Part shown: one piece after another, positions 1 to 30,317 of the stretch | Layout of the letters: each line of letters starts with the position of its first letter | Position numbering within the stretch: the first letter of the stretch is position 1 | From: a virus | Taxonomy: Duplodnaviria; Heunggongvirae; Uroviricota; Caudoviricetes | Length of the DNA: 30,317 nt | IMG/VR virus record: IMGVR_UViG_3300042301_002383 | Coordinates: 67,322-97,638 of that record | Strand: one strand, 5' to 3' | The notes under the pieces: model-generated | What the model was told of the DNA's origin: nothing | Seen by the model: the letters and a program-made list of their open reading frames with translations, nothing else | Database searches by the model: none | Made by a program: the position numbers and the translations under genes

Positions 1-477
1 TATACCTTTAGTAAAGATATTGGTGAGGAGATAGTTAAACTTTATCAAGAACATTTTAATTTAAAGGCGTCCATAACTCGTTTTTATAATGTGTATGGTC
101 CACATCATTTAAAAGATGGTGGATACAGTACCGTAATTGGTAGATGGGAAAAGCAATATGATGATGGGGAACCCTTAACGATATATGGTGATGGATTTAA
201 AAGAAGAGATTTCACACATGTTGATGATATTGTTGATGCGTTAATTAAAATACAAAATATAAATGCTTGGGGTCACATCTTTGAATTGGGGAGGGGTTAC
301 AACTTTTCTTTAAATGAAGTTGCCGACATGTTTAAAGAAGATAGACTATATCTTGATGACAAGCCAGGTGAGGCTCAGGAAACTTTATGTGAAAGTAGAG
401 TTGCTAGATTTGTATTAGATTGGTCTCCGTCCATTAACTTATCAGATTATATTAATGAATATAAAAAAAGGAACTAA
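1..477 (+). CDS. NAD-dependent epimerase/dehydratase (extended SDR), 5'-truncated by the window
   Basis: Frame is open from base 1 and reads YTFSK (catalytic YxxxK), then RFYNVYGP, IYGDG, RDFTHVDD and FELGRG, which are typical of nucleotide-sugar epimerases. The ORF-track start at 91 is an internal GTG. Confidence 0.85.
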   Translation, partial: YTFSKDIGEEIVKLYQEHFNLKASITRFYNVYGPHHLKDGGYSTVIGRWEKQYDDGEPLTIYGDGFKRRDFTHVDDIVDALIKIQNINAWGHIFELGRGYNFSLNEVADMFKEDRLYLDDKPGEAQETLCESRVARFVLDWSPSINLSDYINEYKKRN

Positions 478-954
478 TTAAGCTCCTTCTTTTTTTACTT
501 CCTTTTTAACAAGTTTAAATAAAACTATATAATTATCGCTTGATTTTCCTGCTTCTTTTAAATCTTCTTTTGTGATTTCAGGGTATTCTATTTCCTTTTC
601 TTGATCTAACAATATACCATATTCTTTATCGAATTTAACATATTGTGGATTAACAACTCTGGTAAGTACATTACCATCATCATCTTTGGTTTCATTGTAC
701 ATTTTAACCATTATCCCATTTTTCTCATCTTTTTCTCCATACTTAAGAATAAGTTCATCTCTTAAAGATTCTACCTTAGCTCTTTCTGCTTTAAGTACTT
801 CACCTAATTCCTTTAGTTCGTACTTTAAGATTATTGATAAATTTTGTTTTGTAAAACCTTTATAGAGTTCTGTACCATCTTGTGGGCTAACAAACCCATT
901 GATTTCACTTTCTAATTGTAGGACGTCTCCTAACTTTAACGTGATTTTTTCCAT
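478..954 (-). CDS. Hypothetical phage protein, possibly DUF1617-like
   Basis: 158-aa charged ORF. The LKYEL..L...L..E...R.ELI.KYGEKD pattern resembles small proteins found beside phage tail genes; family call is from memory and low certainty. Confidence 0.6.
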   Translation of the reverse strand: MEKITLKLGDVLQLESEINGFVSPQDGTELYKGFTKQNLSIILKYELKELGEVLKAERAKVESLRDELILKYGEKDEKNGIMVKMYNETKDDDGNVLTRVVNPQYVKFDKEYGILLDQEKEIEYPEITKEDLKEAGKSSDNYIVLFKLVKKEVKKEGA

Positions 955-976
955 AATTTTAATTATAATTTACTAC

Positions 977-1005
977 AATATAGATATTTTTACCTGAATT
1001 GTAAA
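977..1005 (-). promoter_or_regulatory. sigma70-like promoter TTTACA-N17-TATATT
   Basis: On the minus strand, -35 at 1000-1005 and -10 at 977-982 with a 17-nt spacer, upstream of the ATG at 954. The same architecture occurs in three other intergenic gaps. Confidence 0.6.
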
Positions 1006-1008
1006 TGA

Positions 1009-1215
1009 TTATATTTCCGTTATTTTATATAATCTTGTTGTGGTTTCAGCAGCTTCTAACTCAGCTTTTTTTGCTTCAGCTTCTTCAATTGTTTCGAATG
1101 TAAAGATTTCATCATTATCGTCCAATTTTGCAGCCCATATTTCAACCACCATAAATGATGGTTCTCCTTTTGATGGGTCAGTTGGGAATTGTTGTTTTAA
1201 AATTTGATATGCCAT
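1009..1215 (-). CDS. Hypothetical protein (68 aa)
   Basis: Co-oriented with neighbours, fills the gap, and has an A-rich upstream region. Confidence 0.7.
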   Translation of the reverse strand: MAYQILKQQFPTDPSKGEPSFMVVEIWAAKLDDNDEIFTFETIEEAEAKKAELEAAETTTRLYKITEI

Positions 1216-1227
1216 TGTTATGTTTGT

Positions 1228-1371
1228 TTAATATAAATACTTAACACAATAGTTAATTGCGTGTTGTTCTTCCATAAATGGATTACTTATAATTGTTTCA
1301 CCATCTTGTAAGTATTTTACGTACCAACATTGGTTTTCTAAATAAATTTCTATGTTTGTTACTTCTCCCAT
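1228..1371 (-). CDS. Small hypothetical protein (47 aa), below the ORF-track threshold
   Basis: Manual translation: MGEVTNIEIYLENQCWYVKYLQDGETIISNPFMEEQHAINYCVKYLY*. It fills the gap between 1215 and 1385 on the same strand as both neighbours. Confidence 0.55.
   Translation of the reverse strand: MGEVTNIEIYLENQCWYVKYLQDGETIISNPFMEEQHAINYCVKYLY
1233..1242 (-). promoter_or_regulatory. AAGTATTTAT motif (candidate phage late promoter)
   Basis: Lies 17 nt upstream of the ATG at 1215. An identical 10-mer sits upstream of the fibre gene and a 9-mer variant upstream of the ATP-grasp-Hint gene. Confidence 0.45.
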
Positions 1372-1384
1372 TTTAAATTTCTAA

Positions 1385-1774
1385 TTAAGGTAATGCTTGT
1401 TCTGGTAAATTATTAACGTCAGCAATGGGCAAGAGTTCGGTTCTCCATTGTTGGGTTTCTTCGTCCCAAATATGAACTTTACCTTCTTCTTGTTCAGGGC
1501 ATTCAATTGGTGCTTTCCAAATTTGATTAACTGTATCTAAAGACCACGATTCAAATGGTTTGGGTGGTAAAAAAATGTCTAATTCAGGTAAATACCAATA
1601 CCCAATTCCGGCATACATTTTTCTTATATTACCATTATATGATGTTTGAATCCATGTTCCCCCCAATTGTAAATCACTGGATAAATAATCATTTCCTCTA
1701 TGTTGTTGTTCATCAGGAACAACTAAAATATCAACAACTACGTTGTTAGAATCTATTCGTGCAAAATGTGCCAT
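1385..1774 (-). CDS. Conserved phage protein associated with glycine-rich fibre genes
   Basis: MAHFA.ID.NN.VV..LVV...W.QTSYNGNIRK.YAGIGY.Y.....IF.PP.P..SW......W.AP..P......WDE is a pattern I recognise from aquatic phage tail-fibre regions; function unknown. Confidence 0.75.
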   Translation of the reverse strand: MAHFARIDSNNVVVDILVVPDEQQHRGNDYLSSDLQLGGTWIQTSYNGNIRKMYAGIGYWYLPELDIFLPPKPFESWSLDTVNQIWKAPIECPEQEEGKVHIWDEETQQWRTELLPIADVNNLPEQALP

Positions 1775-1775
1775 A

Positions 1776-3419
1776 TTATCTATATTTGTATCTTATTATA
1801 ACTATTCCACTTCCACCATCTCCACCCTTATTTGTTGCGTTATAGTGAGCACCACCACCGCCACCACCACCAGTGTTTGTTGCACCATTTCCGCCAGGTG
1901 TGTTAGCCCATGAACAACATGCGCCTCCACCACCATCAGAACCCCACGCTAAACCATTTCTTCCACCAAGTGCTGTGCCTAACGCACCACCACCACCTCC
2001 GCCAACACCACCATAACCACCTGTAGATAGTGAGTAACTTCCGCCACCACCACCGCCTCCGAAATAAAATGGTTTACCTAAAATTCCCGTTAATTTACCG
2101 GCACCACCATCGGGTCTATTGTTTCCATCTGCACCTGCGGCGCCTGCACCTCCACCACCACCTGAGTAGTATGAGTTACCTTGATAACCACCTCTAAATC
2201 CTTGTCCTGAAATACCCGCTCCTGAACCATATGCTCCAGGTGCTGCACCATCATTATTATAACCCGAAGCTCCACCACCTGAACCACCTGAATTACCAAA
2301 ATGTATACCTAATCCTTGTGTGTTATATGAAACGCCACCCCAGCCACCACCTATAGCAGTTAAACCATTAAATGAAGAATTACCACCATTAGCACCTGTT
2401 ACGGTTGGGTGTCCACCTGTGGTTCCCGCGGGCGCACCTGCGCCACCTCCACCAACAGTTATGGTATATGTTGTTGGAGTTAGAATTGTGGTTCCATTAA
2501 GGACACCTCCACCTCCACCTCCACCGCCCATATTAGTACCACCGCCACCACCGCCAGCTGCTATTAGATATTCAACCTCAATTGATCCCGATCTAAGTGA
2601 TGATAGGGTAAATGTTCCACTACTATTAAATCTATGAACTCGATACTCACCAACAGTTGTTATAACACCACCTGTTGCAACTACTTTTTGTTGCTTAAGT
2701 GCGGCACCTTCAACTGTAACGGTTGTAGATTCTAACTTTGCTTGTCTATTGTTTAATAGGTCAGATATTGTTGGTTCTGAGCCATCACATTTATCTAATC
2801 TTGGGTCAAACCATTGTAATCTGGTTGTGTTATCACCACAATAATAATGATATACTCTATGATATCCACCTGTTGTTCCCGGATACCATTTTACGTCACC
2901 GCCAATGTTACAAAAATTAACACTACCATTTCTACCACTTGTTATGTATCTACCAGAATCAGGGTGTGTTGTTGCACCACCAGTGTAATTAGATGGAAAA
3001 CAATGTCCAACAAGTAGATACCAAACGTTTTGAGTATATGCACCAGTACCACTACATTCAAAATATGGGTTACCTTCTTGTGCTCCGTTATCTATTCTAA
3101 TAACAGCATTAGGACTACCGTAAAGTCCCAAATATGATGTTCCTCCAGCACTTGATGTTGTTCTTTTGACCCAAACTGACCATCTATATAATGAATATTC
3201 ATCCACATTATGAAATCCGTTATTCCAACCACCATCATCAGCAGCGGAACCGTTTGGTCTAGATTCCCAGACAACTGAACTATTACCAAAAGGGTCTGTG
3301 CCGATTACTCTTTCGTTTTCGTCAGTACTACCATTTTGACCAAAAGCGCCAGTACCCCCTGAACCTACCGCCCAAGAGTATGGGTCTAAAATGTTTGTTC
3401 TTCTAAATAATATTGGCAT
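1776..3419 (-). CDS. Two-domain virion/fibre-associated protein with C-terminal glycine-rich domain
   Basis: N-terminal beta-rich domain, then YRVHRFNSSGTF, YLIAAGGGGGG, GANGGNSSF, many G4-G8 runs and a GGDGGSGIVIIRY end, all hallmarks of the phage glycine-rich domain. Confidence 0.75.
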   Translation of the reverse strand: MPILFRRTNILDPYSWAVGSGGTGAFGQNGSTDENERVIGTDPFGNSSVVWESRPNGSAADDGGWNNGFHNVDEYSLYRWSVWVKRTTSSAGGTSYLGLYGSPNAVIRIDNGAQEGNPYFECSGTGAYTQNVWYLLVGHCFPSNYTGGATTHPDSGRYITSGRNGSVNFCNIGGDVKWYPGTTGGYHRVYHYYCGDNTTRLQWFDPRLDKCDGSEPTISDLLNNRQAKLESTTVTVEGAALKQQKVVATGGVITTVGEYRVHRFNSSGTFTLSSLRSGSIEVEYLIAAGGGGGGTNMGGGGGGGGVLNGTTILTPTTYTITVGGGGAGAPAGTTGGHPTVTGANGGNSSFNGLTAIGGGWGGVSYNTQGLGIHFGNSGGSGGGASGYNNDGAAPGAYGSGAGISGQGFRGGYQGNSYYSGGGGGAGAAGADGNNRPDGGAGKLTGILGKPFYFGGGGGGGSYSLSTGGYGGVGGGGGGALGTALGGRNGLAWGSDGGGGACCSWANTPGGNGATNTGGGGGGGAHYNATNKGGDGGSGIVIIRYKYR

Positions 3420-3433
3420 ATAAATTAAATATT

Positions 3434-4252
3434 TTAAACTCCAAACCTCGCTCTACCATTATTATAATTTTGGACAATTTCTGTTACAGTTAATGCTACA
3501 TTATATATACGGGCAATACTAATATCTCCCTTAAAATTATGTACCCCATCCGCCGTTGCCCCACCATATGTCCCAACATAATACGTTCCAGCAGTCACTG
3601 TACCTGTTTGAGCCCACGCATCAACTTGTACACCATTAACATAAGCCCTACTTGTACCTCCATCATATGTTCCTACAATGTGAGTCCAAGCATTATTTGG
3701 AATACTACCATTCCAATTATATAATCTACTATTTGAAGTTTGATTAGCCCAATGTAATGAGAATGTACTTCCACCATCGGTAGAATCTATAATTCCCAAA
3801 TACATACTACTACTTGACGAAACTGCTCCACCTCTTTGTGTTCCTGTACCAACCGATGATTTATTTGGTCTAATCCACGCTTCTGTAGTTATTTGACTAG
3901 TCGGACCATTAGTAAATGTTGGGATTATTATAAAATCATTTACACCATCAAAAAGTATTGAACCTCCTCCTGTGGTATAATTAATTGCGGCTCCATTTGT
4001 TAACGATCCATCATTACCGTTACCGCTCATATCCTTCCATTGAGAGTTACAATTTGTACAGCCTGGATTTGATGAATAATACTGACATCCGTAACCACAA
4101 TCATAATAATTGGATGAGTTTATATATGACGAATTGTTACCCGCATCTAACCATAACACCAATCCTCTGGTTACAACCGTAGGACTTGCAGCCTCGCCGC
4201 TTGGGTTAAAATCAGTTGCATCAAATACGTTTCCGCCAATATCTATTCCCAT
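3434..4252 (-). CDS. LamG / concanavalin A-like domain protein
   Basis: GLVLWLDAGN...WKDMSGNGNDGSL..., FDGVND, TTEAWIRP, WTHIVGTYDG...YVNG, F.GDISIARIYNVALT.TEI.QNYN..R.RFG. Confidence 0.85.
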   Translation of the reverse strand: MGIDIGGNVFDATDFNPSGEAASPTVVTRGLVLWLDAGNNSSYINSSNYYDCGYGCQYYSSNPGCTNCNSQWKDMSGNGNDGSLTNGAAINYTTGGGSILFDGVNDFIIIPTFTNGPTSQITTEAWIRPNKSSVGTGTQRGGAVSSSSSMYLGIIDSTDGGSTFSLHWANQTSNSRLYNWNGSIPNNAWTHIVGTYDGGTSRAYVNGVQVDAWAQTGTVTAGTYYVGTYGGATADGVHNFKGDISIARIYNVALTVTEIVQNYNNGRARFGV

Positions 4253-4263
4253 AATTACATTTA

Positions 4264-4959
4264 TTAAATACCAAAACGACCTCTTGTTGCTTGATACACC
4301 TCAGAAATTTCATAAGGATTTAAAACTCTATTATAAACTAAAAGATACCCAATATACGCGTTTGAATATTCACTATTACCTGGTGCATATCTACCTAAAC
4401 TAAGATTATATGGACCCTGGCTACCACTTTGATTTGAATACGTTGCAACTGAGTTTACATAAACAACATACTGATCATCTGATATATTACCAGTACCAGC
4501 CATAATTTTAAAACTAGTATCCTGTGGACCATTTTGAACAGGAGTTACCCAACCTTCTGCATAATAATTTTCAGTTGATGAACTCCACCAACCTAATAAC
4601 CAGTTATTGCTTTCTGCGGAAAAAATTCTACCTCCAACTGTTGCATATTTTGCAGCACCTATTACAGTATAGTTTGTTCCAGATAAATTTCCACAAGGAA
4701 CTGTGATATATTGATTTGAACCATTAGTTACTAATACCCCACCAGCTATTCCACTATTGAATGAAACACCATTAACTAAGGTCCCATTTGCACCATTACC
4801 ACTTAAATCATACCAAACGGTTCCACTACCGGGATATGAATTTATATCTGCAGCATCTAAATAACAAATAAGACTATCTCGAGTAATTCTTGTTTTAAAA
4901 ATACCCGTACTTGTTATATCCGATGAACTGATTACTTTACTATTAACGTCTAAAGGCAT
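4264..4959 (-). CDS. LamG-like domain protein (paralog)
   Basis: LICYLDAA..NSYPGSGTVWYDLSGNGANGTL.NG at the start and LLVYNRVLN..EI..VY...R.RFGI at the end match the framing of the neighbouring LamG gene. Confidence 0.8.
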   Translation of the reverse strand: MPLDVNSKVISSSDITSTGIFKTRITRDSLICYLDAADINSYPGSGTVWYDLSGNGANGTLVNGVSFNSGIAGGVLVTNGSNQYITVPCGNLSGTNYTVIGAAKYATVGGRIFSAESNNWLLGWWSSSTENYYAEGWVTPVQNGPQDTSFKIMAGTGNISDDQYVVYVNSVATYSNQSGSQGPYNLSLGRYAPGNSEYSNAYIGYLLVYNRVLNPYEISEVYQATRGRFGI

Positions 4960-4976
4960 TAGTTTATGTTTATTAA

Positions 4977-5005
4977 AATATAATGATATTTTTTTAGTTA
5001 ATCAA
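4977..5005 (-). promoter_or_regulatory. sigma70-like promoter TTGATT-N17-TATATT
   Basis: -35 at 5000-5005 and -10 at 4977-4982 with a 17-nt spacer, upstream of the ATG at 4959. Confidence 0.6.
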
Positions 5006-5007
5006 TA

Positions 5008-8000
5008 TTATTCAGGTCGTTTTGGTGTTGCGTCATTAGGGTTAACCTCTTGCAACATAAATTTATAAACCTTATTTTGTTTATTATTATATAAGAATAA
5101 ATCATTCTCACCCTCAACAATTGTATAGTCACCAATACCATTACTTAAAGATAAATCGGAAGTAAAGACTGTGTTCCATCTTAATGATGATGAACCTAAA
5201 TTATATGTACCATTTGCAGATGGGAATATCCCTCCAGTTATGAAAAATCTACCATCGGCAACGAATGTAAATTTAGACTCAGCAACGCTAGCGGTACCAA
5301 AATGAAATCCAATCATATCCTGAGAACCACCATAACCACCCGATCCTTGAAAATAGGAAATACCATAAGCATCCGCATTACCAAAACTCCAAATACGATT
5401 TCGACCTGAAGCATATGTTGCACTTTGGAAACCACTTTGACTGGCAACCACCGTACCGTTAACTGTTATACCTGCGAATGTTGGTGAATTACTTGTACCA
5501 ACACTTTGATTAATTGTATAGGCAGTAATGTTACTAGCAGTACCAGTTGTGTTTTGATTCCATGTTGGTATGTTACCCGCGTGATATATTGTATATTCTG
5601 TTGTACCAACTCCAGCTCTTAGTTTAAGTCCGTTAATATCCGCAGGATTCAACACAAGAATATCATCAGCATCGTTAGACGTACCAATAACTAATCTGTT
5701 TGCTTCACCTGATGAACCACCAATACCGTAAGAATGAAATTGTATAAATCCAAAATCGGAAGGATGATTAATGTTTGTACCATCTTTTTCTGATTCAAAG
5801 AATATACCACTAACACCGGATGAATTACCTTTTAATACAATGTTATCCGCACCTGTTACATAGTTTGATAAACTTACATATGTACCTCTTGATAATGACC
5901 CACCAATAGTTAAACCACCTGTTAATGTAGTATCAACAAACGTTGGTGAGTTACCCGTGCCAACACTTTGGTTGATTGTATATGCGGTAATATTACTAGC
6001 GGTACCTGTTGTGTTCTGATTCCAAGTTGGTATGTTACCAGAGTGATAAACGGTTTGACCTAACCAAGTTATGGTGGAATTATTATATAATTTTAAACCT
6101 TCACTATAAACACCATTACCATCTTTACTCCCAATATCAATATATCTATTTGCTGTTGCACTATCATATCTAACTTTAATAACCGGACCATTTGCTGGTC
6201 CATCTAAAATTGTGTATACAGTTTGGTTAGCATATCCGTTTAATGAAGTTGCGTATCCTGAAATATTTGTTTGGTCTCCTGTATTTGTTCCTGATGATGT
6301 ACCACTATAGTTTGACGCTGATAATGTTCCAGGGAATGTTGTGTTACCACTACCATCTAATAATGTTGCAGTTCTTGTAACTGTTGTAAATACACCCGTA
6401 TATTGACGAACATAAATTGGTTCATTACCATCATCAGCAGTTGCCAATTCCATCCAACCACTATTTCCCGCATCACCACCAACACGAATTCTTGCGTAGT
6501 CATTATCTGCAATTTGTGAGTATAGTAAATTCGCGGCGTTTGTTCCTGTTAATGTTTGTGTAACTTGTGTTGCTGTTGATGCATTACCACTTAACGCTCC
6601 ACTAAATGTTGTTGCTGTTAAAGTACCTGAACTAAATGTTAAACCAGCATTACCTTGAATTGTTCCTGCGGTACCTGTTGCGGTTAAAACGTAGTTAGCG
6701 GTATTATTGTTAATTATCGCAGCACCTGATGTACCCGCTGAACCACTTGATCCCGAAGAACCCGAACTACCTGAAGAACCTGAATTTCCTGAGGTTCCTG
6801 AACTACCTGAAGATCCTGAACTACCTGCAGTTCCCGATGTTCCACTTGTTCCAGCACTACCGCTAGAACCTGATGTACCTCTAGTTCCTGATGATCCACT
6901 AGAACCACTAGAACCTGCTGCTCCTGACGTTCCAGAGCTACCTGAAGTTCCTGTTGTACCGCTAGAACCTGATGTGCCACTAGTTCCTGTTGTTCCAGAT
7001 GTACCACTAGAACCTGCTGTTCCTGATGACCCACTTGAACCGCTAGAACCTGAACTACCACTTGTACCCGCACTTCCACTAGAACCTGAACTACCACCGG
7101 CACCAGAACTACCTGAACTTCCACTTGTACCTGAAGTACCGGCCGCAGCTAACCAAGTTGTTCCGTTATATCTATAAATGTTATTATCGGTTGTGTTATA
7201 GAATAACTGACCAGCAGCGTTACCTATTATATTACCTGTACCACTTGCTGTAGGTATTCTTAAAGATCCCGTAACAAAAACACTACCTGTAAAATTATGA
7301 TTATCTCCAGTGTCGTCACCGAATTTTGTTGACCCTGAAGCGAATGATGTTGTAATAAAACTAACTGATGAGCTGACAATAAATTGTTGAGCAGTTAAAC
7401 TACCCGTTACAACCAAATTACCTTTTACTGTTGTTAAAGATGTATTAAATGTAATATCATTACCAGTATCAACTATATTTGAATTACCAACTGTAGATGC
7501 TGAAGTAAATTTAACTATTGTGCCAGAATTACCCGAAACTGAAACTGATGTACCTGACGTTCCACTAGTCCCTGAAGAACCTGATGTACCGGCACTTCCG
7601 CTAGAACCTGATGTACCTGATGTTCCTCTTGTACCAGAAGAACCTGATGTACCACTAGAACCCGTACCACCACTAGAACCTGATGTTCCACTAGAACCCG
7701 ATGTTCCTGATGAACCACTAGTACCACTAGAACCTGATGTACCAGCAGTTCCACTAGAACCTGAAGTACCAGTTGTACCACTAGAACCTGACGTACCAGT
7801 TGTACCACTAGAACCTGACGTACCTGCACTACCACTACTTCCTGAAGTACCCGCACTACCACTAGAACCTGATGTTCCACTTGTACCAGAAGAACCTGAT
7901 GTACCACTAGAACCCGTACCACCACTAGAACCTGATGAACCTGCGGTTCCTGATGTACCTGCACTACCACTACTTCCTGAAGAACCATTTGCACCACTAG

Positions 8001-11000
8001 AACCTGAAGTACCCGCACTACCACTAGAACCTGATGTTCCTCTTGTACCAGAAGAACCCGATGTACCACTACTACCATTGGCACCACTTGATCCTGAAGA
8101 ACCTGAAGTACCGGCACTTCCGCTAGAACCTGATGTTCCTCTTGTACCACTAGAACCTGATGAACCACTAGAACCTGCAACACCAGAAGAACCTGACGAA
8201 CCACTAGAACCTGATGTTCCACTTGTTCCAGCACTACCGCTAGTTCCTGATGTGCCAGCGGAACCTGATGAACCACTACTACCATTAGCACCACTTGATC
8301 CTGACATACCTGATGTACCTGCACTTCCACTAGAACCTGATGTTCCTGAAGTACCACTAGAACCCGCAACTCCACTACTTCCACTAGAACCTGACGTTCC
8401 ACTAGTTCCTGAAGCACCACTTACACCCGATGAACCACTACTACCACTTGTCCCTGCGGTACCACTTGAACCTGACGTTCCACTAGTTCCTGAAGAACCC
8501 GCAGCCACCAACCAAGTTGTACCGTTATATCTGTAGATATTATTATCTGTTGTATTATAAAATATTTGTCCCGCTATTGTACCTAATGCAGTACCTGTTG
8601 ATGTTGCAGTTGGGACAACCATTGAACCTGTAACCCTTAACGAACCAGTAAATTGGTGTGTATCATCTATTGAATTACCGAATACATGTGAACCAGACGC
8701 AAATGATTGTGTCAAATGCATTACTGAAGATGATATGATAAGTTGTTGAGCGGTTAAGTTACCTGTTACTACTAAACTTCCTGTTACAACTGCATTTTGA
8801 CCAACTCTAAATGTTGTTCCATCATCCGTTAAGTTTGTGGCATTTCCAACAGTTGTTGCTGATGTAAATTTAGTTAATGTATTATTTGTTCCTGAAGTTG
8901 TAATTGAGGTACCTGAAGAACCGCTAGTACCTGATGTTCCACTTGTTCCTGAAGTTCCAGTTGATCCGCTACTTCCGCTAGAACCTGATGTACCTGCACT
9001 ACCGCTAGAGCCTGAACTTCCACTTGTTCCTGAAGTTCCTCTAGTACCACTAGAACCTGAGCTACCACTACTTCCTGAAGAACCCGTAGCACCACTAGAA
9101 CCTGATGTTCCAGCACTTCCACTTGTTCCCGCACTACCGCTAGAACCTGAAGTACCAGTTGTACCAGAAGAACCTGATGTACCACTAGAACCCGTACCAC
9201 CACTAGAACCTGATGTTCCAGCACTTCCACTTGTTCCCGCACTACCGCTAGAACCTGAAGTACCACTAGAACCTGTAGCACCACTAGTACCTGATGTACC
9301 GGCACTTCCACTTGAGCCAGATGTACCTGATGTACCTCTAGTTCCACTAGAACCTGATGTGCCAGCACTACCACTAGAACCTGAGCTACCACTTGTTCCC
9401 GCACTACCACTAGAACCTGAACTACCTGATGTTCCACTAGTACCTGAAGAACCCGTAGCACCACTGGAACCTGATGTACCGGCAGAACCTGAAGTTCCAG
9501 ATGTACCTGACGTACCGCTTGAACCTGAGGTTCCCGATGTACCAGCACTACCGCTAGAACCTGATGTACCAGCAGTTCCTGAAGTTCCACTTGTTCCCGA
9601 AGAACCTGCAGCTCTTAACCAAAATGAACCATCATATCGATAGATATTTGTGTCTGTGGTATTATAATATATTGAACCTGTTGCAGTCCCTACTGGATTT
9701 GAGGATGCTCTAGGTATTTGTAATGACCCTGTTACACTTACAGAACCTGTAAAATTATGGTTATCATCTAACGTATCTCCGAATTTAGTTGAACCTGACG
9801 AGAATGACGTTGTAAGATGTGTAACCGAAGAGCTCACAATAAATTGTTGAGCAGTTAGATTACCCGTAACCACCAATGAACCGGTTACAATTGTATTAGA
9901 CCCTAATCTAACTGTTGTACCGTCATCTGTTATATTTGAATTACCAACCGTAGAGGTTGATGTGAATTTAACGACTGTATTATTGGTGCCTGAAGTTGTG
10001 ATTGATGTACCTGAGCTACCTGATGTTCCCGAACTTCCACTAGTACCTGAAGTACCTGCACTACCGCTAGAACCCGATGTTCCTCTTGTACCACTAGAAC
10101 CTGAACTTCCTGAAGAACCGCTTGTTCCCGAAGAACCTGATGTACCGGCAGTTCCACTTGTTCCTGCACTACCACTACTTCCTGATGTTCCACTAGTACC
10201 TGCAGACCCTGATGACCCTGAAGTTCCGGCACTACCTGATGAACCTGCGGTTCCTGAAGTTCCAGCAGAACCTGAACTACCACTAGTACCTGATGAACCT
10301 GCCAATCCTGAACTACCTGAAGTACCACTAGTACCCGCACTACCGCTAGAACCTGATGTGCCAGCGGAACCTGATGAACCACTAGAACCTGAGGTACCTC
10401 TAGTACCACTTGAACCTGATGTACCAGCACTACCACTAGTGCCTGTTGAACCTGAGCTACCTGATGTGCCAGATGTACCAGCACTACCCGAGCTTCCACT
10501 AGTTCCCGATGAACCTGAACTACCTGACGTACCCGCAGTTCCTGAAGTTCCAGATGTACCTGCCGCCTTTAACCAGAATGAACCATCATATCTATATATG
10601 TTGGTATCGGTTGTGTTATAATATAATTGACCCGCAACTGTTCCCGTAGGGTTTGCAGATGCTGTAGGTATTTTTAAAGAACCTGTTATGTTAACAGAAC
10701 CAGTAAAGTTATGATTGTCATCAATCGTGTCTCCAAATTTTGTCGAACCTGAAGCGAATGATGTTGTTATATAACTAACCGAACTACTAACAATGAATTG
10801 TTGTGCAGTTAAGTTTCCTGTAATCACTAATGACCCCGTTACTACAGAGTTAGAACCTAATCTAATTGTTGTACCATCGTCAGTTATATTTGAATTACCT
10901 ACCGTTGATGTTGAAGTAAATTTAACTACAGTATTATTAGTTCCCGATGTTGTGATTGAGGTACCAGAACTACCTGATGTTCCACTTGTTCCTGATGAAC

Positions 11001-12765
11001 CAGCCGAACCACTAGAACCTGATGTACCTGACGTACCCGCAGAACCCGATGATCCCGCAGTACCACTTGTGCCTGTCGAACCTGAACTGCCTGAAGTACC
11101 ACTAGTTCCCGCAGATCCTGAACTTCCACTTGTTCCTGAAGTTCCCGCACTTCCACTAGAACCAGCAGTTCCTGAACTACCTGATGAACCTGAAGTTCCA
11201 GCCGAACCACTACTTCCACTAGAACCCGATGAACCACTTGTACCTGAAGTACCTGCACTACCGCTAGAACCCGATGTTCCCGCTGAACCTGAACTACCTG
11301 AAGTTCCTGATGATCCAGATGTACCACTAGTTCCTGAAGATCCTGATGTGCCAGCAGAACCTGAAGTTCCCGCACTTCCACTAGAACCGGCAGTTCCTGA
11401 ACTACCTGAAGTGCCACTTGTACCAGTACTACCACTAGAACCAGAGGTTCCACTTGTACCTGCCGAACCACTAGTTCCCGCAGAACCGCTAGAACCTGAC
11501 GTACCTGCACTACCACTACTTCCTGATGAACCACTAGTACCTGATGTACCTGCAGCTTTTAACCAAGTGTTACCGTCATATCTATATATGTTGGTATCAG
11601 TTGTATTATAATATATTGAACCTGTTGCATTTAAAACAGGATTTGTATTTGAAACTGGTACAACCATTGATCCAGTAACTCTTATTGAACCAGTGAATTG
11701 ATGTAAATCATCTAACGTATCACCAAATTTTGTTGAACCTGATGAAAACGATGTTGTAAGATGTGTGACAGAAGATGAAACAATAAATTGTTGAGCGGTT
11801 AAGTTTCCTTGAACTGTTAAATTACCAGAAACTACCCCACTACCCGTTACACTTAAATTAGAACCGTCAAATCTTAAATTAGATTCAACCGTTGCATTTG
11901 TTCCACTACCATTATATGTAATAACACCATCGGTTGTTGAACCTGTTAATGTCACTAAACCAGATGTACCCGATGAACCTGCTGTTCCACTACTTCCTGA
12001 TGAGCCGGCGGTTCCTGAACTACCAGATGTACCGCTAGTTCCTGCACTTCCACTACTACCAGATGTTCCTGCGGTTCCTGAAGTACCTGTGCTACCACTT
12101 GACCCAGATGTTCCGCTAGTACCGGATGTACCCGCACTACCTGAGCTACCTGATGTTCCAGCAGAACCAGAACTTCCTGATGTACCCGAACTTCCACTAG
12201 TTCCAGCAGAACCAGAACTACCTGATGTTCCACTTGTTCCTGAAGTACCCGAAGTTTGTGAATTATAAGATGTACCATTCAATATAAAGTCACCACCTTT
12301 TAATTCAATAGACCCTGTTACATTAACAGAACCTGTGAATATATGTGCATCATCTAATGAATTACCAAATTTAGAAGATTCGGTTACTTTTAATGTTCCT
12401 GTTACTTCTGAATTGGAATTAATTCTAAGACCATTTGCTTGTGAAATAGAAGCGGTTGCACTTCCGTCTGTAATTTGATTTAATTGAAGTCCTGTTACTC
12501 CTGATGCCGGAATATTAAATAATCCGTTACCGTTCCCAATAAAAGATCCTGTGAAAGAACCCGTAGTGTAAGAAGAGGTAAATGCACCGAATGAACTTGT
12601 TAAAGTATACATTGGTGCAAATGAAGCGGTTTCGGCAGAAACTGCGTTAGTTGTGTTACCACTAATATTACCAATAATATTACCTAAGACCGTTAAATCA
12701 CCAGAAATTTCAGCCGAACTTGAGACTGAAAGTGAACCGGATATGTGTGCGTCAAATATATTCAT
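5008..12765 (-). CDS. Giant fibre protein (2585 aa) with six Gly-X-Y Ser/Thr-rich tracts, five repeated modules and a tail-fibre-type C-terminal region
   Basis: Uninterrupted ORF. The C-terminal part has tail-fibre-like motifs ([19 protein letters not shown], and a terminal [18 protein letters not shown]...[13 protein letters not shown]......YKF domain). It is flanked by LamG and glycine-rich genes. Confidence 0.85.
5476..6048 (-). repeat. 37-aa direct duplication within the fibre C-terminal region (copies at 5476-5586 and 5938-6048)
   Basis: YH[A/S][28 protein letters not shown][S/G]NSPTF. Codon-by-codon comparison gives 35/37 identical residues and 14 synonymous codon differences. Confidence 0.9.
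6724..12255 (-). repeat. Six coding Gly-X-Y tracts ([12 protein letters not shown])
   Basis: Approximate tracts: 11959-12255 (99 aa), 10957-11550 (198), 10003-10560 (186), 8905-9606 (234), 7546-8499 (318), 6724-7140 (139). Gly falls at every third residue and there is no Pro. Confidence 0.9.
7141..11958 (-). repeat. Five homologous 132-136-aa modules in the fibre
   Basis: Approximate modules: 11551-11958, 10561-10956, 9607-10002, 8500-8904, 7141-7545. Shared core: LTAQQ(F/L)I(V/I)SSSV...SF.SGS..FG....D.H.FTGS..VTGS...G...YNTTD.NIYRY.G..WL.AAG. Confidence 0.9.
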
Positions 12766-12788
12766 CTAAAATGTTTAATTATACTTAG

Positions 12789-12798
12789 ATAAATACTT
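12789..12798 (-). promoter_or_regulatory. AAGTATTTAT motif upstream of the fibre gene
   Basis: Lies 23 nt upstream of the ATG at 12765. An ATATTTAT variant on the + strand (12827-12834) precedes the divergent gene at 12839. Confidence 0.45.
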
Positions 12799-12838
12799 AC
12801 CGATTCGTATTTGAGCGAGGATAATTATATTTATTGTT

Positions 12839-13903
12839 ATGTTAAATCATATTAAAAGTGGTACATCACCATATTCAATAAGAAAGGGTGCACAATCTTT
12901 TGGTGTTAGTGGTGAGATTGATTATGGACCAACATCATCGTCAGAATTTTACCAAGGAATAACTCCACCAAATGGTGGATATACAATATACGTTAATAGG
13001 GTAACAGGTGGACCTTCAATACATGTTGCAAATAACGATACTCAATGTATATTTTTTCTTAAATCATTTGGTGCAACTGGTTCAACAATAAGTGAAGTAT
13101 TGGCATGGGCAAATGCACAAACATCATTGTATGTTAAAACATCAGATTTTATCATTTCAGATTTACCATATGGTAAAAACGGATTGATAACTAAAGGATT
13201 ATTAATTGCATTAGATGTTAGTGACAGCAATAGTTTTGTAAGTGGCACCACAGTAAATGATTTACATGGTTTTTCAAATTTATTTTTAAATGGTGGACTT
13301 TCGGTTGTGAGTGGTTCAGTTAATGGTAGTCCATTGACTATTCCATTTATTAATATGGTTGGAAGTGGTAGTAGCAATTATGGTGGTTTTTCATCAAATG
13401 CCACATTTAATAACATTAGAAATTTAACTTGTGAGTTTTTAGTTTTTTTTGGAAGTTTAGGTACTGGTGGTCCTGATACAATATTTAGTAATGAAGGTGC
13501 AAGATTTTATGTTAGAACGGATGGTAATGGAGCGTTAGGTGGTTTTGTTAAGGGTCCAATAACACAATTTGAGAGCAATATAGCGGGAAGCGGGACCGTA
13601 GTAATAAACACGTGGTATCATTTAGTCTTCACCGTTAATTTTGATAATAATTTTTTAGTTTATAAAAATGGAGTTCTTGCCGGAAGTCAATCTATTGCGA
13701 ATGTAGGTGGGAATTGGATAAATCCAACGGCAGCAACGACATCGTCATATCAACCAGCATTGGGATCAAGGTATTCCGGTTACGGGACACCCGGTACCAA
13801 AATGATTGGAGGAATAAACATGTTTCGTTTTTATGATAGGGCATTAAATTCAACAGAAATAACTCAAAATTTTAATATATTAAAATCACGTATAAATCTT
13901 TAA
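12839..13903 (+). CDS. LamG domain protein with distinct N-terminal domain
   Basis: C-terminal GLLIALDVSD.NSF..., TCEFLVFF, WYHLVFTV......VYKNG, MFRFYDRALNSTEITQNFN..K.R. Apart from the epimerase fragment it is the only real plus-strand gene. Confidence 0.8.
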   Translation: MLNHIKSGTSPYSIRKGAQSFGVSGEIDYGPTSSSEFYQGITPPNGGYTIYVNRVTGGPSIHVANNDTQCIFFLKSFGATGSTISEVLAWANAQTSLYVKTSDFIISDLPYGKNGLITKGLLIALDVSDSNSFVSGTTVNDLHGFSNLFLNGGLSVVSGSVNGSPLTIPFINMVGSGSSNYGGFSSNATFNNIRNLTCEFLVFFGSLGTGGPDTIFSNEGARFYVRTDGNGALGGFVKGPITQFESNIAGSGTVVINTWYHLVFTVNFDNNFLVYKNGVLAGSQSIANVGGNWINPTAATTSSYQPALGSRYSGYGTPGTKMIGGINMFRFYDRALNSTEITQNFNILKSRINL

Positions 13904-16645
13904 TTACAATTTAAGTAATTTTTTAATTTCGTTAATTACACTTTCGGAACTAATTTCTTTTGAACATTCGAATTGTCTATCTGTACCTTTTTGGTCGGGA
14001 CACCAATTCCAATCTCCAGCATCAAAATCATGTCGATTCCAACAACTGTTACAAACATTTTTATTAATTACTCTATTAACTCCGATGAATGGTTCCGTAT
14101 ATATGTCTGTGAATCCTGATATTAAAACCACCGGCACATCCGCACCCCACGCCAACCAACTTAATCCACTACTAATTCCAATAAAAAGTTCTGACTCTTG
14201 TAATGTTTTTATAACATCCGTTAATAACCCCGATGGTTGTTGCACCACCCCTATTGGGTTTTTATTACCCATATATCCATCTTCTTCTCTAGATAACAAT
14301 CTTACCTCGTAACCATTTTCTTTTAGATAATCAACCACATCTTGCCAACCATTTGGGTTGTTCCAATATTTTAATTGTGCGGTCGAGTGAATACCGATAC
14401 AAACTCTCTTTTGTTTTTTCTTACCTAATTTTGGTAATTTTGTTCTTACCTCTTCATAATCTAAACCTAAAATATCCGAAGCGATTTTTGTTAATGGTTC
14501 CAATTTAGGGTCTGACGAGTGATGTTCGATATTAATATGTCTTGTTCCATCATTTTCGGTTTTGTAAAACATACCTAAACGATATAAGGAATATAAATTA
14601 TTTACATTGGTTCCAGGTTCAACAAATTCAATCTCTTTATATTGTTTTTTAAATAAGTCATTTTGGAATGTTGAGCATATCATTTTACAACCATGTTTCT
14701 TTCTGAAATTCTCAACATACGGGACAAATGCAATCGTGTCACCCAATGATTTAGATTCGAAAGCAACATAAACTCTTTTACCTTTTAAATCAATCCTATG
14801 TTCATAATAATAATCATTATCAATTCCCTTTATCACAATTGTCCAATCAACATAATACTTTATTGAGCTTCTTGACCAGTGATTACTTTTCAATTCAATG
14901 GAAAATTCGGTCTTCTTTGTTTTGTTATTAATGAACTGAACACTATATAATAATTGTTCATCATCTAATATTTCAATATATGGTCCATCAACAAAATGAA
15001 CATTTACTGACTTTGGTTTATGATTCTGTTTTATTTCTATATTTTTTGTTGTGTACTTATTTATCTCTCTACAATCTTCAGCACTTTCACCTAAGAACTC
15101 TTTATATACTTCGACCCCTTGATAATATACAATAACATTACTACCCTTTTTATATTGACCTAATGGTATTGTAAAAAACGCCTCTTTATGTAATGTGATA
15201 AATCGTTTATAGTCATTGTAAACCACCTCAAGTAGATAATCTTTGTCTGCCTTAATTTCTGAGAATCCAGAAATCAAATGTAAGTGAAGGTTGTGTTTCT
15301 CATCCACACCAATGTATGTTTGGAAATAAGCACCGTTTTTAATCATTCCATCTCTATTCCAAACAGCTTGTGTATTCAACTCATCATTGTTTGCAATGTA
15401 ATTGGTTACAAAGATATTGTTAGTGACATTTCTTAGTGCTGTTAAAAATACTCTTTCTAATTGCCAACCGTTTGGTTTGTTTTTAAAGTATTCTTCTTTG
15501 GTTTTGATTTGGTCAATTGCTTTAATTGCCACATCAGTTTTAACTGAGAAAATAAACGTTGCGCAATATTCACTAAAATTTGAGTTGGTTATACTGTTTT
15601 CGGAATATTCATATAACACAGCATCATGTCCGCCCAATCTTTCTAAAAATGCTTGTCTATATTGAACTGGATTTGGTAAGTTATCATATTCAAAGAAGTG
15701 AATATTTTTCTTACCCAAGTAGTTACAGAAATTAAATGAGTTCCTCAGGGTCTCCCATATAGCATAATCATGATGGAACGCATTTGCATTATCAATTCTA
15801 TGGTCACCCATATCACTCCATCTTCCGCTGGCAACTTGATATTCGTTGAATTCATGACTTAATAAAAGTGGGTTCTTTTTGTCAAATAAATAGTAGTCCA
15901 CCATCTTTTGAATCTCAGGTTTAATTGGATAATGTCCTGTTAATAATATATCAATATTATATGTCTTTAATATTTTAATTAACTCAATTAAATCATTCTC
16001 TTTTGATTCGTTATTTGGCCAACAATCAATTACAAAAATATCGTCCTTATAAGTTTCTTTACTAAGCTCAGGAACAATTTGTTGTGTCAAATATTTCTCA
16101 CCACCTTTGATACCATAAAAGTATAAATCATCTGGTTCATAACCTCTTTCAAAATGACCATCAATAAACGCCTCATTAAATGAAGGTATAATTTCTATAT
16201 CTTCTTTTTCTAAATTTTTATAATAGTCAGCCCATTCTTCACTAACATCTTCTAATAATGGTGCATCACATTGACTTGTTCTTCTTGTACCATGTTCTGG
16301 TCTACCATTAGCTGCACATGTGAATATGAACATACCACCTGGCTTTAACATTCTAATAACATTCTTAATGGTATCAGGATAATACATATCATGCTCAAAA
16401 ACTTCAGTAGATATGATTGTGTCAAAATATTCATCGGGAGCATCGTATAGATTACCCGCAGCAGCGACATCAACATTTCTTCCTTCTCCGATATCTATAC
16501 CAATGTAATTACAATCCTCGAATAGAAATCTATTTGAACCATTTAAATCTAATGACCCAATATCTAATACTTTTTTATTTTTAAAATATTCCGGATGTTT
16601 TTCTCTAACTCTAGAACAAAATTGTTGTTGTTGTAAATGTGCCAT
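13904..16645 (-). CDS. Fusion: class I SAM methyltransferase + unknown middle domain + TibC/AAH-type (GT9-like) protein O-glycosyltransferase
   Basis: N-terminal VLDIGSLDLNG...DTIISTEVFEH...LKPGG. C-terminal region (about 13904-15020) has KRVYVAFESKSLGDTIAF, FIGISSGLSWLAW, VVLISGFT and CNSCW-x12-CP-x8-FEC (C-x2-C-x13-C-x11-C), matching the autotransporter heptosyltransferase pattern. Confidence 0.8.
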   Translation of the reverse strand: MAHLQQQQFCSRVREKHPEYFKNKKVLDIGSLDLNGSNRFLFEDCNYIGIDIGEGRNVDVAAAGNLYDAPDEYFDTIISTEVFEHDMYYPDTIKNVIRMLKPGGMFIFTCAANGRPEHGTRRTSQCDAPLLEDVSEEWADYYKNLEKEDIEIIPSFNEAFIDGHFERGYEPDDLYFYGIKGGEKYLTQQIVPELSKETYKDDIFVIDCWPNNESKENDLIELIKILKTYNIDILLTGHYPIKPEIQKMVDYYLFDKKNPLLLSHEFNEYQVASGRWSDMGDHRIDNANAFHHDYAIWETLRNSFNFCNYLGKKNIHFFEYDNLPNPVQYRQAFLERLGGHDAVLYEYSENSITNSNFSEYCATFIFSVKTDVAIKAIDQIKTKEEYFKNKPNGWQLERVFLTALRNVTNNIFVTNYIANNDELNTQAVWNRDGMIKNGAYFQTYIGVDEKHNLHLHLISGFSEIKADKDYLLEVVYNDYKRFITLHKEAFFTIPLGQYKKGSNVIVYYQGVEVYKEFLGESAEDCREINKYTTKNIEIKQNHKPKSVNVHFVDGPYIEILDDEQLLYSVQFINNKTKKTEFSIELKSNHWSRSSIKYYVDWTIVIKGIDNDYYYEHRIDLKGKRVYVAFESKSLGDTIAFVPYVENFRKKHGCKMICSTFQNDLFKKQYKEIEFVEPGTNVNNLYSLYRLGMFYKTENDGTRHINIEHHSSDPKLEPLTKIASDILGLDYEEVRTKLPKLGKKKQKRVCIGIHSTAQLKYWNNPNGWQDVVDYLKENGYEVRLLSREEDGYMGNKNPIGVVQQPSGLLTDVIKTLQESELFIGISSGLSWLAWGADVPVVLISGFTDIYTEPFIGVNRVINKNVCNSCWNRHDFDAGDWNWCPDQKGTDRQFECSKEISSESVINEIKKLLKL

Positions 16646-17307
16646 TATCTTTTAGTTATTATAATAATTCCGTTAAGGAAATTTATCGATTCTATCTGTG
16701 TACCAATGTAATTGTATCCTTTAGCTTCAAATTGTTCAACTAACTTATCTTCTCTTCTGGCATTTGCATTATGAAAATTCTCCAATGTTTCACCAAAAAA
16801 ATTAACTTCATCTGTTATACCTTTAAAGTATTCCATCATAGTGCCTTCCAAGTATCTTCCGCCACCATAGTATGGTAAATAAGACGTACATACATCTTCT
16901 ACAACATAAACACCACCGGGTTTAATTGAATCCCATAAATGTTCAAATGAATATATTACATGTTCATTCATGTGCGAACCATCGTCTAGTATCATGTCAA
17001 ATGGTCCGTATTGTGTTTTAATTTTTGTTAAAAACTCTGCATCGAATTGAGAACCAATTTCAACTTTCATCCTATCTTCTTCATATTGTTTACAATCTGG
17101 GTTGATGTCAATACCAAGAATGTTTGACCTATAATAGAATTCTTTCCAAGTTCTTAAGGAATCTCCACCCAAGATACCAATTTCCATTATGTTTAAATTA
17201 TCATACCTATTGAATGGTAGATATTTCTCATACTTAACACAATAATTGTGTATTTCGGAAGACTTATCAGTTCCGTACTTTTTAGCTAAATCGTTTAATA
17301 TACTCAT
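16645..17307 (-). CDS. Class I SAM-dependent methyltransferase, sugar O-methyltransferase-like (MycE-like)
   Basis: KYGTDK...HNY...YE, MEIGILGG.S...W..F, GIDI, FDMILDDGSH, W..IKPGGVYVVED. Confidence 0.8.
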   Translation of the reverse strand: MSILNDLAKKYGTDKSSEIHNYCVKYEKYLPFNRYDNLNIMEIGILGGDSLRTWKEFYYRSNILGIDINPDCKQYEEDRMKVEIGSQFDAEFLTKIKTQYGPFDMILDDGSHMNEHVIYSFEHLWDSIKPGGVYVVEDVCTSYLPYYGGGRYLEGTMMEYFKGITDEVNFFGETLENFHNANARREDKLVEQFEAKGYNYIGTQIESINFLNGIIIITKR

Positions 17308-20024
17308 CTTGTAAAATATAACATTTGTAACGCATTATTTATACCCATAAACATAAGATATGAGTTAAATCCTAATTTCAACATTCTATCAATTAATTGT
17401 TGTCTCAATTCATCATCAAAATTAAAATGACTATGATGATATTCCATTGAGATGTTATTAACCTTCATTAAATTATCGTCACTAATTCCTTTTAAGGCGT
17501 GATGTTCAGCGCCTTCGATATCAATTTTAAGAAAATCAATATGGTCAACCAATCCAGTTTCAAACAAGTAATCTAACGTATACGTTCTTACTGGATAGTT
17601 TACTGTATTATTATGTGTACCAAATAAATTGGATCCACCTAAATGGGAACTCTCATATAATCTAAATTCTCCAATAGAATCCGCAGCACCCGCATTAAAT
17701 AAAATAGAACGAGGGTCAGCATTTAAGGATAATAATTTAAAATATCTTTTATCTGGTTCAAAAGATATAACTTTAGATGCACCTTGACTATACGCCCATC
17801 TATTGAATATACCGATGTTACCACCTAAATCAACAACAACATCACCTTCATTAATATTCTTTACTCTATCTTTATAATAATCAAGTAGATTAAAAATCTC
17901 ATGATAGATAGCCCTAAACCAACCAAATTTTTCCGCCACCTCTAATGTACCACCTTCATACTCCTTTATGTCCCCCAAGTTTTCAACATTGTATATTCCT
18001 GTATAAAAATATTCTGAGTTATAAAATGAATTGTCCTTTATAAATTTGATAAACTGAACCATTTTATCTGAGTTCTCGGAATTCTTATTCCCGTGGAAAT
18101 AAAGAATATCTTCTTTGTTCTTTGGTATGTATTGATAACCAAAAACTTTATCGAAGTTATATGGTCCTTTCTTATTCCAAAAAGTGTAGAAGTCTTCTAA
18201 TTGTTTTTGTGTTTGACCAGCATCACCATCATAAGATGATGTATCAAAATTAGATAATGGTAAATGTTTAGTGTAACCATGTTTCCATCTTAATGCGTTT
18301 TCAATACCCTCATCATTCCATATGAACAACCTATCGTAATCTTTTAAATCTGTTGTCTTATATGATTCAATTACTTGTTCAAACCACCCAACACAATTTC
18401 TATTATAAATGAACATACAAACATGCATGTATGGTGTTCTTTTTTGAATACCCCACTCTTTAGCTAACTCTTCATTAAATGATTGGTTCTTTGTTTGACC
18501 ATCTAATGTATAGTAACCATAAAATTCTTCTTGTCTATGAATGTCAGATAATGGATAGTTATCAATATCCTTAAAGTATTTTTCAATCGTATCGAAATTG
18601 TGATTAATCACCACATCACCATCAATCCAAACAAACTTATCATAGTCTTCATTAAACGCCTCAATACACGCATATTGTTTCCAATACCATCTATCATGTT
18701 CAGAATGTTTTGGTGGGTCAATTCTTCTTTTAATTACGTTCGGGTAATCAAATGGAACGTCACAATCAACACCATAAACAATTATTTTAGAATTTGAGAA
18801 TTCTAATACTGATTGTACTAGTTTCTCGATAACAGGCATATAACCGATATTACCCGTTGTTACAAATACAAATGGTTTCATTTTTTCTTCTAATAACATA
18901 GACGCATTTTTTGCAATAGTATCCCAATTAAAATCTTTATGTATTCTTTTTGCGTCTTCACGTGACGTAATCCACATCGCTGTTTTATAATCGTAAGCTT
19001 GACGCATTTTAAATTTTAAATCTTCCCAGTCCGGTTCACAATATTCTCCAGGGAAATCTTTATGTTCGTAATTTGCAGGAACTAACCCTTTAATTGATAC
19101 AGGTACACCTTTACCTTGGGTGAATTGTTGTTGTCCACCCCAATCTGCATATATCGATGGCGTTCCACATGCCATAGCTTCAATCAATGGTAAATTCCAA
19201 CCTTCACTTCTAGCACAAGAAACAAATACATCTGCCGTTTGCAAATACTTAACATATTCTTCTCTTGATGGGAAATTAACTATTTTAATATTCTTTGTGT
19301 TAATACCATAATGTTTGATTCTTTCTTCTGTTGTACTCAAACCATCTGATGAATATGGGTTTTCTACTGATGCAATTAACTCAACATCTGTTTCGTCTTT
19401 AAACTCTTCACCAAATGCTCGTAATATTTCTGTAGTCCCTTTTCTCCACTCCCATCTACCAAACAAAACAAACTGTGTCTTATCTTTTTTAGGATATTTT
19501 TCTAATGGTTTAAATGTTTCAACATCAACACCTTCAGGAACTACATATATCTTTTCTTTTGGATAACCTTGTTCAACTAAACAATCAAACTGCCATTGTG
19601 TTGGGACCCACACTTCATCAAAGTAAAATAATCTATTAAAGAAGTCATCTGGATAACGTGTCGATTCCCAAACATTGTATGCAATATTATAACCACTATA
19701 ATTGTCATAGAAATAGTAATGATTCATATCCATTAACACGATATTAATGTCCGGCGTAAAATCACCCTTATAACCATATATCGGTGAATCTCCGTGACTA
19801 CCGTCACTATTAATCAAGGTCTGTTGGATTAACATATCCTTCATTTCGTCGGTTATGTATGGTTCGTCATTATGTGGGGTATTATTCATACCTTTCCAAC
19901 CTTTCCCGATTGTTGCGTTCCTAACCTTTACAGTATGGTATTTGTTTAGGGCACAAAAAAAGGACCTAGCGTGATTAGCATATCCTGTGGTACCAATGAA
20001 TGGTGCGTGTGCAAGTATTTTCAT
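17304..20024 (-). CDS. Fusion: GT4 glycosyltransferase + putative GT-A-like domain + FkbM-family methyltransferase
   Basis: GT4 E-x7-E motif EGWNLPLIEAMACG; middle domain with WIDGD (DxD); C-terminal VVDLGGNIGIF, ISFEP, TLD, DFLKIDIEGAE. Confidence 0.85.
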   Translation of the reverse strand: MKILAHAPFIGTTGYANHARSFFCALNKYHTVKVRNATIGKGWKGMNNTPHNDEPYITDEMKDMLIQQTLINSDGSHGDSPIYGYKGDFTPDINIVLMDMNHYYFYDNYSGYNIAYNVWESTRYPDDFFNRLFYFDEVWVPTQWQFDCLVEQGYPKEKIYVVPEGVDVETFKPLEKYPKKDKTQFVLFGRWEWRKGTTEILRAFGEEFKDETDVELIASVENPYSSDGLSTTEERIKHYGINTKNIKIVNFPSREEYVKYLQTADVFVSCARSEGWNLPLIEAMACGTPSIYADWGGQQQFTQGKGVPVSIKGLVPANYEHKDFPGEYCEPDWEDLKFKMRQAYDYKTAMWITSREDAKRIHKDFNWDTIAKNASMLLEEKMKPFVFVTTGNIGYMPVIEKLVQSVLEFSNSKIIVYGVDCDVPFDYPNVIKRRIDPPKHSEHDRWYWKQYACIEAFNEDYDKFVWIDGDVVINHNFDTIEKYFKDIDNYPLSDIHRQEEFYGYYTLDGQTKNQSFNEELAKEWGIQKRTPYMHVCMFIYNRNCVGWFEQVIESYKTTDLKDYDRLFIWNDEGIENALRWKHGYTKHLPLSNFDTSSYDGDAGQTQKQLEDFYTFWNKKGPYNFDKVFGYQYIPKNKEDILYFHGNKNSENSDKMVQFIKFIKDNSFYNSEYFYTGIYNVENLGDIKEYEGGTLEVAEKFGWFRAIYHEIFNLLDYYKDRVKNINEGDVVVDLGGNIGIFNRWAYSQGASKVISFEPDKRYFKLLSLNADPRSILFNAGAADSIGEFRLYESSHLGGSNLFGTHNNTVNYPVRTYTLDYLFETGLVDHIDFLKIDIEGAEHHALKGISDDNLMKVNNISMEYHHSHFNFDDELRQQLIDRMLKLGFNSYLMFMGINNALQMLYFTR

Positions 20025-20045
20025 TATCCTTAATATAAGGATAAT
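20023..20045. repeat. Perfect 10-bp inverted repeat ATTATCCTTA-ata-TAAGGATAAT
   Basis: Arms at 20023-20032 and 20036-20045, overlapping the -10 element and the start codon of the GT4 fusion gene. Confidence 0.8.
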
Positions 20046-20060
20046 AACTTAAAAAGTCAA
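20032..20060 (-). promoter_or_regulatory. sigma70-like promoter TTGACT-N17-TATATT
   Basis: -35 at 20055-20060 and -10 at 20032-20037 with a 17-nt spacer. The ATG at 20024 follows the -10 by only 7 nt. Confidence 0.65.
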
Positions 20061-20863
20061 ATTAAATTTTGTTTAATTTTTGATAAATCATTCAAATAAC
20101 TTGAGAAGTTTTTAGTTATAAAATTGTGTAATTTATATGAATAGGTTTTATTATGGTTTGGTCCTGGATGTATGTCATCAACTCCATAATCCAAAAAAGG
20201 TCTTCCGTAATCACCATCGAATCTGTTAAATTCATTATAATCTTTTGGTATGTGGAAAAAACCATTCCATATCCAATTACATTTTTTAGATTCTAAAAAA
20301 TGCTTTATTAATAAATGATTTTTGTACCAATTTATAAAATCTTCATTATCATTTTGTAAATAAGTTAAATATTCTTGTGTTTTAACACCATCATCTGTTT
20401 CTTTCAAATATCCCCAAGATAATGTGGGCATAAAGGGTTCTATTCCCCCATCTTTAGTATATAATTCTCTTCTAAATGTATTTGTATACATTATTAATAC
20501 CAAATCTGGTTTAATTAAATCATAGTAACTCATTAAACATCTACATATAAAATCGTTACTTCTTCCTCCTGTTCCAAAGTTTAAATTTACCCCATTTTCA
20601 ATATGGTTACAAAATTGTGCCGGCCAAGTTTCATTATCATTGACACCGACTCCTTCCGTAATTGAACAACCTAATGACATAACTTTAAAACCTTCTTTTT
20701 TTATACTATCACCTCTAAATCCTAATTCATTATAGGTGTAGGTACATAGTCCTGTATTATCTCCACCGGAAGTTGTATATGTCTGATTTACTCTTTCTTT
20801 TAATGAATATTTGTAAGATGAGATTTCAAATCCTTTCGGGTTCCAATATTCTAATGGGTTCAT
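20057..20863 (-). CDS. SGNH/GDSL-like hydrolase or acyltransferase
   Basis: NELGFRGD, block I LGCSITEG, block II NFGTGGRSND, block V DDIHPG. Confidence 0.7.
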   Translation of the reverse strand: MNPLEYWNPKGFEISSYKYSLKERVNQTYTTSGGDNTGLCTYTYNELGFRGDSIKKEGFKVMSLGCSITEGVGVNDNETWPAQFCNHIENGVNLNFGTGGRSNDFICRCLMSYYDLIKPDLVLIMYTNTFRRELYTKDGGIEPFMPTLSWGYLKETDDGVKTQEYLTYLQNDNEDFINWYKNHLLIKHFLESKKCNWIWNGFFHIPKDYNEFNRFDGDYGRPFLDYGVDDIHPGPNHNKTYSYKLHNFITKNFSSYLNDLSKIKQNLI

Positions 20864-21360
20864 ATTAATTTATTTGTTTCTGTTTTTATATGTTCATTTT
20901 GTAAAAACCAAAGTAATGAGTATCGTTCACCTTCTAAAATTGGTGCTATTTCATGCTCAATTCCTACATCAAATATATAAGTGTTTCCAATAATTTTATT
21001 TAAAATTATTTCATTTGGATTATACAATGTAAAATCACCACCTTCAAAGTTATCATTTAATAAAACACCAACCGCATATAATCTGTTATCTCTAATATCA
21101 TTGTGTTTTCCAAACCAATCACCTTTCGTAAATTTATGCAAATGTATCGTTTTTTTTATTGTTCTAATTTCAATGTTTGTTTCCCTTTCCACAAAATCCT
21201 TCAACTTATCAAATAACCAATTGGTTTCTAATGAATAATCAATTGGTTGTGAATTATATTTTCTATCCCCCATTCTCCAATTTGTAATATGTTGATTGGA
21301 TTCTAATATAATGGACTCACACTCCTCTTTACTAAATAAGATTTTTTCTTTTAATATCAT
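20860..21360 (-). CDS. 2OG-Fe(II) oxygenase (prolyl hydroxylase-like)
   Basis: KHND...LLNDNFEGGDF...IEHEI.PI..GERYSL. Confidence 0.85.
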   Translation of the reverse strand: MILKEKILFSKEECESIILESNQHITNWRMGDRKYNSQPIDYSLETNWLFDKLKDFVERETNIEIRTIKKTIHLHKFTKGDWFGKHNDIRDNRLYAVGVLLNDNFEGGDFTLYNPNEIILNKIIGNTYIFDVGIEHEIAPILEGERYSLLWFLQNEHIKTETNKLI

Positions 21361-21370
21361 TTTTCTTAAT

Positions 21371-21913
21371 TTATAAAAATTTTCTTTTTGTTTTCCTCCT
21401 ATTTCTTAACCTATTTGTATTATCTAATAGGTGTTCATACTTTGTACTTGTTAAACCAATATAATCTTTTATTCTTTGTATATCCTCTTTGGTGTCGTAT
21501 ATCCCTTCATATGTAACTTTTAACTGAATTTCTTTTATTGTATTAAAATAGTCAATTGTATTATTTACCCATTCCTCAAAATATTTTATGTCTATTTCGT
21601 TTTCTTTTATCCATTCATCACTTACTTCATACCCATTTCTCCATTCCTTTCGTTGTACTGCTTTGGTATGTGATATTGAACACTCTCTCGCATCCTCACG
21701 CGTTAATCCAATTATCTTATCCCAATTTGTTAAATCAATATCCATTCTATTTTCAATTTCACTAATATTATATTTTACCACAATATTGTTTCCTTCAATG
21801 GATTGATTTGTGTATATTGGTTCATGTATCATTTTATGTTCTAGCTCCATAGACAACCATTCATTCAATTGATATCCACCACTTCTTGATAATGCAATAA
21901 TTAAAATTCTCAT
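21371..21913 (-). CDS. Sulfotransferase-like protein
   Basis: N-terminal IIALSRSGG...L......HEP (5'-PSB-like loop), IIGLTRED...S, VTYE.IY. Confidence 0.55.
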   Translation of the reverse strand: MRILIIALSRSGGYQLNEWLSMELEHKMIHEPIYTNQSIEGNNIVVKYNISEIENRMDIDLTNWDKIIGLTREDARECSISHTKAVQRKEWRNGYEVSDEWIKENEIDIKYFEEWVNNTIDYFNTIKEIQLKVTYEGIYDTKEDIQRIKDYIGLTSTKYEHLLDNTNRLRNRRKTKRKFL

Positions 21914-22950
21914 ATTAACGTTTTATTTGTAGTATCAATAAACTCATATAGATTATGAAATAGATTTGTGTTTTTCCACACTTTATTAAACTCTCTTTTA
22001 AATAATTCATGTTCTGGATGATTTGTATTCCAAACTTGTTTTAATTTAAACTCGCCCTCTGAAAATGTGCCCCAATTAGTTATCTTACCGAAAAACACAT
22101 TTACTTTCTTACCAAAAATAGAATACATTAAATTATAAAATGTTTCCATTTCGGTATAATTTGTATCTTGTACCACAAATGAAGTTTTAACACTTATTGG
22201 TAATGTATTAATGAATTTTAAATTGTTTATTAGATTTTCCCAATTACCACCTATTCTTGTTTTATTTTCATAGGTGTCTTTTGTACCTGCATCTATACTA
22301 ATTTCACAACTATGAACATATTTATGTATATTTGGCATACTATCCCACATTTCTTTATTCCACATTGATGCGTTTGTATGAAGATGTATTGATTGCAGTT
22401 TTGGATATTTTTTAGGATTAAAATTTCTTAGATAATTTCTAAACCCAACCGAAACAAACGGGTCTCCTGATCCTGTTATATATAGTGATTTCACATTTGC
22501 AGAATAATGAGTATCAATTTCTTCAATTGTTTTCTCTATCCGTTTAATTCCATTACTGTTTTCAACAATTAAATCTACCCTACAAGATGGACATTTATAA
22601 TTACAAGTTCTATCAAAGTTCATCATTAACATATCAGGAGTGTTATTTTCTATAATAGTATTATTAATATTTGAATTTGATTTTAAAGTAATTGGACCAT
22701 TTGCAACCCCATAATTTACTAATTTACTTAAAAATGGACAAAGTTCTTTATTACAATACTTAAATGAACCATCTAACATACTTTCTCTAATCTCTTGAAC
22801 AGGTTCACTATTCCATATTTCATTTAATTTATATTCATCTCTTTTAAATGAAACATTTAACCAAGATGGACAACACAAAAAATATTGATTATTGTGTATT
22901 TCCAATGAGTTGAATGGTACACCACATATGTAATTTTTTAAATCTACCAT
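21910..22950 (-). CDS. Radical SAM protein with N-terminal SPASM/twitch-like Cys domain
   Basis: CNYKCPSC (CxxxCxxC), ITGSGDP, LHTN, ISIDA. N-terminal CGVPF...LCC...IWNS...IR..M..G....C....CP. Confidence 0.85.
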   Translation of the reverse strand: MVDLKNYICGVPFNSLEIHNNQYFLCCPSWLNVSFKRDEYKLNEIWNSEPVQEIRESMLDGSFKYCNKELCPFLSKLVNYGVANGPITLKSNSNINNTIIENNTPDMLMMNFDRTCNYKCPSCRVDLIVENSNGIKRIEKTIEEIDTHYSANVKSLYITGSGDPFVSVGFRNYLRNFNPKKYPKLQSIHLHTNASMWNKEMWDSMPNIHKYVHSCEISIDAGTKDTYENKTRIGGNWENLINNLKFINTLPISVKTSFVVQDTNYTEMETFYNLMYSIFGKKVNVFFGKITNWGTFSEGEFKLKQVWNTNHPEHELFKREFNKVWKNTNLFHNLYEFIDTTNKTLI

Positions 22951-22959
22951 ATTTTATTA

Positions 22960-23430
22960 TTAATGAAACCAAAAATTTAATGCGTATCGTGTTCCTTCTG
23001 TAACTGGTTTTACTTCGTGATATTGATGACCGCCATCAAATACAACACCATCTCCCTTTTTTAAATTTACAACTTTATTATTTATATATGTATCTCCACC
23101 TATAAACCCATTGGATAACAAAATTATTGATGTTTTATTTTTTGCACCATCTACATGTCTTCGTAACCACCTACCATCCTTATATTCGGTCATTTGTAAC
23201 CACATCGTTTTGTAATTAGGGAAATTATTTTTACTCAACTCATTTATAACTGTATTATAAATTTCTTCATTCCACTTTTCTCTTTCTAGTAGTTGAATAC
23301 CTTGTTGACCCCATATCAACCAAACAAACCAGTTTGTTTTATGGGATTCACTTAAAACACATTCATTCTTAATTTTATCTATTAAATTATCACAAAATTC
23401 GTTGGGTAAAAGATTTTTATATATTTCCAT
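22960..23430 (-). CDS. 2OG-Fe(II) oxygenase
   Basis: EYKDG..LRRHVD...LS.GF.GG.T...KKGDGVVF....YHEVKPV.EGTRYAL. Confidence 0.85.
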   Translation of the reverse strand: MEIYKNLLPNEFCDNLIDKIKNECVLSESHKTNWFVWLIWGQQGIQLLEREKWNEEIYNTVINELSKNNFPNYKTMWLQMTEYKDGRWLRRHVDGAKNKTSIILLSNGFIGGDTYINNKVVNLKKGDGVVFDGGHQYHEVKPVTEGTRYALNFWFH

Positions 23431-23994
23431 TTAAAATAAAGTTTTTTCTTTTTTTACTTTATCCTTTATTTGAAATCCTAATGTTAAAGTTATTCTTGGT
23501 TTTTCTCCTATTACCGGCATACTGCCATGTTCGACCCTACCAGCAACACACCTCCAAACCATTCTTTCTTTTAACTCATTAATCTTACCATTATATATTG
23601 AGTGTCCGCCTTCATGTGGATATGATAGTATTATGTTATATCTAACATGTGTATATCCATCTAAATTTGAATCACTATGTAAATGAATTGAACCCCCTTC
23701 TTTATTAATACCAATTGCGTCTTCAAACATTGGGTCTAATATCCAATCATTAATTTTTTCTACTTCAATTACCCTATCCTTTATTTTTTTTACCAAATCT
23801 AATGGTGAATTTAATATTTTTGTTAATACACCGATTTGTCTAGAACCATATGGCGCATTTATGGTATGACTATTAGTTGTGTTTATTTGAAATAGATGTG
23901 AATTAGAATTTGTCCAAAATAAAAGATTTTCTTGTTCTTCATTTGTTATGAATTCTTCATAACCATATGTGTCATTCAAAATTATTTTTTTCAT
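23431..23994 (-). CDS. 2OG-Fe(II) oxygenase
   Basis: GGSIHLHSD...RYNIILS.P.EGG...EHGSMPV.G..PRITL. Confidence 0.8.
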   Translation of the reverse strand: MKKIILNDTYGYEEFITNEEQENLLFWTNSNSHLFQINTTNSHTINAPYGSRQIGVLTKILNSPLDLVKKIKDRVIEVEKINDWILDPMFEDAIGINKEGGSIHLHSDSNLDGYTHVRYNIILSYPHEGGHSIYNGKINELKERMVWRCVAGRVEHGSMPVIGEKPRITLTLGFQIKDKVKKEKTLF

Positions 23995-24722
23995 AATAAT
24001 GTTTTATTTATTTTTCTTTGTTCAAACTCTTTATAAAGATTATCATATTTTTGTTTAAAATTATCATTGATTTCTATTACACACTCAAATTGTTTACTTG
24101 AGTTTATTTTTTCCATTTTAAAATCCTTATTTAATTTTTTTGATACCCAATTTTCTAATTCCACCAAATTATCAATATCAAACCAAATAATATTTGGATT
24201 ACTATTTGTGAGTTCAACTACTGGTGTAAATAATATATCTAACATATTTTTAGTATAGGACTCTTTTTTTGAAATTTTTAACTTAGTTAAAAAATTATCA
24301 ATAACTTTAGACCTATTTTCCAAATTATAAATGTCATTTGATGTGATATTATCAAACATATCATTAGTTGTTAACTTTGAAAATTTATCAGCAATATCAA
24401 ATTTATTTTTTCTGTATAATTCATCTATAATGTGTTTCCATAAAGATAAAAATCTATCATAATTGTTTCTTCTTATTGAAATAATTTGATTGTTTATACC
24501 AAATTTTTCTTGTAATATATATAATGGTTCATGTGCGTGTACTAAACTATCCGCCAATTCTTCATTATTCATTTTTTCCCATTCATTTATTTTAATCAAC
24601 TGATTATCAAGGTTTGAATTGAAATGTTCTACTGGTATCTTGTTTTTTAGACACGTAATCATAAATGATGTTGAAGCACATCTTGGTAAACTTATAAAAA
24701 TAAATTTTTTATCTATTAACAT
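23991..24722 (-). CDS. Sulfotransferase family 2-like protein
   Basis: FIFISLPRCASTS (5'-PSB) and IRRNNYDRFLSLW (3'-PB). Confidence 0.75.
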   Translation of the reverse strand: MLIDKKFIFISLPRCASTSFMITCLKNKIPVEHFNSNLDNQLIKINEWEKMNNEELADSLVHAHEPLYILQEKFGINNQIISIRRNNYDRFLSLWKHIIDELYRKNKFDIADKFSKLTTNDMFDNITSNDIYNLENRSKVIDNFLTKLKISKKESYTKNMLDILFTPVVELTNSNPNIIWFDIDNLVELENWVSKKLNKDFKMEKINSSKQFECVIEINDNFKQKYDNLYKEFEQRKINKTLL

Positions 24723-25402
24723 TATATTAAATGATTTCCCTTTTCAAATCTCTTTTCAAAATTTTCCCAAATGAATGATTTTAATTCGTCATTTACAATT
24801 ATCTTATTTGGTCGTTTGGATGTTTTATTTGTGTGATTTATAATTAATGTTTCTCCAAATCTATCTTCTATAAAATCTGTAAATTTATCAATTTCACTAA
24901 TGTCAAATTCGTAGGTACATTTTTTATTAGATTTGAAAAATCTTTGGGAAAGTAAAGTGTCAACCGCACCTCTAATCGGTAATTCACATTCAAAATTTTC
25001 TTTTACTAGTTTAAACCAGCACTTCCTAAATCCATCGTGATCGTTACTCAACAAATGTAATTTATTTAAAAAATCGGTATTAAATGTTTTATAGATATAT
25101 TCATTATCAACATCCTCCCATTTACGAACAGCAGTGTATTCGCTTTCAAATTCTATATTATCCCAAACAAAATTTAGGGCACTTAACCATCTAGATAACC
25201 AATCACGTGTTATACAAACAGTTTCTTTATCCCCCCATCGTTCTAAACATTGATTCACCGGTACGTGAAAATGCCGTGTTTTGTCATTTGGTACAAATAT
25301 TTCTAAATTTAATTTTGAGTTTCTTAATGATTGTTCAATGGAATAACTGGCACACTTTGGGATAGAAACCCAAATGAGTTCATTATTAATTAAATGAGAC
25401 AT
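24722..25402 (-). CDS. Sulfotransferase family 2-like protein
   Basis: WVSIPKCASYSI, ITRDWLSRWLSA, SQ..F, and a C-terminal N...K-type end. Confidence 0.75.
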   Translation of the reverse strand: MSHLINNELIWVSIPKCASYSIEQSLRNSKLNLEIFVPNDKTRHFHVPVNQCLERWGDKETVCITRDWLSRWLSALNFVWDNIEFESEYTAVRKWEDVDNEYIYKTFNTDFLNKLHLLSNDHDGFRKCWFKLVKENFECELPIRGAVDTLLSQRFFKSNKKCTYEFDISEIDKFTDFIEDRFGETLIINHTNKTSKRPNKIIVNDELKSFIWENFEKRFEKGNHLI

Positions 25403-25404
25403 TT

Positions 25405-25707
25405 TTATATAATTGTTTTAGTTGATTTAAACCCTTTTAAATATTCATCTTCAACTTGTTTCCACTTTCCTAACGGACACGATCCCTTTTTATCTAAATA
25501 TGTTTTGGGTGTGTATACTTTACCTTTTAATGGGCAACCACATTCTCCACATTTTAATGACCATTCTTTATTTTTATTTTTAAAAAATTCTTGTTTAGAT
25601 GGGCATTCTAAACAAATATCAAACCTATCATCTGCCAATTTTTTTAATTCATTAGAGTGTATAAGTGTATTGTACCACGCGATTGAAATTTCTTTGAGAT
25701 CTATCAT
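25405..25707 (-). CDS. Small six-Cys metal-binding protein (DUF6171-like)
   Basis: R..ICLECP...CGECGCPL..K.......CPLGKW. Confidence 0.7.
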   Translation of the reverse strand: MIDLKEISIAWYNTLIHSNELKKLADDRFDICLECPSKQEFFKNKNKEWSLKCGECGCPLKGKVYTPKTYLDKKGSCPLGKWKQVEDEYLKGFKSTKTII

Positions 25708-25708
25708 A

Positions 25709-26281
25709 TTATAAGAGTGTTTTTTTATAACTACTTTTTTCTTTTATTGCAACCCAATTAACTAATGTATATCTATTACCATTTTTAACTACCGTTACTC
25801 TATGATCGATATCAGATAAAAAAACGATAGTGTTACCTATTCCCTTTTCTACTTTCATTATTGAACCATCGGATAATTTTAATTCTAAATCACCTTCTTC
25901 ATATTCATCATTTAGTTGTATAACTAAAGAACAATATCTTTCGTGTTGTGTAACTTCTTTTCCTGTAATATCTTTATGCCAAACAAAAAAATCACCATCT
26001 TTATATTCTGTGAATTGGAATTGACTATTTTTGTAATCTAAATCGAATCCTTTTATGGTGATATTTTCATCTAATAATTTAGATATTTTTTCTAATATAA
26101 ATGGAAATTTTTGATAATATGGATAAAATACCACATTTGATTTTCTGGTACCATAAGTTGGGGAATCATAACCAATGGTTTTTGCAGGATTTAATATTAA
26201 ATTTTCTAATGTGAAATTCAGAACTAAATCACATTCTTCTTTTGTTAATAAATTTGATACGGATTTATATGTAAACGACAT
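25709..26281 (-). CDS. 2OG-Fe(II) oxygenase (PKHD/prolyl 4-hydroxylase-like)
   Basis: QFTEY..GDFFVWHKD...SLVIQLN.EYEEGDL...G.TIVF.S.IDHRV..V..GNRYTLV.W. Confidence 0.9.
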   Translation of the reverse strand: MSFTYKSVSNLLTKEECDLVLNFTLENLILNPAKTIGYDSPTYGTRKSNVVFYPYYQKFPFILEKISKLLDENITIKGFDLDYKNSQFQFTEYKDGDFFVWHKDITGKEVTQHERYCSLVIQLNDEYEEGDLELKLSDGSIMKVEKGIGNTIVFLSDIDHRVTVVKNGNRYTLVNWVAIKEKSSYKKTLL

Positions 26282-26287
26282 AACTTT

Positions 26288-26818
26288 TTATATTAATGAT
26301 TTTGTTTTTTTTGTTATATAGTTAACCGGCATCCAATGTAGAAAAAATTGTAATACTCTTTGGGTTTCGTCGCATTCTAAAGGATTTCTCCAATGAACGT
26401 TTTTATCAGCATCAAATAATAATATTCCGTCGCCTATATTTGTGTGATGTGAGTATTCTTCACCACCTATTTTAGCAAATAATGGCCATTCTTTGTTTAT
26501 TGTTGACTCTAAACATATTGAAATTGTTACACTTATATCTGTTCTATCTATATGTTTTGTTAAAAATGCACCATTGAAATACTCCCTAACATATGTGTTC
26601 ACATTATCTAAATGTTCAATTCCATTATTGAATTCTAACACTTTTGGTTTTAATTTTTCCATATATTTATCAAAATTATATGAAGGTCTAAATCCAAAAG
26701 AAGCATTCGTTTCTACCATTTTATCACTAGAAGAGTTATTTACCTTTTCAATATCAAATTGTTTAGATAAAAATACACATTCCTCCTTTGAAAGAATATT
26801 TGGAATGAAGTAAATCAT
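26288..26818 (-). CDS. 2OG-Fe(II) oxygenase-like protein
   Basis: YVREY..G..L.KHIDR...SVTISI......WPL...GDGIL.....HWR.PL. Confidence 0.75.
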   Translation of the reverse strand: MIYFIPNILSKEECVFLSKQFDIEKVNNSSSDKMVETNASFGFRPSYNFDKYMEKLKPKVLEFNNGIEHLDNVNTYVREYFNGAFLTKHIDRTDISVTISICLESTINKEWPLFAKIGGEEYSHHTNIGDGILLFDADKNVHWRNPLECDETQRVLQFFLHWMPVNYITKKTKSLI

Positions 26819-26836
26819 AACCTATTATTTTTAGAA

Positions 26837-26926
26837 TTAACTATTTGCAGTTACAATTAAATTGCCAATGGTAGTTAAAGTTGTGTTCAGTACGTTGATT
26901 TCTGTGTTTGTTATTATAGTTGTCAT
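26837..26926 (-). CDS. 29-aa Thr/Asn/Ile-rich peptide, below the ORF-track threshold
   Basis: Manual translation: MTTIITNTEINVLNTTLTTIGNLIVTANS*. It fills the gap between the ATP-grasp-Hint gene and the first oxygenase and has an A-rich 5' context. Confidence 0.55.
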   Translation of the reverse strand: MTTIITNTEINVLNTTLTTIGNLIVTANS

Positions 26927-26951
26927 ATTATTTTAATTTTTATTATTTTTA

Positions 26952-28451
26952 TTAACTCCAACATATTCCTTGATAAGCATTACAAGTCGGGTTACCGTAT
27001 GGACCGGAACAATATGGTTCGTTTTTTGGACAAGTCGGACAAGCGCCCCCCCAACAACATCCCACTGGACAACTAGGTCCATTATGTTCAATCGAAACAA
27101 ACGATTCGTTATTTGTTGATGTGGTCTTAGTTAAAAATAAGTGTGTTCTTTCTACTGAAATAAACCAACCGGTAAATACTTTTTTAATTTGTGTAACAGA
27201 TACTACTGTTTTTCTAACAAAATCCATTAACCCATCCGTTGTGTTTAACAATAAAACCGCATCTCCAGATACCACATCAAATAAATTTTCAAATTGAACT
27301 TCATTATTTCTTTCAATCAAATACGAAGAAACTCCCGTATCCTCCCAAGTACTATTATCGTCAAAAGTTAATTGATAAAAATATGATAATTTATTAACTC
27401 TTTTTAATGCATTAATTTTGTTTGTTGAATATGTTGTACCACTTAGTAATGTTTCATACGTTATTCCAAAATTTGCGGTATAGGATGCATTATCTGTGCC
27501 ATTTGGATTTGGTATATCAATTGTTTTAATTACATCATCAACATTTAAATCTAATGCGGTTTTAAATGTGCCGTCAGCCATTTCTACTAAATCAGTATCT
27601 AACAGTTTTGGTAACCAGTTACTATTTACAGAAGTTGTATAACTATCTCTATATTCTGAATTTATCTCATAAGTTTCTGAGTTATATTCTACATCAGTAA
27701 AAAATATATTTTCATTTAATTTAGTATATTGTCCTATATGAATTGATTGTAACGTCGGTGGGTATAATATGTTTAAACTTCTAACTACCTTTATGTGACC
27801 TTCGTAACTATTAGTGGTGTTACAGTAGTTTTCCATTAAAAAATATTCAGATGTAACATTTTCTAAAACCACATCTAATTCTTCTTGTGTTGTTACTTTA
27901 TAAAATTTAGGATAAACCTCTTTATCATAGCCAGGATACCTTGATTTTAGAATAAAATTAGGGTGTACACCATTATCTGTTATTGTTGTTATAGTATTAA
28001 TTAAAGTGTTGTTTTCATCTATGTAAGCAAATTGTGAACCGAACGATTGGGATTGGATAAGTTTCATAAATTCAACCTTATCTCTACAATAGGTATCATC
28101 TACCAACGCAGTTGTATCATATGCACTTCTGATAATTAATGTTTCATCATTATCCTCTATAACTGGGATAGTAATCGACAAACCACCAATTGCGTGGTAT
28201 TCATATGTAACGGAACTTCCTGTGTAGTGTGTTTCTAATGTTTTATGAAAATATTGAATATCCCCAACGTAATGTATATTTTGGAAATTATTATCAGTAA
28301 CAAATTGGTATAAATTTGTTAAATCCAAACAATCCACATCATCTTCAACTTTGGATGCGTTATCCCAACCAACTGCGGTGTTTATTTCGATGGGTTTTAA
28401 ATTACCATCCTGATCGTACATAAAGTCCGAACCTATTAATACTGTTCTCAT
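26952..28451 (-). CDS. Fusion: circularly permuted ATP-grasp-like domain + Hint domain + Cys-rich C-terminal peptide
   Basis: N-terminal GSDFMYDQDGNLKPIEINT (D...ExN motif placed first) with later FILKS..G......YFLMENY. Residues 282-457 read KLLDTDLVEMADG.FK...DL.VDD.I...ISVE.THLFL...IEHN. They are followed by 42 aa with 8 Cys. Confidence 0.7.
   Translation of the reverse strand: MRTVLIGSDFMYDQDGNLKPIEINTAVGWDNASKVEDDVDCLDLTNLYQFVTDNNFQNIHYVGDIQYFHKTLETHYTGSSVTYEYHAIGGLSITIPVIEDNDETLIIRSAYDTTALVDDTYCRDKVEFMKLIQSQSFGSQFAYIDENNTLINTITTITDNGVHPNFILKSRYPGYDKEVYPKFYKVTTQEELDVVLENVTSEYFLMENYCNTTNSYEGHIKVVRSLNILYPPTLQSIHIGQYTKLNENIFFTDVEYNSETYEINSEYRDSYTTSVNSNWLPKLLDTDLVEMADGTFKTALDLNVDDVIKTIDIPNPNGTDNASYTANFGITYETLLSGTTYSTNKINALKRVNKLSYFYQLTFDDNSTWEDTGVSSYLIERNNEVQFENLFDVVSGDAVLLLNTTDGLMDFVRKTVVSVTQIKKVFTGWFISVERTHLFLTKTTSTNNESFVSIEHNGPSCPVGCCWGGACPTCPKNEPYCSGPYGNPTCNAYQGICWS
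27081..27608 (-). other. Hint (intein-like) domain predicted competent only for C-terminal cleavage
   Basis: Block A-like LLDTDLVEMADG has Lys where the Cys1/Ser1 nucleophile aligns. Terminal His-Asn is intact (27081-27086), the +1 residue is Gly, the length is 176 aa and there is no endonuclease insert. Confidence 0.65.
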
Positions 28452-28469
28452 ATTTTCCTTATTTTATAT

Positions 28470-28478
28470 ATAAATACC
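28470..28478 (-). promoter_or_regulatory. GGTATTTAT motif upstream of the ATP-grasp-Hint gene
   Basis: Lies 18 nt upstream of the ATG at 28451 and has the same core as the motifs at 1233 and 12789. Confidence 0.45.
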
Positions 28479-28693
28479 TATTTTTTATCTTTTAATCCAA
28501 ATTTTATCCATCTATACCATATCCTTTCGTGAATATAATATTGTATTGGTTTATATATTAATTCAGCCACGCCAAATGCTGTACCTACCTTTATTGACCC
28601 ACTAATCCACCACATTAATAAGAACCCTATTAAGGTGCTTACGATTCGATATGAAACGGTTTTGGCTATGTGTCTCTTACGTTCTACCATCAT
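28478..28693 (-). CDS. DUF2061-type small membrane protein
   Basis: HIAKTVSYRIVST...hydrophobic...YYIHERIW. This family is often found with APS kinase genes. Confidence 0.75.
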   Translation of the reverse strand: MMVERKRHIAKTVSYRIVSTLIGFLLMWWISGSIKVGTAFGVAELIYKPIQYYIHERIWYRWIKFGLKDKK

Positions 28694-29073
28694 TATCCTT
28701 TTGTTTGATCATATTTAATTTCACCATCAGGTGTCATGTGACCAGTTCTAATGGCTGTTCCGCTTATTACCGCCACATCCGCTGGTGGCTCATGATAAAT
28801 TACATCATAACCAACACCTCTACCGTAATTAACCGATTCAATATCCGGAATAATTGATAATAAAATCTTATCAAAATTCTCATTAAAAAATGGTTCTTGA
28901 ATTAACATTTGAAAAACCTCTTGGGCTGTCTTTGGATTGTTCTCATCAACTTCAACATCTCTAATAGCCACCCATACGTTCTTATCTTGGTCCATTTGTT
29001 GGCGAATCAACCATTCGTGACCTTTGTGCCAATTTTGCCACCTACCGATGTACATTGCATATTTCTTACTCAT
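28693..29073 (-). CDS. HUP-fold (cytidyltransferase-like) nucleotidyltransferase
   Basis: YIGRWQNWHKGH (HxGH) and a C-terminal ISGTAIR. Confidence 0.8.
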   Translation of the reverse strand: MSKKYAMYIGRWQNWHKGHEWLIRQQMDQDKNVWVAIRDVEVDENNPKTAQEVFQMLIQEPFFNENFDKILLSIIPDIESVNYGRGVGYDVIYHEPPADVAVISGTAIRTGHMTPDGEIKYDQTKG

Positions 29074-29504
29074 AATGATAATTTTTTTAACAGTTCATAA
29101 TATGAATCCGTTTCGTTTTTTATTGTTGTGTCTATATCTATAAAATTTTCTAATGGGGGTTCATATTCCTCAACGTGGAATTCATTCCTACCCCTATCCT
29201 CTGTAGTGTGAACATAAATCTCAACAACTGATGTGCTGAACTTAAACGATTCTCTTTGGTCTCTATATGGTGAAACTAAGGATACAATAACATTGTGACC
29301 CTTACTATGCATAAATTGTGCAATATATTGTGCTCTTTGAATGTTTAATCTTCTTCCTGTGATGGAATAGTCTTTATTCTTAAAGATGTCTCTTAGGTCA
29401 TCCCCATCGATGTGAATAACCTCATCTTTAGGGAAATATTCCACCAAGTATTTCGCTAGGGTTGTTTTACCTGCACCGGGCTGTCCTGTTAACCAATATA
29501 TCAT
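29070..29504 (-). CDS. cysC: Adenylyl-sulfate (APS) kinase
   Basis: YWLTGQPGAGKTT (P-loop), IDGDDLR, YS..GR..NI, VSLVSPY...R, YEPP. Confidence 0.85.
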   Translation of the reverse strand: MIYWLTGQPGAGKTTLAKYLVEYFPKDEVIHIDGDDLRDIFKNKDYSITGRRLNIQRAQYIAQFMHSKGHNVIVSLVSPYRDQRESFKFSTSVVEIYVHTTEDRGRNEFHVEEYEPPLENFIDIDTTIKNETDSYYELLKKLSL

Positions 29505-29513
29505 ATTACCATT

Positions 29514-29542
29514 AATATACTCAATATATTTGAAAATATCAA
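29514..29542 (-). promoter_or_regulatory. sigma70-like promoter TTGATA-N17-TATATT
   Basis: -35 at 29537-29542 and -10 at 29514-29519 with a 17-nt spacer, upstream of the cysC ATG at 29504. Confidence 0.6.
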
Positions 29543-29549
29543 ATATATT
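29523..29549. repeat. Perfect 11-bp inverted repeat AATATATTTGA-aaata-TCAAATATATT
   Basis: Arms at 29523-29533 and 29539-29549, overlapping the -35 and spacer of the cysC promoter. Confidence 0.75.
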
Positions 29550-29567
29550 TAAATAATTTTTATCATA

Positions 29568-29684
29568 TTAATGATTGTAAATAAACGGGTCTTTTTTACG
29601 TAATTCTTCTAATTTTTTTTTAAAACGTTTTTTACGTTTATAATCTTCTATTTTTTCTAAAATCCATTTATATATCTTCTTCAT
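29568..29684 (-). CDS. 38-aa basic peptide, below the ORF-track threshold
   Basis: Manual translation: MKKIYKWILEKIEDYKRKKRFKKKLEELRKKDPFIYNH*. It starts 1 nt after the carbamoyltransferase stop. Confidence 0.6.
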   Translation of the reverse strand: MKKIYKWILEKIEDYKRKKRFKKKLEELRKKDPFIYNH

Positions 29685-29685
29685 A

Positions 29686-30317
29686 TTATTTATAAATTAA
29701 GTAATTGTCTATTATTAACAAATCAATATCCGTATTATTAAATGTATCAACCGCATCTTTTGGTGTTAATACCATTGTTTTATCTTTTACATTAAATGAC
29801 GTATTCAATAATATTGGATAACCGCTAAGTTTCTCAAACTCAACTAATAAATTATACATCATCGTATGTTTATAAACTGTTTGTATTCTTGCGGTTCCGT
29901 CAACATGTGTAACTGCGGGTAATTTATCCAAGTACTCATCTTTAACAGTAACCACTTGGTTCATGTATGGAACATCATCAGTTAAATTGAAGTATATGTG
30001 TTGTTTGTCTTTAATAACCATTGGTGCGAATGGTCTAAATTCTTCTCGTTTCTTTACGGTTTTATTAATCTTATCCTTCATACCAACAATTGTTGGGTTA
30101 GCTAAAATAGACCTATGACCTAAAGCTCTAGAACCAAATTCACAAGGTCCTTGATACCACCCAACGATTTTACCCTCGTTTAATTTTTTTGCAACATTTC
30201 TCACCATTGTTTCGGTGGAGTTAATTTTAAAATACCGTTTACCTTTGATGGCCGAAAGTATTTGGTTCTCATAAAAATATGGACCGATAAAAGGATTCTT
30301 ATTAATTCTACCGTTTA
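29686..30317 (-). CDS. Carbamoyltransferase (NodU/CmcH/TobZ family), C-terminal domain, 5'-truncated by the window
   Basis: Frame is open to the window edge (NPFIGP...), then GKIVGWYQG..EFGSRALGHRSILANP, VKKREEFRPFAP, AVTHVDGTARIQTV, ILLNTSFN. Confidence 0.92.
   Translation of the reverse strand, partial: NGRINKNPFIGPYFYENQILSAIKGKRYFKINSTETMVRNVAKKLNEGKIVGWYQGPCEFGSRALGHRSILANPTIVGMKDKINKTVKKREEFRPFAPMVIKDKQHIYFNLTDDVPYMNQVVTVKDEYLDKLPAVTHVDGTARIQTVYKHTMMYNLLVEFEKLSGYPILLNTSFNVKDKTMVLTPKDAVDTFNNTDIDLLIIDNYLIYK

Follow-up and report, generated by a model that had tools for sequence, protein, structure and literature searches.

What does a large, uncultured tailed phage do with an enzyme of the kind that glycosylates adhesins in E. 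coli? The question is raised by a 30,317-nt stretch of Caudoviricetes DNA (positions 67,322 to 97,638 of IMG/VR record IMGVR_UViG_3300042301_002383), referred to here as the window, in which a 913-aa multidomain enzyme is encoded close to a collagen-like tail fibre. The bacterial enzymes TibC and Aah O-glycosylate, in the cytoplasm, Ser residues of a repetitive protein whose gene adjoins their own (PMC4358343). We propose, with a probability of roughly 0.65, that the phage enzyme O-glycosylates the Gly-Ser/Thr tracts of its own tail fibre, the target being suggested by gene neighbourhood. This is the best-supported reading because of the family match, the tract-bearing neighbours found in both phages and Proteobacteria, and a split in the family tree.

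Domain organisation of the enzyme

The features of the locus are collected in Table 1. All sequence features named in the initial annotation were found, on the minus strand: SLGDT occupies aa 633-637 and FIGISSGLSWLAW aa 821-833 of the 913-aa ORF, and the C-x2-C-x13-C-x11-C motif lies exactly at the position claimed. The fused N-terminal methyltransferase, the neighbouring methyltransferase and the neighbouring GT4+FkbM gene, all invoked there, are real according to their domain matches.

Table 1. Coordinates of the enzyme, fibre and neighbouring features in the window.
Feature	Position	Strand	Basis or remarks
Collagen-like tail fibre, 2,585 aa	5008..12765	(-)	Pfam Collagen, PHROG tail-fibre families
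Fibre Gly-X-Y tract, 47 triplets	6718-7140	(-)
Fibre Gly-X-Y tract, 106 triplets	7546-8499	(-)
Fibre Gly-X-Y tract, 78 triplets	8905-9606	(-)
Fibre Gly-X-Y tract, 62 triplets	10003-10560	(-)
Fibre Gly-X-Y tract, 66 triplets	10957-11550	(-)
Fibre Gly-X-Y tract, 33 triplets	11953-12249	(-)
Laminin_G_3 (ConA-like) protein, 354 aa	12839..13903	(+)	Between enzyme and fibre genes; Pfam E 4.5e-12; phrog_8510 virion structural protein
Multidomain enzyme ORF, 913 aa	13904..16645	(-)	SAM methyltransferase, GT-A-like domain, beta-sandwich, BAHT (TibC/Aah-type) domain; ORF translation and Pfam/NCBIfam/PHROG matches
BAHT domain, aa 542-913	13907..15022	(-)	N-terminal beta-barrel and GT-B catalytic domain with thumb and Cys4 finger; TIGR04414, TibC sequence, Foldseek
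Four-Cys finger, C865-x2-C868-x13-C882-x11-C894	13964..14053	(-)	Aligned to TibC iron-finger Cys-339/342/358/370
Val-811, at TibC Arg-286 (adenine N1 contact)	14213..14215	(-)	Gap-free alignment, 19 residues upstream of invariant Trp
Asp-636, in SLGDT	14738..14740	(-)	Equivalent to TibC catalytic base Asp-110; aligns to D110A site of 4RB4
GT-A / nucleotide-diphospho-sugar-transferase-fold domain, about aa 200-435	15341..16048	(-)	Fold of predicted model, Foldseek; Pfam-blank
SAM-dependent methyltransferase domain, aa 1-180	16106..16645	(-)	Pfam Methyltransf_23 E 3e-8; phrog_32762 E 5e-49
Methyltransferase (Methyltransf_24), 220 aa	16645..17307	(-)	Stop/start codons overlap those of neighbours
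GT4 glycosyltransferase fused to FkbM methyltransferase, 906 aa	17304..20024	(-)	Pfam, NCBIfam, PHROG matches

The enzyme was modelled with AF2 at a mean pLDDT of 83.7. Pfam gave no match over aa 113-545 and a protein-atlas feature search returned viral hypothetical clusters only, so that the GT-A fold became visible only after folding. The model of this domain (pLDDT 86.7) resembles mannosylglycerate synthase (2bo4_A, VIA Z 14.5), with IspD and GlmU giving similar Z values. In PHROGs v4 no family matches the BAHT domain, and only the N-terminal methyltransferase of the ORF was matched there.

Assignment to the TibC/Aah family

The initial annotation had assigned the stretch 13904-15020 to a TibC/Aah-type enzyme, and both the HMM search and the structural alignment to TibC bear this out. 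The Aah/TibC equivalog model TIGR04414 matches aa 542-910 far beyond chance (281.6 bits against a cut-off of 200, E 9e-84), covering profile positions 7-374 of 374, i.e. 368/374, and a six-frame search of the phage's own genome with the same model gave 284.2 bits. The domain sequence matches the TibC structures 4RAP/4RB4 at E 2e-51. In Foldseek the predicted fold matches TibC (4rap_D) at E 3.5e-32, with a TM of 0.84 (by target) and an rmsd of 3.2 over 381 columns, and the AF2 model has the architecture of the TibC protomer, an N-terminal beta-barrel followed by a GT-B catalytic domain. The BAHT domain is thus genuinely related to TibC, the enzyme that glycosylates an adhesin in E. coli. The identity of an LPS-type GT9 heptosyltransferase is rejected by fold (TM 0.54 to WaaC) and by HMM scores, since the models for RfaQ (30.5 bits, cut-off 467), heptosyltransferase I (22.7, cut-off 185.3) and RfaC (19.0, cut-off 437) all failed. 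Pfam places the domain in Glyco_transf_9 only (24.9 bits), a distant kinship of GT-B cores with WaaC, WaaF and WaaQ, which are without the beta-barrel, thumb and Cys4 finger that the phage domain has.

The equivalent of the catalytic Asp-110 is invariant in all 120 aligned sequences. The donor contacts are kept as T755, K759 and W830, equivalent to Thr-226, Lys-230 and Trp-305 of TibC, of which the first two contact the beta-phosphate and the third the heptose O4 (PMC4358343). The four finger Cys, numbered in TibC after PMC4358343, align unambiguously and are invariant in 42/42 rows (one for each of the 41 viral clusters and one for E. coli Aah); three divergent bacterial rows of the 120-row alignment (L129, L131, L132) are without some of them. 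These conserved residues suggest that the enzyme may oligomerise through the predicted iron finger. The thumb tip is a hydrophobic pair, Y791-M792, as against Phe-265/Val-266 in TibC, F892 keeps TibC Phe-368, and at position 300 the phage enzyme shares the Ser of Aah. Taken as a sequence, the C-terminal 372 residues look like an active member of the BAHT family belonging to a distinct branch. The residue replaced by Val-811, Arg-286, is described for TibC as a highly conserved adenine N1 contact needed for activity, which R286A abolishes or greatly lowers (PMC4358343).

A collagen-like fibre as the candidate acceptor

The fibre ORF starts 1,138 nt past the enzyme stop codon, downstream, in agreement with the distance of about 1.1 kb given by the initial annotation, and matches Pfam Collagen (PF01391) in 22 stretches at E 4e-149. 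Its six uninterrupted tracts amount to 392 perfect triplets, or 1,176 residues (about 1,170 had been estimated), with Gly at every third residue, Ser or Thr at X and mostly Ser or Ala at Y. Pro, Lys, Asp and Glu, which supply what usually stabilises a triple helix, are absent from all six. The strand-loop-strand repeats of autotransporters (TIGR04415) gave no match to the fibre at E <= 0.01; in the same search the control, AIDA-I, was matched in 18 stretches at E 4e-122. No autotransporter barrel was found in the window. The T4 late-promoter word TATAAATA is no more frequent than chance and none occurs before the fibre gene.

A convergent plus-strand gene for a Laminin_G_3 protein separates the enzyme and fibre genes, which therefore do not form one transcript in this window. 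This ORF was absent from the initial annotation. Among the 40 viral clusters a homologue is confined to three, and the gene is probably an insertion into an ancestral enzyme-fibre pair.

Relatives in viruses

Relatives of the BAHT domain were found in 198 viral contigs, which were clustered at 90% identity into 41 non-redundant clusters; homologues of the other genes of the locus were counted over 40. The initial annotation had asked whether the enzyme co-occurs with Gly-Ser/Thr fibres across phages. A Ser/Thr-rich Gly-X-Y ORF lies within 10 kb of the enzyme in 29 of the 41 clusters, and in 17 it is directly downstream on the same strand, starting at 43-71 nt. In nine clusters the ORF directly downstream is 52-81% identical to the N-terminal domain of the fibre and is, judged by this likeness, the orthologue of the fibre in this window. 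A 100%-complete relative of 335 kb has only five such Gly-X-Y ORFs, of which one begins 56 nt past the enzyme gene and the other four lie 50 kb from it.

In twelve of the 41 clusters the 10 kb on either side of the enzyme are free of a Gly-X-Y ORF. For two of these (L053, L034) collagen ORFs turn up farther out on the same contig, and the contigs of the other ten are 4-16% complete, except that of L056, for which there is no completeness estimate. With contigs so incomplete or collagen ORFs farther off, the 12 are not counted as phages lacking such fibres.

The remaining sugar genes recur as well. Homologues of the 220-aa methyltransferase are present in 25/40 clusters and those of the GT4-FkbM gene in 34/40, in some of which the gene and the BAHT domain form one fusion; the order in which BAHT is joined to GT4, FkbM and methyltransferase domains varies among phages. 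No close relative of the lineage is in culture, a megablast search with 10 kb of the window giving no match among 50,697 phage records. The cultured Microcystis phage Mel-JY01 carries the enzyme-tract pair, with a GT4-...-BAHT gene at 4750-8430 of its record and an open Gly-X-Y frame at 2-3049.

Relatives in bacteria and the family tree

Bacterial homologues with 43-47% identity were found in Polaromonas, Methylobacter and other Methylococcales, among them the cultured Methylobacter luteus, which carries the enzyme-tract pair, the tract being (GTA/GTS)n in an adjacent lipoprotein of strain IMV-B-3098. Next to the Polaromonas and Methylococcales genes, at a distance of 14-150 nt, are small ORFs for signal-peptide proteins or lipoproteins with a (GTS/GTA/GSS)n tract, the only element that these partners share with the phage fibres. 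Some partners consist of little beyond the signal peptide and the tract, in two-gene units free of phage structural genes. The other neighbours of the bacterial homologues (a DEAD/RecG-like helicase, Mfd, a phosphoribosyltransferase, CsiV and FAD/Fe-S proteins) are housekeeping genes that give no hint of the sugar.

The family tree is split, with an SH-aLRT of 100, into classical BAHTs (Aah, Pandoraea, Selenomonadales; n=51) and the remaining viral, Methylococcales and Polaromonas clade (n=65). In the former, residue 286 is Arg in 50/51 and Cys in one, and a Gly-X-Y neighbour occurs in 0/51; in the latter, the residue is aliphatic (V/I/L/M/A) in 65/65 and 44/65 have a Gly-X-Y neighbour. The association of enzyme and tract maps to essentially one deep branch and is statistically close to a single retained event, not many independent ones. 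The genomic partner of this branch appears to be a proline-free Gly-[Ser/Thr]-[Ser/Ala] collagen-like tract, not an autotransporter.

The donor sugar

The initial annotation had named heptose, and this is unsupported as stated. Arg-286 is replaced throughout the branch, and nucleotide recognition must therefore differ from that of TibC at this contact. The gene gmhA (TIGR00441) was found neither in the 97.6-kb contig nor in two relatives that are 97-100% complete. Because of the aliphatic residue 286 in the clade and the absence of gmhA from the two near-complete relatives, heptose is only one possibility.

A phage-encoded ADP-heptose pathway was considered and rejected: besides the missing gmhA, the sole match in a search for rfaE domain II was a small ORF of a generic cytidylyltransferase-like kind, which scored far under the cut-off and has two stop codons in the phage's own genome. 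This says nothing firm on the donor.

It is conceivable, though we would not favour it, that the enzyme is a classical ADP-heptose heptosyltransferase working exactly like TibC and Aah, taking ADP-heptose from the host, adding +192 Da to each Ser and assembling into a dodecameric ring, the substrate alone being different. The equivalog model is passed, the residues that hold heptose and beta-phosphate (Asp-110, Thr-226, Lys-230, Trp-305) are kept, Ser-300 is shared with Aah, which takes both heptose epimers, and gmhA-like genes are present in a Bacteroidetes bin and in Proteobacteria carrying clade members. The scores of these genes (188-201 bits) are, however, below the model cut-off, and the reading also has to accommodate the lack of gmhA in the near-complete relatives and, in every one of the 65 clade members, Val, Ile, Leu, Met or Ala at a position whose mutation cripples TibC.

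Proposed role and alternative substrates

The interpretation of the initial annotation is upheld in part. Its family assignment is fully supported, and comparative genomics supports the fibre tracts as target: enzyme-fibre adjacency recurs in viral contigs, and genes for Proteobacterial (GTS/GTA/GSS)n lipoproteins adjoin enzymes of the same branch. The sugar proposed with it is unsupported as stated, and the purposes put forward there (shielding the virion, stiffening the fibre, setting host range) would be hypothetical. In the predicted sequence of events, the BAHT domain would, in the infected cytoplasm, place a first sugar from a nucleotide sugar on Ser/Thr hydroxyls of the tracts in the 2,585-aa fibre, and possibly also on other Gly-X-Y fibres of the genome. 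Lengthening the glycan would then be the task of the GT-A-like domain in the same protein and of the GT4 enzyme encoded nearby, three methyltransferase domains would methylate it, and a densely glycosylated fibre shaft would result. As the tracts contain none of the stabilisers Pro, Lys, Asp and Glu, glycosylation may stabilise or stiffen them, which is speculative.

Several observations count against fibre glycosylation. The enzyme and fibre genes of this window are not contiguous, 12 of the 41 viral clusters show no Gly-X-Y ORF close by, and the association of enzyme and tract comes near to a single evolutionary event. Arg-286, required in TibC, is missing. TibC works as a free 12-mer and recognises a folded beta-helix; the BAHT domain forms the C-terminal part of a fusion protein of 913 aa and may not form such a ring, and the acceptor proposed for it is a Gly-X-Y chain.

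A bolder and more tentative form of the proposal, which we consider possible but doubtful, is that a second, so far unrecognised TibC/Aah branch, marked by the aliphatic residue 286 and the Tyr-Met thumb tip, is dedicated to proline-free Gly-[Ser/Thr]-[Ser/Ala] tracts in tail fibres of aquatic jumbo phages and in small lipoproteins of Methylococcales and Polaromonas. In its strongest form the donor would be other than ADP-heptose, and it would be the dense O-glycan that enables these tracts, with neither charge nor Pro, to adopt a rigid triple-helical fold.

It is rather unlikely that the enzyme is a real protein O-glycosyltransferase with another substrate, such as a different virion protein (capsid, decoration or the nearby Laminin_G_3 proteins), the globular modules of the fibre or a host surface protein, its adjacency to the fibre reflecting only the placement of late structural genes. 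Such a substrate would be in keeping with the Laminin_G_3 gene between enzyme and fibre, the three further ConA-like or Gly-rich structural genes downstream of the fibre, the 12 clusters with no visible Gly-X-Y neighbour, the four distant fibres of the complete relative, and the mycobacteriophages, which glycosylate their own capsid and tail-tube proteins (PMC12619734, citing Freeman et al. 2023, Cell Host Microbe). This reading sits poorly, however, with the bacterial two-gene units described above, with the tract as sole element common to neighbours across phages and bacteria, and with the 17 clusters whose Gly-X-Y gene begins, on the same strand, no more than about 70 nt past the enzyme gene. 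That the enzyme acts on a glycan of the host, be it the LPS core or some other envelope polysaccharide, in the manner of LPS-type GT9 enzymes and for superinfection exclusion or serotype conversion, is highly improbable: the Glyco_transf_9 match would fit, but the failed LPS models (19-30 bits against cut-offs of 185-467), the closer fold match to TibC and the TibC-specific beta-barrel, thumb and Cys4 finger all speak against it.

Comparison with known systems

The phage domain is of the same family as the enzymes of the TibC-TibA and Aah-AIDA-I pairs by HMM, sequence and predicted fold, and shares with them the catalytic Asp, the Thr/Lys/Trp donor contacts, the four-Cys finger, the hydrophobic thumb tip and Phe-368. 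The gene arrangement is also alike, in that the gene for a soluble enzyme adjoins that for a long, repetitive, Ser-rich surface protein. The partner of TibC and Aah is a strand-loop-strand beta-helix autotransporter, whereas that of the phage enzyme is a Gly-X-Y collagen-like tract. The phage domain differs further in its aliphatic residue 286, in its separate deep clade and in standing at the end of a methyltransferase/GT-A fusion protein.

Heavily O-glycosylated collagen-like regions with Gly-X-Thr repeats are found in BclA of the Bacillus anthracis exosporium, whose glycan includes methylated sugars, and in the cuticle collagen of Riftia; for the phage fibre such glycosylation is predicted. 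Galactosylation of Thr converts (Gly-Pro-Thr)10, otherwise a random coil, into a triple-helical peptide. In Riftia collagen and in model peptides the sugar is described as stabilising the triple helix (PMC11923368, with its references 27, 28 and 103). The BclA and Riftia tracts contain Pro and the phage tracts none, and the enzymes are unrelated, no homology being claimed.

To our knowledge, glycosylation of phage virion proteins is experimentally known for few systems, chiefly mycobacteriophages. There, as predicted here, the phage supplies its own glycosyltransferases, which add O-glycans to its virion proteins, but the enzyme families, hosts and phage lineages are other than here; the targets in the work of Freeman and colleagues are reportedly the C-termini of capsid and tail-tube subunits. 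A literature search for TibC or BAHT in phages or with collagen-like proteins, or for Mel-JY01, found nothing relevant.

A well-understood family of bacterial virulence enzymes is represented here in aquatic phages, in contigs numbering hundreds, and has a candidate acceptor that is different and easily recognised. If fibre glycosylation holds, the target of the widespread 'sugar islands' in large freshwater and marine phages would be identified, the BAHT family would extend beyond autotransporters, there would be an explanation of how Pro-free and charge-free Gly-Ser/Thr 'collagens' manage to function, and the enzyme with a GTS repeat would offer a simple enzyme-tag pair for glyco-engineering. 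The strongest form would add a third way of stabilising collagen, beside hydroxyproline and salt bridges. Automatic annotation names many of these proteins 'autotransporter strand-loop-strand O-heptosyltransferase', a label that for phages would name the wrong substrate.

Identification of the enzyme as a TibC/Aah-type glycosyltransferase

The initial annotation had placed the C-terminal end of the enzyme among the TibC/AAH-type glycosyltransferases (the bacterial autotransporter heptosyltransferase, or BAHT, family), and this assignment held in profile and fold comparisons. The SLGDT (aa 633-637) and FIGISSGLSWLAW (aa 821-833) motifs are present, as is the four-Cys motif (C865-x2-C868-x13-C882-x11-C894) at the position claimed. 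Residues 542-910 match NCBIfam TIGR04414, the Aah/TibC equivalog, at 281.6 bits (cut-off 200), and TibC (4RAP/4RB4, E 2e-51) was the only match in a PDB sequence search. An AlphaFold model of the full enzyme (pLDDT 83.7) gave a TM of 0.84 to TibC (E 3.5e-32) and 0.54 to WaaC. LPS heptosyltransferase models scored 19-30 bits against cut-offs of 185-467, and a grouping with LPS-type GT9 enzymes is rejected on the HMM scores and the fold match.

The functional residues of TibC (PMC4358343) were mapped onto the enzyme. The catalytic base Asp-110 (D636), the beta-phosphate contacts Thr-226 and Lys-230 (T755, K759), the heptose O4 contact Trp-305 (W830), Phe-368 of the hydrophobic cluster at the thumb tip between adjacent dimers (F892) and the iron-finger residues Cys-339/342/358/370 (C865/868/882/894) are kept. 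Phe-265 and Val-266 of the thumb tip correspond to Y791 and M792, and Pro-300, which bears on heptose stereoselectivity, to S825, as in Aah. The single exception among the mapped residues is the adenine N1 contact Arg-286, which is V811; the alignment is gap-free back to this position from the invariant SGLSWLAW motif, and the R286A mutation cripples TibC (PMC4358343). Judged by these residues, the catalytic apparatus of the BAHT domain is intact.

The family match itself is not new, since the JGI pipeline already names many such proteins 'autotransporter strand-loop-strand O-heptosyltransferase'. A literature search found no papers linking BAHT enzymes to phages or collagen-like acceptors, and a 2025 survey of large Bacteroidota phages treats glycosyltransferases in generic terms only (PMC12619734).

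Features of the window and of related loci
Feature	Coordinates	Strand	Description
Enzyme ORF	13904-16645	-	913 aa
Four-Cys motif of enzyme	13964-14053	-	aa 865-894
Laminin_G_3/ConA-like ORF	12839-13903	+	354 aa
Fibre ORF	5008-12765	-	2,585 aa
Fibre C-terminal 570 aa	5008-6717	-	aa 2017-2585
Shadow ORFs	6707-11611	both	136-338 aa
Laminin_G_3 proteins	3434-4252, 4264-4959		after fibre
Gly_rich_2 protein	1776-3419		after fibre
Oxygenase-like gene run	20057-28451	-	
335-kb relative, Gly-X-Y fibre cluster and two BAHT-like loci	226475-245421, 286331-287464, 291955-296194		
L034, Ser/Thr/Pro-repeat ORF	2-4294	+	1,431 aa
Mel-JY01, open frame of triplets	2-3049	+	1,016 codons
Mel-JY01, deposited CDSs	1-651, 739-2298	-	
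Mel-JY01, GT4-...-BAHT protein	4750-8430	+	1,226 aa
L105, (GTS/GTA)n ORF	9130-9435	-	

The fibre and its neighbours

The fibre gene, initially placed about 1.1 kb away, starts 1,138 nt downstream of the enzyme stop codon. The roughly 1,170 Ser/Thr-rich repeat residues ascribed to it correspond to six uninterrupted Gly-X-Y tracts of 33, 66, 62, 78, 106 and 47 triplets (1,176 residues), in which X is Ser or Thr and Y mostly Ser or Ala, and none of which contains Pro, Lys, Asp or Glu. The protein matches Pfam Collagen (E 4e-149) and, strongly, PHROG tail-fibre families. Its non-repetitive N-terminal domain is 52-81% identical to the ORF downstream of the enzyme gene in nine viral clusters; the window fibre is therefore the orthologue of that ORF, grown to 2,585 aa. 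Homologous fibres of relatives end in a Peptidase_S74 intramolecular chaperone, whereas the distal domain of the window fibre has no Pfam match; within its C-terminal 570 aa one segment is duplicated and present in two copies.

The Laminin_G_3 gene lying between the enzyme and fibre genes, whose stop abuts that of the enzyme (13903/13904), has homologues in only 3 of 40 viral clusters. Most relatives have none at this position, and it is probably a local insertion. Two more Laminin_G_3 proteins and a Gly_rich_2 protein follow the fibre. The long shadow ORFs in other frames and on the opposite strand of the Gly-X-Y repeats are artefacts of repeat composition that could mislead gene callers.

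Linkage of enzyme and fibre genes in viruses

Relatives of the enzyme were found on 198 IMG/VR contigs. Eighty loci were retained and, with the window and Mel-JY01 (a cultured Microcystis phage) added, grouped into 41 clusters at 90% identity. In 29 of these, an ORF whose Ser/Thr-rich Gly-X-Y tracts total 45 residues or more lies within 10 kb of the enzyme gene; in 17/41 clusters this ORF is encoded on the same strand and begins 43-71 nt past the enzyme gene. One relative (335,630 bp, 100% complete) has just five Gly-X-Y ORFs, and the start of one of them lies 56 nt beyond one of the two BAHT genes in that genome. The enzyme is thus conserved in linkage to Gly-X-Y Ser/Thr genes. Clusters without a visible partner come from contigs 4-16% complete, two of them with collagen ORFs just past the 10-kb flank; the 41 clusters, fragmentary contigs included, gave no evidence that phages without Ser-rich fibres commonly carry the enzyme.

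In the 335-kb genome, four large Gly-X-Y Ser/Thr fibre genes cluster about 50 kb from the enzyme; of its BAHT-like genes one is standalone (378 aa) and the other (716 aa) precedes a 679-aa Gly-X-Y protein with a Peptidase_S74 end. In one viral cluster (L034) the large neighbouring ORF carries Ser/Thr/Pro repeats of the SLSI-T-P-S-(V/I)-TPS type instead of Gly-X-Y tracts, perhaps an acceptor of another style; the same contig also has a collagen ORF further on. Mel-JY01 (L085, PP395634.1) has an open frame full of GTS/GSS/GTR triplets running off the record start, over which minus-strand CDSs are deposited instead, and the sole annotation of its GT4-...-BAHT protein is 'methyltransferase FkbM'. 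The record is probably mis-annotated here, and shadow ORFs may have misled gene callers.

Bacterial relatives

Bacterial genomes, one per species, were scanned with DNA patterns derived from the phage alignment, and two kinds of BAHT homologue were recovered. Those of 43-47% identity (Polaromonas, Methylobacter and other Methylococcales) have small ORFs 14-150 nt away that encode a signal peptide or lipobox and then (GTS/GTA/GSS)n, in some cases with nothing more and in others with a small globular domain; the remaining neighbours of these homologues are housekeeping genes. Those of 33-38% identity (Pandoraea, Selenomonadales, E. coli Aah) have large autotransporter-like genes as neighbours and in no case a Gly-X-Y ORF. 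In a maximum-likelihood tree of 120 sequences, the split between the two groups had SH-aLRT 100. The classical clade (51 members) has Arg-286 in 50 and no Gly-X-Y neighbour; the viral/Methylococcales/Polaromonas clade has an aliphatic residue at 286 in all 65 members, a Gly-X-Y neighbour in 44, and a Tyr/His-Met thumb tip (Phe-Met in two viral clusters). The enzyme-tract association is that of one deep branch, a retained linkage and not many independent gains. TIGR04415, the BAHT target-repeat model, found 18 stretches in the control AIDA-I and no match in the fibre.

Beta- and gammaproteobacterial ORFs for lipoproteins or secreted proteins with a signal peptide and (GTS/GTA)n, each adjoining a BAHT homologue (L105, L107, L111, L113, L114, L125, L126), seem to represent a class of envelope proteins, probably glycosylated, that is so far undescribed; some add a small Cys-containing globular domain.

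The putative glycosylation operon

The methyltransferases and glycosyltransferases reported as fused to or neighbouring the BAHT domain were found in the enzyme and the genes upstream. Residues 1-180 form a SAM methyltransferase. Residues ~200-435 have no Pfam match; their model (pLDDT 86.7) folds as a GT-A/nucleotide-diphospho-sugar-transferase domain (VIA: Z 14.5 to mannosylglycerate synthase, similar Z for the IspD and GlmU nucleotidyltransferases), followed by a beta-sandwich. A glycosyltransferase is favoured over a nucleotidyltransferase for this modelled domain because its first strand lacks the Gly-rich nucleotidyltransferase loop. Upstream, with overlapping stop and start codons, are genes for a methyltransferase of 220 aa and a GT4-FkbM fusion of 906 aa; in 25-34 of 40 viral clusters the BAHT domain occurs together with homologues of these genes. 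Other phages, including Mel-JY01, have GT4, FkbM or methyltransferase domains fused to BAHT in varying order. The three glycosyltransferase domains thus belong with the three methyltransferases to a single evolutionary unit, which fits synthesis of a short methylated glycan.

Acceptor, donor and proposed mechanism

The Gly-X-Y Ser/Thr tract is the most economical acceptor for the viral/Methylococcales/Polaromonas clade, as it is the only element common to all partners. The BAHT domain would O-glycosylate tract Ser/Thr in the cytoplasm, the GT-A-like and GT4 domains would extend the glycan and the three methyltransferases would methylate it. More speculatively, the sugar may compensate for the missing Pro/Hyp and salt bridges; passages of PMC11923368 and its references describe stabilisation of triple helices by Thr glycosylation in model peptides and Riftia collagen, and O-glycosylation of the BclA collagen-like region. 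Heptose as donor sugar has, in our estimate, roughly a one-in-three chance: the heptose- and phosphate-contacting residues are kept, and gmhA-like genes scoring 188-201 bits, just below cut-off, occur in the Bacteroidetes bin and the Proteobacteria concerned, but the whole clade has lost Arg-286, and two near-complete relatives lack gmhA. The predicted glycosylation of the fibre by the BAHT enzyme is of solid interest and directly testable.

Genomic setting and host

The window, of 30.3 kb, forms the end of an IMG/VR viral contig of 97.6 kb (29% complete by CheckV); related contigs reach 324-336 kb. Nearly all genes are on the minus strand. The closest match among bacterial genome bins was a 254-kb contig in a Bacteroidetes MAG (L104, CAIWBA010000291.1), probably a mis-binned phage. 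This contig and a 63-kb contig of a 'Bacteroides' MAG (L123) carry phage-type multidomain BAHT fusions and fibre-like Gly-X-Y genes and look like phage sequence that was placed in bacterial bins; their occurrence in Bacteroidota-type bins weakly hints at a Bacteroidota host. A tight gene run immediately upstream of the glycosylation genes, with four 2OG-Fe(II) oxygenase-like genes and one gene each for a radical SAM, a sulfotransferase-like and a ferrochelatase-like protein, could constitute a further tailoring system.

Follow-up and report, generated by a model that had tools for sequence, protein, structure and literature searches.

The window, i.e. the whole stretch of 30,317 nucleotides analysed here, is part of a 97.6-kb phage contig and carries a block of eleven minus-strand ORFs (g01 to g11) together with several conserved neighbours (Table 1). 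When re-read from the sequence, the eleven ORFs and their C-terminal endings are exactly those listed by the sequence-only reading, which had proposed a shared C-terminal tag. Its description of a variable stop-to-next-start distance also holds, with values of -4 to +32 nt across the block. Six of the proteins carry the strict form of the tag (g01, g02, g03, g05, g06, and g08). GC content is 23–29% and gene junctions are tight or overlapping. Further support for individual assignments comes from a cyanophage homologue of g01 annotated as an oxoglutarate/iron dioxygenase, a weak PF09037 match in a member of the g09 family, and Lipase_GDSL matches among relatives of g11. The only match for g06 is phrog_13746, while u3 matches phrog_10255 and phrog_395.

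Table 1. Genes of the block and its untagged neighbours, with window coordinates and C-terminal endings.
Feature	Position	Strand	Length (aa)	Assignment and match	C-terminal end
g01	26288..26818	-	176	2OG-oxygenase-like; phrog_2954 at 1e-17	KSLI
g02	25709..26281	-	190	2OG-Fe(II) oxygenase; PF13640 at 5e-12	KTLL
g03	25405..25707	-	100	Cys-rich Zn-ribbon-like protein	KTII
g04	24722..25402	-	226	Sulfotransferase-like; one BLAST family with g05	NHLI
g05	23991..24722	-	243	Sulfotransferase; phrog_3347 (galactose-3-O-sulfotransferase) at 1e-4	KTLL
g06	23431..23994	-	187	Probable 2OG oxygenase (fold as assigned in the sequence-only reading)	KTLF
g07	22960..23430	-	156	2OG-Fe(II) oxygenase; PF13640 at 8e-10	FWFH (untagged)
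g08	21910..22950	-	346	Radical SAM enzyme; PF04055	KTLI
g09	21371..21913	-	180	Possibly Stf0-like sulfotransferase	RKFL
g10	20860..21360	-	166	2OG-Fe(II) oxygenase; PF13640 at 1e-5	NKLI
g11	20057..20863	-	268	SGNH/GDSL-like hydrolase; weak DUF6071 match	QNLI
u1	26952..28451	-	499	ATP-grasp ligase, Hint domain, and Cys-rich peptide	untagged
micro-gene	26837..26926	-	29 (codons)	Directly after u1	...ANS (untagged)
u2 and u3	28478..29073	-	71 and 126	Small, conserved; u3 nucleotidyltransferase/kinase-like	untagged
APS kinase	29070..29504	-		PF01583 at 8e-17	untagged
Glycosyl-/methyltransferases	13904..20024	-	906, 220, and 913	Downstream; GT4+FkbM, MT, and MT+GT9, respectively	untagged

The gene u1 encodes a GspS/GS-like ATP-grasp ligase (residues 1–276), a Hint domain ending at HN457, and an 8-Cys peptide (residues 458–499). 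In structural comparisons, with a predicted structure of pLDDT 82, Z is 15 for the Hint domain against inteins and BIL domains, and for the N-terminal domain 8.7 against YgiC and 8.6 against GspS. This N-terminal domain also resembles glutathione synthetase and, more weakly, RimK, LysX/ArgX, and TTL-like enzymes, and it belongs to a clade acting on peptide C-terminal carboxylates. H456 and N457 are invariant and the u1 body is conserved, while a hypervariable peptide containing 6 to 12 Cys follows HN. The protein has 255 cluster representatives at 50% identity, and none was found among 50,697 deposited phage genomes. A homologue of the micro-gene (24–30 aa) lies 9–51 nt past u1 in about 71 of 73 u1 loci and has a conserved C-terminus, ...IGxLI(V/I)xxNS.

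We compared the endings of the 11 block proteins with those of the other 133 among the 144 ORFs of the contig, and confirm that the shared ending is far above chance. Specifically, the strict motif (K[TS][LI][ILF]$) ends 6 of 11 block proteins vs. 0 of 133 others (Fisher 4e-8), as the sequence-only reading had claimed for genes outside the block, and the equal genome-wide frequency that it named beforehand as refuting is not seen. A shorter pattern, L[ILF]$, separates the block further (8/11 vs. 0/133; Fisher 4e-11), and the final two residues are both L, I, or F in 10 block proteins and in 7 of the others. Within block proteins the strict motif occurs six times, always at the C-terminus and never internally, whereas composition predicts 0.00046 occurrences per position. 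The ending is therefore no artefact of AT-rich codons.

The tag is also kept in orthologues across about 150 related viral contigs, so the other outcome named in advance as refuting, i.e. folds retained and tails lost, is contradicted. The clearest case is the radical SAM family, with 1,796 database relatives: all 82 orthologues at the loci are tagged, as are all 120 in an independent protein collection (105 end in KTLI). Endings of g01 orthologues are KSLI, KSLL, or KTII in 21 of 21, g04 orthologues end in N-x-L-I, and the g05 and g09 families are 97% and 90% tagged, the latter mostly with KNII, KDII, or KNLI. A logo from 368 non-redundant tails, selected by a pattern that fixes the last residue (-1) to I, L, F, or M, shows K/N at -4, T/S/K/N at -3, L far above I at -2, and I above L at -1, with I or L last in 356 tails.

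Several observations show that the signal is at the protein rather than the DNA level, as had been argued from the block alone. Codon usage from -4 to -2 equals background, with Ser encoded by both TCA (0.44) and AGT (0.31). At the last Ile codon, ATA is over-represented (0.65 vs. 0.46) because ATA followed by TGA makes an overlapping ATG. Within families, entropy is much lower at the last 2–3 residues than in the linker, and tail changes are mostly synonymous: in the radical SAM family, synonymous to non-synonymous changes number 19:9, 16:4, and 11:4 at -3, -2, and -1, vs. 6:34 and 1:25 at linker positions -7 and -5. The tail persists whatever the downstream gap, also at 100–300 nt or more (e.g. 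in 6 of 6 sulfotransferases at 101–300 nt and in 11 of 11 g03 orthologues) and is retained before convergent genes. The motif is under purifying selection at the protein level. In the predicted structure of g08, residues 338–340 and 342–346 have pLDDT below 50, and the tail, modelled as disordered, is therefore probably exposed. What we find, i.e. purifying selection on the motif, a variable linker, a disordered context, and many folds, is what characterizes a docking motif.

Tagging is bimodal among families. Under permissive linkage, at least 11 unrelated superfamilies are at least 70% tagged, and 46 are tagged at 10% or less, which bears out the earlier view of a tag common to unrelated folds. 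Tagged folds include 2OG oxygenases, radical SAM enzymes, two sulfotransferase types, SGNH hydrolases, SET proteins, an SDR-like protein, a Trp halogenase (1.8e-88), the Zn-ribbon-like protein, and at least six families without a Pfam match. The g03 family is present in 66 of 73 u1 loci, is 88% tagged, and usually adjoins u1 directly. Tagless cluster enzymes also exist: orthologues of g07 are likewise untagged (17 end in FWFH), and roughly one SGNH member in three lacks the tag (61–67% tagged); such exceptions count against docking. The cofactor-supply and sugar enzymes of the operon (APS kinase, carbamoyltransferase, and glycosyl-/methyltransferases) are untagged. Specifically, the APS kinase, which supplies PAPS for the sulfotransferases, u2, u3, and the 906-aa and 220-aa transferases belong to families that are 0% tagged, and the 913-aa family is mostly untagged.

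The sequence-only reading overlooked an anchor: the tag travels with the neighbouring gene u1, to which it is tightly linked. Of the genes in the first 2 kb after u1, 74% are tagged; the share drops to 52% and then 39% in the bins that follow, and is 3% at 8–10 kb on either side. At least two tagged neighbours occur at 72 of 73 u1 loci, with tagged genes clustering within about 6 kb, and u1 is the sole tagless protein family present in all 73 (in an ORF set that excludes the 24–30-aa micro-gene). Contigs with distant u1 homologues (27–31% identity) still hold tagged neighbours. Because these co-occurrences come mostly from one broad phage lineage, shared ancestry inflates the counts. The recurrent untagged families near u1 are u1 itself, u2, u3, APS kinase, carbamoyltransferase, HSP20 (within 10 kb in 26 of the 73 loci), and glycosyl-/methyltransferases.

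In the complete relative G001 (335.6 kb, 388 ORFs), four of six strict matches lie inside the homologous cluster, and the two outside are an SNF2 helicase, probably a chance match, and a 432-aa protein about 22 kb upstream of the cluster. This genome also encodes two GDSL-like proteins with tag-like ends 22–30 kb from u1, which count against docking to u1. G006 (100% complete by CheckV) has a minimal cluster made of a tagged g03, u1, and a tagged sulfotransferase. In the cultured cyanomyoviruses Sf-FP1 and S-T4, Trp halogenase and 2OG clusters adjoin fibre genes, and both the tag and a u1 homologue are absent despite the same folds.

The same ending on unrelated enzymes adjoining a self-cleaving u1 gene therefore looks like an address tag through which one pathway draws in interchangeable enzymes. 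We infer a docking role for the motif and, from the genomic linkage, u1 as its reader, and tentatively propose that the tag brings exchangeable tailoring enzymes to the u1 precursor, a reading we consider quite possible though short of probable. Specifically, [K/N]-[T/S/K/N]-[L/I]-[I/L]-COOH past a variable Lys-rich linker would be a short linear docking motif, marking those enzymes whose direct substrate is a peptide and bringing them to a common receptor. The likeliest receptor would be the folded u1 body, possibly with the 29-residue micro-peptide, and the hypervariable Cys-rich peptide would be freed by Asn cyclisation at HN457. As such, u1 is a candidate both for substrate carrier and for tag receptor. 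The motif shows no visible co-variation with u1 lineage, which would be expected equally of a conserved receptor at the locus and of a conserved factor in the host.

The context is RiPP-like, with a conserved u1 body and a hypervariable core adjoining candidate tailoring enzymes (radical SAM, 2OG, sulfotransferase, halogenase, and SET). As in RiPP systems, unrelated tailoring enzymes would be directed to one peptide by a shared recognition element, and the precursor combines a conserved part with a hypervariable core. There, however, the shared element is on the substrate leader and the RRE on the enzymes, whereas here the enzymes carry it and a 457-residue folded “leader” is the presumed reader. 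The usual RiPP logic would then be inverted, with the large u1 “leader” reading a single tag borne by every enzyme; any tagged enzyme could therefore be swapped in and work at once. Such plug-and-play tailoring, in which a folded u1 scaffold, perhaps with its micro-peptide, reads a universal four-residue tag, is a slightly more doubtful proposition.

The main rival to docking is a C-terminal degron, read by a phage ClpC-like unfoldase with ClpP or by host ClpXP, ClpAP, or FtsH, which would time the removal of oxidising and radical enzymes through their basic-then-hydrophobic C-terminus; we regard this as unlikely. ClpX recognises the C-termini of MuA (RRKKAI) and ssrA (LAA), which likewise place aliphatic after basic residues, and the Lys-rich stretch followed by two aliphatics resembles what is reportedly the MuA-type C-motif 2 of ClpX. 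Some of these phages also encode Clp components: of 8 related records, 7 encode ClpP (E about 1e-57 in G001-G003; also G004, G005, G007, and G008), and G001 and G004 carry a 670-aa two-ring ClpC-like unfoldase without N-domain. However, complete G006 has the tagged cluster and no ClpP was found in it, so the phage Clp system is not required, and G007 (complete, with terminal repeats) has only a divergent ClpP (1.6e-27), with no AAA_2 unfoldase found. The tag is, moreover, pathway-specific rather than proteome-wide, and a degron leaves unexplained its restriction to u1-proximal enzymes when APS kinase, the glycosyl-/methyltransferases, and the contig's other 133 proteins are untagged. The polar residues at -4 and -3 are also conserved, which suggests a specific pocket. 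Given that the tag travels with u1 and peaks just downstream of it, recruitment to a precursor scaffold is likelier than a generic degradation or packaging address.

Alternatively, the address could be read by a phage or host receptor elsewhere that co-localises the enzymes without u1, which appears more unlikely still; candidates include C-terminus-binding modules (PDZ-like or other), chaperones, and factors for packaging or compartments. The class I PDZ-ligand rule places S/T at -2 and a hydrophobic residue at 0 (PDZ numbering), and recognition by PDZ domains and by Prc/Tsp/Ctp proteases needs a free carboxylate. The x-[S/T]-x-hydrophobic-COOH ending of such ligands and substrates, at the extreme C-terminus, recurs here, as T or S stands two residues before the last in 214 of 368 non-redundant tails. 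The PDZ and tail-specific protease idea of the sequence-only reading thus survives as a ligand pattern for about 60% of tails, but about 40% have K or N at PDZ -2, the phage proteins are cytoplasmic enzymes, and no such reader was found in the phage sequences searched: PDZ_6, PDZ_2, and Peptidase_S41 (PF17820, PF13180, and PF03572) have no match in three related genomes (G001-G003, of which G001 is complete), nor has PF17820 in the window's contig. The HSP20 genes near u1 would offer a chaperone, but adjacent terminal hydrophobics do not match the sHSP I-x-I motif.

Compartments and virions fare no better. Encapsulin and microcompartment (BMC) peptides are also short terminal peptides on flexible linkers that bring unrelated enzymes to one receptor, but K-T-L-I resembles neither the Gly/Ser/Leu-rich encapsulin peptide nor the amphipathic BMC helices, the linked partner here is a peptide-precursor protein rather than a compartment, and the conserved neighbours seen within 10 kb of u1 at the 73 loci include no shell-like family. 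The capsid-targeting sequence (CTS) of T4 is likewise a short phage-encoded terminal peptide on unrelated proteins, but it is N-terminal, is removed by the prohead protease, and labels proteins destined for the virion, whereas the tag is C-terminal on metabolic enzymes; soluble oxygenases needing Fe, 2OG, SAM, or PAPS have no obvious use in a virion. The tight positional linkage to u1 is not predicted by a receptor elsewhere either. The common docking, packaging, or degradation address proposed earlier is upheld in part, as an ending shared by unrelated folds, while we see no sign of a compartment or of virion packaging.

It is very improbable that the tail carboxylate is itself a substrate of the u1 ligase, with tagged proteins covalently joined to an amine such as a conserved Lys or the new N-terminus of the released peptide. 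Relatives of the u1 N-domain do activate carboxylates, often those of a protein or peptide C-terminus, and the motif is strictly C-terminal, but it is hard to see what biochemical purpose it would serve to capture a dozen enzymes covalently, and the invariant ...NS end of the micro-peptide is a better candidate for the ligase site, as a more natural carboxylate donor. Finally, a nucleotide-level junction feature (AT-rich ribosome loading or coupling, or a cassette recombination site) or a low-GC codon artefact would suit the AT-rich block, its tight junctions, and the ATA skew, but is rejected as next to impossible, given the background codon usage, the synonymous changes, the independence from spacing, and the 0 of 133 elsewhere in the same AT-rich contig with its many equally tight junctions.

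We found no published description of this shared C-terminal tag. If it is a recruitment signal, one tag on many enzymes would be a new principle by which peptide modification by several enzymes is organised, in contrast to one leader read by many enzyme-borne domains, and plug-and-play docking, if true, would explain the rapid swapping of enzyme cassettes between close relatives. As a recruitment signal, the tag would provide a simple sequence rule that lists all pathway members, including the Pfam-less tagged families, which would become candidates for new peptide-modifying chemistries; under the plug-and-play reading it would be a sequence marker for wholly new families of peptide-modifying enzymes. 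Being minimal and portable, the four residues with their Lys-rich linker would also suggest an engineering handle for enzyme recruitment, and this phage system, large and abundant but wholly uncultured, would come within reach of experiment.

Re-reading the open reading frames (ORFs) of the eleven-gene block bears out every C-terminal ending listed by the sequence-only reading, i.e. KSLI, KTLL, KTII, NHLI, KTLL, KTLF, FWFH, KTLI, RKFL, NKLI, and QNLI. The window is the final 30 kb of a 97.6-kb viral contig (33% GC; 29% complete by CheckV), on which we called 144 non-overlapping ORFs, 11 in the block and 133 outside. The strict tag, K-[T/S]-[L/I]-[I/L/F]-COOH, ends 6 of the 11 block proteins compared with none of the 133 others (Fisher test, 4e-8), so that its proposed confinement to the block holds across the whole contig; the shorter L-[I/L/F]-COOH ends 8 of 11 vs. 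0 of 133. The strict motif never occurs internally in block proteins (composition-based expectation 0.00046 per position), and equally tight gene junctions are numerous elsewhere in this AT-rich contig without a tag-like ending. In G001, a complete related phage genome (335.6 kb, 388 ORFs), 4 of the 6 strict C-terminal matches lie within the homologous cluster, while the remaining two belong to an SNF2 helicase, probably a chance match, and to a protein of 432 aa whose gene lies some 22 kb upstream of the cluster. The same genome encodes two GDSL-like proteins, 22–30 kb beyond the cluster, that may be tagged enzymes outside it. Separately, a plus-strand ORF over the Zn-ribbon-like gene g03 recurs in relatives and is most likely not a gene but a shadow ORF cast by the AT-rich coding strand.

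Features of the window and of related genome G001 discussed in the text
Feature	Record	Coordinates	Strand	Details
Laminin_G_3 protein	window	3434-4959	-	ends RGRFG(I/V)
Large protein	window	5008-12765	-	2585 aa; GC 0.41-0.45 (higher)
Laminin_G_3 protein	window	12839-13903	+	ends RGRFG(I/V)
Enzyme block	window	20057-26818	-	eleven genes
g07, 2OG oxygenase	window	22960-23430	-	mid-block; FWFH in 17 orthologues
ORF antisense to g03	window	25394-25714	+	106 aa; ends SIIL
Micro-gene	window	26837-26926	-	29 codons
u1	window	26952-28451	-	499 aa; just upstream of block
GDSL-like protein	G001 (310-317 kb)	L102:10283-10915		ends NKII
GDSL-like protein	G001 (310-317 kb)	L102:16526-17224		ends KKII
ClpP	G001	L084:1363-2040	+
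ClpC-like unfoldase	G001	L113:1201-3213	-	670 aa, two-ring; AAA, AAA_lid_9, UVR, AAA_2, ClpB_D2-small; no N-domain

With the radical SAM protein, one sulfotransferase, and u1 (the ligase-like neighbour of the block) as queries, viral contigs of up to 335 kb yield about 150 loci. Every tagged block gene retains its tag in the orthologues, and those of g07 are likewise untagged. All 120 radical SAM orthologues among the matches listed from a separate set of 5.8 billion proteins (76–90% identity) end in x-x-L-I or x-x-I-I, 105 of them in KTLI, and the four residues preceding the tag vary freely. With the tag confined to the block on this contig and kept in orthologues, including these 120, neither of the two outcomes that the sequence-only reading had set against itself is found, i.e. 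an equal frequency genome-wide or orthologues without conserved tails. The consistently untagged g07 protein terminates exactly at the last strand of the 2OG fold, and thus may act on a different substrate.

The tag is selected on the protein, as the first reading had supposed. Among 368 tails, non-redundant at the DNA level, position -4 is mostly K (217) or N (86), -3 is T (144), S (70), K (62), or N (42), -2 is L (292) or I (61), and the last residue is I (279) or L (77), preceded by Lys-rich positions -7 to -5. Three observations argue for this conclusion. First, tail codons are used at the rates seen for these amino acids in the rest of the genes (e.g. Thr ACA 0.50 vs. 0.47; Leu TTA 0.70 vs. 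0.66), with Ser written as both TCA (0.44) and AGT (0.31), families not interconvertible by any single synonymous change. The sole deviation is the last Ile (ATA 0.65 vs. 0.46), since ATA followed by TGA creates an overlapping ATG for the next gene. Second, within orthologous families the entropy of the last two or three residues is far below that of the linker and changes are mainly synonymous; specifically, in the radical SAM family the synonymous to non-synonymous counts are 19:9, 16:4, and 11:4 at -3, -2, and -1, compared with 6:34 at -7 and 1:25 at -5. Third, the tail is kept whatever follows: sulfotransferases retain it in 6 of 6 cases with a downstream gap of 101–300 nt, g03 proteins in 11 of 11, and 23 tagged genes face a convergent gene. 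On these grounds (codon usage, synonymous changes, and independence of spacing) we reject an origin of the tail in gene junctions, ribosome sites, or recombination sites.

Tagging is also tied to u1. Across 73 u1 loci, 74% of same-strand genes in the first 2 kb downstream are tagged, then 52% and 39%, falling to the background rate of 3% at 8–10 kb on either side. At least two tagged neighbours lie within 6 kb of u1 in 72 of the 73 loci, a tagged Zn-ribbon-like protein of the g03 family is found in 66, and no tag-less protein family other than u1 occurs in every locus (the micro-gene being too short for this ORF set). Contigs whose u1 homologues share just 27–31% identity still carry tagged neighbours (KSLM, KEII, YKLL, NKII, NTII, and KTLI). 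No case of the tag without u1 is seen, because radical SAM loci lacking u1 are all truncated no more than about 5 kb upstream. The smallest arrangement, in three loci (L183, L158, and L184), consists of tagged g03, u1, the micro-gene, a tagged sulfotransferase, and an untagged protein of about 140 aa (fam23). The tag is essentially identical in all u1 lineages sampled, so no signal of lineage-specific covariation with u1 was obtainable and this line was dropped.

In its structural model (pLDDT 82), u1 joins an N-terminal ATP-grasp amide-ligase fold of the YgiC, glutathionylspermidine synthetase, and glutathione synthetase type (Z 8.7–8.2) to a C-terminal Hint/intein fold (Z 15 to the NpuDnaB intein, BIL2, and hedgehog Hog domains), followed by disordered residues 459–499. 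H456 and N457 are invariant, and the peptide downstream of them is hypervariable, usually with 30–60 residues and 6, 8, 10, or 12 Cys, a layout expected for peptide release by Asn cyclisation. The family counts 255 representatives at 50% identity; a C-P-K motif is common to many peptides of the IEHN type, and some family members instead have extensions of 100–1200 aa or terminate at HNK. Two u1 loci, separated by about 38 kb, occur on one 211-kb contig (IMGVR_UViG_3300042892_005961); their u1 copies are 52% and 47% identical to that of the window. The micro-gene directly follows u1, and a homologue of 24–30 aa occupies this place in about 71 of 73 loci, with a conserved C-terminus, IGxLI(V/I)xxNS. 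With this invariant end, the micro-peptide is a candidate for the substrate whose carboxylate the u1 ligase activates.

Among 50,697 deposited phage genomes, neither u1 and the radical SAM protein (tblastn) nor the block (blastn) has a match. In 185,579 prokaryotic species genomes u1 is essentially absent; the sole homologue lies on a 2-kb contig (CAIWXP010000069.1) assigned to a Diapherotrites (DPANN) MAG, where a viral fragment has probably been mis-binned. In the cultured cyanomyoviruses Sf-FP1 and S-T4, Trp halogenase and 2OG oxygenase genes cluster beside the fibre genes, and their products, about 28% identical to the enzymes of the window, carry no tag. As the folds occur there without the tag, and deposited phage genomes lack u1, we assign the tag to the u1 system rather than to the enzyme folds. 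The window's cluster likewise adjoins probable fibre genes: two Laminin_G_3 genes flank the gene for the 2585-aa protein, whose long open frames on both strands point to repeats, and all three probably encode fibre or receptor-binding proteins. Scanning six large proteins from other parts of the contig against PHROG was uninformative as to taxonomy. The setting is that of the hypervariable 'host recognition cluster' of aquatic T4-like myophages, which includes radical SAM cassettes and for which the tag is not described (PMC7029224).

BLAST families in the loci are bimodal, with nearly all members tagged or none; with permissive single linkage, at least 70% of members are tagged in 11 superfamilies, at most 10% in 46, and an intermediate share in 9. 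Tagged families include several 2OG-Fe(II) oxygenase groups, the radical SAM enzyme, two sulfotransferase types, SGNH/GDSL hydrolases, a SET-domain protein, an SDR-like protein, a flavin tryptophan halogenase (PF04820, 1.8e-88), the Zn-ribbon-like protein (90–100 aa), and at least six without a Pfam match. Untagged in the same operon are APS kinase, a small nucleotidyltransferase-like protein, a 71-aa protein, carbamoyltransferase, large glycosyl/methyltransferases, HSP20, and fibre proteins. Given this split, the tag marks enzymes typically acting on amino-acid side chains, and not cofactor-supply or sugar enzymes. Fold searches with the radical SAM enzyme return generic matches only (viperin, BlsE, SuiB, and SkfB), so we give it no subfamily.

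We tentatively propose, at somewhat less than even odds, that the tag is a short linear docking motif, borne on a flexible linker, by which peptide-tailoring enzymes are brought to one shared receptor; the u1 body is the best candidate for this role. In this scheme the receptor would also bear the presumed substrate peptide, and leader-peptide logic would be reversed, i.e. many enzymes would share one tag that a single large 'leader' reads. The modelled radical SAM tail (pLDDT <50) fits a flexible linker. The predicted complex of u1 with this enzyme, a single pair without control runs, scores 0.30 against a mark of 0.32 and is taken as evidence for neither binding nor its absence.

The main rival is that the tag is a degron: ClpP is encoded by most relatives (G001, where it lies about 100 kb from the ClpC-like gene, and 6 of 7 further related records), and a ClpC-like unfoldase by two of them. 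However, the complete genome G006 has a minimal tagged cluster and no ClpP, and a degron leaves the restriction of the tag to u1-linked enzymes unexplained. As to the likeness to PDZ ligands and Tsp substrates raised at the outset, PDZ_6, PDZ_2, and Peptidase_S41 have no match in three related phage genomes; a remote PDZ-like or other reader may still act. Use of the tail carboxylate by the u1 ligase is conceivable, because its ATP-grasp clade activates peptide C-termini, but unlikely, the invariant end of the micro-peptide being the better candidate for that site. We also dropped a sliding-clamp-binding tail (no Q-L-x-L-F pattern), a membrane-targeting amphipathic helix (tail too short), the sHSP I-x-I motif (wrong spacing), and a type I secretion signal (transporter absent).

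In principle the tag most resembles encapsulin and microcompartment cargo peptides, RiPP leader/RRE recognition, PDZ ligands, Clp degrons, and the T4 capsid-targeting sequence, but each of these differs from it in a defining respect. Our literature search turned up no account of either the tag or the u1 layout; address peptides shared at protein termini are already known, and it is the context and proposed polarity of this one that were not known before. Docking through the tag would explain the free exchange of enzyme cassettes between close relatives: if this reading is true, any enzyme bearing the tag would fit the system, and the cassettes would be interchangeable.

Follow-up and report, generated by a model that had tools for sequence, protein, structure and literature searches.

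A possible RiPP-like gene cluster headed by a ligase-Hint protein in a giant lake-water phage, a candidate route to a decorated disulfide-rich peptide

Organisation of the locus

The window analysed here is a 30,317-nt stretch from an uncultured giant phage of lake water, whose 97.6-kb record covers ~ 29% of an estimated 330-kb genome. Its positions 29504 to 20057 carry, on the minus strand, a single tight gene run that begins with an APS kinase, an HxGH nucleotidyltransferase and a DUF2061 gene, followed by a promoter-like motif, a gene encoding a 499-aa protein, a 29-aa micro-gene and a series of enzymes accompanied by a zinc-ribbon-like protein. The enzymes located 3′ of the motif comprise five P4H-like 2OG oxygenases (one of them only probable), three sulfotransferase-like proteins, a radical SAM enzyme and an SGNH hydrolase. 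The modifying enzymes (with the exception of ox156) and the zinc-ribbon protein bear a C-terminal K-[TS]-L-[IL] tag, and are referred to as tagged in the following list.

29568..29684, minus: conserved 38-aa micro-ORF (…KKLEELRKKDPFIYNH); translation, relatives in 30 loci, called as a gene in L086
29070..29504, minus: APS kinase, CysC-like, 144 aa, untagged; Pfam PF01583, 8e-17
28693..29073, minus: HxGH nucleotidyltransferase, 126 aa, untagged; NCBIfam NMN adenylyltransferase-like, 1e-7, below cut-off
28478..28693, minus: DUF2061 small membrane protein, untagged; Pfam PF09834, 5e-15
28470..28477, minus: promoter-like motif GTATTTAT (wider context aGGTATTTATATA), 19 nt upstream of the 499-aa gene
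27612..28451, minus: 499-aa protein, residues 1–280, ATP-grasp-like ligase of the circularly permuted glutathione-synthetase type; AF2 and Foldseek
27081..27611, minus: 499-aa protein, residues 281–457, Hint domain; Foldseek and invariant columns
26955..27080, minus: 499-aa protein, residues 458–499, hypervariable Cys-rich tail; tail alignment, model, pN/pS
26837..26926, minus: conserved 29-aa micro-gene (MTTIITNTEINVLNTTLTTIGNLIVTANS); directly 3′ of the 499-aa gene in ~ 50 distinct loci
26288..26818, minus: ox176, 2OG oxygenase-like, tagged (…TKSLI); joins the 2OG family by iterated HMM, PHROG 2954, 1e-17
25709..26281, minus: ox190, P4H-like 2OG-Fe(II) oxygenase, tagged (…KKTLL); Pfam PF13640, 5e-12
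25405..25707, minus: cys100, 100-aa zinc-ribbon-like protein, tagged (…TKTII); weak zinc-ribbon matches, invariant Cys pattern and tag
24722..25402, minus: st226, sulfotransferase-fold protein, tagged (…GNHLI); motifs, AF2 and Foldseek
23991..24722, minus: st243, st226 paralogue, tagged (…NKTLL); same HMM family as st226
23431..23994, minus: ox187, probable 2OG oxygenase, tagged (…EKTLF); hhalign to the 2OG family, E 0.014 only
22960..23430, minus: ox156, P4H-like 2OG oxygenase, untagged (ends …FWFH); Pfam PF13640, 8e-10
21910..22950, minus: radical SAM enzyme with N-terminal Cys-rich (twitch-like) region, tagged (…NKTLI); Pfam PF04055, 1.7e-7, above cut-off
21371..21913, minus: st180, second sulfotransferase-like type, PSB loop SRSGG, tag-like end (…KRKFL); family profile
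20860..21360, minus: ox166, 2OG oxygenase, tagged (…TNKLI); Pfam PF13640, 1e-5, slightly below cut-off
20057..20863, minus: SGNH/GDSL hydrolase-like protein, tag-like end (…KQNLI); family profile against GDSL protein 4rsh, 1e-4
17304..20024, minus: context, GT4 glycosyltransferase fused to an FkbM methyltransferase, untagged (ends …YFTR); Pfam matches

Intergenic gaps within the run range from −4 to +10 nt with three exceptions, namely 26 nt located 5′ of the 499-aa gene, 133 nt on its 3′ side, which contain the 29-aa ORF, and 32 nt located 5′ of the glycosyltransferase gene. The first-pass annotation had described a tightly coupled run headed by a Hint-peptide gene, and its order, strand and spacing were confirmed; its gene classes were also recovered by profiles or motifs, some of them weakly, although the micro-gene had been overlooked. 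Upstream of the run, the 38-aa micro-ORF lies between a carbamoyltransferase gene and the APS kinase gene. At the other end, the GT4/FkbM fusion gene is a conserved downstream neighbour that adjoins the SGNH gene in many loci.

The three copies of GTATTTAT in the window represent no excess by count. We nevertheless regard the motif as real because all seven copies of the record are intergenic and lie 13–52 nt upstream of a co-oriented ATG, including those preceding the fibre gene and the 499-aa gene, which bears out the earlier observation that both share this motif. By contrast, the sigma70-like site proposed as a promoter at the end of the run does exist before the glycosyltransferase gene (TTGACT-17-TATATT), but such sites are no commoner than in shuffled sequence (66 found vs 74 expected) and it therefore provides no evidence of a promoter.

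Conservation of the module across viral loci

Synteny of the module extends over 76 viral loci sharing 41–99% identity, in which the 499-aa gene, the micro-gene and the zinc-ribbon gene are followed by a set of 2OG, sulfotransferase, radical SAM and SGNH genes that varies between loci. The zinc-ribbon gene is a near-universal partner of the 499-aa gene (74/76 loci). When the sulfotransferase served as the anchor of the search instead, 54 of the 65 loci obtained had a Hint gene at a distance of up to 6.2 kb. Both results support inheritance of the run as one conserved unit, with the Hint-peptide gene at its head. Seven loci carry a tagged sulfotransferase with no Hint gene within 5–10 kb, in records that are only 3–18% complete.

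More distant relatives retain the ligase-Hint head together with the micro-gene and the zinc-ribbon gene, but their cargo is 700–1240 aa long with BACON domains; these genes lie beside a tail sheath gene and the enzyme cassette is absent. Such relatives argue against the making of a small peptide as what the head module does in general.

A ligase-Hint protein with a hypervariable tail

In its AF2 model (pLDDT 81), the 499-aa protein consists of an ATP-grasp domain resembling glutathione synthetase, a Hint domain and a 42-aa tail. The ATP-grasp domain, which matches human and yeast glutathione synthetase by Foldseek (E 3e-5 to 1e-4), holds many invariant polar residues and is the most conserved part of the protein. 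The Hint domain matches inteins, hedgehog 1at0 and BIL2 6tmm (E ~ 1e-6, TM-score by target 0.6–0.72). Lys282 occupies the position of Cys1, and the His456-Asn457 pair is invariant and stands exactly where the conserved body gives way to the hypervariable tail. The Hint assignment made in the first reading of this gene was thereby supported, but the ATP-grasp domain had escaped notice, and its presence implies that the peptide may be joined to something instead of merely being set free. Enzymes of the glutathione-synthetase ATP-grasp type activate the C-terminal carboxylate of peptides. No paper describing a ligase-Hint fusion protein was found in the literature.

After Asn457, the tail contains 8 Cys, 7 Pro, 3 Tyr and 2 Trp, exactly as first counted, and one Lys in a C-x-K motif. 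This motif, with its single lysine, is kept in 155 of 161 distinct tails; the Cys count is even in 160 of them, Pro accounts for 12.7% of the residues and C-termini are not conserved. The tail is unstructured in the model (pLDDT ~ 30). Compared with relative L006, it displays a pN of 0.106 and a pS of 0.205, versus 0.0009 and 0.014 for the bodies of the two proteins, which are 99.8% identical.

The neighbouring 29-aa micro-gene differs from its counterpart in L007 mostly by synonymous changes, and its product has a conserved free C-terminus (…ANS). A complex of the 499-aa protein with the micro-protein and the zinc-ribbon protein was predicted with a score of 0.47 (best control 0.00), graded as “weak support”: of 80 solved complexes 58 pass the mark for this score, as do 2 of 110 mismatched pairs, but scores up to 0.60 occur in only 7 of the 80 and in both passing mismatches. 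The runs agreed in at least 23% of contacts with partner pLDDT of at least 58, and this weakly supported prediction yielded no interface.

PAPS supply and modifying enzymes

The PAPS-supply genes reported directly before the run were verified for the APS kinase by its Pfam match, along with an NCBIfam adenylyl-sulfate kinase match (3e-18) below the curated cut-off. The HxGH nucleotidyltransferase matches the C-terminal half of PHROG 10255 (“kinase”) and travels with the APS kinase and DUF2061 genes in 39 loci; it is, we infer, an ATP-sulfurylase-like partner of the APS kinase.

Four of the five announced 2OG oxygenases are solid, including ox166, a core member of the 2OG HMM family, and ox176, for which the Pfam scan gave no match. 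The fifth, ox187, is only probable: its HxD, distal His, Arg and tag all align with the 2OG family, and no homologue occurs in the 76 loci. Sequence comparisons support the assignment of these enzymes to the protein prolyl-hydroxylase clade, the family profile (ox190) having matches to PKHD hydroxylase (2e-14) and to prolyl 4-hydroxylases (1e-11).

Three sulfotransferase-like proteins were likewise recovered. The alignment of st226 with heparan sulfate 2-O-sulfotransferase covers its PSB loop PKCASYS, catalytic His and RDWxxRWLS motif, and its model (pLDDT 88.6) retrieves sulfotransferases for all top 50 Foldseek matches, the best E being only 6.6e-3. Both st226 and st243 carry the PSB loop and 3′PB motifs; st243 matches the Gal-3-O-sulfotransferase PHROG 3347 (1e-4), and its homologue in L086 shows a faint Pfam Sulfotransfer_2 match. 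The st180 family profile weakly resembles NodH sulfotransferase at both PAPS-binding motifs (E 0.067). The folds are nearest to carbohydrate enzymes (heparan sulfate 2-O/6-O sulfotransferases, NodH) and not to those of tyrosine sulfation.

The remaining members also agreed with their initial description. The radical SAM enzyme, with its Pfam match, matches an N-terminal twitch rSAM family of NCBIfam (9e-17, below cut-off) and has a visible CNYKCPSC motif, the SGNH family keeps Ser67, Gly100 and His232 invariant, and the Cys-rich protein corresponds to cys100. Pfam scans of the window detected no RRE-type recognition domain, exporter or immunity gene.

The C-terminal tag is present on 248 of 590 ORFs located 3′ of the Hint gene versus 51 of 604 other ORFs, and within this genome occurs in the cluster only. 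The sulfotransferase model shows it as disordered. It is absent from 105 of 105 PAPS-supply proteins examined, from the glycosyltransferases and methyltransferases of the same operon and, in all loci, from the ox156 subfamily.

A putative route to a modified, disulfide-rich peptide

The reading that we favour, with a confidence slightly short of even, is that the operon encodes a RiPP-like pathway to a post-translationally modified, disulfide-rich peptide. Transcription would start at the phage-specific motif aGGTATTTATATA ahead of the 499-aa precursor, composed of the ATP-grasp amide ligase, the Hint domain and the tail, and the shared disordered tag would bring the enzymes to this precursor, either alone or in complex with the micro-protein and zinc-ribbon protein. 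Fed with PAPS by the upstream APS kinase module, the sulfotransferases could act together with the oxygenases, the radical SAM and the SGNH enzymes on Pro, Tyr/Ser/Thr and other residues of the tail. The Hint domain, devoid of an N-terminal nucleophile, would cut only after Asn457 by Asn cyclisation, freeing the tail, the even-numbered cysteines of which may then pair as disulfides extracellularly. The folds, motifs, synteny, tag distribution and tail hypervariability were observed directly, whereas the cleavage, the function of the tag, the choice of modified residues, the part played by the ligase and the biological use of the peptide are inferred. The fusion of an ATP-grasp ligase to the precursor is left unexplained by free release.

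The initial proposal of a unit making a heavily modified peptide is partly supported, by the conserved unit, the Hint border, the P4H clade and the tag. The tail does carry the residues expected of a substrate for these enzymes, and its Pro count correlates with the number of 2OG genes (rho 0.51, raw); but this correlation is gone in phylogenetically independent pairs, an underpowered test, and the equally underpowered independent-pair tests for Tyr with sulfotransferases and Cys with radical SAM gave no signal either. The operon looks like an undescribed, putative viral route to a decorated peptide.

Alternative explanations

The tagged enzymes and the neighbouring glycosyl- and methyltransferases could instead decorate structural proteins of the virion or their glycans, such as the Ser/Thr-rich fibre and lectin-like proteins, with the tag docking enzymes on an assembly intermediate and the ligase-Hint protein being a separate neighbour or itself a decoration factor. 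We consider this unlikely, albeit a serious alternative, and one that the first-pass annotation had itself put forward. Around the cluster lie GT4/FkbM, methyltransferase, GT9, Laminin_G and fibre genes; the block of sugar-modifying genes extends further upstream, and the downstream glycosyltransferase block (GT906) is syntenic with the cluster. The carbohydrate-type sulfotransferase folds, the 1077 Ser and Thr residues of the fibre, the GTATTTAT motif common to the fibre and 499-aa genes, the BACON-cargo relatives adjoining a tail sheath gene, and locus L150, in which a tagged sulfotransferase lies between two giant ORFs with no Hint gene nearby, point in the same direction. Nevertheless, the glycosyltransferases and methyltransferases of the operon are themselves untagged, and the collagen-like fibre of the window contains zero Pro in 1176 residues of G-X-Y repeats, which makes it a poor target for five prolyl-hydroxylase-like enzymes. 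Moreover, 2OG genes located beside a Pro-rich collagen gene in relative G003 are untagged, while those inside the Hint cluster of G002 are tagged, and in nearly all loci the cassette of enzymes stands behind the trio of Hint gene, micro-gene and zinc-ribbon gene.

It is quite improbable, in our view, that the modified tail, freed at its N-terminus by the Hint domain, is conjugated, not released, the ATP-grasp ligase joining its conserved Lys or new amino terminus to a carboxylate of a virion protein, of the C-terminus of a tagged protein or micro-protein, or, in a head-to-tail cyclisation, of the C-terminus of the tail itself. This would yield a hypervariable knot, covalently attached or cyclised, for instance an adhesin tip, in place of a free linear peptide. 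In favour of this reading stand the strong conservation of the glutathione-synthetase-type domain and of the C-x-K lysine, and the tag and micro-protein offer conserved free C-termini. In some relatives, a second Hint domain with Cys1 directly follows the Cys-rich segment, and would turn the C-terminus of this segment into a thioester, another route of activation; in others, a Peptidase_S74-like chaperone motif, typical of fibre tips, stands at this place, and BACON cargo adjoins tail genes. However, the C-termini of the tails vary, the weak complex prediction provided no interface, and the second-Hint relatives still keep the ATP-grasp domain, so that neither simply replaces the other.

Finally, it is highly improbable that the tag is no docking handle but a ClpX-type degron-like turnover signal (basic-hydrophobic C-termini being known protease recognition signals) or a by-product of A/T-rich initiation regions, as its A-rich location in the last 4–8 codons before the next start codon might suggest, the enzymes being unrelated auxiliary genes merely sitting together, since the tag survives synonymous changes of its codons (AGT/TCN for serine among them), at variable distances from the next ATG (−4 to +32 nt), behind a variable linker and on the last tagged gene before the 32-nt gap, while other tightly packed operons of the genome lack it and the Hint gene is repeatedly accompanied by the same gene families in the 76 loci.

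Genomic setting and organization of the gene run

The window comprises the final 30.3 kb of an IMG/VR virus record of 97.6 kb, 29% complete by CheckV, which corresponds to a genome of ~330 kb with a G+C content of 33%. Near-identical DNA is contained in many lake-water metagenomes, and searches of the cultured-phage collection with the cluster (megablast) and with the 499-aa protein of its head gene (tblastn) returned no match. As described in the first-pass annotation, the gene run occupies one strand, every gene of it lying on the minus strand in the following order of transcription:

window end, minus strand: carbamoyltransferase gene, first in transcription order, truncated by the window end
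29568-29684, minus strand: 38-aa micro-ORF (…KKRFKKKLEELRKKDPFIYNH) between the carbamoyltransferase and APS kinase genes, conserved in 30 related loci
minus strand: APS kinase gene (Pfam 8e-17), then the genes of a 126-aa HxGH nucleotidyltransferase and of a DUF2061 protein
minus strand: 26-nt gap with the motif aGGTATTTATATA, between the DUF2061 gene and the 499-aa gene
26837-26926, minus strand: 29-aa micro-gene (MTTIITNTEINVLNTTLTTIGNLIVTANS), directly 3' of the 499-aa gene, ending in …NS, found in ~50 distinct loci
minus strand: eleven genes after the 29-aa micro-gene, with a spacing of -4 to +10 nt
minus strand: GT4/FkbM glycosyltransferase gene, after a 32-nt gap at the cluster end

The 29-aa micro-gene is an addition to the initial gene list, and its differences between the window and L007, a related viral locus, are mostly synonymous.

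The head protein and its hypervariable tail

With >770 close relatives in public metagenomes, annotated only as ‘hypothetical protein’, and many lake-water samples among their sources, the 499-aa protein thus concerns a common freshwater giant-phage group. Pfam and PHROG scans of this protein gave no match, and an AXH identity was rejected, a profile search against PDB sequences having returned a chance-level match only. Among its relatives, residues 1-457 are highly conserved up to an invariant His-Asn, and the remaining 35-55 residues are hypervariable. The AF2 model (pLDDT 81 overall, ~30 in the tail) comprises two domains. The first one (residues 1-280) resembles the circularly permuted ATP-grasp of eukaryotic glutathione synthetase (Foldseek E 3e-5 to 1e-4), and displays many invariant Asp, Glu, Asn, Lys and Arg residues; it has no sequence-family match, its fold being assigned from the model. 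The second one (residues ~281-457) has a predicted Hint fold (Foldseek E ~1e-6), with 78 PDB matches at E <= 0.001 that are headed by inteins, hedgehog (1at0) and BIL2 (TM-score by target 0.6-0.72). Its closing His456-Asn457 pair is invariant in 45 aligned relatives (42-91% identity) and is also found in distant ones. Since position 1 of the Hint domain aligns to an invariant Pro281-Lys282, with no Cys, Ser or Thr as N-terminal nucleophile, and the +1 residue is variable (Y/F/G/L/A/S/V etc.) and never Cys, splicing and N-terminal cleavage are excluded. By analogy with established intein chemistry, C-terminal cleavage after Asn457 by Asn cyclisation would be the only reaction chemically possible.

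The 42-aa hypervariable tail located C-terminal to this invariant His-Asn is a candidate RiPP core, distant relatives carrying a 700-1240-aa cargo. Its composition is exactly that counted in the first-pass annotation (7 Pro, 3 Tyr, 8 Cys and 2 Trp). Among 161 distinct tails, the cysteines number 6, 8 or 10 in 160 and a single C-x-K lysine is kept in 155. Such an even Cys count argues for disulfide pairing, and therefore for a function outside the cell. Between the window and the related locus L006, the bodies of the protein are 99.8% identical (pS 0.014) and the tails show a pN of 0.106 and a pS of 0.205; as these tail differences are concentrated in one inter-Cys loop, similar to the L007 version, tail loops are evidently swapped by recombination, rather than varied by a diversity-generating retroelement.

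Modifying enzymes of the cluster

Out of the five 2OG oxygenases initially proposed, three were recognized by Pfam (PF13640) and a fourth by an iterated HMM, whereas the fifth, ox187, is only a probable member, through aligned HxD, His and Arg motifs alone. Within the family (30 members), the iron-triad residues His102, Asp104 and His160 never vary and the 2OG-binding Arg170 hardly does. Because the family profile matches a PKHD hydroxylase (2e-14) as well as prolyl 4-hydroxylases from bacteria, viruses and algae (1e-11 to 4e-7), the cluster oxygenases can be described as protein-hydroxylase-like. The three sulfotransferase-like proteins were likewise retrieved. Two of them, the paralogues st226 and st243, align to heparan sulfate 2-O-sulfotransferase at the PSB loop (PKxASxS), the catalytic His and the 3'-PB motif (RDxxxRxxS), and the best 50 PDB Foldseek matches of the sulfotransferase AF2 model (pLDDT 88.6) are all sulfotransferases, with a best E of only 6.6e-3. 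Both are thus predicted, by modelled fold and motifs, to be PAPS-dependent sulfotransferases, and the third, st180, bears a weak resemblance to NodH at both PAPS-binding motifs (E 0.067).

The radical SAM assignment also holds (PF04055 score of 32.0 bits, above the cut-off of 29.5), with the motif CNYKCPSC at residues 116-123 and a twitch-like N-terminal Cys region whose match to the twitch subfamily lies below cut-off. The SGNH-like protein gave a profile match to the GDSL protein 4rsh (1e-4) over blocks I-II and a Pfam match below cut-off, its residues Ser67, Asn95, Gly100 and His232 being invariant, and the 100-aa Cys-rich protein is zinc-ribbon-like in appearance. No PqqD/RRE-type or other recognition domain was found in any cluster protein by Pfam, PHROG and NCBIfam scans.

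A shared C-terminal ending and a putative core complex

A K/N-[TSKNH]-[LIF]-[ILF] ending closes 9 of the 11 genes that follow the 29-aa micro-gene. This tag is restricted to the cluster in G000, the genome record holding the window, and across loci it ends 248/590 ORFs downstream of the Hint gene versus 51/604 other ORFs. A cause at the DNA level was rejected: since the tag survives synonymous codon changes, including AGT/TCN serine, and stands at a variable distance from the next start codon, it is a protein feature. It is carried by the zinc-ribbon protein and by most 2OG, sulfotransferase and radical SAM members, whereas none of the 105 APS-kinase, nucleotidyltransferase and DUF2061 proteins bears it, and it is also absent from the glycosyltransferases. 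From this distribution between tagged macromolecule-modifying and untagged cofactor-supply enzymes, which is the pattern expected of a docking handle, we infer a docking function on a common substrate or scaffold. The tag is disordered in the sulfotransferase model.

When the 499-aa protein was modelled as a complex with the micro-protein and the zinc-ribbon protein, the prediction scored 0.47 versus 0.00 for the best control, rated by the tool as weak support; its mark was reached by 58 of 80 solved complexes and by 2 of 110 mismatches, with scores of 0.60 or less in only 7 of the 80 and in both passing mismatches. Contact agreement between runs was at least 23% in this predicted core complex, with a partner pLDDT of at least 58.

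Conservation of the module across viral loci

The co-occurrence of the head gene with tagged enzymes, suggested as a synteny check, was recovered in 76 related viral loci (41-99% identity). Behind the head gene, these loci carry the micro-gene (~50 distinct loci) and the zinc-ribbon gene (74 loci), then a variable set of 2OG (~three per locus), sulfotransferase, radical SAM and SGNH genes that often ends at a GT4/FkbM gene, the PAPS genes being located 5' of the module or moved downstream. Independence of the enzymes from the Hint gene was also raised in the first-pass annotation. Of 65 loci retrieved with the sulfotransferase as anchor, 54 have the Hint gene no more than 6.2 kb away, and seven with enough upstream sequence lack it, all on records that are only 3-18% complete. 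On these 3-18% complete records, no match to the Hint gene was found elsewhere on the contigs with a lone tagged sulfotransferase.

Tagged sulfotransferase homologues were also observed between very large ORFs in L150:6852-16838 (1048 and 1940 aa) and L127:9995-16606 (820 and 814 aa). Both loci lack a ligase-Hint gene within 10 kb, and their records are only 6-18% complete. In addition, the 211-kb related contig G002 harbors two paralogous ligase-Hint modules (L039 and L066), ~38 kb apart, with different tails and enzyme sets.

Wider family and cargo types

An exhaustive profile search recovered 366 relatives in which the xHN junction is kept and the cargo behind it is variable. This cargo is either a Cys-rich peptide, a Cys-rich segment with a second Hint having Cys1, a Cys-rich segment with an SD..K.NI motif, or a 700-1240-residue BACON cargo. 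Relatives with the second Hint, the motif or a large cargo are the following:

P0185, P0201, P0227, P0232 (L086:9001-10968): second Hint with a Cys1 nucleophile, directly after the Cys-rich segment
P0211, P0235, P0192, P0197, P0199: Cys-rich segment, then SD..K.NI and a Peptidase_S74-like fibre-tip self-cleaving chaperone domain, by motif only
P0187, P0190, P0198 (L090, L156), P0160 (L157): 500-1240-aa cargo after the Hint, with BACON in P0187, P0190 and P0198

No Pfam family was found in P0160 (997-aa). A peptide placed between a C-cleaving and an N-cleaving Hint is a layout that could give a peptide thioester, and the double-Hint form occurs in the same kind of operon, with PAPS genes, micro-gene and tagged sulfotransferase and 2OG genes. 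The large-cargo relatives sit between glycosyltransferase genes and a tail sheath gene, keeping the micro-gene and the tagged zinc-ribbon gene, and no enzyme cassette was found for the BACON forms at this locus beside the tail sheath gene. Because the BACON forms lack the enzyme cassette but retain three other components, namely ligase-Hint head, micro-protein and zinc-ribbon protein, these three make up the core; judging from gene content, the tagged enzymes are an accessory set going with the Cys-rich cargo type. Furthermore, the fused ligase, the conserved tail Lys and, in some relatives, the second Hint hint at chemically activated cargo ends, and the cargo may be conjugated or cyclised.

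Peptide or virion as target

The initial observation is confirmed, with the micro-genes, the tag and the motif statistics added to it. The module is real, widespread and co-inherited, and the RiPP-like cluster initially proposed, with which its enzyme families and synteny agree, is partly supported. A raw correlation between tail Pro and 2OG gene number (rho 0.51) failed independent-pair tests, and neither Tyr versus sulfotransferases nor Cys number versus radical SAM gave a signal in these tests, in all cases with too few informative pairs. Its most economical interpretation is a pathway of the RiPP-like kind in which the Hint would release the peptide, of which we infer the substrate, the cleavage, the tag function and the timing.

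Alternatively, and in our view somewhat improbably, the tagged enzymes would decorate virion proteins or glycans instead of the tail peptide. The nearest sulfotransferase folds are indeed those of carbohydrate enzymes, synteny with the cluster extends to the glycosyltransferase block, and the link between tail Pro and 2OG number is lost in independent pairs. However, the collagen-like fibre of the window (5008-12765, minus strand, 2585 aa), contains 1176 residues of G-X-Y repeats in which X is Ser or Thr, Y is Ser or Ala and Pro is absent, and would be a poor substrate for five prolyl-hydroxylase-like enzymes, whereas the tails contain 12.7% Pro. With 1077 Ser and Thr in total, this fibre is likely, from its sequence, to be O-glycosylated by the GT4/GT9 enzymes encoded next to it rather than to be a hydroxyproline collagen. 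The presence of a collagen gene does not discriminate between the readings, because all three large relatives searched carry collagen-like genes.

The 2OG genes of G003, another large related contig, also speak against the virion as target: they lie 20 kb from the Hint gene, beside a collagen gene in which Pro takes up 41% of the X positions, and are untagged, whereas the Hint-cluster 2OG genes of G002 are tagged. This single comparison suggests two oxygenase populations, one tagged and in the Hint cluster, the other untagged and collagen-linked. The untagged G003 block (G003:C1:40951-53966, L083), whose neighboring collagen-like gene encodes 1042 aa, is a candidate for a separate collagen prolyl-hydroxylation unit.

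Comparison with the closest described systems

In the pretoxin-HINT of bacterial polymorphic toxins, the Hint domain also directly precedes a highly variable C-terminal cargo, for which release by self-cleavage was inferred (Zhang et al. 2012, PMC3482391). As in these toxins, the cargo behind the phage Hint is swapped between close relatives. Unlike them, the phage module shows no secretion/trafficking domain, filamentous repeats or immunity gene, its protein has an ATP-grasp head and a 35-55-aa Cys-rich peptide as cargo rather than a toxin domain, and the gene is viral with tagged modifying enzymes downstream. Pfam scans found no toxin or immunity family in the cluster neighborhood and no match of PF07591 to the 499-aa protein, which by sequence appears to share with pretoxin-HINT only the position of the Hint before a variable cargo.

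Borosins such as OphMA are RiPP pathways whose core peptide is fused to its own enzyme. The phage protein similarly holds an enzyme domain and a presumed substrate peptide in one chain, with RiPP-typical radical SAM and 2OG neighbors. By contrast, its enzyme is an ATP-grasp ligase with the tail as presumed substrate, release would proceed via the built-in Hint and not a separate protease, and there is no leader peptide or RRE, the enzymes bearing a common tag instead. With A-type BIL domains and the Tetrahymena BUBL BIL2 (6tmm/6y75; Foldseek E 3e-6), it has in common the Hint fold and a terminal His-Asn that would be able to cleave by Asn cyclisation without splicing, but its invariant Lys at position 1 precludes an N-terminal thioester and its +1 residue is variable and never Cys. 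The 280 N-terminal residues match, in the model, the fold of eukaryotic glutathione synthetase (8fbz, 1m0t, 5oet), a family in which the C-terminal carboxylate of a peptide containing Cys is joined to an amine; the likeness is one of fold only, with ~11-13% identity, no Pfam match and a fusion to the Hint.

The 2OG family matches collagen prolyl 4-hydroxylases (PBCV-1 5c5t, Bacillus anthracis 3itq/5hv0) and mimivirus L230 (6ax6) at 1e-11 to 2e-3, with the HxD...H motif invariant and Arg170 nearly so, and collagen-like genes occur in these phages as in the viral and bacterial prolyl 4-hydroxylase systems. Unlike in those systems, the cluster 2OG enzymes are short (156-190 aa), tagged and placed behind a Hint gene, and the fibre repeats are without Pro. 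Each closest described system shares one feature only with the phage module, and our literature search found no description of this Hint and ATP-grasp phage layout.

Proposed mechanism and significance

To our knowledge, no described system releases a peptide through a Hint fused to a ligase, and we know of none in which tailoring enzymes that are otherwise unrelated share one C-terminal tag. A more specific scenario, which we consider unlikely but worth stating, is a viral peptide factory with reversed address logic. Instead of a leader peptide, each tailoring enzyme would bear the same C-terminal K-T-L-I address, which would dock on the complex formed by the ligase-Hint precursor, the micro-protein and the zinc-ribbon protein. 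A heavily hydroxylated and sulfated cystine-knot peptide would then be released by Asn cyclisation, and the fused ATP-grasp ligase would cyclise it or link it covalently to a target, e.g. a virion protein. If true, this would provide a strain-specific, hypervariable decorated knot for host recognition or for phage-phage or phage-host conflict.

More generally, if the RiPP-like reading holds, the cluster would represent a virus-encoded peptide natural-product pathway, offering a handle on leader-free enzyme recruitment to a substrate and pointing to hundreds of disulfide frameworks that nature has paired with modifying enzymes. Some of the numerous 2OG oxygenase genes that lack an explanation in the genomes of aquatic phages may also be accounted for in this way. 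If the virion were the target instead, the tag would be a new organising principle for a decoration pathway.

Promoter-like signals and RNA evidence

By count, the motif GTATTTAT is not over-represented. All seven of its genomic copies are intergenic, 13-52 nt 5' of a co-oriented ATG, and those in front of the fibre gene and of the 499-aa gene, already noticed in the first reading of the sequence, are among them:

28470-28477, minus strand: GTATTTAT
12789-12796, minus strand: GTATTTAT
1233-1240, minus strand: GTATTTAT
four further sites in G000: GTATTTAT, the context of the motif being a[ag]GTATTTAT[ac]t

We regard it as a real promoter-like signal and as a candidate for a phage promoter class common to both genes; a Pfam scan of the other genes bearing it was uninformative as to a late-promoter role. 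The sigma70-like promoter reported before the glycosyltransferase gene is present as a site, but such sites occur at chance level, and no minus-strand terminator was found within the gene run. Short contigs from four lake/freshwater metatranscriptome runs, in which DNA carry-over is possible, map to the 499-aa gene and to parts of the cluster, none of them spanning two of its genes, and stretches left uncovered carry no information. With the same caveat of carry-over, the RNA-library contig X15 covers positions 27655-28087 with 0 differences.

Follow-up and report, generated by a model that had tools for sequence, protein, structure and literature searches.

The known members of the permuted clade of ATP-grasp ligases, glutathione synthetase, GspS and YgiC/YjfC, couple a short peptide, through its C-terminal carboxylate, to an amine, and ATP-grasp ligases that act on ribosomal peptides have been described as well, with pheganomycin PGM1 as a RiPP/peptide ligase comparator. 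RiPP precursors carry a hypervariable core that is encoded by the side of tailoring enzymes, and their N-terminal portion, a short leader peptide cut by a separate protease, is removed. Hint domains process proteins in other settings. Pretoxin-HINT (PF07591) lies just upstream of a variable, swappable C-terminal cargo that is thought to be released autoproteolytically; BIL domains end in His-Asn without a +1 nucleophile and carry out autoprocessing rather than classic splicing; and the single-turnover Hint of Hedgehog releases or modifies a signalling cargo. A known off-pathway reaction of inteins is cleavage at the C-terminal end, in which Asn cyclisation takes place although the earlier steps have not; such cyclisation is normally slow when no branched intermediate has formed (PMC4031507).

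In the stretch of DNA analyzed here (30,317 nucleotides; hereafter, the window), a single gene on the minus strand of an uncultured giant phage appears to combine these elements. The ORF list and translation give a 499-aa protein, P0001 (26952..28451, stop codon included), whereas the plus-strand reading of the same interval is full of stops. Our preferred reading, to which we assign a probability of about one half on the strength of sequence and structural models, is that P0001 is a self-cleaving precursor from which a disulfide-rich peptide would be released, either following ATP-grasp ligation on an amine of this cargo or coupled to it. A full-text literature search for a fusion of an ATP-grasp domain, a Hint or intein-like domain and a Cys-rich peptide did not find this layout described. 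Neither domain was recognised when P0001 was compared with Pfam, PHROGs and NCBIfam, with no meaningful match obtained, and megablast and tblastn searches of 50,697 phage records gave no match to the focal gene. The family is nevertheless large, with 772 homolog clusters at 90% identity (255 representatives at 50%), nearly all 485-502 aa in length, and it is virus-borne, with viral contigs that reach 335 kb. A scan of genome contigs for the family yielded only one 2-kb contig within an archaeal MAG bin, which is probably a mis-binned viral piece. In four freshwater or lake metatranscriptome runs, contigs cover parts of the focal gene, in some cases with 0-1 differences; being assembled from RNA libraries, they do not demonstrate transcription or mark the ends of transcripts, and parts left uncovered carry no meaning.

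Computation identifies residues 1-280 (27612..28451, minus strand) as a predicted catalytically intact, circularly permuted ATP-grasp amide ligase. The AF2 model of this region is of high quality (pLDDT 95, pTM 0.91), and its best Foldseek matches in the PDB are glutathione synthetases, YgiC/YjfC, GspS and TryS (E 2.5e-6 to 1e-4). With glutathione synthetase (2hgs), GspS (2io7), YgiC/YjfC (7uka/7uk6) and trypanothione synthetase, the model shares the permuted order over 280 residues and the predicted positions of the Mg and ATP ligands; the VIA alignment with the GS/GspS/YgiC type is collinear over model residues 1-277 (Z 8.6, 8.6 and 8.3), whereas ATP-grasps of canonical order (RimK, LysX, Ddl, TTLL) do not align until about residue 55. 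The permutation claimed in an earlier, sequence-only reading of this DNA is thus borne out over residues ~1-275. LysX and ArgX are also structural matches to the N-domain, with Z of 5.3-5.6. The order of the elements, with the E-x-N strand before the strand of the ATP-binding Lys, places the domain in the permuted GS/GspS clade. The predicted Mg-binding motif, D9 ... E22-x-N24 (DFMYDQDGNLKPIEIN; 28380..28427, minus strand), is N-terminal in P0001 as opposed to C-terminal in canonical ATP-grasps, and D9, E22 and N24, together with R108, D118 and R224, are invariant in alignments of 95 and 77 sequences, the latter reaching down to 23% identity. Profile positions 9-32 align, weakly (E 0.3-1.5), with the E-x-N motif of biotin carboxylase and Ddl. 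The candidate ATP-phosphate-binding Lys, K169 of the FILKS segment (27945..27947, minus strand), lies on model strand 166-170 and is at least 90% conserved, so that, judged by conservation, both the putative Mg ligands and the phosphate-binding Lys are retained; the YFLMENY segment corresponds to residues 203-209.

The differences from the GS/GspS-type ligases are substantial, with only ~10-14% identity, no Pfam match for the P0001 domain, chains of roughly 370-600 residues vs 280 aa, and the fusion to Hint and cargo found in P0001 only. The curated Pfam and NCBIfam models GSP_synth, CP_ATPgrasp and GSH_synth_ATP do not match P0001, and the 95 relatives show only sub-threshold matches to RimK, ATPgrasp_ST and YheCD. 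Among the matches listed from a search of a 5.8-billion-protein set with the N-domain profile, where the near family dominates, there were no stand-alone or otherwise fused forms. YgiC and YjfC are peptide-spermidine ligases according to work cited in PMC12568646.

The next region, residues 281-457 (27081..27611, minus strand), adopts a Hint fold by Foldseek and hhalign. Foldseek retrieved inteins, Hedgehog and BIL domains (E ~1e-7, TM up to 0.74), and hhalign against the canonical second Hint present in some relatives gave a probability of 98.6% (E 1.2e-15) and set the register, in which K282 is opposite Cys1 whereas D371 and S375 occupy the positions of the block-B Thr and His. Across the family, the position-1 column contains no conserved nucleophile, and the block-F His is not conserved in the family consensus. 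The terminal His-Asn, H456-N457 (27081..27086, minus strand), is by its conservation the predicted Asn-cyclisation site, with cleavage between N457 and G458: among 77 homologs, N457 is invariant, on par with the catalytic residues of the ligase, and H456 is at least 90% conserved; the HN pair is present in 110 of 116 representatives; and the conserved region stops exactly at HN in relatives whose cargo measures from 5 to 1242 aa. Position +1 shows no conservation (A, P, Y, V, G, D, S, L and others), with Cys, Ser or Thr in 14 and Pro in 12 of the 116. Computation thus indicates a Hint domain that has lost everything needed for the N-terminal acyl shift and for splicing while keeping the terminal His-Asn, in agreement with what had been proposed from the letters. 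A true intein is ruled out: the Hint fold and terminal His-Asn of class 1 inteins are found, whereas Cys, Ser or Thr at position 1, the block-B Thr-x-x-His and a +1 Cys, Ser or Thr are missing.

In fold, this domain resembles the BIL domains of C. thermocellum (2lwy) and Tetrahymena BUBL BIL2 (6y75, 6tmm), with TM of 0.69-0.73 on the target. However, BIL domains keep Cys1 and form a thioester, whereas Hint1 of P0001 has Lys at this position and no block-B Thr/His; the BIL-like domain of the family is the canonical second Hint of nine relatives. Hedgehog differs in that its Hint is C-terminal of the cargo and uses Cys1. P0001 does not match PF07591, and its relative P0177 shows only a sub-threshold match (E 3.4e-4; 21.3 bits vs a cutoff of 27.7). 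The arrangement is similar to Pretoxin-HINT in the variable C-terminal cargo, but the N-terminal part is an enzyme instead of a secretion/trafficking domain, the cargo of the family is small and disulfide-type or BACON-bearing, with no recognised toxin domain, the system is phage-borne, and position 1 lacks a nucleophile.

The cargo peptide itself, residues 458-499 (26955..27080, minus strand), starts with G458 and consists of 42 aa (4329.9 Da) with 8 Cys and a single Lys. Cargos in the family are hypervariable with fixed Cys positions; the identity at non-Cys positions of the tail is 28% vs 71% in the N-domain and 64% in the Hint. They are rich in Cys (17% vs 0.5% in the N-module), Gly, Ser and Pro, and contain little Asp (4%) and Glu (2%). 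The number of Cys, 6, 8 or 10, is even in 71 of 72 representatives and in all 46 distinct tails from the analyzed loci, and this is the even count expected of knottin-like peptides, in which all Cys are paired. A cytoplasmic metal-binding tail is disfavoured by this near-universal even count. The tail has no Pfam match and is modelled with pLDDT of 53-61 in the full-length protein. The sole Lys, K476 (27024..27026, minus strand), lies in a C-P-K sequence and is invariant in the near family; more broadly, Lys is present in 77 of 77 short cargos, including minimal ones of 3-7 residues, and in 73 of these it occupies C-x-K or one of the last four positions, compared to 28 +/- 4 in shuffled sequences.

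Beginning right after HN, cargos range from 3 to 1242 aa and are swapped among family members, being Cys peptides, BACON-bearing regions, a second canonical Hint or almost nothing. The longest contains BACON domains and adjoins a tail sheath gene, with the catalytic residues kept. In nine relatives, a segment of 3-35 aa is bracketed by the ...HN end of Hint1 and the Cys1 of a canonical Hint2, and in six of these it is Cys-rich (27-35 aa). These relatives naturally mimic the engineered IntC-peptide-IntN order of the artificial SICLOPPS system, although cyclisation here is merely possible. Among the 116 representatives, 5 have almost no cargo and in 39 the cargo exceeds 70 aa, so that making Cys peptides is not the sole role of the module. 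In the locus of one cargo-less member, we found no separate Cys-rich small ORF and no read-through cargo. The interpretation given in the sequence-only reading is supported, and its computational predictions all hold, including a variable, Cys-rich tail past a retained HN in homologs, with the amendment that the cargo is not in every case a Cys peptide. All the individual motifs that it named (D9...E22-I-N24, FILK169S, YFLMENY, K282, H456-N457, G458 and the tail) are found in P0001, and the observation is far above chance because D9, E22, N24 and N457 do not vary, H456 reaches at least 90% conservation, HN occurs in 110/116 sequences, and the tail is hypervariable with fixed Cys. The double-Hint bracketing, the even Cys count and the 17% vs 0.5% difference in Cys content suggest that the cargo is a discrete product.

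The same reading had described the gene as self-contained, and this claim fails: the focal gene is accompanied by a micro-ORF in 69 of 69 loci, by the Cys100 gene in 68 of 69 and by tail-tagged enzymes in most clades. The micro-ORF (26837..26926, minus strand), unannotated, starts 25 nt past the focal stop and encodes 29 aa (MTTIITNTEINVLNTTLTTIGNLIVTANS) with a conserved ...NS C-terminus; its coding nature is indicated by an excess of synonymous (2227) over non-synonymous (1666) changes, with the third codon position being the most variable. Cys100 (25405..25707, minus strand) is a DUF6171-like zinc-ribbon protein of 100 aa that ends in K-T-I-I. In divergent loci, its gene is directly downstream, and it is also present in loci L003, L004 and L082. 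The residues C35, C53, C56, C58 and C77 are invariant, 11 of 34 family members match PF19668 (DUF6171), and there are zinc-ribbon-type matches. The member with the BACON cargo is also flanked by both the micro-ORF and Cys100. The focal gene, the micro-ORF and Cys100 are a conserved triad that is new here. Predictions of a complex between full-length P0001 and Cys100 scored 0.04 and 0.01 (mark 0.32), which speaks neither for nor against contact. The tail of LysW is acidic (EDWGE). The triad is reminiscent of LysW/LysX, where the gene next to that of an ATP-grasp ligase likewise encodes a small zinc-ribbon protein whose C-terminal tail is flexible, but the tail of Cys100, K-T-[LI]-[LI], is not acidic, the same tail is found on many enzymes, and the ligase belongs to another clade.

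This tail characterizes an 11-gene block (20057..26818, minus strand) that encodes 2OG oxygenases, two sulfotransferase-like proteins (the label given in the sequence-only reading, with no HMM match here), a radical SAM enzyme, an SGNH-like protein and Cys100. Most genes of the block end in K-[TS]-L-[ILF]-COOH or the looser x-x-[LI]-[LI], and K-[TS]-L-[IL]-COOH ends none of the 137 other ORFs in this genome piece. Across the 69 loci, the tag is found on genes +1 to +8 and essentially never upstream, with the strict form at gene +1 in 43 loci, and members of one gene family share it. The 2OG enzyme also has four homologs in cyanophage genomes that lack the focal gene, and none of the four carries the tail. 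The tag is still present around the cargo-less member, which speaks for a link of the tagged enzymes with the N-module rather than with the Cys peptide; no tagged enzymes are visible downstream of the BACON-cargo member except for the Cys100 homolog. In most of the 69 loci, the 2OG oxygenase, radical SAM and sulfotransferase-like genes are found in synteny, so that, as in RiPP loci, a hypervariable core peptide is found beside conserved tailoring enzymes, next to an ATP-grasp enzyme proposed to act on a ribosomal peptide. Unlike in RiPP precursors, the ‘leader’ is a 457-aa enzyme with its own protease. A graspetide system is ruled out by the ligase clade and the core composition: the ligase is of the GS/GspS type and not RimK, and the cargo has no Thr/Ser-Asp/Glu motifs.

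Under our preferred reading, P0001 would be a three-part, single-turnover precursor, in which Asn457 would cyclise and cut the chain in front of G458, freeing a 4.3-kDa peptide whose Cys would pair into four disulfides outside the reducing cytoplasm, either upon lysis or on the virion. Prior to this release or immediately after it, the tethered ligase would use ATP to acylate a cargo amine, either Lys476 or the new N-terminus. The acyl donor would be a peptide-type C-terminal carboxylate, with the micro-protein or the K-T-L-[IL]-COOH tails of co-encoded proteins as the best candidates, and the tail-tagged 2OG oxygenases, sulfotransferase-like proteins and radical SAM enzyme might tailor the peptide or be recruited through their tails. 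Conservation and fold alone suggest both the self-cleavage and the action of the ligase on the peptide. The Lys present in all 77 short cargos favours a cargo amine as acceptor, and the constant company of the micro-ORF and Cys100, together with the tag that sets in at gene +1, favours the wider scheme. Several observations weigh against this reading, among them the slowness of Asn cyclisation, the unconserved block-F His, Pro at +1 in 12/116 members, the members with almost no cargo or a long one, the tag retained around the cargo-less member, the glycan-related neighbourhood and the lack of a Pfam, PHROG or NCBIfam match for either domain.

Other explanations have to be weighed against it. 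The ATP-grasp domain could mainly be a receptor for the K-T-L-[IL]-COOH tails and thus a giant ‘leader’ that brings tailoring enzymes to the tethered cargo, with Hint cleavage then freeing the finished peptide and the ligase chemistry being secondary or directed at a small molecule. We consider this unlikely, although several points favour it: its nearest relatives in structure bind the C-terminal carboxylate of a peptide, the block of tagged genes begins exactly past the focal gene, whose product is the sole conserved untagged member, and the tag is an add-on extension that is missing from homologs in phages without the focal gene and is kept around the cargo-less member. However, D9, E22, N24, R108 and R224 never vary and K169 hardly does, whereas pure docking needs none of this catalytic set, and the BACON-cargo member keeps its catalytic residues, yet downstream of it no tagged enzymes are visible other than the Cys100 homolog. 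The conserved triad could also be a device for ATP-driven protein ligation, a somewhat less probable scheme, in which the ATP-grasp enzyme would phosphorylate the C-terminus of the micro-protein or of a K-T-L-[IL]-COOH protein and join it to the cargo Lys or N-terminus, with Asn cyclisation discharging the conjugate. If true, this would be ubiquitin-like tagging by a different chemistry and would explain why unrelated phage enzymes share a tail.

In a closely related and slightly more doubtful version, the micro-protein or the tail-tagged proteins would be ligated through their C-terminus to the cargo Lys or to the N-terminus exposed by Hint, such that the Cys-rich knot or, in other clades, the BACON-bearing cargo ends up covalently attached to these proteins. 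The peptide-carboxylate ligase chemistry of the relatives, the obligatory cargo Lys, the conservation of the tails and of the ...NS terminus of the micro-protein, and the retention of the triad with the 1242-aa BACON cargo beside the tail sheath gene are all consistent with such tagging, but the benefit of peptide-tagged metabolic enzymes is not obvious, the fusion is stoichiometric and single-turnover, such conjugates are unreported, and the tail is hydrophobic, unlike known ligase acceptor tails such as the acidic one of LysW. Least probable, in our estimate, is that no self-cleavage occurs, the Hint being a degenerate structural or binding module, the Cys tail a metal- or disulfide-stabilised domain, and the intact 56-kDa protein a metabolite or glycan amidoligase of a sulfation and glycan-decoration island. 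The loss of Cys1, the block-B residues and the +1 nucleophile, the nearby glycosyltransferase, methyltransferase, carbamoyltransferase and PAPS-supply genes, and the existence of cargo-less members would fit a protein that stays intact; the invariant N457 exactly at the edge of a hypervariable, swappable cargo, the canonical second Hint that brackets the peptide in nine relatives, and the near-universal even Cys count, which points to disulfides and not to a cytoplasmic metal site, argue for cleavage.

If the self-cleaving precursor reading is correct, phages make small disulfide-rich, probably tailored peptides via a route without a described counterpart, in which a separate protease and a leader-recognition element would be unneeded because the ‘leader’ combines the enzyme with its own protease. 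ATP-grasp ligation and Hint autoprocessing, both well studied and so far not found working together, would be joined in one protein; a family that is large in public metagenomes would gain a testable function, and roles would be assigned to the DUF6171-like zinc-ribbon protein, to a micro-gene missed by the gene calls consulted here and to the shared enzyme tail. The cleavage-only Hint and the natural IntC-peptide-IntN arrangement of the relatives could also become tools for protein engineering.

The wider neighbourhood, with its glycosyltransferases, methyltransferases and carbamoyltransferase, resembles a glycan-decoration island, which raises the possibility that sugars are the substrates of the tagged enzymes. 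The genes upstream of P0001 (28478..29504, minus strand) encode a DUF2061 membrane protein, a 126-aa nucleotidyltransferase and an APS kinase, as identified with Pfam and NCBIfam, and are untagged; in 39 of the 69 loci, the DUF2061 gene is immediately upstream of the focal gene.

The 499-codon ORF named by the sequence-only reading is present at 26952-28451 on the minus strand, according to the ORF list and its translation, and the plus strand of this interval is closed. Its protein, P0001, has no match in Pfam, PHROGs or NCBIfam, nor in 50,697 deposited phage genomes. Homologs form 772 clusters in the metagenomic protein set (E <= 0.01), mostly 485-502 aa long among the matches listed, with source contigs of up to 335 kb; a separate search gave 255 family representatives at 50% clustering. 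The parent IMG/VR viral record is 97.6 kb long, with a CheckV completeness estimate of 29%. A scan of 185,579 prokaryotic genomes returned a single match (45% identity), on one 2-kb contig (CAIWXP010000069.1, 2044 bases) from a bin designated as a Diapherotrites archaeon MAG, which is probably a mis-binned viral fragment. In four freshwater or lake metatranscriptome libraries, contigs align to portions of the focal gene, some of them with 0-1 differences (window 27398-28507), indicating that the phage or a very close relative was present in those samples; these matches denote presence in RNA libraries only.

Computation places two folds in this chain, a permuted ATP-grasp with intact ligase residues and a Hint domain that has kept its terminal His-Asn and lost its N-terminal chemistry. 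For the N-terminal domain (residues 1-280), the structure prediction and Foldseek search proposed by the sequence-only reading gave a confident AlphaFold model (pLDDT 95, pTM 0.91), the best PDB matches of which are ligases of the permuted type: human, yeast and plant glutathione synthetases, YgiC/YjfC, GspS, trypanothione synthetase and 3n6x (E 2.5e-6 to 1e-2). A Foldseek-independent aligner yielded Z scores of 8.6 (5oeu), 8.6 (7uka) and 8.3 (2io7) across model residues 1-277, whereas the alignment with the canonical-order ATP-grasps ArgX, LysX, RimK, Ddl and TTLL begins only at residue 55-57, a signature of the circular permutation that had been read from the motif order. In the model, the strand carrying D...E-x-N comes first; in ordinary ATP-grasps, it is the last. 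Across 95 diverse N-domains, D9, E22, N24, R108, D118 and R224 are invariant, and T25, A115, P164, N165, K169 and P181 nearly so. Weak sequence evidence points in the same direction as the fold: profile positions 9-32 weakly match the E-x-N motif of biotin carboxylases and Ddl (E 0.3-1.5), and RimK, ATPgrasp_ST and YheCD recur as sub-threshold Pfam matches of the relatives. To our knowledge, all characterised relatives attach a short peptide, through its C-terminal carboxylate, to an amine. Peptide-spermidine ligase activity is ascribed to YgiC and YjfC in work cited in PMC12568646.

The predicted Hint fold (Hint1, residues 281-457) was likewise recovered, the full-length model (pLDDT 73) matching inteins, Hedgehog HhC and BIL domains (E ~1e-7, TM <=0.74 on the target). 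Compared with the canonical second Hint that some relatives carry, the Hint1 profile scores a probability of 98.6% (E 1.2e-15), in a register that sets K282, as anticipated, at the Cys1 position, D371 at the block-B Thr and S375 at the block-B His. The part of P0001 preceding the cargo peptide (the N-module) has three Cys in all, none within the Hint. The terminal His-Asn, also called from the sequence, is retained: N457 is invariant and H456 at least 90% conserved among 77 sequences, down to 23% identity, and HN is kept in 110 of the 116 representatives, with an unconserved +1 residue. With its N-terminal residues replaced and HN retained, Hint1 should be unable to form a thioester or to splice, while the residues for Asn cyclisation are kept. 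Inteins are known to undergo C-terminal cleavage without the preceding steps as a side reaction, which is usually slow (PMC4031507).

The cargo is swapped at HN: in all relatives, the conserved match stops there and a variable segment follows, of 15-70 aa in 72 of the 116 representatives, 71-250 aa in 33, more than 250 aa (up to 1242 aa) in six, three of which contain BACON domains, and less than 15 aa in five. The expectation of a variable tail thus held, but not that of one that is Cys-rich throughout. The short cargos (median 41 aa, 8 Cys) are of a disulfide type, with 17% Cys compared to 0.5% in the N-module and an even Cys count in 71 of 72 short cargos of the representatives and in all 46 distinct tails from independent loci, a pattern characteristic of fully paired disulfides. 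No part evolves faster in the near family than the tail (42% identity overall and 28% with Cys left out, versus 71% in the N-domain and 64% in the Hint). Lys is present in all 77 cargos of <=70 aa, exactly once in 53, and 40 lack Arg; it lies in C-x-K or the last four residues in 73 of the 77, compared with 28 +/- 4 in shuffled tails (500 shuffles, maximum 43), and the minimal cargos RCAYK, AKQLW, KPKQPKK and YKA retain it. The cargo of P0001, put at about 4.3 kDa from the sequence, is 42 aa long with a computed mass of 4329.9 Da, 8 Cys and a single Lys, K476.

A second, fully canonical Hint (Cys1, T-x-x-HPF, VYN...NF.ANGILVHN) occurs in ten relatives. In nine, Hint1 (...HN|) and Hint2 (|C...) bracket a segment of 3-35 aa that is Cys-rich or short, the six Cys-rich ones measuring 27-35 aa; only a few, mostly Lys-rich residues follow Hint2. 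The peptide may be released by cuts at both ends; alternatively, Hint2 may be an insertion whose BIL-style splicing restores a ...KK tail. Under both readings, the bracketed peptide is a discrete product.

Comparison of 69 related viral loci (45-99% identity) established a conserved triad of the focal gene, a micro-ORF and Cys100, a 100-aa zinc-ribbon-type protein. Cys100 (25405-25707, minus strand) accompanies the focal gene in 68 of the 69 loci, lies directly downstream of it in divergent loci, and also adjoins a 29%-identical double-Hint member and a cargo-less member. It has five invariant Cys (C35, C53, C56, C58, C77), with C32 at least 90% conserved, and is DUF6171-like, PF19668 being matched by 11 of 34 members. 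The micro-ORF MTTIITNTEINVLNTTLTTIGNLIVTANS (26837-26926, minus strand) is absent from the gene calls returned for related contigs; a counterpart of 24-30 aa occurs in 69/69 loci, starting 14-51 nt past the focal stop, with a coding signature (third codon position most variable; 2227 synonymous vs 1666 non-synonymous pairwise differences), and distant loci have 35-45-aa ORFs in its place. Around a 1667-aa BACON-cargo member adjoining a tail sheath gene (locus L004), both partners are uncalled: a Cys100 homolog ending SRLI straight after its stop (L004:5160-5400) and a 30-aa helical micro-ORF just upstream (L004:58-150).

A conserved C-terminal tail, which the sequence-only reading was the first to point out, marks the adjoining genes. 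The strict form, K-[TS]-[LI]-[LIF]-COOH, ends six ORFs called between 20057 and 26818, seven with Cys100 (KTII), and none of the 137 other ORFs of this genome piece. Across the 69 loci, the tail marks genes +1 to +8 downstream (strict form in 43/69 at +1 and 43/68 at +2), occurs upstream in only 0-3 loci at each position and is absent from +11 onward. It is conserved inside each gene family, is retained around a cargo-less member, and was not found on four cyanophage homologs of the 2OG enzyme, whose genomes lack the focal gene.

We consider the best overall explanation, at a probability of roughly 0.5, to be cleavage, ligation on a cargo amine and tailoring. Cyclisation of Asn457 would free the cargo, and the tethered ligase would acylate one of the cargo's amines, either K476 or the new N-terminus. 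The donor would be a C-terminal carboxylate of the peptide type, with the micro-protein and the shared tails as candidates; the tagged enzymes would tailor the peptide, or the tails might recruit them, and disulfide formation would be confined to the outside of the cytoplasm. Self-cleavage taken by itself is probable, and any specific substrate of the ligase is distinctly doubtful. That the ATP-grasp domain serves as a docking hub appears unlikely; covalent tagging of the partner proteins with the cargo is rather less likely, and a non-cleaving amidoligase for a metabolite or glycan is improbable. The domains are individually of known kinds; their assembly of enzyme, cleavage-only Hint and peptide in one chain is undescribed in the papers or family libraries searched, as is its association with a micro-protein, a zinc-ribbon partner and a shared enzyme tail.

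Within the tagged block, a radical SAM protein (21910-22950, minus strand) ends in KTLI; its best match is the 'twitch domain-containing radical SAM' subfamily NF033640 (E 9e-17, below cutoff), with weaker matches to sactipeptide and dynobactin maturases. One of the block's 2OG oxygenases (22960-23430, minus strand) lacks the common tail and has its own ending, FWFH, found in 15 related loci. In two distant members (29-30% identity), the tagged block includes a gene for a flavin-dependent Trp-halogenase (L003:1220-2446 and L082:1234-2439), and both have Trp- and Tyr-rich cargos. On IMGVR_UViG_3300042892_005961 (211 kb), two paralogous systems lie ~38 kb apart. The minimal one comprises the focal gene, a micro-ORF, Cys100 and a single enzyme, and its two tagged proteins end in KTLF; in the full one, ~10 tagged enzymes terminate in II, LI or LL. 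Tails may be system-specific. Three genes lie directly upstream of the focal gene (28478-29504, minus strand). They encode a DUF2061 membrane protein of 71 aa, an HxGH nucleotidyltransferase of 126 aa, for which the nearest NCBIfam model is NMN adenylyltransferase at an E of 1.3e-7 and far under the cutoff, and an APS kinase. With the genes labelled sulfotransferase-like in the sequence-only reading, they resemble a phage-borne PAPS supply, in which the small nucleotidyltransferase might take the place of ATP sulfurylase. Finally, several long ORFs overlap a 2585-aa ORF (5008-12765, minus strand) in different reading frames and on the opposite strand, a pattern suggestive of a compositionally biased repeat protein; ORFs next to it have PHROGs matches to virion structural proteins.

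Follow-up and report, generated by a model that had tools for sequence, protein, structure and literature searches.

The window, which is the whole 30,317-nucleotide stretch of viral DNA analysed here, encodes on the minus strand a protein of 499 residues that comprises a putative ATP-grasp-like amide ligase, a Hint domain predicted to be cleavage-only, and a Cys-rich tail of 42 residues, which immediately follows the sequence SIEHN and forms the very C-terminus. The gene, its parts and its conserved neighbours are located as follows.

26952..28451, minus strand: open reading frame of the 499-residue protein, with the stop codon at 26952-26954
27612..28451, minus strand: predicted ATP-grasp-like amide ligase domain (residues 1-280)
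27081..27611, minus strand: predicted cleavage-only Hint domain (residues 281-457)
27081..27086, minus strand: His456-Asn457, with which the Hint domain ends; Asn cyclisation is predicted here, with the cut before Gly458
26955..27080, minus strand: 42-residue Cys-rich tail (residues 458-499), with eight Cys in the translation
27024..27026, minus strand: codon for residue 476 (Lys19 of the tail), the one non-Cys position that never varies in the tail
26985..27008, minus strand: hot-spot loop of the tail (tail residues 25-32, between C24 and C33)
26837..26926, minus strand: 29-residue micro-gene, which starts 26 nt past the stop codon of the tail
25405..25707, minus strand: 100-residue six-Cys Zn-ribbon-like protein ending with K-T-I-I
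20057..26818, minus strand: tailoring-type cassette of 2OG-Fe(II) oxygenases, sulfotransferase-like proteins, a radical SAM protein and an SGNH-like protein
28478..29504, minus strand: upstream conserved trio of a DUF2061 membrane protein, a small HxGH nucleotidyltransferase and an APS-kinase-like P-loop protein

The N-terminal domain is identified as an ATP-grasp-like amide ligase, as its model (pLDDT above 90) is matched by Foldseek to the glutathione synthetases 8fbz, 1m0t and 2hgs and to YgiC (7uk8), at E-values of 6e-6 to 7e-5. It contains the N-terminal motif D9...E22-x-N24, and the residues E22, N24, R108, D118, P181 and R224 are invariant. The ATP-grasp fold is thus indicated by the structural matches, and the Mg-binding E-x-N by the invariance of E22 and N24. 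No Pfam or NCBIfam model matches this domain.

The domain that follows is assigned to the Hint fold on the basis of structural matches, profile comparison and column counts. Foldseek aligns it with inteins, hedgehog HhC and BIL2 (E-values of 3e-7 to 1e-5, TM-scores by target of 0.6-0.73), and its profile matches that of the KlbA intein at an E-value of 3.7e-5. It possesses none of the features of a splicing intein, namely Cys, Ser or Thr at position 1, the block-B motif TxxH, and Cys, Ser or Thr at position +1. The Cys1 site is occupied by Pro281 and Lys282, where homologs contain Pro or Tyr followed by Lys or His; the residues aligned with the lost TxxH are W-E-D-T; and position +1 tolerates many residues (A, Y, F, G, L, S, P and others), Cys being present in only 3 of 245 homologs. 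Block-F residues, which assist Asn cyclisation in inteins, are only partly kept, position 437 being His in 35, Asp in 24 and another residue in 26 of the 85 rows of alignment A1, and this is counted against cleavage. N457 is present in all 245 placed homologs and is invariant also in alignment A1, while H456 is present in 237 of the 245. As the Hint domain ends with His-Asn and lacks a nucleophile at +1, cleavage at the C-terminal end of the domain itself is expected. Pro at +1 may disfavour cleavage, and the 17 homologs with Pro at this position are counted against it. PT-HINT (PF07591) has no match above the cut-off in the protein of the window; it matches only the second Hint domain of the distant homolog P0194 (E-value of 1e-12).

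The tail contains Cys at tail positions 4, 8, 9, 14, 17, 24, 33 and 40 (framework C-CC-C-C-C-C-C), with CxxC (C14-P-T-C17) and CxxxC (C4-x3-C8) spacings. The original prediction had described 42 residues with eight Cys, exactly as found in the translation, and a composition sharply unlike that of the rest of the protein, which is borne out by the enrichment of Cys (8/42 in the tail versus 3/457 in the body; Fisher p = 1.8e-7), Pro (7/42 versus 10/457; p = 1.9e-4) and Gly (7/42 versus 20/457; p = 0.004). It had also claimed that a signal peptide is absent, and a by-eye reading of the N-terminus (MRTVLIGSDFMYDQDG...) agrees, showing no hydrophobic stretch. The family comprises more than 772 protein clusters at 90% identity (255 representatives at 50%), and every full-length member listed carries a Cys-rich tail behind the same HN; the tail is therefore not a chance end of an open reading frame. 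The whole protein matches no family in Pfam (none at E-values up to 1), PHROGs or NCBIfam, and BFVD viral structures provide matches to the Hint domain only, with no full-length look-alike. Neither megablast nor tblastn gave a match in cultured phages (50,697 phage records). No free-standing tail homologs of 26-84 residues were found at the search sensitivity used, and a search for orphan tail cassettes in the 97.6-kb contig returned off-frame noise only.

Identity at non-Cys positions is 28% in the tail, versus 66-73% in the body and 87% in the last 20 residues of the Hint domain. Compared with locus L005, a relative whose gene body is otherwise ~99.6% identical, the tail has 16 differences in 126 nt and the body 5 in 1371 nt (p = 3.6e-14); 12 of the 16 fall in the hot-spot loop, and synonymous changes are likewise raised in the tail. 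The dN/dS ratio of the tail stays below 1 (0.16-0.64), which is counted against the explanation favoured below. In the close family only C4, C17, K19, C24 and C33 are fixed, and the loops between Cys residues are hypervariable in length. Lys19 is a candidate amine for ligation or modification, and a Lys shortly behind HN is present family-wide. An invariant structural zinc finger, the case named against the original prediction, is not what the proposed alignment of homologous tails for Cys spacing and hypervariability shows, as the tail is hypervariable and at least 12 Cys frameworks occur.

An even number of Cys residues (6, 8, 10 or 12) is found in 198 of 200 short tails across these frameworks, and relocations of Cys keep the parity, e.g. 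the last Cys is lost together with the gain of a vicinal CC. Among tail residues His is the least frequent (0.5%), and it replaces Cys in none of the Cys columns. When the tail is folded by itself, a confident and compact model results (pLDDT 90.1, pTM 0.61), while within the full-length model the tail has a pLDDT of only 52-61. The sole structural match with a Z-score of at least 2 among 48,161 chains is a weak one to the tomato cystine-knot miniprotein TCMP-2 (PDB 2hlg; PMC7648202), with Z 2.8 and an rmsd of 2.0 A over 30 residues at 20% identity. Foldseek matched the tail model to nothing in the PDB. The ESM Atlas returned only weak rows (the best being Shisa_N, TM 0.50 over 32 residues), and a feature search of the Atlas gave no usable match. 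A family scan of ten tails or cargos at E-values up to 10 returned chance-level rows only, the single row for zinc-finger families (0.89) being from the tail of one homolog. The tail had been predicted to be either a disulfide-rich mini-protein or a thioether-RiPP core. The disulfide half gains from the even Cys number, the lack of exchange between Cys and His, the compact model and the match to TCMP-2, while the thioether/SCIFF half is disfavoured by the parity, the lack of a family match and the distance of the radical SAM gene. A disulfide-type mini-domain thus describes the tail better than either a thioether RiPP core or an invariant zinc finger, although the even counts are also compatible with all-Cys metal sites (4, 8, or Zn2Cys6). 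Phage proteins are made in the reducing cytoplasm, which is counted against the disulfide reading; thiol oxidase (PF04777) and thioredoxin (PF00085) were not found in the 97.6-kb contig, which covers ~29% of the genome.

The post-HN position is occupied by cargos of 3 to about 1,200 residues in the homologs. In the distant homologs P0206 and P0240 a Cys-rich segment is followed by a self-cleaving Peptidase_S74 chaperone domain, in others by an intein-like Hint domain at the cargo position, and in others again the cargo is a BACON-domain protein (1,100-1,670 residues), one of which adjoins a tail-sheath gene. This modularity of the cargo position across distant homologs speaks for a cargo that is released. 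In some distant homologs the tail is just 3-13 residues long but retains a Lys, and the common function of the family may therefore lie in the Lys and not in a folded peptide. That the second Hint domain of some homologs brackets the peptide for SICLOPPS-like cyclisation was also considered and was dropped, as the relatives suggest an intein-like insertion before a terminal Lys-Lys motif.

Several neighbouring genes are conserved together with the tail gene. The most conserved partner is the Zn-ribbon-like protein, which is present in 19 of the 19 related loci compared, including those of homologs at 27-30% identity, while the 29-residue micro-gene is nearly invariant where the tail varies. 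When the full protein and its Zn-ribbon-like neighbour were modelled as a complex, the scores were 0.42, 0.02 and 0.01, which speak neither for nor against binding. Most cassette proteins share the C-terminal tag K-x-L/I-[ILF]. The upstream trio, which may provide PAPS, is conserved down to a homolog at ~30% identity, and the PAPS-supply, sulfotransferase-like and 2OG-oxygenase genes are conserved neighbours of the tail gene; at locus L022 the neighbours could supply halogenation as well. The radical SAM gene, a conserved cassette member at 76-82% identity, lies several genes from the tail; it scores 61 bits against a twitch-type family (cut-off of 170) and is more weakly similar to SPASM peptide maturases. 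The window also encodes, at 5008-12765, a collagen-like protein of 2,585 residues, on which the hydroxylation- and sulfation-type neighbours could act instead (PMC2938197).

Judging from sequence and structural models, we consider it moderately probable that the protein is a ligase fused to a cleavage-only Hint domain, which releases a modifiable, variable tail of the disulfide type resembling a knottin. The tail would be an autonomous mini-domain with its eight Cys paired in four predicted disulfides, in which a fixed C...C-P-K...C...C core probably carries loops that are rapidly replaced, partly via short recombination patches. As the sequence shows, the tail is made tethered to its carrier. 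Asn457 may then cyclise to a succinimide, freeing the tail with a new N-terminal Gly; this step is suggested by an Asn that never varies, a His that hardly does, the Hint fold and the absence of all residues of the N-terminal chemistry. Before or after release, the tagged oxygenases, sulfotransferases and radical SAM protein, which are co-transcribed, may modify the tail, as their conserved linkage suggests, and the fused ligase could, more speculatively, couple a carboxylate to Lys19 or to the new alpha-amine of the tail. The result would be a knob for binding or inhibition that is specific to the strain and becomes locked by disulfides on leaving the reducing cytoplasm; it is presumably neither an enzyme toxin nor a thioether RiPP. 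A possible but doubtful extension is that the fusion is a self-contained peptide-conjugation machine, in which the Hint domain would expose an amine on the knob and the ATP-grasp ligase would join this amine or Lys19 to a carboxylate, either that of the knob's own C-terminus (giving a cyclic, cyclotide-like product), that of the K-T-L-I tag of the partners, or that of a virion protein. This would represent ubiquitin-like or sortase-like ligation by an ATP-grasp enzyme and could furnish phages with interchangeable strain-specific binding tips.

Whether the tail leaves its carrier bears on two of the alternatives. The Hint domain may be degenerate and non-cleaving, in which case the tail would stay on the enzyme as a C-terminal knob of variable sequence that could serve, for example, in targeting or docking. 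The loss of Cys1 and of the block-B His, the partial conservation of the block-F His and a full-length model that is confident up to the Hint/tail junction agree with such a knob. However, Asn in all 245 homologs and His in 237 of them, exactly at a hypervariable border, would not have been retained in a mere structural remnant, which also fails to account for cargos so different in length, some with a second self-cleaving module behind the Cys-rich part; variable cargo behind a conserved Hint end is a pattern typical of release modules such as PT-HINT (PMC3113570), and retention of the tail is thus judged unlikely. If the tail is released, it may instead be a small toxin or anti-defence peptide with a neighbouring gene as immunity gene, as the conserved N-terminal part, the Hint domain, the variable C-terminus and the patchwise replacement of tails resemble polymorphic toxins (PMC3113570). 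This is very unlikely, as the alternative cargos scanned match BACON, S74 and Hint domains but no toxin family, the micro-gene and the Zn-ribbon-like protein stay conserved as the tail changes, whereas immunity genes would co-vary with it, and orphan tail cassettes are absent from the 97.6 kb.

The remaining alternatives concern the chemistry of the Cys residues. An all-Cys cluster binding Zn (or Fe or Cu), e.g. in two Cys4 sites, would be intracellular and either carrier-attached or released, and would suit a peptide synthesised in the reducing cytoplasm with no signal peptide. The CxxC and CxxxC spacings are typical of metal knuckles, Cys numbers of 4, 8 and 6 are compatible with Cys4 or Zn2Cys6 sites, and the conserved partner protein, with its six Cys, also resembles a Zn ribbon. 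Nevertheless, tails with 10 or 12 Cys and the parity-keeping relocation of single Cys residues fit pairing better than fixed four-ligand sites, the loops between the would-be ligands are hypervariable in length, no Cys column swaps to His, the rarest residue, and zinc-finger families remain unmatched even at E-values up to 10, which together make a metal cluster rather unlikely. Cys-to-carbon cross-links, thioether or other, of the kind known from ranthipeptides and sactipeptides and made by the radical SAM enzyme of the cassette are highly improbable, although that gene is a conserved cassette member (with its sub-threshold twitch match of 61 bits) and a Cys-rich core behind a conserved region is also found in SCIFF precursors; the ligase-Hint part would then act as a giant self-removing leader. 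Such cross-links give no reason for a strict even parity, neither the protein nor the tail matches SCIFF or ranthipeptide models of NCBIfam or Pfam, and the radical SAM gene is not adjacent to the tail and is missing from the contigs of distant homologs, which are too short to prove its absence.

A full-text search of the literature found no description of an ATP-grasp-Hint-Cys-peptide protein, and the placement of a variable mini-protein behind a putatively self-cutting Hint domain on a phage ligase suggests that variable peptides may be produced and set free by a route not found in the papers searched. Should the tail prove to be released and locked by disulfides, large uncultured aquatic phages would produce their own variable mini-protein libraries in the style of conotoxins and knottins, with release from an enzyme carrier by Asn cyclisation of a Hint domain, which is not described for such peptides. 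This abundant, modular family, linked to conserved tailoring enzymes, could be a new source of stable peptide scaffolds; a protein-ligation chemistry that is new and a marker for the host specificity of phages are further possibilities.

Among known systems, PT-HINT (PF07591), the release modules of bacterial polymorphic toxins, and A-type bacterial intein-like (BIL) domains likewise have a Hint domain that follows a conserved N-terminal part and precedes a polymorphic cargo, which is exchanged among close relatives; the terminal His-Asn without a +1 nucleophile is a further shared trait. Unlike these, the first Hint domain described here has no Pfam match and lacks Cys1 and block B; the N-terminal part is an ATP-grasp ligase and not a secretion or trafficking domain, and the cargos are Cys-rich mini-domains or BACON proteins and not enzyme toxins, with no co-varying immunity gene. 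Precursors of ranthipeptides (SCIFF) and other radical-SAM RiPPs likewise contain a Cys-rich C-terminal core behind a conserved N-terminal region, with a radical SAM gene in an operon-like block, but the "leader" here is a 457-residue enzyme-Hint fusion, the Cys number is even, no SCIFF family is matched, and the radical SAM protein is neither encoded adjacently nor confirmed as a SPASM enzyme.

Knottins such as TCMP-2 (PDB 2hlg) resemble the tails in their size (35-42 residues), their 6-8 Cys and a small beta-hairpin core, as well as in the even Cys number, which is conserved as pairs in the tails, while the match is weak (Z 2.8, 20% identity) and involves no sequence-family membership. Conotoxin-type precursors, whose conserved pro-region precedes a heavily modified mature peptide, share the hypervariable loops on a fixed Cys scaffold and a mature part in which synonymous changes are raised as well as non-synonymous ones, and the neighbours here could supply hydroxylation and sulfation, modifications suggested by gene linkage only; they differ in that the present protein is of phage origin, with no signal peptide or ER, and would be released by a self-cutting Hint domain and not by a protease. 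The Peptidase_S74 chaperones of phage tail fibres and tailspikes are absent from the protein of the window, but in P0206 and P0240 this domain stands directly behind the Cys-rich segment, which points to a processed module, possibly located on the virion.

The Cys-rich tail is well supported as a real, autonomous, Cys-paired mini-domain, a polymorphic cargo whose ligase-Hint carrier is conserved. Both the 42-residue string of the original prediction and its placement match the ORF translation exactly:

window 26952..28451, minus strand: carrier ORF, 499 residues encoded
window 26955-27080, minus strand: Cys-rich tail, 42 residues after ...FVSIEHN (His456-Asn457)

Cysteines occupy tail positions 4, 8, 9, 14, 17, 24, 33 and 40. 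That the composition of the tail is unlike that of the rest of the protein is borne out by tail versus body counts, with enrichment of Cys (8/42 vs 3/457, p = 1.8e-7), Pro (7/42 vs 10/457, p = 1.9e-4) and Gly (7/42 vs 20/457, p = 0.004); across the family tails, Cys, Pro, Gly, Ser and Tyr are abundant.

The 499-aa carrier protein has no match among the Pfam, PHROG and NCBIfam models. In an AlphaFold2 model with 85 homologs as input, pLDDT is mostly >90 for residues 1-450. In Foldseek the N-terminal part matches ATP-grasp amide ligases, namely the glutathione synthetases 8fbz, 1m0t and 2hgs and E. coli YgiC (7uk8), while residues about 285-457 form a Hint fold (E 3e-7 to 1e-5, TM by target 0.6-0.73) matching the TvoVMA, DnaB and RecA inteins, the hedgehog autoprocessing domain, Tetrahymena BIL2 and a Clostridium BIL domain; the KlbA intein is matched independently by the sequence profile of the carrier family (E 3.7e-5). 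In the alignment, the equivalent of intein Cys1 is Pro/Tyr at 281, followed by Lys/His at 282, the residues aligned with block-B TxxH are W-E-D-T, and at the C-terminal end Asn is invariant and the preceding His nearly so. With Cys1 and block-B TxxH absent, the Hint domain has lost the requirements for the N-terminal acyl shift and splicing; it has kept those for C-terminal Asn cyclisation.

At the level of 90%-identity clusters the carrier has over 772 relatives, almost all of them 485-502 aa long; among 50%-identity representatives it has 255. The HN border could be placed in 245 homologs, where Asn is found in 245/245 and His in 237/245, and the +1 residue is nearly unrestricted (A 32, Y 31, F 26, G 24, L 24, S 20, P 17 and others), with Cys in just three. 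Mean pairwise identity is 73% in the ATP-grasp part, 66% in the Hint part and 87% in the last 20 Hint residues, versus 42% in the tail. Alignment of the homolog tails after HN for Cys spacing and hypervariability, as the original prediction had proposed, left few fixed residues and 28% identity with Cys excluded: among 114 close tails only C4, C17, K19, C24 and C33 are invariant, and C9 and P18 nearly so. A C-x-K motif, or a Lys near the end, recurs in distant homologs, and a few homologs have tails of just 3-13 residues with Lys still present. The invariant HN at this hypervariable border is most economically read as a site of Asn457 cyclisation, which would free the tail from the carrier. 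From linkage and domain logic, the fused ATP-grasp ligase may use Lys19 or the new N-terminus of the tail.

Fourteen related viral contigs were retrieved. Against the 297-kb contig L005, 5/1371 nt differ in the body and 16/126 nt in the tail (p = 3.6e-14), with 12 of the 16 differences in tail codons 25-32 and with multi-base synonymous replacements such as Ser TCC to AGT. pS is 0.205 in the tail vs 0.014 in the body, and pN is 0.106 vs 0.001. Tail dN/dS values are all <1 (0.16-0.64), yet in every case equal to or above the value of the body. With divergence elevated at synonymous and non-synonymous sites alike, the data suggest recombination in patches or a locally acting mutation process, on top of relaxed or diversifying selection. 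Over window 24000-30317, identity to L005, whose carrier protein is 99% identical, is a mosaic: it is about 100% over the ligase-Hint body and falls to 55-80% in short patches, which lie in the tail, in parts of the PAPS genes upstream and in one oxygenase region downstream.

The tail is poorly defined inside the full-length model (pLDDT 52-61); folded alone with the 114 aligned tails it reaches a mean pLDDT of 90.1 (pTM 0.61), with a small beta-hairpin (residues 23-27 and 32-34). This model has no Foldseek match in the PDB, and exhaustive structural alignment against 48,161 chains gave a single match with Z >= 2, the tomato cystine-knot miniprotein TCMP-2 (2hlg; PMC7648202). This knottin-like match, though weak (Z 2.8, rmsd 2.0 A over 30/39 residues), agrees with Cys parity: among 200 short tails (15-75 aa), 6 cysteines occur in 53, 8 in 135, 10 in seven, 12 in one and 4 in two, and only 2/200 have an odd count. 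At least 12 distinct Cys frameworks occur, every one even, and in some tails loss of the last Cys goes with a new vicinal CC. No tail residue is rarer than His (0.5%), which nowhere replaces Cys. Of the two halves of the original prediction, a disulfide-rich mini-protein or a thioether-RiPP core, the first fits better: even parity, the lack of His, a compact model of high confidence and the similarity to a knottin speak for disulfides rather than thioethers or a classical zinc finger, and the even parity disfavours the thioether half. Metal binding through Cys alone is possible.

Distant homologs share a conserved module of ~458 residues with HN at its end, behind which stands one of four cargo types:

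type 1: other Cys-rich tails, 25-100 aa
type 2: Cys-rich segment, then a self-cleaving Peptidase_S74 intramolecular-chaperone domain (P0206, P0240)
type 3: Cys-rich segment, then a complete intein-like Hint starting with Cys and ending HN-KK
type 4: cargos of 540-1,200 aa, of which P0173, P0177 and P0185 resemble one another after HN

A second Hint with Cys1, an HPF block and terminal HN is seen in P0194 (PT-HINT match, E 1e-12), P0249, P0224, P0196, P0170, P0172, P0242, P0244, P0250 and P0270. It sits within the tail or behind it, immediately ahead of a terminal Lys-Lys motif, and comparison by eye with relatives lacking it suggests an insertion just before this basic motif. With Lys or another non-nucleophile (Val, Ala) at +1, the second Hint cannot splice canonically. 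Both large cargos scanned (P0173, P0185) contain BACON domains, and no toxin family matched among the cargos scanned, which look like binding or structural modules. In locus L024, a 1,667-aa homolog with a BACON-domain cargo (L024:150-5153) has a phage tail-sheath gene (L024:5583-7562) as its immediate downstream neighbour, a hint that at least some cargos are associated with the virion.

The carrier gene lies within a tightly packed minus-strand block, with no terminator-like sites between its genes on that strand:

window 28693-29504, minus strand: APS-kinase-like P-loop protein (144 aa) and small HxGH nucleotidyltransferase (126 aa)
window 26837-26926, minus strand: 29-aa micro-gene, starting 26 nt past the stop codon of the tail
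window 25405-25707, minus strand: Zn-ribbon-like protein, 100 aa, six Cys (CxxC...CxxCxC...C), C-terminal tag
window 20057-26818, minus strand: ten consecutive, mostly unrelated proteins with the C-terminal motif K-x-L/I-[ILF]

Upstream are genes for a carbamoyltransferase, the APS-kinase-like and HxGH proteins, which match two halves of a single PHROG family (phrog_10255), and a DUF2061 membrane protein. The last three are kept together next to a homolog of ~30% identity and in a 335-kb GenBank contig, and may constitute a minimal PAPS-supply unit. Downstream, besides the micro-gene and the Zn-ribbon-like protein, are several 2OG-Fe(II) oxygenases, three sulfotransferase-like proteins, an SGNH-like protein and a radical SAM enzyme (twitch-type match, sub-threshold). 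The C-terminal motif (variants KTLI, KTLL, KTLF, KSLI, NKLI, QNLI, KTII and similar) also ends neighbours of 27-30%-identity homologs in L022, L019, L021 and L025. Cassette core identity across loci is 60-97%; the presence of one oxygenase gene and of one sulfotransferase-like gene varies, loosely in line with tail class, a weak lead uncorrected for relatedness. In the cassette of the distant homolog P0194, whose tail has two Trp, there is a tryptophan-halogenase gene (L022:1220-2446).

The hydroxylase, sulfotransferase and glycosyltransferase genes might alternatively act on a 2,585-aa collagen-repeat protein in the window (5008-12765, minus strand; 19 matched collagen triple-helix stretches, E 4e-149), a collagen-type substrate having been proposed by Iyer et al. 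for similar operons (PMC2938197). The 97.6-kb source contig (IMG/VR virus record) is estimated to be 29% complete. In the preferred reading, drawn from linkage and domain logic, the cassette enzymes would decorate the tail. A toxin-immunity pair, with the tail as toxin and a neighbour as immunity protein, is argued against by the invariance of the micro-gene and the Zn-ribbon partner beside a hypervariable tail: the former hardly varies among the close loci, all of which have it, or in L023, and the latter is found in 19/19 related loci compared. Because of this same invariance, the sequences point to a target outside the phage genome. In the distant loci L022, L024 and L025 the position equivalent to that of the micro-gene is taken by helical micro-ORFs (30-45 aa), and in L024 the Zn-ribbon-like protein lies beside the BACON-cargo homolog, at a place without a called gene.

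Full-text literature searches found no description of the ATP-grasp-Hint-Cys-rich-tail architecture. Among the closest concepts are the Pretoxin-HINT release modules (PMC3113570), the BIL domains, and the oxygenase/halogenase clusters of cyanophages described by Iyer et al. (PMC2938197) and the jumbo-phage survey (PMC7824862).
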